Source of the DNA: Amoebidium appalachense
Lineage: Eukaryota > Protista > Ichthyosporea
NCBI GenBank assembly: GCA_963693365.1
Contig: CAVNZM010000013.1
Span: 2,319,817 to 2,383,816, forward strand
Length of the DNA stretch: 64,000 nt
Reading direction: 5' to 3'
Shown here one piece after another: positions 1 to 64,000 of this stretch (the first letter of the stretch is position 1; every line of letters begins with the position of its first letter). The notes beneath the pieces were generated by a model. It was not told the DNA's origin. It did not search any database and was given only the letters and a program-made list of their open reading frames with translations. A program made the translations under genes and the position numbers.

Positions 1-4
1 ATGG

Positions 5-30
5 GAATTTGGCGCGCAAATTCAGCCAAT
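5..30 (+). promoter_or_regulatory. Putative EB1 promoter: E2F-like site (TTTGGCGC) inside a GAATTTG/CAAATTC palindrome, followed by a CCAAT box
   Basis: TTTGGCGC at 8-15 fits the E2F consensus TTTSSCGC; CCAAT at 26-30; about 140 bp upstream of the ATG. Confidence 0.4.
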
Positions 31-170
31 GGGAGTGAGCGCTGTGGAATTTGGCCGCATACCAGCCACGGCCCCGTTCCATTTCTTGCACAGAAACTCC
101 CAAAGTTCCGTTTGTTCCTCGCGTGAAACCCTCTTACAAAAGACTCTCTCAGTTTTAAGCACACAGCATC

Positions 171-1125
171 ATGACGGCGACTAACGTGTTCATTGCGCCC
201 AACGCCACGGTGACGCTCAGCCGCCACGAGCTGCTGGCGTGGGTCAACGGCTACACGGGCCACAACGTCACAAAGGTCGAGGACCTGAGTGCAGGTAGAC
301 AGAGATATCCCCCCTCCCCTCTCTCCTCCCCCCTCACGCGCCTCCTCCCCCTCCCTCCCCTCCCCCTCTCCTCCTAGTACCCTCCCCCCTTCACCCCACC
401 ACCACCACCGCCTATAATAAGCAAACACACACGCGCGCACTCACGAACAAGCACACACACACATGCGTTCACACCAACTTACAAACACGTCGGCCTCTCC
501 GGCTTCTCCTGGGATTATACATACCCTACCATATTTTCCCTTGCAAGAGCGATTAGACACGACTCAGCTTAAACAGCTGTGTAAAGGCCGTTCTGTGCTT
601 TATCTCTTGTGAGGGGAGCTGCAGCACACACACACTCGGAGACGAAAATGCCCCCACAAACACACCTATGAATTCCTCCTAGAAACACACCTATGAATTC
701 CTCCAAAAATTGCAGACCGATAAGTGCATCACATACACATACACCTACACAGCTGCACGCACCATCACTGCTCACCATAACAAGCCCCTCCCCCTTCACC
801 CATCTTTACACCCTCATACACACCCATTGCCACCCAGCCAGCAACATATTCACACATCCTCATGCGCACGCCAACATCCATACATACACAAGCACGCGGA
901 GAAGCTGAGACACACGGGCACACACACACACACACACACACACATGCACACTCACGCACACGTACATGAAGACAGTGGAGACGCGCCTACTCAGCAGAAA
1001 ATCAAACTCAAACACACATCCAACCCACCTACCCACACACACGAACAGACGTGTGTGAGTACCTGCCCAACCCCAGACAAAGATACGTTGTGATCACACA
1101 CACACACACGCACACGCACACACAG

Positions 1126-1185
<60 letters not shown>

Positions 1186-1265
1186 ATGTGCACACACAAC
1201 CATACACACAACCACACACTCACACAAAGACACAGACACACACGGGCACCTCATAAGTCATCTCG

Positions 1266-1326
<61 letters not shown>

Positions 1327-1581
1327 CAAAGAGGTGTGCGCGTGCTTCGGGCAGATGCTAAGCAGAGCTGCAAGCCTTGTGTGCAGCGACACACACCCAA
1401 GCACACACCCGCTCCCCTCTTGAAACCCCTCCTCGTCCCCCCCTCCCCCTCCCTTGCGCCCGGCCCCCGCCACACACACAGACCTATGCATAATCCCCTG
1501 TGCACCCTGTGTCTTCTACCTGCAGCTACCGCCTCAGGCTCTTGCGGTGGTTTGCTTGATAATCCCCTCCCCTCCCCCCCC

Positions 1582-1612
<31 letters not shown>

Positions 1613-4182
1613 CCCCCCCCCCCCCTCTCCCCCCCCCCCCCCGACCCCGCCTGAATATGGGTATTGCTTATGATGCACGCCCTTGGTGTGTGCCTTGTAA
1701 TAGCTTTATTGTGTTGTCCGTCGCGAATGTTTACTTGGTATCTGTAGCACTTTCTACCCCCTCCCTCCCCCCCCCCCCCCCCCCTCTCCCCCCCCTTTCC
1801 CCCCTTCCTCCCTGCCTCCCTTCCCCTCCCTCCCTGCACCTGGTACATGGATGTTGTGCCATCCATCTTCCATGCATCATCTGTGCTACATTTTGATATC
1901 TATGCACTTCACCCCTCTGACACTGCTCCCTCCCTCTGCAGGGTCCGCCTACTGTGTGATGTTTAACGTGCTGTTTCCAGGTACCTGCTCCCCCCCCCCC
2001 CCCCCCCCCCCCCCCTCCGGGAGGCTGCCTCCGACTAACGCCTAACTGCTGTTTTCTTCCCTTGGCCACCACTTCCTTATTAGCTGTTTACCCGTAACTT
2101 CCCTCTATTGCTGCGTATGCGGTGTATATTCCTACCGTGTGTCCGCCATGTTGCACGGCCAGAGCACCAGACCCTTGCAACCCCCTTGCTTCTTCACATG
2201 CCAGCCAGTATTGGACCCTGCGGGCTGGTGATTGGTTGCTAGGGTCTCTTGTTATGTGCTAGATGCTGATTGGTTTCCAGGGTCTGTTGCTATGGGCAAG
2301 ATCAAGATCAACACCAAGCTGGAACATGAGAAGTTGGCAAACCTCAAGGCACTGCAGCTGGCTTTCTCAAAACACAAAGTCGACAAGGTAAGAAGGGGGG
2401 AGGGGGAGGGGGGGGGGGGGGGGGGAGGGGAGGGGAGGGGGGGAGGGGGGGAGATGGAGGTAGAGGGATAGGTTGAAGGGAGGGAAGGGGGAGAGGAGGT
2501 GGGAAAGGGATGGAGGAGGTAAGCGAGTAAGGGCACTCACAGAACACAAGGTTTACAAGGTAGGTGGGAGAGGAGATGTGGGGGGGGGGGGGGGGGGGGG
2601 GGGGATGGGGAGAAGGGGGGGGAGGGGAAGGGAAGGGATGTGGGATGAGGGTGGGAAGGGAGGGAGGGGAAGAGGAGGTGGGAAAGGGATGGGGGAGGTA
2701 AGACAAACAGAATTTGGGGAGGGAGGGGGTGGGGGTTGGTGTGTGTGTGTGTTTGGGCGGGGGGGGAGGGAATGGAGAGAGAGGATGGGAAGGGATTGGG
2801 GATGAGGGAGAGGGTGGGAAGACAGGGGAGGGGGGAGAGAAGGTGGGAAAGGAATGGGGGAGGTAAGGGAATAAGGGCATTTCACAAAATATAAGGTCGA
2901 CAAGATGGGTGAGAAGGGAGGGGGGGGGGGGGGGAGGGGGGGGAGACGGGGGGGAGGGGGGAGGGAGGGTTATGGGAAGGGATGGGGATGAGGGAGAGGG
3001 TGGGAAGGATGGGGGGGGGGGGGGGGGGGGGGGGGGGTGGGTGGGAAGGGAGGGAGATTGGGAGAGGGTGGGGTGGAGGAGAGAATGTGGGAAGGGATTG
3101 GGGGAAGGAGAGGCGGGAAGAAAAATGGGTGAGAAAGTGGGTGGGAAGAGGAGGGAGTGTTTGGAGAGTGTGTGGGAAGGGAGTAGGGGAGGTTAGGTGG
3201 CACAAGTGCTTGAAGGGTATCGTGGTAGAGGGCTTTTGATTAACCAGAGAGAGTGGATGGCTTTTTTATTCTTTTTTTTTTGTTTTTTTCTTTTTTGGGT
3301 GGTGGTGGTGGTGGTGGTGGTGGTGGGGGGGGGGGGGGGGGGGGGGGGGGGTGGTTGGAGGAGGGGGGGGGGGGGTGAAGAGAGGGGGGTGGGGGGTGGG
3401 GGGGGAGGCAGGTGGGAAGGGGGGAGGGAGGGGTAGGCGGGGGAGGGGGGGGGAGGGGGGGGGGGGGGGGAGGGGGCGGGTGGGGTGGGTTGGAGGGGGG
3501 CTGGGGGGGTTCAGGAGGCAGTGCAGCGAGCAAGAGGGTAATTGTGTGTGTTTTTGGCTTGTACGGTCCACCACAAAACAATGACATACCAAGAACCCCC
3601 CCTCCCCCCCCCTCCCCACCTCAGAAGTCGATACTCACATCCAGTCAATGACTTGGGCCCCCCCTGAAGATAGGCTCAGCCTATGTTGTGTTCTACGTAT
3701 TGCTGATGCTGCATGTTTGCTTTTGCATGCCGCTACACATTCTGTGTCCTGCACCGTGTTTCCTGTCGTGTATTCGTGCTTCATACCTTAGTACCCATTC
3801 TAACCACCCTCCCCCTCCCTCCCTCCCCCCCCCCCCCCCCCCCCCCTCTCTCTCTCCCTCTCTCTCCCCCCTTCCCCCCGCCACCTCTCCCTCCCTCCCC
3901 CCCCCCCCTCCCCCCTCCCCTTCCCCCGCCTCCCCTCTTGCCTCAGAACATTCCCATTGACCGGCTAGTCAAGGGGCGGTTCCAAGACAACTTCGAGTTT
4001 CTCCAGTGGTTCAAAGTCTTCTTCGATGCAAACTACAGCGGCCAGGACCCACCCTCTGTCCCTGTGTCTGCGCCCACACCTCAGAAGGCTCCTGCCGCCG
4101 CTGCTTCCTCTGTGAGGGCACGTACTGTCACTACACCCCAACGAACAGGTGGATGAGGGTGTGGGTGGGTGGGTGTGGGTGT

Positions 4183-4213
<31 letters not shown>

Positions 4214-5092
4214 GGGGGGGGGTAAGGGGGGGGGTGGGGGGGGGGGGGGGGGGAGGGTGTGTGTGTGTGTTGGGGGGGGGGGGGGGGGGGGGGGGGAAGG
4301 GTGTGTGTGTGTGGGGGGGGGGTTGTTGGGGTGTGTGTGTGGGGGGGGGGGGGGGGGGGGGGGGTGGTTAGGCGGGATGGTGGGTGGGGAGCGGGATGGG
4401 AGGGGAGGGCGGGTATGGGTGGAGGTGGGGGAGGGGGGGGGGGGAGGGGGGGAGGGAGGGTATGTGAGTATGGGTGGGTGGATCGGTGTGTGTGTGTTGG
4501 GTGGAGGGAGGGGGGGTAAAGGGGGGGATTGGGGGGGAAGGGTTAGGTGTGTGTTGGTGGGCGGGTGGGTGGGTGGGAATGTGTTGGTGGGTAGTTGGGG
4601 GGATGGGGGTGCATGTGTTTTTGTTGTTTTGTGGGGGGGGGGGGGGGGGGGGGAAGGGGGGGGGGTAGGTGTGTGTGTGGGTGTGTGTGTGGGTGTGTGG
4701 GTGGGTGGGTGGATGGGACATTTTGGGTTGCCGGAGGAGGGAGGGAGGGAGGGAGAGGGGGGGAGGGGTAGGGATGATAGCAACAGGACATTGACACGTT
4801 GTTGGGTCAGGCACGGCTGCAAGCAGGGCGGCACCGGCAGCACGGGCAGCATCCCCGACAAAGGTGGGGGATGGTGTGCCCTAGATGTGGGTGTGCGTGT
4901 GTCTGCAGTATGCCCTTGTCCTCGTATCTTTACACCATTTTTCTCCCTGTCCCTCTCTCTCTCTCTCTCTCTCTCTCTCCCCCCCCCCCCCCCCCCCCCC
5001 CCCTGCTGCTTTTGAAAAACACTGGTTCACGTGTATTAACTGCATACACACACGCATATGTACACACGTGGACACACGTACACACACACACA

Positions 5093-5167
<75 letters not shown>

Positions 5168-6240
5168 GGCTGACTGCCTTTTTCCATCGCAGGCTGCACC
5201 CACACGTGCCACAGGGGCCACCCACAGTGCGCCTGCACCAAGGCACGACAACAGTGCGGAGCTGGAGGCACTGAAGAAGCAGGTGGGGGCAGATAGAGGG
5301 CACAGGCACACGGACACACAGCCACACAGCCACACAGCCACACAAAAGGGTGGGGCACACACAGTCACACGACACACACATGGGCAGAGGCAACCCATGC
5401 ACACAGGCACCAGGCACGCAGACACACACATGGGCAGAGGCAACCCATGCACGCAGGCACCAGGCACGCAGACACACATGGGCAGAGGCAACCCATGCAC
5501 ACAGGCACCAGGCACGCAGACGCACACATGGGCAGAGGCAACCCATGCACACAGGCACCAGGCACGCAGACACACACATGGGCAGAGGCAACCCATGCAC
5601 ACAGGCACCAGGCATGCAGACACACAGGTACACAGGCACACACATGGGCAGAGGGCACACAGACAAACAGGCGCACAGGCACACAGGCACATACACATAC
5701 ACACACACACACACACAGACACACGAGTAAAGTCGCACACAGGCACACAGACACACAGGCACACAGACACACACATGGGTAGAGTTGCATACGGGCACCT
5801 GTGCCCACAGGCACAGGCAAACAGACACACACATGGGTAGAGTCGCACACAGGCACATATGCGCCCAGGCACACACATGGACAGGGGGCACGCATGCATA
5901 CACATAGACAGGGGGCACGCATGCACACACATGGACAGGGGGCATGCATGCGCCTATGCACACGCGTGGGCACAGGGCACACACCAAGCCATGGTTTGGA
6001 TGCCAGGACACGTACACGTGTTTGTGGGCACGCATGGTACATGCCGGGGCTTATGTGCATGCATACGTGGGAGCATGCACGTGCGCACACACACACCTGC
6101 ATAACCACAGGTGCACACACACACCTACCCCCCCCCCCCCCCAAATGCACATGCCTACTCCCCCCTCCCCCCCCCCACACACACACACCTGCCCCCCCCC
6201 CCCTCCTCCCCTCCCCTCCCCCCCCCCCTCCCCCACACAT

Positions 6241-6271
<31 letters not shown>

Positions 6272-6607
6272 GGTTGCCGAGCTCACAGTGAGTGCCGAGG
6301 CGCTTGAGAAGGAGCGAGACTTTTACTTCCACAAACTGCTGGAGGTAGAAACCATCTGCCAGGAGGATGGGGTCAGGGATATGGCTGCCGTCAAGAGGAT
6401 CCTGGACATCCTCTATGCCAACGACGTACGTGCTTGAAACATGCAGGCACAGCCACATGCATGCACGTGCAGCCAGATGCACACACATACGCACATGTGC
6501 ACAGCTACATGCACAAGGATGCACACATGTGCGCAGGCACAGGCGCACACGTGCAGGCAGATACACACGTACGCACACGTGTACAGCGACATGCACGTAG
6601 ATGTACA

Positions 6608-6653
<46 letters not shown>

Positions 6654-7437
6654 CACATGCAGGCAGATGCACACGGCGCACACACGTGCACAGCCACATG
6701 TACAGAAGTTCATTCACACCTCCCCACTTGCACAGCCACCTGCCCATTATGCACACACATGTACACGCAGGTTGCACGGCCACATACACAGGAATACACA
6801 AACATGCACAGCCACATACACAGGAATACACAAACTTGCACAGCCACATACACAGGAATACACAAACATCCACAGCCACATACACAGGAATACACAAACA
6901 TGCACAGCCACATGTACATGAATGCACAAACATGCACAGCCACATGTACATGAATGCACACACATGTACATACCCATGCACAGCCACATGTGCACACCGA
7001 TACAGACATGTGCGCACATTTGCACAGCCACGTACATATGGATGAAGACAGGTACACCCATGTGCACAGCCACATGCACACACACGTACACAGATACACA
7101 GCTACATGTGCATGGATTTACATACAGGTACATGCACATCGAACATCTCCGTACACGCACATGAGAATGACACAAACACAGATGCAGTCACATGCACACG
7201 CACACACACACACACCCATACACAGGCACACACACAAAACACACAATCATTTACGTAACTAGGATCGTGATTGGATGAATCATGAACACGGACTATTTCT
7301 ATCGGTTGATCATACGCACACATACACCCACCCACCCACCCACCCACCCACACATACACACACACACGCGCGCGCGCGCACACACGCACACGTACACGTA
7401 CACGCACACACACACAGGCACACACGCACACGCACAC

Positions 7438-7507
<70 letters not shown>

Positions 7508-7620
7508 CACACACACACACACACACACAGGAGGGCGAGGGTGCCCCTGCTGCAGCCGAAGAGGTTGCAGCTGCTGCGCCGGTGGCCGATGCCTTGCTTG
7601 ATGATGACGAGACATACTAG
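171..7620 (+). CDS. MAPRE1: Microtubule plus-end binding protein EB1 (RP/EB family), 8 exons
   Basis: GT-AG exons with consistent phases: 171-294, 1942-1980, 2281-2387, 3947-4148, 4811-4863, 5193-5282, 6273-6425, 7531-7620. CH domain ([37 protein letters not shown]), Ala/Pro linker, EBH domain ([19 protein letters not shown]) and an acidic-aromatic tail DDDETY*. Confidence 0.96.
5372..5625 (+). repeat. ~50-bp minisatellite, 5 units, EB1 intron 6
   Basis: Unit CACACACATGGGCAGAGGCAACCCATGCACACAGGCACCAGGCACGCAGA with an internal CATGGG/CCCATG inverted repeat; the duplicate has 7 units (~24848-25200). Confidence 0.9.
6778..6960 (+). repeat. ~32-bp minisatellite, EB1 intron 7
   Basis: Tandem CAGCCACATACACAGGAATACACAAACATGCA-like units; absent from copy 2. 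Confidence 0.8.
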
Positions 7621-7639
7621 ATAGTCGGGGGTGGGATAG

Positions 7640-7700
7640 TTTGCGCAAATTCGATAATAGTTCTGTGGGTTTGCGCAAATTCGATGCGCAAATTCGATAA
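7640..7700. repeat. Three TGCGCAAATTCGAT units just after the EB1 stop codon
   Basis: Directly visible; also present in the duplicate at ~26223-26283. Confidence 0.7.
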
Positions 7701-8073
7701 TAATGTTTTTTTCTTTTGACTGGATTTATTCGGCGGAAAGATATGCAAGTATGCACGGCATACTGAGAAGACAACAAAAACTTCACGAGTTATCCAGTAA
7801 CAAGTGCATACTGAGATACCTGAACACTGTGTGAAATCATATAAATTCTCAATGTGACGACCAACAGAATTCAACAAAAAGTCTAAAGTGTTCACATTGC
7901 CAGCCAATAATAATGTTCTGTGGGGTGGCCTAGATATATCCCAGATATACCTGTTGATGTTGTAGGTTGGATTCCCACGGCTGGGGGCTGGCCCCCTAGA
8001 CGTACCGTGTGTCACGACATGTGATATGAATACACTGCTCTGTACATGTGTGCTTGCCTGATACCCCCCCCCG

Positions 8074-8108
<35 letters not shown>

Positions 8109-8354
8109 CTGAGTAGCAGTCTCACGCTCCAGGTTTCTGGCTCGACTGGTGTTTTCCTTCTTTTTTTTTCGCCCGCCTCTTGTCACAGTCTGTTTTAAAA
8201 GCAGCTGCCCGTGTATGTGACCATACACAGGGTCAGTTCCTTCAACTTGAGAGGGAGGGAGAGTTGCCCGTGTTACATGGAAAGAGCTCCTCGTATACGT
8301 ACTGAGCACTGTTGTGTGCATAATTCCCACATGCTGGCCCGTGTTAGATTAAAC

Positions 8355-10037
8355 CAAGGCCTCCTAAATAGCACACCGGGCCGAGGCACGAGGTCGTCAC
8401 ATATGAGAAGTGACGTCATTAAGAGTAGGGTTAGCTTCGAGCCGAATCCAGCGAAATGATTGGCCAACTGAGGAACGCGCGAAACCCAGTAAAGGCGATT
8501 TCGATTGGATAGAAGATTTTTGACTGCCATTTAGGGATTGGACAATACAGCAAATGGCGGGCTTTTGGTGTTCTTTGTATACTCGGGAAATTGTGGGGTA
8601 CCAACATTAAGGATAAGGAAAAACCAACCATATTAGTATCTAGTCTATTTTAATAGCTTTATGAAATAACAAATACGTCAAAGCGCTCATTTATTTAACA
8701 TTTTAATGGTTTATGCCATTTGTTTGGCGCTTAAAATATAATTTAGGGAGTTATGTTAAGGGGCTAAGACTTTAAGTTGACGTAAGTACAATTACTTCAT
8801 CAATCCCCATCGATCTCTCGTTGTGATCTAGGGGGCTGTGTGCCGGCCGCTTGTGTTGCTGCTACACGTGGAAAAGTAACTATTTCTTTGCCACCACTTT
8901 ACGTGAAGCAGTTGTAAATCAGGATAATGCCAAGCTAACGGAAGGTGTGATATTGAACAGGTGCTTGAGTCTGAGCGGCGCATCCGGCTCATCAACCTCT
9001 TCACGTTCCGCCGGGGCACGGGCAAGGCCGTGGGCATCAGCACTCTCAAGCAGGCCGTCAAGTTCAACGAGACTGCCCTGCTGGCCAAGCCTGCCGTGGA
9101 ACTGGACGTTCTGCTGCAGCCCTTCTCCAGCATTGGCGCTCTGTTGGCTGCCATCACCGTCCCCAACAAGAGCGTGGTCGTCTTTCTCGCCGGCTACGTC
9201 TGCTTCAAGACGGGGCGGGGCTGCAGCTGCAAGCAGTGCCGTGGGCGCTTGTTCAGCAGCCGCCGCCTGGTGGTGGAGATCCCAGCCAGCGTCAGAGCCC
9301 AGCTTGGGCCGGACGTCATCGACACGTCATACCTGGAGGCCATCGACCGTGAGGGGCTTTCTACTCCCTCCTACGCGGCCTATGTGGTCGCGGAGACCAC
9401 TGTGCGCGTGATGGAGTGCCTCACCAGCAAGGAGCTGGAGGGCAAGTTTCTGCATGCCGGCTCCCACCGCCTGCTGGTTCGCACGCTCGCGGTTCAGCAC
9501 GCCAAGAGCCGGCCGGAGACAGAGACAATTCGAGGCATTACTTGTGAGGAGTGCGAGGAGGACACGGCGCAGTACCTCGACGGCATCGCCATGAGAATGA
9601 CCAACATTTTGCTCAACAACTACACCAAGGAACGCAACGCGAAAAAGAAAACACCAACCAACAAGCCAAACCGGCAAACCAAGAAATACGAGGGTGCATC
9701 AACCGGTTTATTGGCGGCGCACGCCCGAACCACACGGCCCCAGCGCCAGCGACGACGTGGAGGCTGTGCTCGAGGAGGAGGACTTCGACGTTTTCTCGTT
9801 TTTGAACGACGACGCACTGGGTGCGTTGTGTGAGACTTAGGCAGTTATAGGCAGTGATGATTGCGTCTGGTAGTTTAGCGTAATGTTTGCACAAGTTTTG
9901 CACTAAAATTAGTCTGATGTAGGAGACCCCGGAGGGGCACGTAAGATTTCAGTTTTCGATCACCCTACTCTTTACACGTAATCTGGAGTATTAGTCTATT
10001 GCGTGCCTCGGCCCGGTGTGCTATTTAGGAGGCCTTG
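8355..10037 (+). mobile_element. Non-autonomous, internally deleted P-element-superfamily DNA transposon, 1683 bp
   Basis: Perfect 36-bp TIRs CAAGGCCTCCTAAATAGCACACCGGGCCGAGGCACG (8355-8390, 10002-10037); 8-bp TSD GATTAAAC (8347-8354, 10038-10045); subterminal IR AAGAGTAGGGT/ACCCTACTCTT; empty site in the duplicate at 26940-26947. Confidence 0.93.
8961..9840 (+). pseudogene. Last exon of a P-element/THAP9-like transposase (C-terminal domain only)
   Basis: Starts at a splice acceptor (AACAG|GTG). Motifs VLESERRIR, FLAGYV..CSCKQC, IDREGLSTPS and CEEC match the P transposase C-terminus. No catalytic exons are present, and a frameshift near 9700 probably displaces an acidic tail (DDVEAVLEEEDFD). 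Confidence 0.75.
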
Positions 10038-10446
10038 GATTAAACACGTGGCTGGGCCCTGCTCTGCCCCTGCCATGTGATTTCGGTGTGAGAAACTTTC
10101 CATTTTGGGCTTATCGGAAAGCATCAGCAACCGCTGCGCGTGTTTTGATTGGCTGCCAGCCTGCGCTTGGCTCACTGTCCTGATCACTGCGATCTCAAGC
10201 GAAGCTCGAGGGGAAAAACAAAAAACAAAAGAAAGAAAGAAAACAACTAAAAACCTGAGAGGAAACAAGAGTAGTGGCAAGAGATAGTATAAATTTAAAG
10301 CTACGCTTTCGTGACAGTTCTGTATGGTTTGGCCATTTTTCTTTGGGCACGATCACACGCAATCCAGCGTCCTATGATCCCTTTTTGAACCGACAGGCAG
10401 ACGAGCCCTTTACTCTCTCCACGTGCAGTTCAGTGCATGCACCACC

Positions 10447-11361
10447 ATGGCCGCCCCACCCCCACCCACGCAGATGGCCCCCGTCATGCCGCCCTCCTAC
10501 CACTTCCCCCCTCCCCAGCACCAGAACCAGGGCTACCCACAAGGCTATCCCCAGCAGGTACCTTCCTTCCCCCCCTCCCCCTCCCCACTTGCTCTTTTCG
10601 GACTTCCACACACGCGCGCGCACACATGCCTGTTCTCACCCCTCAACCGCTAAGCCGCCACATCTACTGCGGCACCCGCTTCCTTTTCCCCAGGTGCCTC
10701 TTAGCACCAACTCATTTCCCTCTAAAGTTGGCTTGCACACTGCGATGTGCACTATCCCAACACAGAGTGAGTTGGGCATCATGGCTGTGGACCTCTTGTC
10801 GCTCTGCCTGTCAAGGTTTCAAACGAGCATGAAGACGTAGACACAGGGACGAAGTTGACAGCCAATAGCCTGAATCTACGTTTATGTGCCAAGTAGTTTC
10901 TTTCTGCTTGGATCTGTTTTCTTTCGTTTTCCTCTTCAGCCTGTGTCTTGAGAGCCGAGTCCACGCTTAGACAAGGGCAACATCAGTCCCCTGTCACCAT
11001 CTACTGACATTTACACCACACCTCGTCTGTTCTTCCCCCCTGAGTTTTTGTGCATTGGTCATTTTACGTCTCCCTTTGCCCTCCTACTGTTCTCCTCACG
11101 CTCTTTTCTCTTATTCTCCTGCCTTGGCTCCTTCTTCACCCCCCCCCCCCCCCCCCCCCCCCCCCCCGCCCGCGCCCCGTAAGCGTCCCTCCCACCCGCC
11201 CGAGCGCTTGAGGGTAGCTCTGGCCTCTCTCTCATTATAACCGACCTCGCCTCCTATTCCCTCTTTCCACCTCTCTAACACTCCCTCTGTACGGCCAGGG
11301 CTATGGAGGCACCGGCTATGGGGGGGTCTATCAGCAGCCATATGCATACCAACCCCTGCCG
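10447..11361 (+). pseudogene. Truncated duplicate of TMBIM/Lifeguard exons 1-2
   Basis: Exons 10447-10557 and 11299-11361 match 27460-27570 and 28314-28376 (two amino-acid differences in exon 1); no transmembrane exons follow before the duplication junction. Confidence 0.85.
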
Positions 11362-11732
11362 GTAGGTGTCCTGCGGGGGTGTATGTGTAGGGGGTGGGGG
11401 GGGTGGGGGGGGGGGGGGGGGGGGGGGGAGGAAAGGTCGTGTGAGAGGCTCAGGAGGCTGAGTTGCACGTGCATGAGTGCCTGTCTGCTTGTGCTTGTGG
11501 GGGTGGGGGTGGGGGTGTTTTGGGGCAGGGGGGAGGGGGGCTTTTTTCTTTGGCCCCGGTCGAGGCTTGTTGTTTTGCCCTCTAAAATATGTAGCTCGAG
11601 AGGTGTAAATGTAAGGCCTATGTGTTGCTCAGGGTTATGCTCACACTCAGTCGTTATGATAACACTCGTTGTGTTTAATGACGATATCCCAGAAATGGAC
11701 ATCCCATAAATGGCATAAACTATTCAGTGCGC

Positions 11733-11773
11733 AATCGTAAATACGACGATTTTGAGTCGTAATCCAACCCCTG
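11733..11773 (+). mobile_element. 41-bp right-end fragment of a hAT-like element at the duplication junction
   Basis: AATCGTAAATACGACGATTTT..TCGTAATC..CCCCTG resembles the right end of the hAT MITE at ~57748-57793. Confidence 0.65.
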
Positions 11774-11844
11774 GTGTGTGTGTGTGTGTGTATGTGTGTG
11801 GGGGAGAAGGTGGGAGGGGAAGGGGAGGGGGGACTGGGAGGTGG

Positions 11845-11900
<56 letters not shown>

Positions 11901-12204
11901 ATGTGTTTAGGGGGGGGAGGGGGGGGGGGAGGTGAAGGAAGGGGTATGTGTGTGTGTGTGGGGGGGGGGGGGTAGGTGGGTGGGTGGGTGGGCGGGTGTG
12001 TGTGGTTGTAGTTGTGGTCTTTTAGCTTTGTCTTTGTTTCTATATTCTATGACTAATGCATACATCAAACCCGTCTGTCCCGTCACCCCCCCCCCCCCCC
12101 CCCCCCCCCCCACCCCCACCAACAAAAAGGTAGCAAGCACGGTAAGTATACATGAAGAATAAACGCATGCATGCACGCGCACTCGCCACAGACACAGGCT
12201 CGCG

Positions 12205-12269
<65 letters not shown>

Positions 12270-12517
12270 CGACCAATTTTTGCATTGGGGCGGTAGGGGG
12301 GGAGGGCATGGTTCAATGTTTGGAACGTTTTATCCCGCACCCCCCCGCCCGCACATTTCATGCAAACAAATCACCATGTCTCCATGCACAGACATTTTCA
12401 CATACACACACATGCTCTTTCACTGACTCCCTGTATCTCTCTCCTTCGCTGTTTGTCCCTTCTCCCTCCCCCCCCGCCTCATGTGCACGCTTACACCCAC
12501 CAACACGCAAGTATGCA

Positions 12518-12599
<82 letters not shown>

Positions 12600-12629
12600 G
12601 CACGCACACGCACACACACACACACACAG

Positions 12630-13410
12630 CTGCCCCTGCAGTGAACACGTGGCAATATCCGACTCTGGCGGCTACAAAAGACATGGGCAAGCCGTACGAG
12701 CCCCTCCCTCCCCCCCCCCCCCCCCCCCCCCTTGCCTTTCCTTTCTTTCCCCTCGGTTAAAACGGGTGGACTTGCTTGTATCGCAGGCGAAGCAAAGGAA
12801 TATGGGTTGGGAGCCACAAGTGAGAAAATTGGAGTCGAACCTTTGTTCATTGATAGGAACTTCCACTGATGGGGGGCTTGCCTGCGTGTTTGATTTGATG
12901 TCTCTGGGTTTTCAAGTTGTGCCTATGTCGTGTTTTGTGTTCGTGTCTGCTTGATCTTCTCCATACCCTCAGATGCACACTTCCCTCTCCGCCGGAGATG
13001 GACCATGCATTTATGATGCATGCTCTTTGTGTGCTCTGTTTATTTATACATATTCTGCAAAATGTCCGTCCTGCGTGGGTAGTACGTCCTCTGCAACAGT
13101 GTCCCCCCAAACCCCTCCCCCCAACCACCCACCCACCCCAAACCCACCTCCACCGCCACCCTTTTCCCCCTTGGCTCCTTGGCTTCTTTGTCGTTGTGTA
13201 TTTTCGTGTCCTTTTTTTTCTTCCCTTTCTTTCTTTCTTTCTTTTTTCTTTTGCTGATTTTGGTCTTGCAGGGCGCCTCTCGGGCTCAAGGGCTTCGACA
13301 CGGTCAAGAATGGCTACCGGGGAGACACCACACTTGGTCAGGCCCCGAAGGTCGCACTGACAAATAAGTTTGCGGGTCTGACGGATGACAACTAGACGGG
13401 GTGCGTGTGC

Positions 13411-13509
<99 letters not shown>

Positions 13510-13630
13510 GGGTGGGTGGGTGGGTGGTGGTGGTGGTGGTGGGGGGGGGGGGGGGGGGGGGGTGATTGGGGGGGGGGGGGGGGGGGGGGGGGGGAGGTGG
13601 GTGGGTGGGTATGTGCTGGGGGGCGGGGGG

Positions 13631-13690
<60 letters not shown>

Positions 13691-14116
13691 CAAGGGGAGG
13701 GGGGGAGGGGGGGGGGGGGAGGGGGGGGGAGGGGGAAGGGGTACACGTTGGAATAGGCCGGTGGGTGGGAGTCGTGCGTTAGTGTATCTATGCGCGTGTG
13801 TCCGTTCATTGGGTGTGTTCGGTGTACACGGGAGCAGGTTTATCACGAAAGTAGAACAAATTTCTGTGAGCAAACAAATGGGCGTGCACGTAGAACGATG
13901 GGTGTGTGCGTGCGCGCTTGCACGTGTCTTGCATGTACCTCTGGCCTGCAAGTTTTGGAAGCCCCACCTACGTCCCCACGTTTCCTGTCTGTTGATGCAC
14001 GAGCAACACACACACACACGTGTGTGTGTGTTGGGGGGGGAGGATATGATAGAAGGTTGGGTGATGACAACAGACGGGCAGGGGGGTGGAGGAGGGGGTT
14101 GGCGAGGGTGGTGTGT

Positions 14117-14210
<94 letters not shown>

Positions 14211-14265
14211 TGTATGTGTGTGTGTGTCTTTGTGTGTCCGCGTGCGCGAGTGTGTGTGTCCGCCG

Positions 14266-14308
<43 letters not shown>

Positions 14309-14394
14309 GATCATTGATAGAAACGGGAGGGTTTGGTTAGTCGTGTGTTGTTTTGCCTGCACATCTTTTAGCCTTTGCTAACTGCCCCCCCCCC

Positions 14395-14443
<49 letters not shown>

Positions 14444-14594
14444 ACGCGCGCGCGCACACACACACACTCACGCGCACACACGCACACTCACACACACGCA
14501 CGCACACACACAAACAGTTGTGTGTTGCAGGGTGGACATGGATACTGTCACGCAGAGGAATATGCTCGGCAACACCCTGTGTGCCGGTTGACCC
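12630..14594 (+). CDS. Orphan internal exons of an unidentified gene inside the insert
   Basis: Complex-sequence islands with AG/GT ends among microsatellites: 12630-12693 ([21 protein letters not shown]) joins in phase to 13272-13350 or 13367 ([27 protein letters not shown]); a third island starts at 14531 with ambiguous frame. Confidence 0.45.
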
Positions 14595-14871
14595 GTAAAT
14601 TCGTTTTTTGTTTATGTAAATTTGTTTTTACCTTTCATTTTTGGTTGTATTTTGGGTGTGCTTTTGACTATGACTTCGGAAAATCTATTGTGTAGGTGTA
14701 GAAAGGTTATGATACTATGTTGTGCACCTGAACTGGGGTTTACTGCACACATGTGCACTCTTACACGCTGCCAAATCCGCACGGGGCGCCACACCACAAC
14801 ATATACACATACCCCCCCCCCCCCCCCCCCCCCCCCCCCACACACACACATAGATACATACACACACACAA

Positions 14872-14913
<42 letters not shown>

Positions 14914-15620
14914 GCACGCACAATACAAGATGCATTTCTTTTGTGAAACACAAAATTCTGCACAGCCTTCTCAGGGTTCAACTGTTTGAAGGTATACAAG
15001 CGGATTTGTTTATTTGTCATTCTTCAAGTGTCCTTGTCTTCCTTTATTTATTTGCTTTCCCCTCCCCCCCCGTGTTGTTGTGTAAGAGAAGCACCCATAT
15101 AAGTCACTCCTAATGGTATCTACACCAAGAGAGGTTCAACGTATGTGAAACATGATGCTTGTCTGTTTACTGTGTTATTGCCTTTACGTTAACCGGAGTT
15201 CGAGACTTTAGAAGTTTGACTGAGTTCGCATTACATGTTAAGGTGGGTAAGGTGAAGATGTGAAACCCTTGCTAGTATGCTTTGCCCAATAGATTTGATG
15301 GATTGATATGGTATTTTTTGGAATGTTCTGTGCACAACAGCGGGGCCCAATAAAATACGAGAAGTCTGCAGGAGTGTGTTGGAACTTCAATACACTCGCG
15401 TCTGTTGGAAGCCTAGGTCTGTCATGATCAATAACAAAGTGCTTGTGTTTGAAGCATGGATGTGCAAACCGTATGTTGCTGTTATTTGCAGTGCATGTGT
15501 GTTCATGATCACGTGCACTGTGTGCGTGTGACACAGTGTGCGTGTATATATGATATCCTACAGCTGGTGTGCAAGTGTGCACGTGTGTGTGGGCGGCGGC
15601 GACGGCCACCCCCCTGGGCG

Positions 15621-15667
<47 letters not shown>

Positions 15668-15921
15668 GGGAGGCTAACTACTTCATGCCAAAGTTATTAA
15701 AAATGAAACAATCACTGCACACCACTGTAGTCCCCTCGTGAATGTGGTTGGCTGGTGAAGAACTGTCACATGTTTGATTTTGGGCGGTTTTGCGCCACAC
15801 GTGTTATGTCAGCAACCACACAAGTCTTGAATAATAAAAATCTCAACTTCATGACACTGATCTGAACCTGAAGAAAGGGAGAGCTGTCCCGGGGAGAAAG
15901 AGAGAAAAAAAAAGAAAAAAA

Positions 15922-15954
<33 letters not shown>

Positions 15955-16456
15955 GGGGGGGGGGGAAGGGAGATGCTTCAGAAAAGAGATGAGGGAGGGC
16001 ATACTACGTAGGAGGCTAAAGACACCAATAAAACATTGTCAAGGGGGCAAAAAAAAAAAACACACTTTCCTAATTACCTACACTCCACATCCACCCACCC
16101 AAAATATCTGGACCCTCCCCCCCCCCACAACACACACACACACACACACCTCGTGTATTGCAGCCTGCCCTCCCCTCCCCTCCCCCCATCCCCCCCCCCC
16201 CCCCCCCCCCCCCACACACACACATCCATTAAAAAATAGTAATAAGAAAAAGGTTCTACTCACATAAAACAAAGAGTCTAGTACCTTTGTGTGTTACTCT
16301 AATGCACAGGCCAAAAAGTTCTAAATAACGTTCTATACATACCACTGACATTTTCGCGGTTATATAACATACACATTCATTTTTCACCTGCGTTTTCGCA
16401 ACCCCCCCTGTGCGGCCAGCAGGGGCTCTTTCACACTGTGATGAATCTCCGAAGCA

Positions 16457-16874
16457 CTACCACCGAGCCCTACACCAATCCCAGAACCGTTTAGGGAAGG
16501 TGAGACAGGTGACGATGGAGACAAGGAAGGCGGGCACGGCCCATTGGGCAAAATTTGATCCGAATGCGGTGTAAAGTCCTTGGATAATGGCCATGGAGGC
16601 GTCTCCGGGGTTGTGGTAAACACGCCCCAAACCGAAGCCCACCATGAAGAGCAGGCCGAGGAGCTTTGCCTAGGGCGAGTCCTCTGGCCTGTCTGGCACA
16701 CGGCTGGTCAAAAAGTGGTAATAGCATAACACTGGAATTTGCGCTGCACAAAATAACGCTGACAAAGAATATGACGGGTTCCTCGGTGAATGGGGTGGGG
16801 AAAGTGGGTGAATGGGGTGGGGAAAGTGAAGAGGGGGACGGGAGGTAGGGGGAGGGGGGAGGGGTGCGGGGGGT

Positions 16875-16917
<43 letters not shown>

Positions 16918-17590
16918 GGGAGTACAGAAAATAGTGCACGGATGTAGCTTGTTGACATGTGGCTAGCGGCACATGTTAAGGGAAGCAAACGTAAGAGCAG
17001 AACCCAAAAAAATTCTCTAGCAGCCATAAATTCAGAAAAGTCAAAGGAATTCTTGTTGGTGAAGGTTCACCTTCCACCCGAAGAGTGCCTTGAAAAGGGT
17101 GGGAGACTGCCAAAGTGCCTGCCATTCTTGGCTCAGGTTGACAAATTTAGCCATACAACGCATGAAGTGGTACAGAGGTGTGCGTGCACATACTGGCACC
17201 GAGGGGTGCACCTACCCTCTGCCGCTTTCGCCCCTACGCCCAACTTCAATGTCGCTGCTAACACCTTTCTTGTCTCCAGGTCAACTTTTGCTTGTACTAA
17301 AGTATTCCAATTCTCCACCTCCGCCTTCGCGGCGGCCTCTGCCTCCGCCTTCCTCGCCTGAGCCAGCGCCTGCTGCACGGCGGCCTCTGCCTCCGCCTTC
17401 CTTGCCTCGGCCAGCGCCTGCTGCGCCCGTGCCTGCGCCAGCTGCGCCTGCGCCTGCGCCTGCGCCTGCGCCTGCGCCAGCTGCGCCTGCGCCTGCGCCA
17501 GCTGCGCCTGCGCCTGCGCCTGCTGCGCCTGTGCCTGTGCCTGTGCCTGCTGCGCCTGTGCCTGTGCCTGCGCCTGTGCCTGCGCCTGCT

Positions 17591-17621
<31 letters not shown>

Positions 17622-17738
17622 CTGCTCCTGTGCCTGCGCCTGCCCTATGATGATTTCCTTCACACTGTTTAGCGCGGCCTGTGGGTCAGGCATTTTTGCA
17701 AGCTCGCGAAGCTGCTCGGCGGTCAAAAGCTGCTCCAT
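16457..17738 (-). CDS. Hypothetical Gln-Ala-repeat coiled-coil protein with C-terminal hydrophobic segments (possibly pseudogenic)
   Basis: ATG at 17738; exon 1 ends at 17216 with donor GTAGGT and encodes MEQLLTAEQLRELAK..(QA)n..EARKAEAEAA. A downstream coding-like block 16669-16457 reads AKLLGLLFMVGFGLG..WAVPAFLVSIVTCLTFP. Internal exon structure is uncertain. Confidence 0.55.
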
Positions 17739-18298
17739 TGTGTAAGTTTGATTAGTAACCAGTGTACACGCATATACATGTTCTAAACGGCAAACAAGTG
17801 TGCTCGCCGTGATACATACGTTGGTTTATATACTGCGAAGTGCCATCGGAAAGTTTCTCGGTATGGGCCTTAGCCTCTAGAGTAGCTCGCAAATCGATCG
17901 GTCCAAAATCCCACCTTTTTGAGCGATCGTGGTATGAGAATGGAGCATGATATTCGGGAAATTTCGACGTGGAAAGGGAGCTAATGATGTGCACTTTAAA
18001 AGTGCCCGGTTACTTTTTTTCTCTGACAGCAAAAACATGGTGAAAATTTGTGTTGAAAATTAAATTTTTCATATGTAGGCCCAAAATTGGCCGCCCAACC
18101 GTAACACATAGAAGGAGGGGTATTAGACCCATCAATATGGGGTGCAAAATGCTCAGCTCGCCAAGCCAAGGTCAGTCTCCGGAATCAGATTTTCAAAAAA
18201 GTTTTCCGTTCTCGAGATATTAACACTTTTCCGATCGGACCCCCCCAGCTTGAACCCCCACCATGAAATTTAGTTTGCGACCATGCACCTAACGGACC

Positions 18299-18305
18299 CG
18301 CGCGC

Positions 18306-18383
<78 letters not shown>

Positions 18384-18449
18384 TACATGTATGTGTGTGT
18401 GTGTTTGTGTGTGTGTGTGTTTGTGTGCGCGTGTGCACGTGTGTACACT

Positions 18450-18484
<35 letters not shown>

Positions 18485-18544
18485 AATGTCTGTACCATGG
18501 TGTGTGTGTGTGTGTGTGTGTGTGTGCACAATGTCTGTACCATG

Positions 18545-18604
<60 letters not shown>

Positions 18605-18605
18605 C

Positions 18606-18662
<57 letters not shown>
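18299..18662. repeat. (CG)n/(TG)n microsatellite block
   Basis: Directly visible; it separates a TE-like terminus from the Tc1 remnant. Confidence 0.9.
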
Positions 18663-18664
<2 letters not shown>

Positions 18665-18765
18665 CCTAGGGGGACATGCAACATTGAGGATTCACAAGGG
18701 CCGGTGGATTTGCCCAGTGACCAACTTAATTACTAATGGCCAGAAGGGAATGTGCTGTGTTCGGG

Positions 18766-19449
18766 TTAATCCCCACTTTGGCACGATTGAGAACAGAAAC
18801 AGCACCGGGCCCACACGGCACACCCAACTTTACTCCCCACCAACCTCCAAGAGGACTTGACTAAACACCCGTCTATGCCCCTTGTATTTCTTTGCAGCAT
18901 AGGCTGCAGCAAGGCCAGTAAGCCCACGTGTGTGTAAGCATCCATAAAACGAAAAGCCCTACGCGCATATTTACGAATCAGAGACACTGGTATGCCATCT
19001 AAAGCAGCAGGCACTGCCTCCCGCAACTCAGCTATTATATAAGACACCTTAAGCCTAAGAATACGCTTGGATTCACCCCAATAATACTCTATGTAGTTAA
19101 GCTCACAGTGATACTTAGGATAAAATATGCATTCATGCCCGGCCTCTTCTATTACCTCTTGCAACCAAGGGTTTTGCTCTGCAAAATCAGGCTGTAGATC
19201 TAGAATACGTGTAGCACAACACTTGTCTGCAGTGCATGGGGGTCTAGGAACCTTATTATTAATGTCCTCTTGGCTACGTGGATCAGGACATTGCATGATC
19301 AAACGCGAAACATCATAGCCTCTCTCTTCCAAAATTTGTTTCATTCCCTTCCCCAGTTCAACATCTCTTTCACCCACAACCCTTTCTTTGCCGCCTGGCC
19401 CCTTTTCCTTTACACGTTTATTGTTACATGTTTTGCATGTAATCAGCAA
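18766..19449 (-). mobile_element. IS630/Tc1-mariner transposase C-terminal remnant
   Basis: GKGMKQILEERG, CCATRILDLQPDF, GHECIFYPKYHCELNYIEYYWG and RFMDAY are typical of fungal/protist Tc1-like transposases; the N-terminus is missing. Confidence 0.85.
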
Positions 19450-19697
19450 GTCACCCCCCTCCTCACTCCCCCTTCCCCACCACGTCTATTTTACATACAA
19501 TTGCAAACACTGCGGCTTCGCTCGTGCGTGGTTTGTGTGGAACGTGTTAGGCAGGCCACATGCATACTCGTGTGGGACATCCACAGACACCTCAGAGGCT
19601 CCCCTCGACAAACGGTGATTAAACACACACAGACACACTCTTCGCACCCAGCTTGAACATAGCCGGCCAGGCAGGCACTGGGGCGGACAGCGAGCCA

Positions 19698-19788
19698 GGT
19701 CATGTCGGGTCGGGTCGGTTTATTCGGATCGGATCAGGCCAAGCGATGACCCGATCCGACCCGAATTGATTGGGGTCCGACATTGGCC
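19698..19788. repeat. ~90-bp foldback with TCGGG/CCCGA motifs (MITE-like)
   Basis: GGTCATGTCGGGTCGGGTCGG ... CCGATCCGACCCGA ... CCGACATTGGCC. Confidence 0.55.
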
Positions 19789-20716
19789 AAAAAAATTTAT
19801 TGCGGCAATCGACACGTCTCGTCGAGCTGGTTACAGTACTGTAGAGCCACCGTTTCGGATTTTTTTTTTGATTTTTTTTTTTTTTTTTTTTTTTTTTTGC
19901 GCGAAAAGTTTTTTGCGCGCTATAGAGACTAAGGCCCATACCACGAAAGTCAAATACCTCACATTCCGCCGTTAGGTTTCAGCTCAGAGAAGGTGCAATC
20001 GCAGTTGGTTATAGCTTAGCGATTGGCTCAATCGTTACCTTCTCGACCAATCACCAATGCGAATTTAACAGTTGATGAGCCATTTCTACATATTAGCTTT
20101 AAACCAATCATCATGTGCTGTTGTTCTTTTGCACTAGTTTATGTAGTGCGTGCTGACTGGTTAGTATTATAGGTAGTCCGATCGGCGCTCAACGAAAAGT
20201 CTGACGTCACATTCCATTCCTGAAATAAGCTGATTTGATTGGTTCGGCGGTTCGACGGAAAGTCCCTGACCCAGCCGGCTAGTACCGAGACACTTGGCAT
20301 GCCACGGTACCAGTCGACTACCTCTTGTGTGACACCGTGGACTGACTCAGCAAAATCATTCAGGTGACGTAGGCAGATTCGGCCTTCTTCCACAACCGGG
20401 CCGTTTGGTTGGCTGGCGCGGGGCCGGGGTTACGTAAGGCGGTGGGGTCGAAGGAGGCAAGACCACGATATGGAGGTTTGGGGGGAGGCCTGCGCAGGGC
20501 CCTACGTAAGCCTTACGTAAGGCGGTCAGGCGGCGGCGGGCGCTAGGTAGAGCACGATACGGAAGGCGTGGGTCTGGGGAGGTTTATGTGGCGAATCGGG
20601 CTGCGCGGTTGTGAAACTTGCGCTAATGACGTCGTCAGTAGGGAACCAGTCAGATTCTTCGGTCGTGGAAGTTGCAGAAGTGGCCTCGTGAGCCGTGATA
20701 GTGAACCAGTCGGAGG

Positions 20717-20776
20717 GCCCGGTTGTGAAAGTTAGCTAATGAGCGTTAATTACACCTGTAGCTTGCACAACCGGGC
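20717..20776. mobile_element. 60-bp mini-MITE with TIR GCCCGGTTGTG (PIF/Harbinger-like)
   Basis: GCCCGGTTGTGAAAG ... CTTGCACAACCGGGC; related termini at ~20391-20402 and ~20605. Confidence 0.5.
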
Positions 20777-20839
20777 GATACCATTGGGTAGTGGTTTGAA
20801 GTTGTATAATTGGATAAAAACCATTCAATCCTTTTGGCG

Positions 20840-21465
20840 GGTTGGCTTTATTGATTTGAAAACTGCTTACGATTCTGTCTCCCCTGGTCTCCTATGGGAA
20901 AAGCTTGCTGCACGGGGTGTGCCACACTGCATTGGTGTTCTTTTAGAAGCACCCTTGTCTCAAACCTATGGTAGAGCTGTGGTTGTTGGGCATCTTTCGT
21001 ATGGTTTTGCTCGTACTAGAGGTCTCTTGCAGAGTTTATTGCTTAGCCCCTTTTTGTTTAACCTATCTGTCCCTCTGAGCTGTGGTTGTTGGGCATCTTT
21101 CATATGGTTTTGCTCGTACTAGAGGTCTCTTGCAGGGTTCATTGCTTAGCCCCTTTTTGTTTAACCTATTTATAGATCCTTGCCCGTACCCCTAGACGCC
21201 TGCAAAGATTGTTCGATGTAGTGTCAGAGTGGTGCAAGGCAAACCTTATGATCCTTAACAAGACAAATGTGGTGTTCTTGTACCTGATATAGCTAACAAT
21301 TTACACACATTTACATTATCATCTAAACCTGTACCTATAGTTCCAGAATACAAATATCTTGGTGTTCCGGTTAATTCTGTTGGTGTTATGTTTTCCCATA
21401 TGGTCGAAAAGAGGGTAGAATTGGCTCGTAAGCGGTTAGCTTTCTTCTCGGCTAATATTTTTAAA
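20840..21465 (+). mobile_element. Degenerate non-LTR (LINE) reverse transcriptase fragment
   Basis: FIDLKTAYDSV..LLWEKL, RGLLQGSLLSPFLFNLFID and YKYLGV; internal ~95-bp tandem duplication (~20975-21067 and ~21078-21170); no YADD region seen. Confidence 0.85.
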
Positions 21466-22181
21466 GACACCCCCCTCCATTGTGGTTGTGCTTGCATGCG
21501 GGCAATTACATACACACACACACAAATAGACACAGATACTTCTTGCACACACACACACACACATGCACACGCACAGGCGCACAAGCAGCACATGCGCGCA
21601 AACACACGCGCACACGGAAGATACGCACACATCACACCCTCACACATACACAAATAAATACACACAGGAATATACAGAGTCGCACGTGGCGAATGTGCAC
21701 ACACACACACACACACTATATATAATTAATAGAAATGCACCTCTGCCTTTTACAGATTGTGTTTCAACAGTGCGTATCAAACCACGTGAACAAAAGCATA
21801 CACCAGATAAACAGTACACTGCAAACCAGCACTAGAAGGAAATCAGACAACACATGGCTAGTTACGAGCAGGAGTTACAAATTTAAATTTTATCTTTTAA
21901 GAATTAAAAGCCACAATTGCTTTTCCCGTCCTATTACTCCGTACCTCAATCGATCTCAAGGGCAATGCCATCTTACTATCTTTCTTGAATTTTCTTGAAA
22001 CAACAAAACTGAATCACCTGGGCATCGTGACCAGAAACAGAGATTCTATTCCCCAATTTCCCCCTTCCTGCCCCCCCCCCTCCCCCGCCTCTCCCCTCCC
22101 TCACCCCCGCCCAAACACACACACACACACATACACACAGGCAAGCACGCACACACGCACGTGCAAACATGCACAATAAAG

Positions 22182-23243
22182 ACATCAACCCTTCCCCTCG
22201 ACACCCCCACGTCTCACTCCATACAGGTACGCTTCTCTCTCAGCAACACACAACACGTCCTATTTAAATGCTGTCACGCCACAGCCATCCAAACTAAGCC
22301 AACCACCAAAATCACAGGTGCCCGTGGCCGTGAGCAAGAACAACTCCAATGCCGAGCCCTCGACCAACACAGCCACTACCGTCGACTTCAACCAATCACC
22401 TGCTGCGGCCGTGACTGGGAGCCAATCAGTAAAGGCCCCAACCGCCCCAACCTCTACCGCTGCCCCCACACCTACAATTGTAAAGAAGCAAATGGGTAAA
22501 TGCCCCCCCCTCTCCCCCCCCCCCCCCCCAAACACTCCACCCATCCCCACCCACCCACCTCCTTTTTCCGGACACTGTAGATGATTTGGCACCAAAACCT
22601 GAGGATGGGCTCTGTTTATGATGCATATTCTCGTGTGCGTTGCAAAATCTGCATTGTGTTGCACGCCGCGCACTGTGTCCTTCGTACTCTGTAACGAATT
22701 TCAGCCTCTTCCCCCCCCCCCCCCCCCCCCCCTCCCTCCCGTCCCCCCATCTCCTTGGCCCATATCACGTACCCTTAACGGTGGTGCACTGCTGCGCACA
22801 AGCGAAAACGTTTCTCATTGCCCTTGCCGTTCTCCGCTTTCCCCTTTCCCTCCTTTCCCTTTTTCCTATTTTGGGATACTCCCCAATCCCCCCCCCCCCC
22901 CCCCCCATCCCCTCATCCTCACCACCTTCCAATAACCTTCAACCACCATCACCCTCATCCCCATCACCGAAATATGTTTCCTTCTCCACATGGCTATTGC
23001 ACTGGATTTGCATTCATTAATCTCACCGCTTTTTACCCCCCCCCCCCCCCCCAACTCCCCTCTCTGCCCCCCTTCCCCCCTCTCCCCCTCTCCCCTCCCC
23101 CCTCTCCTCCCCCCCCTCCTCCTCCCCCTCCCCCTCCCCCTCCAGCTCTGTGTGACTGCAAGGTTGGTGCCTACTTCAATGGGTCGTGCTATGCGCAACT
23201 TGCAGACGCAATCACGGAGATGCCGGACGGCGGCAACATCACG
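22182..23243 (+). CDS. Orphan exons: Thr/Ala/Pro-rich linker plus a Cys-containing segment, cut off by the duplication junction
   Basis: Phase-compatible exons 22182-22226, 22318-22495 (VPVAVSKNN..APTPTIVKKQM) and 23146-23243 (ALCDCKVGAYFNGSCYAQLADAITEMPDGGNIT, donor GTAAGT). Confidence 0.6.
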
Positions 23244-23535
23244 GTAAGTTGAAATACCCCCCCCCCTCCCCCCCCCCCCCCCCCCCCCAAGTCCCCCCCT
23301 TGCTTCTTTTTTCAACAAGCTAAGCCCACATAGGGCCCCCCCGGATGCTTTTTTCACATCCTGCATTACGCCTGTGTTTTACAGTAAGTTTCACGCGGTT
23401 TGGTGCCGTGTATCAATCATCTCTAGCCGATCTTTCCCCCCTCCCCCCCCCCCTCCCCCCCCCCCCCCCCCCCCCCCCCGCCCCGCTCTCCCCACCAATG
23501 CAAAAAGAAAGGGGGGAAAGCGATGGAAATCACAC

Positions 23536-28748
<5,213 letters not shown>

Positions 28749-29048
28749 TCAATTATATCGGCATCGACCGGCAGTGAGCCATTTATAAACGTCAGCGTTT
28801 GACGTCAGTATGACGTTACATCAACATAGGCCGACATAGACGAAAGTCATACGTACCTGAAAAGGTTATACCCTATTGAGGCCATACATGATCTTTGTGC
28901 TTAAGGTTATACTCACTATATTTTACCTTTTTAGGGTGAACCCCCCTACATCCCGGATGGGGGTATGGCCGAGCAGGGGGACCCCTTCAAGGGCAGCATC
29001 GGAGACTTCAGTGACAAGGCAGTGAGGCAGGGTGGGTGGGTGGGTATG

Positions 29049-29099
<51 letters not shown>

Positions 29100-29602
29100 T
29101 GCAAGAAAGGGGGTTTTTAGGCAGAGGGGATGGAGGGGAGTTTGACGAAGCCTCTTTAGACCAACTATTTTGAGTGAGTGAATGGTTTGGTGTTGGCAGA
29201 GGGTCGAAGTGGGTGGGTGGATGATGGTGCTGGTGCTGTGTTGAGGCCTGGGTGAGAGATACGGGGGACTCGGGGCGCGGGGGGGGGGGGGGGGGGGGGG
29301 GGGGGGTCATGGGTATGAGATTTTTTTGGAGGGGTATACATGCCAGTGTCCGTCCCAAATATGTAAGGAGACGAAAAGGGGAGGGAAGGGGGGGGATATG
29401 AAAGGAATTTGAAGTATGCTGAAAAGGAAACTACCGCCCCCTCCTCCTTCTCCTCCCCCCCTCCGTTCTCAATACACACAAACACATACACACATTGGCA
29501 CACAAAAAAAACAAGCTGACACATCGGCTCGCACATCGTAACACGCACGTACATATATCCACGCTTGTGGACGAGTAGTGGTGTGTCCTTGTACACGAGC
29601 AC

Positions 29603-29648
<46 letters not shown>

Positions 29649-29766
29649 GTTTGTGCGAAAGGTGTATGCGCTTGTGTCTGTGATGCTGCTGTGCTGTGCC
29701 GGGGTCACGGGTGTGTGTCTCAACGTGGCCGAGGTACAGAACTATGTGCGCACAAACATGTGGTTG

Positions 29767-29852
<86 letters not shown>

Positions 29853-31850
29853 CACACACACCACCCTACCCCTTTGCCTGTTGCCTGCATAAGTAACCCT
29901 GCTCGTCTCTGATCAAGACAGTTGACCCACCCACGTTCAAGTGACACAGTACCTGAGTTAGGTTTCGTTGACAGAGTGAATAGGTCGAAACTCGGGCACT
30001 GTGGATGACGTGGGCCCCTTCTGCCTATTATTAAGTCAGATGTTCTTTGTGCTGTGTTCGTCCCTTTTCTTACGGTCACAACCGCTTTGCATATGTTGTT
30101 GTGGGACGGTACAGGGGTGACCAAAAACTGTGTTTACTCCCTTTAAAATATCACCCAGTTTCTTTGCATGGTATTGTGGTATATTCTCGGTCACATAGTG
30201 TGGATGGTGTGCATGTTGTGAAAAGCTCATAGGAAATTGTGAGGAAATACCATCTAGCCAATAGGAAAATGCGAGATATGCTGAAAAGTACCATTCGAGT
30301 TTCGTGTATTTTTGCCTGAGGTATCGTGATGCAGCTCATGTTATCTCCTTCTGTGTGCAAGTTGAAGAGGCCAGAGTCTGGGTTTGTTTTAACTATTCGC
30401 ATTTTCCCTTGCATATCTGCGTGGTGTTTTCCATTCCGCTGTAGTTGTTCCATGTTTGGATACCCTCCCCCCCCCCCCCCCCCCCCCCCCCCCTCCCCCC
30501 TCCCTTCCCCCCCAAGCTCTCTTCCCGCAACCCACCGGATTGTTTCTTCTTATTTGGCCATCTATGCCGGTAATGAAATGGTGTCTATTTGGGGTCGGGG
30601 GGTTAGGAAGGGTTGGGAAGAAAGATGCTTGCTTCGGGGGAGGGGGGGGGGGGGGCAAAGGAAGCAGGCGCCAGGAACAAGTGTGGAGGGATCTGTGTTT
30701 TTTTTGTTTTTTTTGGTCTTGCTCAAGTGGTGTCTGCACAGGGTGTTCTGGACGGCCTGGGGGGTTGGCTTTGGCACCGTGCTGGCTCTGGCCTGCTGCC
30801 AGGACCTGAGCAGAAAGACACCCACTAACTACATCCTGCTGACCGTGTTTGTGAGTAAATGCACACATAAGCACGTGCACACACACACACATGTGCGTAC
30901 ACACATACGCACGTGCAAACACACATGTGCGTACACACATACGCACGTGCACATGTGCCTACACACATTGGCACGTGCACACACACACATGGGCACATGC
31001 TTGCACATACACGGACACACCTGCATGACACGTGCATGTGCTAACACACGTGTCTTCGTAGGCCCACATGCACCCATGCACACATGCCCGTGTGTACGTG
31101 AACATGCACGGGTACACGTGCAAGTGCTAATATTAGCACACACGTGGCATTCACGCACAGGATTGTAGATTTGAGATACACGTGATGGCAAGGGTGTGCC
31201 TGCATGCGTGCACATGCACAGGCACACAGACACATGTCCTTGTTGCTGTGAGGAGCCCTACATTTTTCGTGAGAGGCCACACGCAAACATCCCCCTTCCC
31301 CCCCCCCCCCCCCTTTTTTTTTTTTTGCTTAACTCTTGCAGCATTTGTGCCCCCCCCCCCCCCCTAATCCTCCCTTCAGAAAATACATTTAGCCCCCCCC
31401 CCCCAACCACTTCACTCTCATTCCTCTGAGAATGCTGGCATCCATGACTTCCTCCCTCCCCCCAACCATTTAACCCCTTTTCTCCCCCTTTATAAGCTGA
31501 CACTTATCCCCACAGACGATTGCTGAGTCGTTCATGGTCGGCACCGTTTGTACGTTCTACAACAGCCAGGAGGTAAAAGGAGTTGGGGGGTATGTGTTTG
31601 TGGGTGGTGTGGTTCACTCTGGATGGTGTTGATGGGATAAGTCTGGGTGCGGGTTGGGGGTGATAAGTGTGCACGTGCTTATACGTGTTGGATGCGGTTG
31701 GGGGAGTGTGCTTACAAAGATTGGCCTGTGTGTGTGCTTGTGGGGACCGCGTGTGCCGTGTGCCCACGTGATATTGCACGTGTGTGTGCATGCACGTGAT
31801 CCACGGGGAGTGTAAGGCGCAGGTGCGGGTGTTTCATGTCTTTTTTTTTT

Positions 31851-31881
<31 letters not shown>

Positions 31882-31955
31882 TTGATGGGCCGAATTGCTA
31901 ACACAATCCCCTCCTGACCTGACAAGGCACACACATACACACGCACATACACATG

Positions 31956-32003
<48 letters not shown>

Positions 32004-32771
32004 CACACACACACACACACACCTGCACACACACACACAATTACACCCCCCTCCCCCCCCCTCCCACACACACACACACGTACACACACAGGTGCTGATC
32101 GCACTAGGCATCACCTGCGTTGTGACGCTGTCTCTCAGCCTGTTTGCGTGCCAGACCAAGTATGACTTTACGGGCATGGCCGTGTATCTGTGGGCTGCAT
32201 GCTGGGTGCTGATGTCCTTCGGCATCCTCTCGCTGTTCTTCCACAACAGGGTAGGACATCTTTTCCCTCATATAAAACTGACTAAGAGGTGTACCTAAAA
32301 ACAGGGGGGGGAAACCAAAACCGTTATATCTCCACATATGATGTCTATCTGAACCGTTATATGTCCACTTAATATTTGTATGATGTAAGTGTAACATCGA
32401 GTTGTACTTGGATATGTTGTTTGGTGGTAGTGCTGTTGGCCTTGGTGCCGACAACTCATCACAGCTCACCTACATGTCGTTAATAACAGCACATCCCCCC
32501 CAAATATAATGTGCTGTGATCCAGGCTTTGGATGCTCTGTTTTGTTCTTTGTGCTGCAACCTAGGATATATCATTTAGCCCCCTTCACTCACCCTGCGCC
32601 TGTTTCGTTCCAAGCCCACGCTTCCCGAGACGTTTATACTAGCCCCTCCCCCCCCCCCCTGTCCCGGGGCTGCCGCTTTGCATTGTTCGTGCACGTGCCT
32701 GCCCTACAAACGTCGAGCTCCTTACAGAGTGCGGCCATGGACTGACCCTCTTCGTCTTCACAACACACACG

Positions 32772-32834
<63 letters not shown>

Positions 32835-33596
32835 GCGCGCGCGCAGATTGTTAACATGGTCTACTCTGCCTGTGGGGCGCTGCTCTTTGTGATGTATCTG
32901 ATCGTGGACACCCAGATGATTATGGGCGGCAAGGGCACGGAGATGTCTCCCGAGGAATACGTCTTTGTAATGCAGCCCCCCCCCCCCCCCCCCCCCCCCC
33001 CCCTTCCCCGTGAATGCTGGCTGGCCGCCAGGGGCTTACCCACTCGTTCGAACACGTTAAAGTTCCACCCGGTCAGGTGCACTGCCCCCCAATGGCATGG
33101 GTCAAACCTTATTGGTTTATTACGTGGGGTAAACCTCTAATAAAACAATAGTGGCCAGGTAAAGTTCCCCCTCTATTTCTCTCTGTCTCCATGTCCCCCC
33201 CTCCCCCCTTTTCCCCTCCCGCCCCTCTCCCCTCCCCCCCCCCCCCCCCCCTCCCCCCTCTGCACCCTCCCCCCCCCCCCCCCCCCCCCCCCCTCCCCTC
33301 CCTCCCCTTCTCCATAGATTAGGGAATCGGGGAGCTTTGTAGAAGCCCGGCTTATGCTCTACTTCTCTGTTTGTTTTCTTTGGTTTTTTCTACTTGCAGT
33401 TTTTGTAGACTCTGTTTTCTTAGATTGCTTCTCCTTGAACAACCCTGCTCGTCTTTGGCCAAGACGGGTGGACTCGCCTATTGCTGTTGAAACAAAGTAT
33501 GGGTTGGGAACCACACGCGAGAGGTTAAAGAGTCGAAACCCATGCTTTTGTGGAGGCATAGGAACCCCCCTGATGATGGGCTCTGTTCAAGTGTCT

Positions 33597-33702
33597 TCTG
33601 CCTGCACGCTTAAATTGTTTGATTTTGGATTTCCCACGTTTGTGACGTTTTGTTGTTGCTCTTTGTTGTCTCCTCCATATTTCCAACCCTCTAACGCATA
33701 CA

Positions 33703-33703
<1 letters not shown>
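33597..33703 (+). repeat. Dispersed ~107-bp intronic repeat, copy A
   Basis: Closely matches 54900-55006; both copies run into a poly-C tract. Confidence 0.85.
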
Positions 33704-33767
<64 letters not shown>

Positions 33768-34244
33768 ACACACACCACCACCACCACCCTCGCCCCCTCA
33801 CAACACACACACATACCTACCCCCCTCCTCCCCGCCTACATCCCTCCCTCCCCCCTCCCCCGCCTCTATATCCGCCTCAACCCCCCCTCCCCCCCCCCCA
33901 TTTACACAAACAAAAATTATCCCCCCCCCCCACCCACAACAACAACACATGCATGCATGAAGGGGGAAAGGGAAGAGGGGGGAGGGGGGGGGGGGGGAGA
34001 AGGGGGGAGGGGAGAGGGGGGAGTGGGGGGAATCTGTCCACACACGCCTGCACGAGCACCCCACACACCCGGGCAATGCTTGTAATTGCAACAGTGGCAC
34101 CCAACTTTTCCGCATTCTCTTTTCTTTCTTGGTCAGATGTACCATAAAGGATGGGTTAGAGGGGCAACAGGGCACTAGGGTTCCATTGTGGCTGCAACCG
34201 TCCAGCCGTCCAGTAAATGCTCTTGCACATGTTTGCACGTGTGC

Positions 34245-34301
<57 letters not shown>

Positions 34302-35031
34302 GTACACACACATACATACATGAAACGCGACGATGAAACATGGAGAGAGAGAGGGAGGGAGGGGGAGAGAGAGCGAGAGAGAAAGGGAGAGGAGTCGACG
34401 CACACACACATGCTGACTTTGTACTCTACAGGGCGCACTGACACTGTTTCTGGACATCATCAATCTGTTCCTTATGATCCTTCAGTTCATTGCAAATCTC
34501 AACAGGAACTAGAAAATGGTGGTGAAAGCGTAGGGGGTTAGTAGGGCTTTGAATTAGGTGTTTTTTGCATGTAAGTAGTGTATTAGGCACTGGCATGATC
34601 AGGTGGATATAGGCACTGATGTATGTGAGGGTAGAATGGTACTTCTCTATATAATTAGAGTAGGATGGATGGGTACGGGGTTAAATTTGGATACCAGATA
34701 TCCGCAATGTGTTGCTTGGAATGATCAGGGTAAAGATGTGTGCATATGGTTTAGGATTAGGTGGGCACAGCTGTAAGAATATGTATGGAGTTTTCGTCTG
34801 AGTCACAATAGACCAGCAATGTGTGGTTATTAATATTGACAGTTATACATAAACTAAACGATAAAAAAGATGGAATATACGTGTTAAAAATTGCTGTGTC
34901 GAAGGTCAAGTTATAATTTTTGGAGCTAACAGGTGTTTCACGTTTTCACGTGTGAATCTGATGGCTAAGACTGCCACTGAAACTACCGCAACAGTTACTG
35001 TGTTAATCCCTTAAACTAGCTTGTTATTCAG

Positions 35032-35067
<36 letters not shown>

Positions 35068-35442
35068 AGCCACAGGCACACACACACATGCATAGCACAC
35101 GGAGACCTGAGGCACACCATAAAGGACATTTATGCGCTCAACTCACACGCTTCACAGTGCAAGCATTTGCACATACATGCAGCTAGATGCACGTGTGCAC
35201 TTTGACATACACCCGCGAACACACGGACGCGTGCCTGCGCACACGCACGCGTGCTTTCAGGTGTGACATACATACACACACACGCACAATGTGTATGCCT
35301 GGTATGCAAGCATACACACACGTGGCCCACGTACATAAACACTGACATTGCAAGGCCTTCTAAACAGGAAATCTATTTAGGAGGCCTTGACTGACATACA
35401 CACACACACACATGGGGGGAGGGGGGAGAGAGAGAAAGAGAC

Positions 35443-35483
<41 letters not shown>

Positions 35484-35862
35484 GGGAGAGGGAACCACAC
35501 ACGGACAAATGTGAAAAGGATTGTGCGCCATCCCCCCCCCCCCCCCCTTCCCTTCCATCCACACCCCTCCCAGCTGCAGCCCAGCAACAACAGATGTGGC
35601 CATGGCCATGGCAATGCATGGCACCATCAAATAAATTTGTACAAACCGTACGCAATTGTGATTGGGGCTAATCATGGTTGTTTCGTATTATGTAGTGCTC
35701 AGACAAACCAACAACAACAAAGGCAAACACCTGGTATCAAGCCAGGACGTTCAGAGGCCAATTGCAAGGGCAGGTCGAGGCAGGCAGCATAGGGTGAATG
35801 GGATCAGAAGGGGTTTAAGTGGGTTCATTTTCAATGCACATGTCATTTCAAACCCTTTTTTT

Positions 35863-35893
<31 letters not shown>

Positions 35894-35921
35894 GGAGGGG
35901 GAGGAGGGGGGGAGAGAGAGA

Positions 35922-35958
<37 letters not shown>

Positions 35959-36527
35959 CCCGATGTAAGCCTTCGAAACCGACATGTATGCACAGACATA
36001 TCATGTCTTTTATTCCCCCCCCCCCCCCCCCGCCGCCCCCCCCCCCTCTTCCCCCCCTTCCCGGGAGCCCGGGGGACCCAAAACCTCAAACCCCAGCCCC
36101 TCCTATGACCCATCACCACCGCCAACATGTACAGCAACAGCAAACACACCACGTGACCACTGCAAGCAGCTTGATCACTCACGCCGTGCACAAACCAAAG
36201 CAATCTTCACATTACTTGTCTTTTCTTGGCGGCCGCCTGGGGCCTTTCATATTCGGTTGAACTTTGCCTACGGTAGCAGGTTTATGTCTCAAATGCGTTG
36301 ACCAACACTAACACTTTGGGTATATGTGACCGAAGTTTGAGCATGATAAACATCAATTGTGTTGATACTATCTAAATCCAACATTAAAAGCATTGCACAT
36401 CATGCCTTACAGCTTATGAAACGTGTCATACGCTGCCCCACCGCACTACGGCTCCTCTGAATCATTTCGAGCTCACTGCCTCACCTGGTCCAAAAGTTGA
36501 AAGAAAATAGTATACATAATGATATAC

Positions 36528-36569
<42 letters not shown>

Positions 36570-36672
36570 TTCGAAGGAAGCTTCTTAAGGTGAAGGGTGG
36601 GGGGAAAGGGAGGGTGGTGGTGGTGTTGGTGGTGGTCTGTGTGTGTGTGCAGTGTGTGTGTGTTGGGGGAGA

Positions 36673-36703
<31 letters not shown>

Positions 36704-36725
36704 TGCACATGTAACTTTTAGTAAA

Positions 36726-37710
36726 CTACTCGTCATGAAGCAACTCCACGCTGGTGCCCACAGTGGCAGGCATCACAGCCACCCTATACTGCTGGCCAGT
36801 AGAAACAGTGAATGCCGTGCCATGGTCAGCCCCGTCGACTGCAAAAGACACCTTCCCGTCGCCGTGCAGGCGAATGCAAACCGTCGCACCAATGGGCAAT
36901 GCACTGCCGAGGTACGTAAAATCAGTACCCCATGGACCACTGTCTTGACTATACAGGAATCCGTCGGTTGTGTACAGGTACCAGCCACACGTGGTGTATG
37001 GGACAGTCCCAGCTGCAGTAAGTATTGATGGTGAGGGAGCAGGTCCAATCATCGTATCGTTGCCATCTATACTATGGCTGAGGTGCACGTGTACGTGATG
37101 CGAACCTCCGAGCAACTTGTGAGGGTGGAGGGCCAAGCCAACTCAGGGCCTACAACCGTGGTGAAGGAGCCGTCATCGGTGGTTTTGGTGGCTGTGCGAC
37201 AGTCATCTGAGAGGGTGAAGGACGGGTGGGCCAGGAATCTGAGCTCTCCGTTGATGCCAACGTTCAAGTTGTCCTTGGGGTCTAGTTCTTCCATCAGCCC
37301 CTCCAAACGATAAAACTCTGCCTCGGTGTTAAGAAGCTTCTTTTCCATCGGTGTGAGTAGGTCAACAGGTATTTCTTGCCCCCCCAGATGGTCCGCAACA
37401 TAGTGAAACACCACCGGGCTCCTGTTGATGAAAAATGCGCCGTTCTTGTCATTTTTTGCATCCCACCGGCCAGAAAACTTGGCGGGAAAGTAGGAGCCCG
37501 GTTTGCTGGTCAAGTCATTGAGGGTGAGGGCGAAATGGGTGCCCCCAACGTTGAAGGTGATGGGGTCTTGCAGGTTGCTGGTGTCGAGTTTATGCACCAT
37601 GTTGGCTCACTGCGCCTTTTCCTCCTCCAGCGCACGTTTTTCTTGTGCAAAGTTGGCCAAAGTGTCTCGAAGTAGGCTGTGGCAGTTTTCAGTTCGTCGT
37701 TGAGTGCCAT
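36726..37710 (-). pseudogene. Intronless KCTD-type BTB/POZ protein with a C-terminal SPRY/NHR-like beta domain, disrupted
   Basis: ATG at 37710 (MALNDELK); frameshift near 37660; in-frame TGA in EEEKAQ*ANMVHKL; BTB motifs ITFNVGGTHF, FFINRSPVVFHYVADHL and EAEFYRL; second frameshift at ~37070-37136 before MIGPAP..GWYLY..VSFAVDG. Confidence 0.8.
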
Positions 37711-38078
37711 GTTTACCTTGTGGTGTGGGCACTGAAATTGTAGATGCTCTCCACACAAAATGATAATACTGCTATAGCTCTTCTTGTATGTGCAGACGTA
37801 GGTCTTGAAGGAGTAGTTTCAAATGCCACTAACGAAACAGTGAGGAGCGAAGATAGGTTTAAACTTTGTTGTGTCAAAGGAACAAAGCGCGCGATGCAAA
37901 CTGAGCAGATTAGACAGCTGCTCGAAGGTTTTCATGCATATGACACACATGTCGTATCATCTTCAATACGTACCCAAAGAAATAGCGCTATCTATGCCAG
38001 AGCTAGTCGACTGCTGGGCTCAGAAGAAGCACCGCAGCACGAGAACTCGTAGAACGTCTGACGAGAAAACATGCATGG

Positions 38079-38172
38079 GGGGTTTAACCACTTTTTATTG
38101 CGTGAGGCCCAGCCACATTCGACGGCCTACTGCGTTTTCCCGCACAGCCGATCAAATGCAGCCAGTGACATA
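38079..38172 (-). repeat. Dispersed ~95-110-bp module, homologous to 27099-27209
   Basis: The reverse complement TATGTCACTGGCTGCATTTGATCGGCTGTGC..GGCCGTCGAATGTGGCTGGGCCTC..GCAATAAAAAGTG matches 27101-27208. Confidence 0.85.
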
Positions 38173-39229
38173 CGTACATGCTAGGCAACAATGAGCGCCA
38201 TCGTAGTATCTGACACCCCAATTACATATTATGGTAGCTCCGAAAGAAAGTTAAGGCACCGGATCACAATATCATACTGTGCAGCATTAATAACTTAGAT
38301 CTAGGATAGTCATCTTAAAACGGATATATTGAGGAAGAGAGGAAGAAAAGAGGGCCCGGGTACCATATCAGGAGCGGGCAATTTTTGAATTCTCCCTCCC
38401 CGGCCCCGCCGGGGAAAATTTGAGGTTTTTGGACCTCAAAGAAGTCAAATCCTGCAAAATCCACTACCGGGAGGCCAAAAAGGGTGATTTTACAAAAAAG
38501 GAGGGACATACATGAAAAAGAGAAAATGGGCGAGTTCAGTGGGCTGCCGATAAGTATATTTCGTGCTGGGCCGGTATACATGCTGCCGTGGTTGTTGCTG
38601 TAGACGGCAGTATGGCATCGCATGTGTCACGTGACCTGCACGTGAATGCGACCATGTGCAGGCACTGAGTCTAGGGGGATTTGTATGTGTGTTTTGGAGC
38701 ACCGACAAGGCAGAGCCAGGGTGAGGGATGTGTAAACATGGAGTTTAGGGAGATCGTGCTGCTATTGTAACATGTGCACAAAACAGCCACGTGCACCGGC
38801 ACACTCCGGTGTACAGAACAATAATATGCACATGCGTCACTGTAATATCATGTATGCGCATGCCGCACAAGGTTTAGGAGACCACCACAGTATATACTAT
38901 TTTCTTTTGGTTGATATCCATGTAGGAATGGTGTGTTGCAGTTGTCATGATCAGCCTGAGGCAGGCACGTGCACTCACTGAATCACTAGAACTCATGAAT
39001 AAAAAATACATTCGCTAAAAACGGCAAGGTAAATTTGGGGCCAAGCTATTATTTCCCCCTTTTAAACGTTTTTTTAGCTCCAAGAACTTCGACGCCAAAA
39101 TTTCTATATTTGGCCATCGTATATGATAATGAACACGTGTACTTAAATTAAAGTAGTTATATAAATATGAGCGGCCCGTTACAAATACAGTGACGAAAAA
39201 CAGTGACCCACGAGCAGTTTTTCTTTCTA

Positions 39230-39308
<79 letters not shown>

Positions 39309-40623
39309 AGACACACACACCACCACCACGGTGACCACCACCACCACCACCACCACCACTCACCCCTTAAAAAAACCACACACATACGTGCACGTGTACA
39401 CACACACACAGAACACCACCACCACCTCCACTGGACCCCATTTCCTCGTTGTTTTCTTAAGCCTTCAGACCAGTCCTGCACACTGGAGTTAAACAATTGA
39501 ATTCACCTAGGCTGACATGCATCCACCCCCGCCTTCCACTTCCCTCCCCCCACCCCCACCCCCCCACCCCCCACCCCCACCCCCTCCCCCTCGATGAAGA
39601 AGGGCCCCCGTAAGCCTTGGGGGGGGGGGGAGGGGGGGGGAAGGGGGGAAGGGGGAGCTCTTGAGCCTCCGGGTAGGGAAGTGGGGTCCGGGGATCCGGA
39701 GAGGGAGGGGGGGGGGGGGGGGGGGGGGAAGGGGGCATATAATATTGGGCCTAGATATCATAGTATGGGGCCCCGGGGGAGGGAGAGGTGGGGGGGGGAG
39801 GGGGGAGGATCCACGGGAAAGACCTTTAGGTGCATGTTCTTATTTATACCCCCTTCGAATCATCCCCCCTCTCCCCCCCCCCCCTCCCCCCCCTGAGTGC
39901 AGGCCGTGACGTAGCTACGATAACCCTGCAGAAGGCAACAAAAATGTATTAATTACTAGCACTATACATGTGTTCATAGTGCAGCTTGCACCACGTATGA
40001 TCTCAGCAACTTTAAAGTAGTCACAAAGTTTAGTTATTTTCATTATTTTCATTGCTCTGAACTCTATTACTCTGAAATGATCACCGTGCATGTGCCGCAA
40101 GATAACAACCCTATATGTGTGCAGCTGCTGCCTGCAGGTTAGACTCGCTGAAAAGACAATTGTCAGTGTGCATCCGACGCTTGCAGCTGCAGCTAGCCTC
40201 TGCAACATTAATACTTGCCAAGTGAATGCTCTTACACTTGATCATCATTCACTCAAAAAACCGAGGACCGACAGATTAAATATTAATGTCGATCCGAATG
40301 ATCAGCAAGTGTCTATGCGTACTACTATATATACACACACGTAAAATGCGAAGCTATCAGTTACAAGGCACACCTGCTGCACTGGCACACATACACATAC
40401 ACACCGGCAGATCGATGCTGTCAAAATTTACTTTCATGTACTTCGTAGGTCCGACACAGGTGCACATGAACACGTACATATGTACAAGCCGCGCACACAC
40501 CACACCACACATACACACACACACACACACACTCACACACACACACGCACACACGCACACACGCACACACGCACACACGCACGCACGCACGCACACACAC
40601 ACACACACGCACGCACGCGCGCG

Positions 40624-40729
<106 letters not shown>

Positions 40730-41054
40730 GACACACACACACACACACACATCACTGGGTGCGCTCGCTGGGGATTAGTTTTTTGGCACGCTGTTGACTT
40801 TATCGTGTGTTTATTATTTGCTATTTATTGGCCAGCGGCCAACATTTAAAAATATACTATATACCTAAAAATAGATACTGACTACGGCCAGCAGACATTA
40901 TACACCTTCCAGGACACATTAACACCAATAGTCTAACACACCATACTCTCGATCACAAAGAATTCCTAACAAACAGAGAAAAGTGCAAAGGCTCTGTACT
41001 ATTACTCAGATTCTAAATTTTAATTCTTTACAGTAAACTTCGGAATGAAAGCTA

Positions 41055-41087
<33 letters not shown>

Positions 41088-41174
41088 CCCCCTAACATGA
41101 CTGTACGAAGAACAGGTATAACTTGAAGCACTACAACACATATGAGATCCGTTACATTGGTGTACATTCCAATA

Positions 41175-42824
41175 TTAGACACTAGTTTGGCTACTCTGAC
41201 TACTCTGAGATCCTGATTGGCTGCCTGCAGACTTGCGGCCACGATTACTTTGCTTTCGATCGTGCCATTGCAGCTGCGTCTCTCCAGCAGGTGGCAACGC
41301 CAGGCCCAGCACAGCAGATGCACGAGAAGGGGGTGGGAACTGCCCACCAGCCGAGGGCTGGCCCACATGGCCCAAGTAAGGATGGGGACCGTGCTGCGGC
41401 AGTAGCCCAGGCATGGGGAAGGCAGGGCCGGGCTGAGGCGGCATGATGCCCCACGGTGGGGGCCAGCCATGTGGGTGGTGCGGGCCTGGATGGGGTGCAG
41501 GGGGCATGTGCGGCACATGGCCCTGCTGCATGTCAAGCGCGGGTGCTGGTGGCATGGCATCCTGATTGGCTGCAACCCAACGTGGGCAGCTCTTGGCCCG
41601 ATTGGAGCCGAGGCAGCCCTTGCCCTGGCGGCCACACGTCTTGCAGGTCTTGGGGGCTCTCTGGGGTGGCTGCATAGGAGGGGGCACCGGCAAATCCATC
41701 TGCAGGGGCCCCTCAGGGCCAATGTTGCGATGCTTTTTGCCCACTAGCATGGGCAAGGGCCGCTCACGCTGCGCCCCTGCATCGACACCGTCTGGAACAG
41801 GGAGGGGTGGCAAGGGGGCAGGCCGTATGGTTGCTGGCACAGCGTCTGCCCTCTCCTCGCGCATACGCTTGCGGTGATCTGCCAGGCCCTCGTGTGTGGA
41901 GCGCTGTGCATGTGCCGTCTGCCAGGTCTTCCACTTGTCGAAATGCTTCTTGATGTAGGCCGCATCCTTCATGTAGATTCCCCCAGCCACAGAGGCAGCC
42001 TTGTTGAAGTCTTGGGCCAAAGCCTCGAACAGCTGGCCGTTGGGCTTTGCATGTGCCTTGTAGGTGCCCAGGAGCAGCGTGCTGAATAGCTTGCGCTCCT
42101 GAGGGGTAAGCACCGGAAGGAAGGGGATGGCCACATGTTGCTTCTGCGCCAGGAACTTGTAGTCGCCCCTCAGTGCAGGGTCCGGCTGTGGTGCACCACG
42201 CGCCACCTGGTTGCCCCCCCCCATGGCAGCACCGTCACCCTCCTCGACCTCACAGTCCTCTGGCCCGCCCATCACGCCATTGGCTGCAGGCTCGATGTTA
42301 TCAGACGGAGGTGGGGGTGCGGGCACCGCAACTGGCTCCTGCGCCGGGGCATTGGCCACACAGGAGAGCGGGGCAAAGTTGAAGTACTCCTCCGGTAGCT
42401 TGTAGCAGCCTACGGGTACCCACTGGGGGTCGAGGTGATGGCCGTACAGCATCAGCGCCAGTGCCTCCATGTCGTCAACAATCCAGGGGCTGTAGTGGGG
42501 GGGCCCCGATGCCTGGCCCAGGCGGTTGCGGTAGTGTGCACGCAGGTTGTGGCGGTGGCGCCTATTGGACATGGTGGCGTCCAGCAGGCGCAGCGACATG
42601 CGTGTGGCCCCAAAGTGGGTGGCCAGGGGGTTGTGCACTGCCCCCTCCACCTCGTTGGTGCCCCGGATGCAGCGGTAGCGCATGAGCCCATCTGCGTCGG
42701 CAGTGGTCTCGTAGTAGAGGGGCAGGCCGGGGGGGGTCCGACAGACAGCCATTTTGGGCGTGTTCGAGCAGCGACTGTGGGGGCACAAGCAAACATCAGA
42801 GAGATGGGTGGGTGGTGGTGGTGG

Positions 42825-42894
<70 letters not shown>

Positions 42895-42966
42895 TGGGGT
42901 TGCTAAGGAAAAAAACGAGCAGGGAAAGGCAAAAAACAACTGGCTAGGCAGCAAGGGCCGTGCGGG

Positions 42967-43030
<64 letters not shown>

Positions 43031-43034
43031 ATGT

Positions 43035-43065
<31 letters not shown>

Positions 43066-43610
43066 AGGGCTAGGGTGTGCGTGTGTGTGCAGATGAACCA
43101 AGGATGACAAATAAGCGAAGAATCTTTTCTGTGGTGGTGGAGTTGTTGGGCGCCTGCAGGGGGGGGGGGGGGGGGGGGGGGGGGGGATGTTGCCTCGAGT
43201 CTTTCAAAGCCATCCTTCTTGAACAGAGGCTTGCCATCCGGTCCGGGCGGCACATCCTTGTAGGTGTTTTTGAACTCCACCAGCCGCGAGACCAGCGTGT
43301 ATGGGTCGGGAATAACCCGCCGGATGCGCTCCATGAAGTAGCTCAGGTCGCCGCCCTTGAGCTCGGTTTCAATGTCGATGCCCTTCTGCTCCAGCACCCC
43401 CTGTGAGGCAGGATGCCAATATTAATTTACTACGCACACTGCAATTTGGGTTTGGTAGACTTTGATACCTGCCGTTATTGTAGGACCCCTCCCCTCCACC
43501 CCCCCCATCTTCTCCCCCAACACAAGTAAAAAATGCATGTGGCTCTTTCCCCCCACAACCCTACATTATTTCTCTCTAGGCATATGAATAACCCCCACTC
43601 TCCTCCCCCC

Positions 43611-43643
<33 letters not shown>

Positions 43644-44679
43644 TTCCCCCCCCTCTCTCTGAGGCTCAGGCTCTCTCTCTTCCCTCAGAAGTTTTGTCGA
43701 AGGTGTGCATGGTTGTGGGTGGAATGGTGAGTGTGTGCTAACGAGTGTATGTGTGTGTGCGCGTCAGTCACGCATGTTGTTGTTGCCGTTTTTTTTATTT
43801 TTATTTTTTATTTTTTATTTTGGGGGGGGGGGGGAGGGGGGGGCACCTTCACATGTCCGTAATCCTCTTCATTCCACACAAATATTGCCTCGCTGAGTGC
43901 GCGTGCGTACTCAGCCCTGCGGGGGTGTGACTTGTACGTGCCGTCCGCCGTGTTTGCAATGGAGTGGAAGGCGTCATTCAGCACAGTCTGCCACACCACC
44001 TCCCCAGGCGGTGCCTGGCCCAACATGCCCTCTCTGGGAGCTGCCTCGGGTCCCCCTGGGGCTGCCTCAAGGCCCCCCGGGGCTGCCTGGGGGTCCTGGG
44101 GGGGTGCCTGTGGGCCGGCAAGGGGTTGCTGCTGCTCGGCAGGGGGAGGGGCTGGGTCAGGGACCACCGGCACCTCGGCACCTGGGTCCGGTGGGGGCTG
44201 AATGGGCCGTAGCCACTGCAGGTGCACCATCAGCTCAAAGGGCGGCGGGCCCAGCTCTCCCAGGGTCTTGCCCTTGTCGGGGCCAAAGGGCACCTGCATG
44301 GCCGGCGACAGCACCTGATCCACCCGCACCACTGCATGCTTCTTGCCCACCTTCATGCCCCCCCAGCGCTCCGGCTGCACAGCCAGCACCACCCCGGTGG
44401 CTGCTGCAGCATGTGGGCCCCGCCGGGGCACAATCTCAACCCCTTCACCGAGTGCCTTTGCATGAAGCCGCGCTGCATGTCATAGAGGGAAGCAAAAAAC
44501 TCAGCCAAAAAGCCACAGCACCAACGTTTTTCTCTTCGCTCCACAAAAATCAAATGCATATTCCTTAGCAACCCCCTTCCCCCCCCCCCCCCCCCCCCCC
44601 CCCCCCCTTCTCCCTCCCCCCCCCCCCCTCTCCCAGTGCCCAGCTTGTGTGGCACTTGCACGTGTTAACAGTGCTATAG

Positions 44680-44714
<35 letters not shown>

Positions 44715-44805
44715 ACCACCACCACCACCACCAATCACCCCCTCCTTTGATAGCCACCCGACACCCAGCATAACACAACTGGAACACTGGCCCATGTGGT
44801 CAGCC

Positions 44806-44840
<35 letters not shown>

Positions 44841-46342
44841 CCCCTCCCCCCCCTCCCCTCTCCTCTGGGGGGCCCAAAATCTTTCTATATCTGGCATAAG
44901 CACATAAGCACTGGGGCAAAAAGCAGGTGGGATACACACCTGACAGGTTTGGCCTATCGACCACGGCCGAGTAGACCTGCAGGGACGCATATGCATCAAG
45001 GGCAGCGTAGGTGGCCTGCACCTCTGATAGCGGCTCGTGCCAGTTGGAGCATCGAACAAGTGCCGGCTTGGGCAGCTTCTTGCCTATGACCTGGGCAGTG
45101 ATGTCGGCCAAGCCCCGGGCCGCAGAGGTGATAGCTGCACGGGCATAGCAGAACCGGCCCAGCTCCAGATAGCTGGCCACAGGGGTGCCGTAGTCCTTGT
45201 TGAGGTGGGCCGAGTCCGTGCCGATCTGCTTGCCCACCTTGATGATGCTGGGGTCCCTAAGCAGCGCAATCAGCTCGTCCACCAGCCGCGCGGGCGGGCT
45301 GTGGTTGGGGCCCATGCGTGCCAAGTGGAAGATGTACACGGCCCGTGCGGTGGCAATCTGCAGCGTGCAAACCTTGGACCGCGCCTGGCCCACCCGATAG
45401 ACCCACTCGCAGTCCAGCCCCACCACGCGGTGCTGCTGCCCCTCCAGGTCGGCACGAATGGCCGCTGTAGCCACCACCGCCCCCTGGCAGTCGGTGTACA
45501 CCGGCTTAGGGTAGTTGGCCGGCAGCTCCAGCCCAGGCAGACCGTCCGTCACGCTTACCAGCGCAGCCTCGTTCAGACGGACGGGGCATTTTGGCCGGGC
45601 TAGGGTTGGAAACATGCGCTCAACAAACGCCCGGTCTTGGCAGCACCGATCTGTGTAGAAGAAGGCCGGGCCCTTGCTGTTGAGCGCCGCCGTGGTGGCA
45701 GAGATGCGCTGGATCACGGGCTCAATCTCCTGGTGGCTGCAGTCCCGTGTAAATACCTGCGCCCGGATCTCTGGGGTGCCGCACTGTGTGAGAGGGCATC
45801 TCCGAGCAGCCATGCATGTTCTAGCTTCCCTTACCACATGGCCCTTCACGAGACTTCAGTGCCCACACAATCCTTTCCCCCTCCCTCCCCCCAAACCCAT
45901 GTGCCCACATACTTTCCCCTCCCTCTCCCCCAAAACCCTTCCCCCTCCTTCCCCCCAAACCCATGTGCCCACATACTTTCCCCAGGCCTCCCTTTCCCCC
46001 AAAATCTTCCCCCCCCCCTCCCCCCTAAACCCATGTACCTACAATCCTTCCCCCTTCCTCCCCCTAAACCCTTGTGATCACAATCCTTTCCCCCTCTCTG
46101 CCTTCCCCCCAAACCCATGTGCCCACGATCCTTCCCCACTCCCCCTCCCCCCAAACCATGGGACAGCCCTCCATATGGCACCTACTGTCCCCCCCCCCCC
46201 CCCCCCCCCCCCACCCCACCCCGGGCCTCTTGCCCTCTCTACCTTCAACCCCGACGGTGGTGTCTCTCCCCCCCCCCCCCCCCCCCCCCCCTGCATCCCT
46301 TGCAATCACTGGCCCCTACTCCCATTCTGCTTGGCAGAAGCT

Positions 46343-46421
<79 letters not shown>

Positions 46422-46654
46422 ATTCCCCGCCAAAAGAAAGCTCCACCCCAGCCCACCCCAATCTCTACCCAGCAAAAACACATACACACATATCTGGAGC
46501 TTCCTAGTTTTTGCTCGACAGGGCAAGAATTGTCCCCAAAACCCACATACTACAAACCTCTACTCACAGTGTGCCACCTCATTAAATGTGGAGCCTAAGA
46601 GATTTAAAGGCCCTAGAGGGGGAGGGGGGGAGGGGGGGAGGGGGGGGCGTGTGT

Positions 46655-46685
<31 letters not shown>

Positions 46686-47118
46686 GGTGGGCGTGTGTGG
46701 GGGGGGGGGGGAGGGGGGAAGGGGGCCTGGGGGAGAGTGGGGGGAGGGGGGAGAAGAGGAGGGACCACACACCGCCAAGCTCGTTTACACAAGTCCATAG
46801 GCCTCGGTACAGAGGCTCCCCATTGATGCCGGTGAGCTTCCCAATTTGGAAGGTGTGGTCGGCCTTGAGCACGTTGTTTACGGGCTTGAGCTGCGTGTCC
46901 AGGCTCTGGTACTTTGCCGTGCGGTCGCTGAACTCAGTATACACGGCACTCAGGTATTTGCCTGAACCCCAAGTACTGTTAGAACTCCACCACCCTCCCA
47001 TCAGGACCATCCCCCCCATTCCCTCTAGTCCCTCGTGTTCATCTCACCTCTCTGTATTTTCGTAAGTCTGTATGGCTTTTCCCATCTCAAAAACGCTACA
47101 CACCCATCTCCGGCCGTT

Positions 47119-47159
<41 letters not shown>

Positions 47160-47343
47160 CCCCGCCTCCCGGCGCGCGCAAACCCTCCAAGTCATTGCAC
47201 CAACTTTCACCTTCTTTCCCCTTTGTGCCCCATCTGCAGTTTGTCCCCTGCACGTCCGTTTGCCCTTCCCCCCACACCCTCCTGCCACTACTATAATAAC
47301 CATTAAGTACCGCCACCAAGATCCAGTCTACCACCATGTGCCC

Positions 47344-47382
<39 letters not shown>

Positions 47383-47531
47383 CTCTCCACCTCCTTTCCC
47401 CCAACACACACAGACACACATGCGCACACCCACCATCTAATTTCAGGCATAACAGTTCTCCACGATTTCCCAAGCACACTCACTGGTACATGGACCGTTA
47501 TGCTTTCACCCCTCTGATGATCCCTCTGCCC

Positions 47532-47563
<32 letters not shown>

Positions 47564-47634
47564 ACCACCACCACCACCACCACCACCATGACTGATTGCC
47601 ACCACCACCACCTAATCCATCACCATGTCCCCCC

Positions 47635-47683
<49 letters not shown>

Positions 47684-49077
47684 ACACGGACCCACAAGTA
47701 CACGCACACTCACAGGCGCACATCCACCACCACACATCCACCACCACCATAATAGAAACTTATTGACCACACTTCCAAAACCCATTTCCAAGTCCCCCCC
47801 CCCCCCTAAAAAAAAAAATAAAAAATAATAAAACAAAACCCTACCAAGCCAACCCAAAAAATGCCCAAGCACGTGCATACAAAACAATGGGGACCATTTA
47901 CACACCCAAAATGCAGTGCACACTTGCCTGAAGGCACATGTCCAGCGTAACCATTTTTGTCACCAAACGCCGAGAACTTAGCCGCCTGCTCCTCTGGGGG
48001 AAGTTCTGTCAGGCGCTGGTCGTGGGGGCGGAAATCGTTACGCTTTTTGAGTTCATACTTGGTCCAATGCAGCGCCCTCGAGTAATACAGGAGCCGCTGC
48101 TCGTCGTATCGCTGCTTGTGGAGCTCCGAGAGGAGGGTGGCAAAGGCGTTTGGGCCCACACCTTTGTCTGCCAGTGCACGCAACAATGTTACCACCTTTA
48201 GGTCGAGCCCACTGCGGTGGCTAAGGTAGGCCGGAAACTGATCACGCATGAAGAGTGGAAGGCGTTTAATTGTCTGGGGGTTTGTGCCGGCAAAGTTTTT
48301 TTTGCATGTGTCACAAAAGTACCGGGCCGTGATAATGTAGTAGCAGCTGTCAAAGTCGATAACACGCCGTCCTACGGGGTTGCTCATGAACCCATTGCGA
48401 GAAGTACGGTGTGGGTTGGGGTGGTTGTGGGGGTCCACGTAGTGATCATCGAAGGGGCACGGCACCATGAAACCGGGAGACAACCTTTCCGGAAGCCAGG
48501 CAAAACATCTGGGTTTGTAGAAAGGCGCTGGATCGCCCCCAAATTTAAAGCCTATAATGGGAGGTGGAAGATGCCACCCCACAGGCGTCTTCTCATCTTT
48601 GAGACTCTCTTTCACTGTGTGCAGGTGCGACTTGATTGTTTCGCCCGCCGCGTCAGAAAACTCCTCTCCACCGTCATCCCCGTCCGTATTATCTTCTCCC
48701 TCTTCCTCCCCTTCATCCTCGTCTACCCGGTACGCATCTGCTGCTGCATTTAGCAAAGGTTCCTCGTCGGGTTGCACCTGTATGTCTGGTGGGTGTGGAG
48801 CAGGGGCCCGATCCATTTCTCTTGGTAACGAATGGACGCTACCTGCCTCAACTACACGGGCCCTTATGTCGGCGGCCTTAGATAGAGGGGGCTGTTCGGG
48901 TTGTACGTTTACGTTTAGTTCCTGCAAAACAGCTTTGTTTGCCGTCCCAAAACCTGCAAAGTTCGCTAAAGGCTGAACAAATGCAGCATCTTTTTTTTTG
49001 CGCCCAGCTCCCTCCCTAGCTCCGCCTGTTTTATGCCCAGGGCGCTGTGTTGTGCCCTTAGGGCAGCCTGGCTTCAT
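41175..49077 (-). mobile_element. Dada-like (MuDR/hAT/P-related) DDE transposase with an inserted DEDDy 3'-5' exonuclease, 6 exons
   Basis: Exons 49077-47928, 46961-46773, 45770-44940, 44472-43847, 43400-43194, 42774-41175. N-terminal Cys motif (VPCP..RYFCDTC), D in VLKADHTF, D in FYTDRCC, exonuclease (VVGLDCEW, QIAT, KVG..D, YAALDA), DxxH (NDAFH), E in RGTNEVEG, and a C-terminal CKTC..C..C finger. One +1 frameshift in an 8-G run at 42729-42736. Confidence 0.85.
45865..46165. repeat. ~60-bp degenerate minisatellite in transposase intron 2
   Basis: About 5 copies of CCCAAACCCATGTGCCCACA... Confidence 0.7.
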
Positions 49078-49422
49078 TTTAAACACTTGGGGCCTGGCCC
49101 CCTGCCCCCCTAGTGCGACTACGTTACCGCAAACATTCCCGTATTCCAGTGTGCTCGGCAATGCTGCTCATGGCCTTCCCGGACTGGTGGTTGTGACCAG
49201 TAAAGAGCGCGCCAATTCCTGACCGCCGCCTACAGCAGTGTATGATCTGTTATCCATATTCGGCAAAAGGGGTCTTGCCCAACCAATGGCTTGAATCCTT
49301 GTAACTTTGCTTTATCCATATAAGGTTAGCTGAACACCCCCCCCTCCAATCATACCCCCCCCTTCTCTCTAGTAGTAGCTCCTGGCATGCCGCACCCCCC
49401 GAAAAGAGAATAAAACCGCCAA

Positions 49423-49807
49423 TAATCAGGAGTCATGGGGCGAGTGGCCGAGCGAGACCGAAGTTATTTCGGCGAGCCGTCGGTTATTTTGGCGAGCCGA
49501 TAGGCGAGCCAAAATAATCGTCAAGGCGAGCCGAAATAACGAGGTCGAGCGAGGACACGAGCCGACATGATCCGGTTACGATATGACCCATAAAGATTTA
49601 GCATTCACTTTATTGATACATTATGCAAACTTTAACTCGGTTATTTGATTCATACATCATTACATTCACATTTCAGGCTCATTTTCCTAGTGATCGCTTT
49701 GATTGGCTAGCAGCGCACTCACCCATTAACCCGGTTATTCGATTCCTCTAACCCAATAGAAATGTCCATAGCCTGGTTATTTCGGTGAGTGCGCTCTAGG
49801 CCAATCA
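49423..49807 (+). other. Structured non-coding element: G.A-mismatch hairpin plus a second inverted repeat
   Basis: Hairpin 49433-49570 with apex GCC-GATA-GGC; IR 49700-49723 / 49784-49807; recurring GTTATT motif. Confidence 0.75.
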
Positions 49808-50843
49808 CGGCAAGACTAACTGAAGTTAAAGGTCGTGTCGTCATCCAATCAGATCACACCCCGACGCTCGGAATATCGTAACCTCCGGTTCTAATACATT
49901 AGCTAACAGGTTGCATTTATTGATAGATATGCAGCCGCGAGTAAACCGCCCCCCACACATATTACACATACGAGCAGGAGACACCAGAAACCGATTACAC
50001 CGCCAAGCCATAATCATCTTTGCGTTTTTACACCACACCACATTACGAATAAACGAATCTATGTATGAACGAGACTCTCTAACCGTATCCGCCATATAGG
50101 CTACTAGTAGTTGGTGTTTTTGCGGTCCTAACACCGGAAGGGACTCAACACGTAGAGTAAAAAGATACATATGCAAACATATGTATGTACGCGTACACCT
50201 GCAGCAATATCACTTTAGAAAACTTTTGAGTTGCAACCGTTGGTGCTCAACGGGTGTTGCCCGCACTGCCCGGCCGGCGCGCCCGGCCTGTGACTCAAAC
50301 TTTGATCAGGGTCCAGGGATGAGACGGTGACACCACGTCACACCAGCCCTGAAGTCTAATGCTGTGATTGGCTAAATTCCGCGAATGCAGCTCCGAACGT
50401 CACGAGACGATAAAAGTCAGTTGAAAGGGACCCCTAAGCTTTTTAATCGAGCAGCCTGCAGTTTATTAATTCTTCATATCTAGAATTTTTCCATTTCATC
50501 AGGGATTTGGGTAACCCATTCTCAACTCTGTAGTCATCTAATAGCCAAAGTAGGTTTTACTATTGATTATTAACTTTCATTCGAACATTCTTATTTTGAT
50601 TAGCTTCAAGTCACGCGTCAGCAATATTATTTTCCGAAAACCCTTATTTGGCAAGTGTGTGCCCGCTGGTGCCATTCCATCCAATCAAAAAACATCCCTC
50701 TGGGAAAACCAGTGCTCTGTTGCTGCTTTCCTCGTCAGACCCTCTCTGCCCACCAGCCTCCAAGGAAGCTTTCACAAAACAGACAAAACACACACACACA
50801 CACACTGCAGAGCCCCTTCTAATTCTTGGTTCATCTAGCCACC

Positions 50844-51862
50844 ATGCTCGTGACACGCACACTTACCTCCCTCCCGCACGTTTCTGCGGTCGGGAGCGCC
50901 CTTGGTTTTAGGCTTTTTTCGACCAGGGGAGGCCTCACGCGCGAGTTTGTGACTGTGGAGCATGCTGGTGATGGTGTGGCCAGCATCAACCTGAACAGAA
51001 AACCCGTGAACTCTTTCAACACACAGTTGCTGACTGAGATGGTGGATGCGCTTAATGAGGTCGAAGGTACTTCCCCTCCCCCCTCCTCCCCCCCTCCCCC
51101 CCCCCCTCCCCCCCCCCTCCCCCCCCCCCTCCTACCCCCCTTTTCCCCCTCCCCCCTTCCCTTGCTTCCTCTGTCCCCCTCACCCACCCTCTGCCCCGCC
51201 CCACCCCGCCGCTGGTTCCCTCTCCCTATCTCTCTGTCACACACACACGCATACTCCTATCGACAACACACTCTCTCCCTTTCTCTCTGCTTCCCTCTCC
51301 ATCTCCACCCCCTTGTTGCCGCCCTATCCCTCCCTCACCCGTTCACCCACCTCTCACTCCGAGTTCTATATGCCCATTGTGCCCTTGCCTACACCTCGTC
51401 CTCTTGCCCAATGTCTCAACTCTTCTACAGTTCTAAGCACACCCTCCTGCAGCATTACCACAAGTGATCCCCCCCCCCCCCCCTCCCCCCTCCCCCCCGC
51501 CTGCCCACTTGGCCATCCACCCTCCCTTATACACCTCCCTTTCTGTTCTTCTCCGCATCTTTCACTAGAGGGCGCGTGCAAAAAACGGACACTTGCGGTG
51601 TGGAAACCCTTGCCGTCTGCCTCCCTTCCTCCCCCGTTCCTTCAGACCTAAAAGCATCTCGAGGCCCTCTGCTAACATCTGCTAACATCTGCTAACCTCT
51701 TTGCACCACGGCAAGCAATGTTTTTCAACCCCGTTTTTGCTTCACCTCGTAATGTCAGTGGCTGCAAGCTAACCCTTCAACCTTACCTTCCCCCCCTCCC
51801 ACTCCCCCCTCCCCCCCCCCCCCCCCTCCACACACGCACAGACACGCACACACACGCGCGCG

Positions 51863-51933
<71 letters not shown>

Positions 51934-52896
51934 TCTTGTGCAGCGGACAAGTCTGTGCGTGCCGTGGTTGTGGGGTCCAAGCAGGGCAGTGTGTTCAGTG
52001 CCGGGCTGGACCTTCTTGAGATGTACCAGCCCGACCCGGCCCGTATCCGGTCTTTCTGGACTGCCGTCCAGGAGCAGTGGCTGCGTTTCTACGGCTCCAA
52101 CCTGCCCCTCATTGCTGCTATCAACGGCCATGTATTGACCCCCCCCCCCCCTCCCCCTACCCCCATCCCTCCCCCCCCCCCCCCCCTCTCCCCTCGCCAC
52201 TACCCCCCCCCCCCCCCCCCCCACGCGTCCCACTCTAAAAGCAGTGTGCCACAACTTTCGGCTGGTGACCGATCCATATCAAATTTACATGCCAGTAGGC
52301 ACCATCTCACCTCCCCCCCCCCCCCCCCCCCCCCCCCCCCCGTTATCATCCCTCCGTCTTCCCTGGTCATATTTTGTTTGATGCCCTTCAGCTGCCTCTC
52401 TGGTTGGTGGATCTAGCTTGTATTTCGTGCCAGTGACTGACATCTTCCAAATCTGGCAGGCGCCTGCCGGTGGATGCATGCTGGCCCTCACCTGTGACTA
52501 TAGGTATACTCCTCCCCCCCCCCCCCCCCCCCCTCACACACACACACACACCCTCATGAGGCATACTCGTTGTGTGCCCCATGCAAAACTCGCATTGTGT
52601 TCTCCGTCGTGAACGCGTGCTTTGCACTCTGTAACACACTCTAACCATCCCCTCCTCTACTCTGCCCTCCCCCCTCCCCCCTCCTCCCCACCTCCCCCCC
52701 CCTCCCCCCCCTCCCCCCCCCCCCCCCCCCACCTCCCCCGCCCCCCTGGGAGCCTGCCGTTACCCCCCACCCATCTTTTTTTGTTCGTGCTCTGATTGGA
52801 TGTTGCATGTTGCAAATGTCCATCTTCGAGTATGTACTGCCACAGACCCCTCAACCCCTGACCCCCTCCATATTGGGTCCACTGAGCCGCTCAACG

Positions 52897-52930
<34 letters not shown>

Positions 52931-53055
52931 CCCCCGGCGCGCCCCGGGTGCCAAAGAAAGGACCCAAGCAAATGGTGGGGGGAAGGGGGGGGGGGGGGGG
53001 TGCTAAAGAAAGAACCCAAGCAAAGGGGGGGGGGGGGATGGGGGGGGGCATGGTT

Positions 53056-53129
<74 letters not shown>

Positions 53130-53287
53130 ACCAAACCTTTCTCTAGCTTCATTCACGTTGGGTGCATCAATGTACAGTGACCTCTTTTCGCACCCTTGTA
53201 TAGCACTGCTTGATCTCTGCTACATGAACGGGTTGGCACTTGCAACTCCACCCCCCGCCTCCACTCCCCCCCCCCCCCTCCCTCAAG

Positions 53288-53336
<49 letters not shown>

Positions 53337-54588
53337 CTTCTTGCTTAGCAAAGACAGCACAAGCAAACATAGCACGTGGCTACTGTTGGACAACCGCACA
53401 CCCCCATCACTAACCCTCTGCCTGTGTGTGCAGGATCATGGCTGAGGGCAAGTATGCTATCGGCCTGAACGAGGTGGGTCTTCGGTCTAATTATCCAGCC
53501 CCCCTCCCCCCCCCCCCCCCCCCCCCCTCCCCACCCCCCACCCTCCCACCCTCCCCCTCCCCCCACCCTCCCCCCCTCTCCCTCCCTCTCTCTCGCTCTT
53601 CCCCCCCCCCCCTCCCCCCTCTCCTGCCCTCCTGCCCTCCCCCCTTTCTAAGACACGTACTCCACATACATATACACATTCACTCACATTCACCCCCTCC
53701 CCCTCCCCCCCCCCATCTTCTCTCACAACTGTCTCCTGTCTCTGCTCTCTCTCTCTCTCTCTGCCCCTACCCTCTATCTGTTTGCCCCTCCCCCATTTTT
53801 CGTGTATTTTTGCACTTCGCACTGTATAACCCATTATTATGCCCCCTCCCTCTCCCCTCCCCACTCCTTTTGGGCAACTGCTTTATACACAATGCACACA
53901 ACACCCACTATTGCTTAAAGGCCTGTTTGTGGTGGAAGGAGGGATGGGTAGTGTTTGAAAAAGCTGCCGAAAGCCAGCAGGGGGAAGGGGCCCCGGATTA
54001 CGATTTGCTTGCATTGTGTTTTTCTTGTGCCTCCCCCTTCCTCCTTGCCCCCTCACGTTCTTGTTTTTCTCCCCATTGCCTTAGCTCCATTCTTTCTACC
54101 CATATGCCATTGACATAGCGCAGATGCAGCAGATATTTCCCACCCTCACTCTTTGCATGGTTCTCATTCACTGTTTGCATGTTTCTCATGCACTGTTTGC
54201 ATGTTTCTCATTTACTCTTTGCATGTTTCTCATTCCCACTGTATGCATGTATCTCACCCTCACTTTGTGCACAGTTCTCACATCCACTGTTTACATATAT
54301 CTTCTTGTTTGCATGTTTCTCATCCACTTTTTGCATGTTTCTCATCCACTGTTTTCATGTTCTCACATCCACTGTTGGCATGGTTCTCATGCACTGTTTG
54401 CATGGTTCTCACATCCACAGTTTGCATGTTTCTCATTCACTGTTTGCATGGTCTCATCCACTGTTTGCATGTATCTCACCCACTGTTTGCACAGACCCAG
54501 CTTGGCATTGTGGCTCCCGGCTTCTTCATCGACACCATGGTCAACACGGGTATGGCCCCTTTTCATTACTTGCCTGTCCCAGCTTTTA

Positions 54589-54647
<59 letters not shown>

Positions 54648-55198
54648 ACACACACACAAACACATACACACCCTACAAAAGTAGACGTAACAGTAACCCC
54701 TTTTCCCCCACACCCACCTACACACCCACCCATACACCCACCTGCCGTTCCTGTCGTCTTAACATGCACGCACAGACAAGTCGTTACTTCTCTCCACCTG
54801 ACAAAGCTAAAGTGCAGGTGCAGTTGGTAGTGAGTTAGATCCACAGGAGCAGGTCAAGTACACGTCCAGCCCATCTGTTTCAAGCAACTATTGGCCCCCT
54901 CTGCCTGCACGTTTAAATTGTTCGATTTTGAGCTTCCCACTTTTGTGACGTTTTGTTGTTGCTCTTTGTTGTCTCCTCCATATTCCCAACCCTCTAACGC
55001 ATACATCCCCCCCCCCCCCCCCCCCCCCCCCCGTCCCCCCCCCCCCCACCACCACCACCACGGATGACCTGGGCACCCCCAGGACGGGCTCTATATGTGT
55101 TGCATACTCTTCTGGACGTGCCCTGTTTGGCAGAGTCTGCCATGTGCTGTCTGTCGTAAATTGTGTACTTCGTCCTCTGTAACACATCCTTATCCCCC

Positions 55199-55232
<34 letters not shown>

Positions 55233-55294
55233 CCCCCCCCCCCTCCCCCCACCCACCCACCCCATCCCACCCCCCCCCACCCCAAAAACGCACC

Positions 55295-55357
<63 letters not shown>

Positions 55358-55613
55358 ACACACCCACCTAGTGGGCCACCGGCACTCGGAGCGTCTGCTG
55401 CAGCTGGGCCAGATGGTGCCGTCCAGCCAGGCACTGAGCATTGGCCTGGTGGATGAGGTCGTGCCCCAGAGTGACGTCATGCACCGTGCTGTCGATACGG
55501 CAAAGCAGTGGGCAAAGTATGTGTTCGGCACCCCCCCCCTCCTGGGTGTTTGTTTGTTGGCATATATCTCATTGCTGTTTGTCTGCACCACACGCACAGT
55601 GTCAAGCACATGT

Positions 55614-55682
<69 letters not shown>

Positions 55683-55871
55683 TTATAAGGTGACACATGT
55701 ACAGACGTTCACACACACCCAAAATGCAACTTACAGAGACACACACTGGCTGACAGTCAGTACATGCTGTTCACACACAACCTCACTCACTCACTCGGGC
55801 AGGCACGCGGGCACTAAATAACTTAAGTGCACACAAACACACGTGTGCGCGCCAAAACACATGACCTCAAT

Positions 55872-55926
<55 letters not shown>

Positions 55927-55968
55927 GCGTGTGCACACCCTTCAACACAACTTTATTTGGACACACAT

Positions 55969-56034
<66 letters not shown>

Positions 56035-56130
56035 CCCTCTCTCTTCCCCCTCTCCCCCCCACCTCTCTTTCTCACTCTCTCTTTTCTCTCTCTCTCTCTC
56101 CCCTCTTCCCCTCTCCCCATCTCCCTCTCC

Positions 56131-56177
<47 letters not shown>

Positions 56178-56432
56178 CCCCCCCCCCCCCCCCCCCCCCC
56201 CTCCCCCCACTCCCCCCCCTCTCTCTCTGTCTCTAACACCCTTACACGTATGATACACCACAGGATCGATGCCAATGCACGGTCCATCACCAAGAGGCTC
56301 CTCCGCCAGCCCACCCTGGACCGTCTTCGCGCCAACAGAGAGAAGGACCTCAACACGTTTGTGGCCGCAGTCACGGATGAAAAGGTGCAGAAGGGGCTGG
56401 GCAGGTATCTGGAGAGCCTCAAGAAGAAGTAG
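50844..56432 (+). CDS. ECI1: Mitochondrial enoyl-CoA delta isomerase 1 (crotonase fold), 7 exons
   Basis: Exons 50844-51066, 51944-52131, 52460-52503, 53434-53473, 54495-54549, 55372-55516, 56264-56432. Presequence-like N-terminus, NRKPVNS, VFSAGLDLLEMY, AAINGHAPAGGC, IGLNETQLGIVAP, IGLVDEVVP and YLESLKKK*. Confidence 0.95.
54145..54494 (+). repeat. ~21-bp minisatellite (CACTGTTTGCATGTTTCTCAT) ending at the ECI1 exon 5 acceptor
   Basis: Many degenerate units; the last reads CACTGTTTGCACAG|. Confidence 0.85.
54900..55006 (+). repeat. Dispersed ~107-bp intronic repeat, copy B
   Basis: Matches 33597-33703. Confidence 0.85.
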
Positions 56433-57000
56433 GGGAATATGCACGTTTGTGCATGCAACAGAGACAAACACACATTCACACACACCATGATCACACATAA
56501 TACCACAACCAGACACACACACACACACGTGCTCACAATGCCATGCACACATGTGCTCTTAAGCCGTAACCATGCCTCATGCTATGATAGCAGCCTTGTA
56601 TTGTGGGTCAATGTTTACAGTGACGCACGGCCGCAAACAGACGCACAGTGCCACATGAAGCAAACATAAAACTAAGTAATCGAGCATGGCCAAGCACCCT
56701 TCCTAGTGATGCAACGTTATTAGTGGCTGTTTGGTCTAACAATAGGGCAGTAATGTTTCATAGTGCAGACGTCCTGTGTATACATGAGTTCTTGTTGTTT
56801 TCCTAGTGGGTGGGTGTATAATGAATCATGGGTGCCATGCATGCTGCTGGGCACACAGTGTATATGTAATGGAGAAGTAGCCTGGCCGTTCATCGCATAT
56901 CGTGCATTGAATATGGGATGGGCGGCTAGATCCCCCCCCCCCCCCGAGGCCCTTCCTTGCAAGGGGGTGGGGATGACCCATCTGTTCGGTCCAGGGTGGT

Positions 57001-57041
<41 letters not shown>

Positions 57042-57389
57042 CACACACACACACACACAAAAGCTGAGGAGCGGGTGCACCACTGCGTAGCACCGTCTGC
57101 AACCATGGGCATGCATATGCATGTTAGATGCATCAAACGGTTGTATCTGCCCGGGTTCCCCATTTCCCGATTTAGATAAACGTTCCTCTTTAGAAAGCTT
57201 GTCTTGACGTTAGCCGGTGCATGACAATGCCTTTGCCTCGGTTGACCACGTATTTATGCCCGCGCGTGTTGGTTGCTACCAGTGCCTGCCCTGTGTGTCT
57301 GCAGCACTGCAGTTGGGGGAATGAAGACTTCCTATTGGCTGCGGAGGGTCACAATGGGGCATTCTATTGGCTAAATAGCTTGTTAACCG

Positions 57390-57793
57390 CAGGGTTGGGC
57401 TGGGGTTGGCCAGCTTAACCGTATTGTCCTTTGGCCAATCGTAACGGACAGTTTCTTAATCGTAACGGGGGGGTTCTTGGGGAACTGCAAGCCCAGCTAA
57501 AAACGCCCCTCCAGTCACAAAACTCAAAATACGCGTTTTTAGTATCGCAAATTTACAAGCCCTGGACACTTGTCGGGGTTCGATATTGCTCATTGAAAGC
57601 GCTGTAGATATGTTCTTGAACAGAAATATTGAAAAAATTAGGCACAGTTAGATATTAGGGGGCCTTAAAGCGTTTATAGTACTATACATCTGATACGAAA
57701 GCTGTTACGACGGCACCCTAACCTTACTCATATCAGGGTCTTTCGTTAATCGTAACTACGACGATTTTTTTTCGTAATCATTCCCCCCCCCTG
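57390..57793. mobile_element. hAT-type MITE, 404 bp
   Basis: Termini CAGGG...CCCTG; perfect 8-bp TSD GTTAACCG (57382-57389, 57794-57801); subterminal AATCGTAAC repeats. Confidence 0.85.
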
Positions 57794-59370
57794 GTTAACC
57801 GGCATTTGGACAAATGTTATCATGCATGACTTATAATGTATATTTTTGTACTCCACATCTATGTATACATATATATGTGCTATATACGTGTACTATATTA
57901 TTTTACATCGGTTTGAGGCCAGCGTGCTCTATTTTCCGGCCCACCGTGACACAGCCAGACTGAGCCAGTATGAAAAAGCATAGCTTCATCACTTAATTAT
58001 TCACACCACACAGATTGGCTCCGGGCGTATCATCGCCCCGGCAAAAAGCAGTGAGCCACATCCCAATCATAACCGCTTTATTGTCTTTTATAATTAGGAG
58101 TTCATCAATGTGGTAACCAATTTTACACACATAACAATAAATGTAAAATCACAGGTACCTGTAAAGTAATCCCCTTATTACTCAACACTTTTATTTATAA
58201 CTTTTTCAGCTCATCATCCGTCACCCATGGGCATTGATGTTCATGATCATCAGATATATAGCTACATAGCTGGCACTAGGCCATTTGAAATATAGATTAA
58301 AGTTTGAGACCATGTCTAATCGTGACAGATCATGCCTATTTCTTGCCGAAGCTATTCCATTGATGCTTTTTGATAAGCCAGGTAGGTCCAAAAAGCCTTT
58401 TTTGGGGTTTAATACAACGTGCATAATGATAACCCCAAAAAGCTTCCGGATCCAGGCATGACGACATCCGCGCCTGAATCGAGTCACCGTCTGCACACGT
58501 GAATTTGCCACCTGTGTGTGCACACAGTCTCCCTCGTGCTATCATATACTGTGTACATGTGCACGTGTCCTTTAGCTGTCGTCCACGTAGGCTGCTTGTA
58601 TGCATTGCTAACCTTATATTTGACACCGTAGCCGGAAACTTCACGCGGCGGATTATGCAACGTTTCTCCCCATGGAAGTTTGCTGGGAACTCGCCAAGGG
58701 CACTGCTAGAACTACACAAATTACAGCTTCGAGCCATTTGGGAGTGACGACACATCATTAGAGAGGTAAGACCTTATGTGTACGCATTACGAAGTGTTTG
58801 CTTATGTTTCATCAAAACTCCCCTCCAATACCCTCCAATACCCAACAGTATCGAAGCCCGCACGGAATATTATGAGCCGGCATGTTTAACATGAACAGAA
58901 GTTTTCAAACAGAAACCACGCACTGGCATTGTTGTACGTCAAAAGGACCAAAGCAGTTCTTGAAAATTACACAACCAGCTTCATGAATACAAGCGCAATA
59001 CTCTTCACTTCAGCTTTCTCAAGCCTCAACATACACGTGTCATACACTGCAGGCACAAAGGGATCCAAATTTAATGTTTAAATATGTGCATCCAGCTCCT
59101 TCTTGGCAATGTGTTCGGTGCTACGGCAACAGTGCCACATATGTAACAGGACGTTATTATTGCTGTATATGGATCCCATGGAAAAGACGCGAGCAAGTCA
59201 AACGTGCCCGGAGAAAAGACACAACAGCCATTATTAGTTCCTCATACACACACACCGGATTTCATAACGTTCGGTGCCAGACAAACACGCAATATGTTAC
59301 CCTCCCGTAGAGTCGGCCCCGTGACACGCGCTCCGCTAACGCTAATATGTCATAGAACCCAGGCTCCCTC

Positions 59371-59402
<32 letters not shown>

Positions 59403-59652
59403 AAAAAAGTTATACATATCATTAAAAAATCACAAATAGGCACATGCAAGCACATTCACAGCACACACACAATGCGTGCACGGAGGTGGCACGTGCACGT
59501 GCAAGAATGTCGCCATATATACCAGCATGCATCCACGACAGCACAACAAATGCTTGTGGAAGGAAACACGTGCACCAACGTAGGGAACAAGCACAGGCAC
59601 GCGCGTGCACACGCATGCACGCGCGCACACACACACACACACACGACACACA

Positions 59653-59769
<117 letters not shown>

Positions 59770-60467
59770 ACACGACGCATAACTGCGCGTCCACACCCAC
59801 AGTATGTACAACAAAGCGCTTGTGCATTCACATTTACATACAAACACATCCATGGGCTGGATATGCATATGCGATCACGCACGCACACAAAACACAAAGC
59901 CGCACGTGCTTGTGTACGCAGGCACGCCTTTACCTATGCATCCACACTCTCTGATCTAGCATCCATGCACATATGTGTTCAAACACTCACATAGCACACG
60001 TACCACGACACGCACACACACTCGATCTCCAAAAAAAACCTCCTTGCTGACCTTTGACCAATAAAATCACAGAGTTTGAGCCATCGCGTATACCGTCACA
60101 ATGAGGACTCTGGGCACGCAGACCCTGACAGGGCCAGTGGGGTTGATCGAACCAATTAGAACCCTGGATCTGAGTCAGAAGGCACACGACAGCCAATCGT
60201 GTGCTCTGGAATCTTTGCACCATTTGACAATTGAAGGTGAGGGACTCTGAAAGGGTTCAGGAGAGGGAGAGGGGGGGGGGGGGGGGTTATGTCCTTGCAT
60301 GTCTTTATTCGTAGCACACAATGTGTACATGCATGCATGTTAGTGTTTATGCGTACACACACTCTCACCACACGACCAAAAATCTAAAGTGTTTCAGGGC
60401 CCACACACACAGACACACTTGTTCGTTGCACGTGGTGGTTGTGTTTAGTATCGGTGTGCTCCAGATA

Positions 60468-60861
60468 ATGGGAAACGAGCCTACGCACCAACAGGTTAAA
60501 TTGGGTGCACTACACAGACACATACATGCAGGAGCATGCACATGCAAAACTGCATGCACAAAACACAGACACAAGCACACAGCCAAGCATATTTCATTCC
60601 TGGTAGCCAGATCTCTCTTCCGTCAGCACCATTGATTGCACACCCAATCACCACGCACACCACCTAACTATATACGGTTTTTAACAGATCTACCAGATGA
60701 ACTTCTGGAAGCTGTGGTCTGGCACCTTCCCCCTAGATCCCGTCCCGTGCTCCGATTGGTCAATAGGCACATGCGCACAGTGGCCACACGGTGCATCAAA
60801 TCGTGCAAGATCAAAGACATACACACGGGGTAGGGGTGTGTGTGTGTGTGTGTGCGTGTGT

Positions 60862-60893
<32 letters not shown>

Positions 60894-61017
60894 AGGATGT
60901 GTAAGTGTGGGTGTGGTTGGGTGGGTGCTTGTGGGGGCGGGAAGGGGGGAGGAGGGGAGGGGGAGGGATGGGTGGGGGGGTGAGCATGTCCGTTCGTGTG
61001 TGTGTGGGGGTGGTGGT

Positions 61018-61049
<32 letters not shown>

Positions 61050-61840
61050 CACGCGCGCGCGCGTGTGTGTGTGCGTGTGTGTGTGTGTGCATGTGTGTGC
61101 ATGTGTGTTCGTGTGTGTGTGTTCCGGAGGGGGGGGGGGGGGGGGGGATGGGCAGATGCACATGGGAAGGGTGGGTGTGCTGTGGACGGGTGGGCGGGCC
61201 TTCTGCTGTTGTATGTGTACGTGCGTGTAAGCACGTGTGTCTGTGTGTAATGTTCCACATGCAACCATACCTTTCTAACGGTCACTATTTGGACCTTGGA
61301 TTTGCGGCTGCACACACACACGATCACACACTCGGGCACAAAAAACTTCACGAAGAGTTTGTCGTTTGCAGCTACACCAGAAGGAATCACTGTGTGTGTG
61401 AACCCATTCATGTTCGGCCTAAAAGAGTTCCAAAATTACATGCACACCCAGAAATTCACGTGCAGATATTTCACACAGACACGTGGGTATCGACAGATCC
61501 ACTCCACCATTCCAGACACACCCATCCCCCTCCCGTCAAAGTTCACACTGCTTCACTGGTGCCAATTACTGACCAACTTTCCACAACATACAAACACACA
61601 CATGCACACGCTTGCACACACACGTACACACACGTATACACGCACCTACGGACACACACACACACAATCACCCACCCACCCACACACACACACACGTACA
61701 TACACGTACACACAAGCATACACACGCACGTACACACACACACACACGCACACACGTACACACACACAGACACACACACACACACACACACCCCTACACA
61801 CACACAAACCTTCTCCCCCCCCCCCCCCCCCCCCCAAACA

Positions 61841-61886
<46 letters not shown>

Positions 61887-62274
61887 ACACACACACACAG
61901 GCTGTCTGCGGCCATCACCGCCTTCCCCTTCACGCAGCGGCTCAAGGTCAAGGACACGTACCACTCCACCAACCAGTGCTCACTCTCCATGCAGGCTGAT
62001 GCTGCCCTCACTGTTGCTCTCACCACGGCCTGCTGTATGCTGCTCTCCACCCCCCCCCTCCCCCGCCCCTATTCCCCCCAGTCCCCTCTCAACACACACA
62101 CACAAACCACACACCACACCACTTCCCTCACTTCCCCACACCCTCCCTCCCTATCCCCCCCCCCCCCCTCCCCCCTCCCTATCCCCCCCCCCCCCCCCCC
62201 CTCCCTGCCACACACACATACACACATACACGCGCGCGTGCACACACACACACACGCATACACCCACCCACCCA

Positions 62275-62344
<70 letters not shown>

Positions 62345-62515
62345 GTTCACCGACGAGATTAGGTCGAAAATGGGGTACTGCGAATGACGTACCACCCCCC
62401 TCTCCTCCCCTGCTTAATGATGGGTTCTGCGTATGATGCATGCTCTTTTGTTTGTAACTGTTGTCCGTCGTGAGTGTAAACCTCGTATTCTGTGACAAGT
62501 TCTAACCCCCCCTCC

Positions 62516-62547
<32 letters not shown>

Positions 62548-62574
62548 AATAATCTAAAAAACCCCTCTCCAATA

Positions 62575-62605
<31 letters not shown>

Positions 62606-62786
62606 GTACTTGACGGCCAACCCATTCCAATCCTTCCGTGCGCCAGCCAGCAATCACATTTTGTGCCTTTTGGCTCTTTTAGCTGCAGGCTCTCTTTCTG
62701 TGTGTCTCTTTGCTACATTTTGTGATCCCCCTCCGCCGAATATCTCCTCCTAAAGAAATACCTCAATCGGCCCTCCGCATATTGAA

Positions 62787-62839
<53 letters not shown>

Positions 62840-63305
62840 CACCACCACCCCATCCCCCCCACCCCCACCTCTCCCCACCCCCCCCCCCCCCTCCTCTCCC
62901 ACCCCACCACCACCACCAGCACACACCGCCCTTCCCTCCCCCCCCCCCCTCCCCCCCCCCCCCCCCCCCCGAAAAAACAAAACAAAACAAAACAAAACAA
63001 CCCCCCCTCGGGCCTCAATCTGTTCGTAAACACACACACACACACGTTCCAACAGCTGTTTTGCATGCTGGCTGCCACTGAATGTAACTAATTATTCCCT
63101 CTCGTGACGTCTGACTGCTGGTTTGATTGCAAACCCACAAAGGTTAAACCACTGATCGTGGGCAAAGTACATGCGCACCATGTTTGTTACGTGCACATGG
63201 GAATTCACATGCCACTGACAGCCACACACGTATGCACACACACACACACACCCACCCACACACATGCGCACCCCTCCCACACCCACACCCACACCCACAC
63301 CCACA

Positions 63306-63374
<69 letters not shown>

Positions 63375-63503
63375 ACACACACCCAGACCACCTGCGCAGC
63401 CTGCACCTCACGCACTGCTGTGTGACGGACCAATCAGTGGCCCTCATCTCCCAACTTCCCTCTCTCCAGTCACTTTACCTCGATAGCATCGAGGCTGTCA
63501 CCG
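60468..63503 (+). CDS. F-box / leucine-rich-repeat protein, continues beyond the window
   Basis: Phase-compatible exons 60468-60504 (tentative start [12 protein letters not shown]), 60688-60829 (F-box [20 protein letters not shown]), 61901-62034 and 63387-63503 ([25 protein letters not shown]). Confidence 0.8.
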
Positions 63504-63860
63504 GTGATCCGTCCCCCCCCCCCCCCCCCCCCCCCCCCCACCCGTGGCCCAGTTTTCAAGCATCTCACCACCTCCCCTTACCCCCTCCAATCCCCCCCCC
63601 CCCCCCCCCCCCCCCCCAAACACACACACACCCCTCCCCTACGGGTCCACCCCCTCACCTCTTTCCGCCTATCCCCCCCCCCCCCCCCCCTCCTCCCCCT
63701 CCCCCCCGGCCCCCCTCCCCCACGCCCCTTCCCCCCCCCCATACATCCAGCCACATTCTCAAAAAAGAATACCAACTCCCCCCCCCCCCCCCCCCCCCCC
63801 CCATACCATTCATCCTATCCACCCGGCCTCTTTCTGTTCTTTCTTCCCCTAACCCCAGCC

Positions 63861-64000
63861 CACCCCCCTCTCTCCCCCTCTAGCTCTCTCTCTCCCCCTC
63901 TAGCTCCCTCTCTCCCCCTCTAGCTCCCTCTCTCCCCCTCTAGCCCTCTCTCTCCCCCTCTAGCTCTCTCTCTCCCCCTCTAGCTCCCTCTCTCCCCCTC
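63861..64000 (+). repeat. 20-bp tandem repeat TAGCTCYCTCTCTCCCCCTC
   Basis: At least 6 units running to the window end. Confidence 0.9.

What the first reader, a model, noticed from the sequence alone, without database searches (positions are those of the whole stretch)
41175..49077. Near-intact intron-containing Dada-like transposase with a built-in 3'-5' exonuclease and no visible small-RNA target
Seen: six phase-compatible exons join into one long protein with D (ADHTF), D (YTDRCC), a complete DEDDy exonuclease, DxxH, E (RGTNEVEG) and two Cys fingers. Known: this order, with the exonuclease between the second D and DxxH, is what I recall for some Dada transposons (Kojima and Jurka 2013), many of which insert site-specifically into U6, U1 or tRNA genes. 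Inference: I see no split tRNA or snRNA at either flank, and the 3' side lies ~400 bp from a long (CA)n tract ending at 40750. This family may have a different, possibly microsatellite, target. The exonuclease's role in transposition is not established to my knowledge.
Basis: partly seen in the sequence, partly recalled or inferred. Interest (0 to 1): 0.8.

Follow-up and report, generated by a model that had tools for sequence, protein, structure and literature searches.

The report
Untargeted exonuclease-armed Dada-like transposon
An 11-kb jumping gene in a single-celled relative of animals carries a cut-and-paste enzyme with a built-in trimming nuclease, leaves an 8-base footprint at this site and likely lands in ordinary DNA rather than in the small-RNA genes its known relatives aim at, which would widen the definition of that transposon group.

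Summary
The protein is real; the target idea is wrong. A transcript-derived protein labelled Amoebidium parasiticum (1,533 aa) confirms all five splice junctions. The motif order is D418, D487, a complete WRN-type DEDDy exonuclease, D890xxH893, E1044. This copy has one extra base in a G8 run (42729-42736), which shifts the frame before the catalytic E.

Public contigs define the element as 38353-49400 (11,048 bp). It has an 8-bp duplication (GAAAAGAG), no terminal inverted repeats and a 7-bp in-register subterminal repeat. It sits in another high-copy repeat whose uninterrupted form is seen in five runs. The (CA)n tract lies inside the element. Depth ratios suggest roughly 60-170 near-identical copies; the nine or so other flanks seen differ from this site's and none is a microsatellite.

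Exonuclease-bearing Dada elements are published (2013), but I found no published ends or duplication for them. This family misses two published Dada criteria (6-7-bp duplication, small-RNA target), so I call it a Dada-like variant. The closest solved transposase is ISCth4 (IS256 type, also 8 bp). The nuclease's job, likely end-trimming, is untested.

The parts
38353..49400 (-). Whole Dada-like DNA transposon, 11,048 bp; ends GG...CC, no terminal inverted repeat
   Evidence: Contigs of other copies leave the window sequence at 38351-38353 and after 49400 (run X17); direct repeat on both sides; the uninterrupted site is assembled in X1, X4, X18, X19 and X20.
38345..38352 (+). Left copy of the 8-bp target-site duplication GAAAAGAG
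   Evidence: (one of only two 8-mers shared by the two 100-bp junction regions)
49401..49408 (+). Right copy of the 8-bp target-site duplication
38369..38375 (+). Subterminal inverted repeat CAGGAGC, positions 17-23 from the left end
   Evidence: 16 of 30 positions match in register 0, at most 11 at shifts of 1-3; shuffle p 0.002 for a run of 7
49378..49384 (-). Partner subterminal repeat, positions 17-23 from the right end
47928..49077 (-). Exon 1 (ATG; DUF6729 region at about 48052-48618 with Cys finger residues); GC splice donor
   Evidence: a contig of run X17 joins this exon to exon 2
46773..46961 (-). Exon 2, first catalytic D418 (codon 46858-46860)
44940..45770 (-). Exon 3, second catalytic D487 (45649-45651) and the WRN-type DEDDy 3'-5' exonuclease (about 44965-45444)
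43847..44472 (-). Exon 4, small beta-rich domain, Pro/Ala linker and D890xxH893 (43964-43975)
43194..43400 (-). Exon 5 (helical insertion domain); GC splice donor
41175..42774 (-). Exon 6, catalytic E1044 (42645-42647), C-terminal four-Cys finger, low-complexity tail and stop
42729..42736 (.). G8 run that frameshifts this copy ahead of the catalytic E (assembly error or copy-specific mutation; not resolved)
   Evidence: transcript proteins read through in frame
38353..41174 (-). 2.8-kb 3-prime non-coding part of the element, containing the (CA)n tract (about 40500-40750)
   Evidence: no convincing ORF by eye
38191..38352 (.). Left half of the unrelated high-copy repeat that received the insertion (outer limit approximate)
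   Evidence: X20 record 19 has 154 letters before 49401, of which the 30 printed match up to 38344
49401..50167 (.). Right half of the host repeat (49401-49422 and 49879-50167), itself interrupted by a 456-bp insertion at 49423-49878
   Evidence: (joint 49422 to 49879 in X1, X4, X20; loose ends at 50164-50167)

Best explanation
This is an 11-kb, transcribed, multicopy DNA transposon whose exonuclease-bearing Dada-type transposase likely cuts it out and pastes it into largely unselected sites with an 8-base staggered cut, while the fused 3'-5' exonuclease likely trims DNA ends during the reaction. Shown: ends, the 8-bp duplication at this site, the empty site, different flanks in other copies, spliced transcripts and intact catalytic residues in the transcribed form. 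Inferred: the transposase would recognise the GG ends and the subterminal CAGGAGC boxes in place of terminal inverted repeats, through its Cys-finger regions. The RNase H core (D418, D487, E1044, with DxxH) would release the 3'-OH ends and join them to target strands 8 nt apart, and gap repair would make the duplication. Least certain step (about 40%): the exonuclease, inserted in the catalytic core right after the second D, would chew leftover flanking nucleotides back to the protein-protected end, as the DEDDh domain does in the CRISPR trimmer-integrase. The copy in this window is either mis-assembled by one base or a dead copy that sister copies could still mobilise.
For: Ends and duplication. 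Left end at 38353: 3 contigs (2 in X1, 1 in X19) break there with no G at -1, so neither AG nor G belongs to the element and the duplication here is 8 bp. Copy number and youth: a 432-nt exon-1 contig with 0 differences has depth 1,964 against 24.6 for the unique right flank in X1; single-contig ratios are 80 and 172 in X1, 61 and 75 in X4. Dispersal: main-family left junctions in 6 contigs of X1, 2 of X19 and 1 of X18 (the 2 of X4 repeat an X1 row), plus 1 right junction in X17; the printed flanks differ from one another and from this site. Expression: 18 transcript-derived proteins in the cluster, 15 listed. Catalysis: D487, D890, H893 and E1044 are invariant and D418 nearly so in 19 aligned proteins. 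All five exonuclease residues are kept in 100 of the 110 relatives that span the region, of 117 aligned. A fish protein without the exonuclease aligns to the profile (probability 99.7%, E 2.4e-26) with the exonuclease as one clean gap between the second D and DxxH. The AF2 model (pLDDT 73.9) matches WRN exonuclease (Z 27.5, rmsd 1.8, 184 aligned). Its only transposase match in the 50 rows shown is ISCth4 (Z 14.1, rmsd 3.6, 247 aligned), which also makes 8-bp duplications (PMC7780238).
Against: Both sides of the duplication are seen at one locus only. About nine other flanks were seen out of an estimated 60-170 copies, only 30 letters of each; several rows are mixtures of two contigs and 48 and 130 loose-end rows were not shown, so a preferred target for many copies is not excluded. 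Every left junction printed has G or C at -1, so some sequence preference is possible. By eye, two clean flanks carry A-box-like words near, but not in register with, the junction. The tool warns that contig depth is not a copy number. The empty site seen is the consensus of a repeat family, not the orthologous empty allele, so current mobility is not shown. The 100-of-110 figure is biased, because the query contained the exonuclease. No experiment bears on the exonuclease step, and a 3'-5' enzyme cannot remove the 5' flaps that an IS256-type route would leave (my inference).
Confidence: 0.75

Rival explanations
1. A conventional target-specific Dada: most copies sit in one multicopy RNA gene or repeat, the true duplication is 6 bp followed by a terminal AG, and the flanks seen are off-target events.
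For: At this locus a 6-bp duplication plus AG fits the sequence equally well. Kojima reports targets 'followed by AG' and could not rule out 8 bp. Dada-tV_OL has one of five copies in a non-autonomous hAT element. Most flanks were not seen.
Against: Only 2 of the 9 other left junctions share AG at -2/-1, and 3 lack even the G. The subterminal repeats are in register only with the 38353 end. None of 9 published Dada target words occurs at either junction. No tRNA at the rejoined site. No shared flank among those printed.
Confidence: 0.12
2. Same element, different route: like IS256/ISCth4 it moves by copy-out/paste-in through a joined-end circle, and the exonuclease processes the donor or junction intermediate.
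For: The closest solved transposase is ISCth4, which uses this route and makes 8-bp duplications. Fish Dada elements carry flank hexamers from site to site. The copy number is high.
Against: No end-to-end joint could be tested, because the two ends were laid in separate calls. Eukaryotic DxxH-clade enzymes such as hAT and Mutator cut and paste (recalled). Fold similarity does not fix the pathway.
Confidence: 0.25
3. Microsatellite-targeting family.
For: A long (CA)n tract lies 425 bp from the stop codon.
Against: The tract is inside the element; the ends are 920 and 1,388 bp from the nearest tract; 54% of the window is as close to a tract; no printed flank is a microsatellite.
Confidence: 0.02
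4. Not Dada-like: a KDZ/Zisupton-type element (8-bp duplication, large) or a domesticated single-copy gene.
For: Zisupton makes 8-bp duplications (PMC12730594). Two relatives carry Ulp1 or OTU protease domains, a feature recalled for KDZ elements.
Against: No terminal inverted repeat; Pfam lists only DUF6729 and the exonuclease for P0012; DxxH and domain order match Dada; many copies with different flanks exclude domestication.
Confidence: 0.04

Closest known systems
Exonuclease-bearing Dada elements Dada-1_LB, Dada-2_LB (Laccaria bicolor) and Dada-1_ES / Dada-1_Ec32 (Ectocarpus); PMC3706591, PMC12477816
   Same: DEDDy exonuclease between the second D and DxxH, with introns; the exonuclease motifs resemble those of Fig. 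S1 by eye. Close database relatives come from agarics, Mucoromycota, a chytrid, an aphelid and a diatom.
   Different: Those families have no stated target in the 2013 paper, and the 2025 curation still lists Dada-1_Ec32 as incomplete, with TSD '?' and 15 copies. Here both ends, an 8-bp duplication, varied flanks and a high copy number are visible, in an ichthyosporean.
Target-specific animal and Perkinsus Dada (Dada-U6, -U1, -tRNA, -5S); PMC3706591, PMC8869645
   Same: DDE plus DxxH; D-to-D spacing 69 versus 68 in Dada-U6_DR; no terminal inverted repeats but short subterminal repeats at equal distance; ends beginning GG and finishing CC, as in Dada-tV; size at the upper limit (11,048 versus 4,666-10,979 bp).
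   Different: Exonuclease present; 8-bp rather than 6-7-bp duplication; no small-RNA gene at the site; subterminal motif not found in the target; C-terminal finger has four Cys rather than CCHC.
IS256-family ISCth4 transposase (PDB 6xg8; PMC7780238)
   Same: Closest solved transposase fold (Z 14.1, rmsd 3.6, 247 aligned); 8-bp duplication; non-specific flanks.
   Different: Bacterial, about 400 aa, has terminal inverted repeats, no exonuclease; its copy-out/paste-in route is untested here.
Nuclease-equipped integrases: KolobokD (PMC9587614) and the Cas1-Cas2/DEDDh trimmer-integrase (PMC10284694)
   Same: A 3'-5' DEDD exonuclease travels with an integrase; in the CRISPR case it trims the substrate for integration.
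   Different: DEDDh rather than WRN-type DEDDy; different integrases; the trimming role is only an analogy here.

Membership tests
Dada superfamily | DDE triad with DxxH after the second D | tested here: met
   D418, D487, D890xxH893, E1044; RNase H-like order of strands and helices in the model
Dada superfamily | Sequence homology to curated Dada transposases | tested here: inconclusive
   Repbase and Dataset S1 (.fa) could not be read. Indirect only: an unlabelled actinopterygian protein aligns at 99.7% probability; motifs resemble Fig. S1 and Dada-5S by eye.
Dada superfamily | 6-7-bp target-site duplication | tested here: not met
   8 bp at this locus, with the end fixed by 3 contigs lacking G at -1 and by repeat register; one locus only
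Dada superfamily | Insertion at a fixed site in snRNA, tRNA or 5S genes | tested here: not met
   Site is an unrelated repeat; no tRNA, no such Rfam family listed, no known target word; other flanks differ. Most copies were not seen.
Dada superfamily | No terminal inverted repeats; short subterminal inverted repeats at equal distance from the ends | tested here: met
Dada superfamily | N-terminal CCCC finger | tested here: inconclusive
   C207 and C255 conserved, C258 variable, fourth ligand unclear
Dada superfamily | C-terminal CCHC finger | tested here: not met
   C-x2-C-x6-C-x8-C: Cys in place of His, same x8 spacing to the last ligand; a similar four-ligand pattern in 11 of 18 relatives by regex
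Exonuclease-bearing Dada branch (Dada-1_LB, -2_LB, -1_ES) | Complete DEDDy exonuclease between the second D and DxxH | tested here: met
KDZ / Zisupton | 8-bp duplication | tested here: met
   definition
KDZ / Zisupton | Terminal inverted repeats | tested here: not met
KDZ / Zisupton | KDZ transposase / CxC Pfam domains (families recalled) | tested here: not met
   P0012 hits only DUF6729 and DNA_pol_A_exo1 at E up to 0.01
IS256 / Mutator clade | Joined-end circular intermediate (IS256) | not testable with these tools
   ends laid separately; both laying calls used

The most novel reading that the evidence does not exclude
The exonuclease-bearing branch, spread over fungi, algae and ichthyosporeans, is an untargeted, 8-bp-duplicating form of Dada in which a WRN-type nuclease built into the catalytic core polishes the ends of a transposon that lacks terminal inverted repeats: a eukaryotic trimmer-transposase. 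Small-RNA targeting would then be a derived trait of nuclease-less lineages, and the published 6-bp duplications may be 8-bp ones misread because all targets share the next two bases.
Probability: 0.3. Interest if true: 0.7.

Novelty: new variant of a known kind. Interest (0 to 1): 0.45.

Why it matters
Dada is defined by small-RNA targeting and a 6-7-bp duplication that is hard to measure, because every target looks the same. A young, high-copy, expressed family with varied flanks lets the cut geometry be read directly. It supplies ends for the exonuclease-bearing branch, which the papers I found left undefined, and it gives an intact transposase sequence plus substrate ends for testing what a fused WRN-type exonuclease does in transposition, a role that has only been guessed since 2013. 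The protein architecture itself is not new.

Tried and rejected
No whole genome is held, so copies could not be aligned genome-wide. An exact search for the left terminus in metagenome contigs found 0. The search for related loci found no confirmed relative in metagenome contigs (P0036) or viral contigs (P0012), so flanks of relatives were not examined. The Rfam scan gave only sub-threshold matches, nearly all hairpin-type hits on G/C runs. The repeat finder was swamped by simple repeats. Foldseek listed only exonucleases. No run is on record as RNA; X17 and X19 are guessed RNA, and expression rests on the EukProt proteins and the spliced X17 contig. The frameshift could not be checked in reads, because both laying calls went to the termini. 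A single-sequence fold of the fish protein P0185 was submitted but never finished. Rejected: microsatellite target, domesticated gene, a rescuing alternative acceptor for exon 6, and a second gene in the 3-prime region (no convincing ORF; micro-exons not excluded). No tree was built, so 'ancestral' and 'derived' are untested. Literature searches found no paper giving ends or a duplication for exonuclease-bearing Dada. 'Dada' does not occur in the main text of the Amoebidium genome paper (its supplements were not searched). Repbase entries and Repbase Reports could not be searched and may already hold such families.
Full report
Gene. The minus strand carries six exons (49077-47928, 46961-46773, 45770-44940, 44472-43847, 43400-43194, 42774-41175), with GC donors in introns 1 and 5. 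Their sum is 4,603 nt, one more than a multiple of three. The break lies in a G8 run at 42729-42736, and the joined reading stops at codon 1072 without reading the catalytic E in frame; no other AG acceptor in 42700-42900 avoids it. A search with exon 6 found a 100% identical transcript-derived protein. Its cluster has 18 members, and the 15 listed are all labelled Amoebidium parasiticum in EukProt. Member P0012 (1,533 aa) matches my model at every junction and differs only at residue 1389 and at the break, where it reads through in frame. The host is an Amoebidium or a very close relative (inference from this identity).

Protein. Pfam finds DUF6729 and a 3'-5' exonuclease. In 19 aligned proteins D487, D890, H893 and E1044 are invariant and D418 nearly so. 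phmmer found 3,819 representatives at E up to 0.001 and 220 at 1e-30, 150 listed; the weaker hits may include unrelated exonucleases. Named close relatives are from agarics, Mucoromycota, a chytrid, an aphelid and a diatom. All five exonuclease residues are kept in 100 of the 110 relatives spanning the region, of 117 aligned; the query selects for this domain. A stickleback protein with DUF6729 and no exonuclease aligns to the profile at 99.7% probability, with the exonuclease as one gap between the second D and DxxH. The AF2 model of P0001 (pLDDT 73.9) matches WRN exonuclease at Z 27.5; the only transposase among the 50 rows shown is ISCth4 (Z 14.1, rmsd 3.6, 247 aligned).

Element. Twenty of the 23 listed public runs hold the stretch 47880-50750. 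Laid on it, a contig of X17 leaves the window after 49400, and a contig of X20 runs from 49401 leftward into letters that match the window up to 38344. Laid on 38315-38800, contigs of X1, X4, X18 and X19 continue from 38352 directly into the sequence that follows 49408. The element is therefore 38353-49400 (11,048 bp), between two copies of GAAAAGAG. At this site alone a 6-bp duplication plus a terminal AG, or 7 bp plus G, would also fit. Three contigs of other copies break at 38353 without G at -1, and the ends align best in this register (16 of 30 positions; CAGGAGC at 17-23 on both ends; shuffle p 0.002). There is no terminal inverted repeat. Single-contig depth ratios against unique flanks give 61-172, a rough figure, since the tool warns that depth is not copy number. 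A 432-nt exon-1 contig without differences at depth 1,964 points to a recent burst. I did not lay 38800-47880.

Target. The site is a high-copy repeat that also received a 456-bp insertion at 49423-49878. No tRNA was found in the window or at the rejoined site, no tRNA, U1/U6 snRNA or rRNA family is among the Rfam rows listed, and none of nine published target words lies at the junctions. Nine other left junctions (6 in X1, 2 in X19, 1 in X18 whose flank is not printed; the 2 in X4 repeat an X1 row) and one right junction (X17) were seen. The printed flanks differ and none is a microsatellite. Against over-reading: that is a small share of the copies, only 30 letters each, some rows are mixtures, many rows were hidden, all left junctions printed have G or C at -1, and two flanks show A-box-like words out of register (by eye). 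The (CA)n tract is inside the element, and 54% of the window lies within 425 bp of such a tract.

Mechanism. Most likely cut-and-paste by a DxxH-clade DDE enzyme with an 8-nt staggered target cut and weak target choice (about 0.75). The exonuclease is conserved as an enzyme; I infer that it trims 3-prime ends, probably surplus flank, during transposition (about 0.4). Kojima and Jurka made a similar untested guess, and the CRISPR trimmer-integrase is the proven analogue. An IS256-type copy-out route is the main mechanistic rival (0.25).

Comparison. Kojima and Jurka 2013 describe the same domain order in Laccaria and Ectocarpus, and state that all Dada elements with definable termini sit in small-RNA genes with 6-7-bp duplications. 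The 2025 Ectocarpus curation lists its family as incomplete with TSD '?'. This element works like a Dada and belongs with that exonuclease-bearing branch by architecture. It fails the published duplication-length and target criteria, and direct homology to Repbase entries was not testable, so I file it as Dada-like, a new variant. Notes by other agents in this scan report similar 8-bp or dispersed Dada-like elements in other genomes. They are unchecked, came after my reading was recorded, and are not evidence.

What I read. PMC3706591: text parts 1-3 of 4 and supplements S1 and S2; its Dataset S1 was unreadable. PMC8869645: parts 1 and 3 of 5, passages, and supplement parts 1 and 107 of 109. 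PMC12477816: passages and a supplement search. PMC11244446, PMC5751038, PMC9587614, PMC7780238 and PMC12730594: passages only. PMC10284694: abstract and outline.

Verdict. A real, young, expressed transposon family. The architecture is known; the ends, the 8-bp duplication and the apparent lack of small-RNA targeting are what I could not find in print. Interest 0.45.

Noticed in passing
window 8355-10037: A 1,683-bp element with perfect inverted ends (36 of 36 bases checked) starting CAAGG and an 8-bp duplication (8347-8354 and 10038-10045). The paralogous segment near 26940 is the empty site. It holds a 301-aa open frame without a Pfam hit and looks like a deleted P-superfamily element (recalled).
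   Followed up: partly
window 4161-11732 and 23674-28748: Local duplication of several kb at 81-99% identity, each copy with its own small insertions; it includes the 3-prime exons of an EB1-like gene (name recalled, by eye).
   Followed up: no
window 49423-49878: A 456-bp insertion (TAA repeated at the joint, no terminal inverted repeat, internal palindromic repeats near 49440-49570), with about 30-fold depth in X1. Its class is unknown.
   Followed up: partly
window 27099-27209 and 38079-38172: A related ~110-bp element (81% identity, inverted) inserted in one copy of the duplicated segment and also present just left of the host repeat.
   Followed up: no
window 38353-38410: A sister subfamily has a different first 7 bases (also starting GG) and a 3-bp insertion after 38407, at depth 399 against 1,582 in X19. 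Depth is higher near this end than further in, which suggests non-autonomous derivatives.
   Followed up: no
window 43395 to 42283: At least six listed transcript proteins jump from the start of exon 5 into exon 6 out of frame and stop, losing the catalytic E. The junction is not a standard splice, so it is probably a transcribed internal-deletion copy that might act as a repressor. Other isoforms read into intron 1.
   Followed up: partly
proteins P0035, P0041: Relatives fused to OTU (three repeated units in a chytrid protein) or Ulp1 protease domains.
   Followed up: no
window 37067-37606 (-), about 30740-34513 (+), from 50844 (+): Neighbouring host genes: a BTB/POZ protein, a Bax-inhibitor-1-like membrane protein and an enoyl-CoA isomerase-like gene (the last two named by eye from recall).
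   Followed up: no
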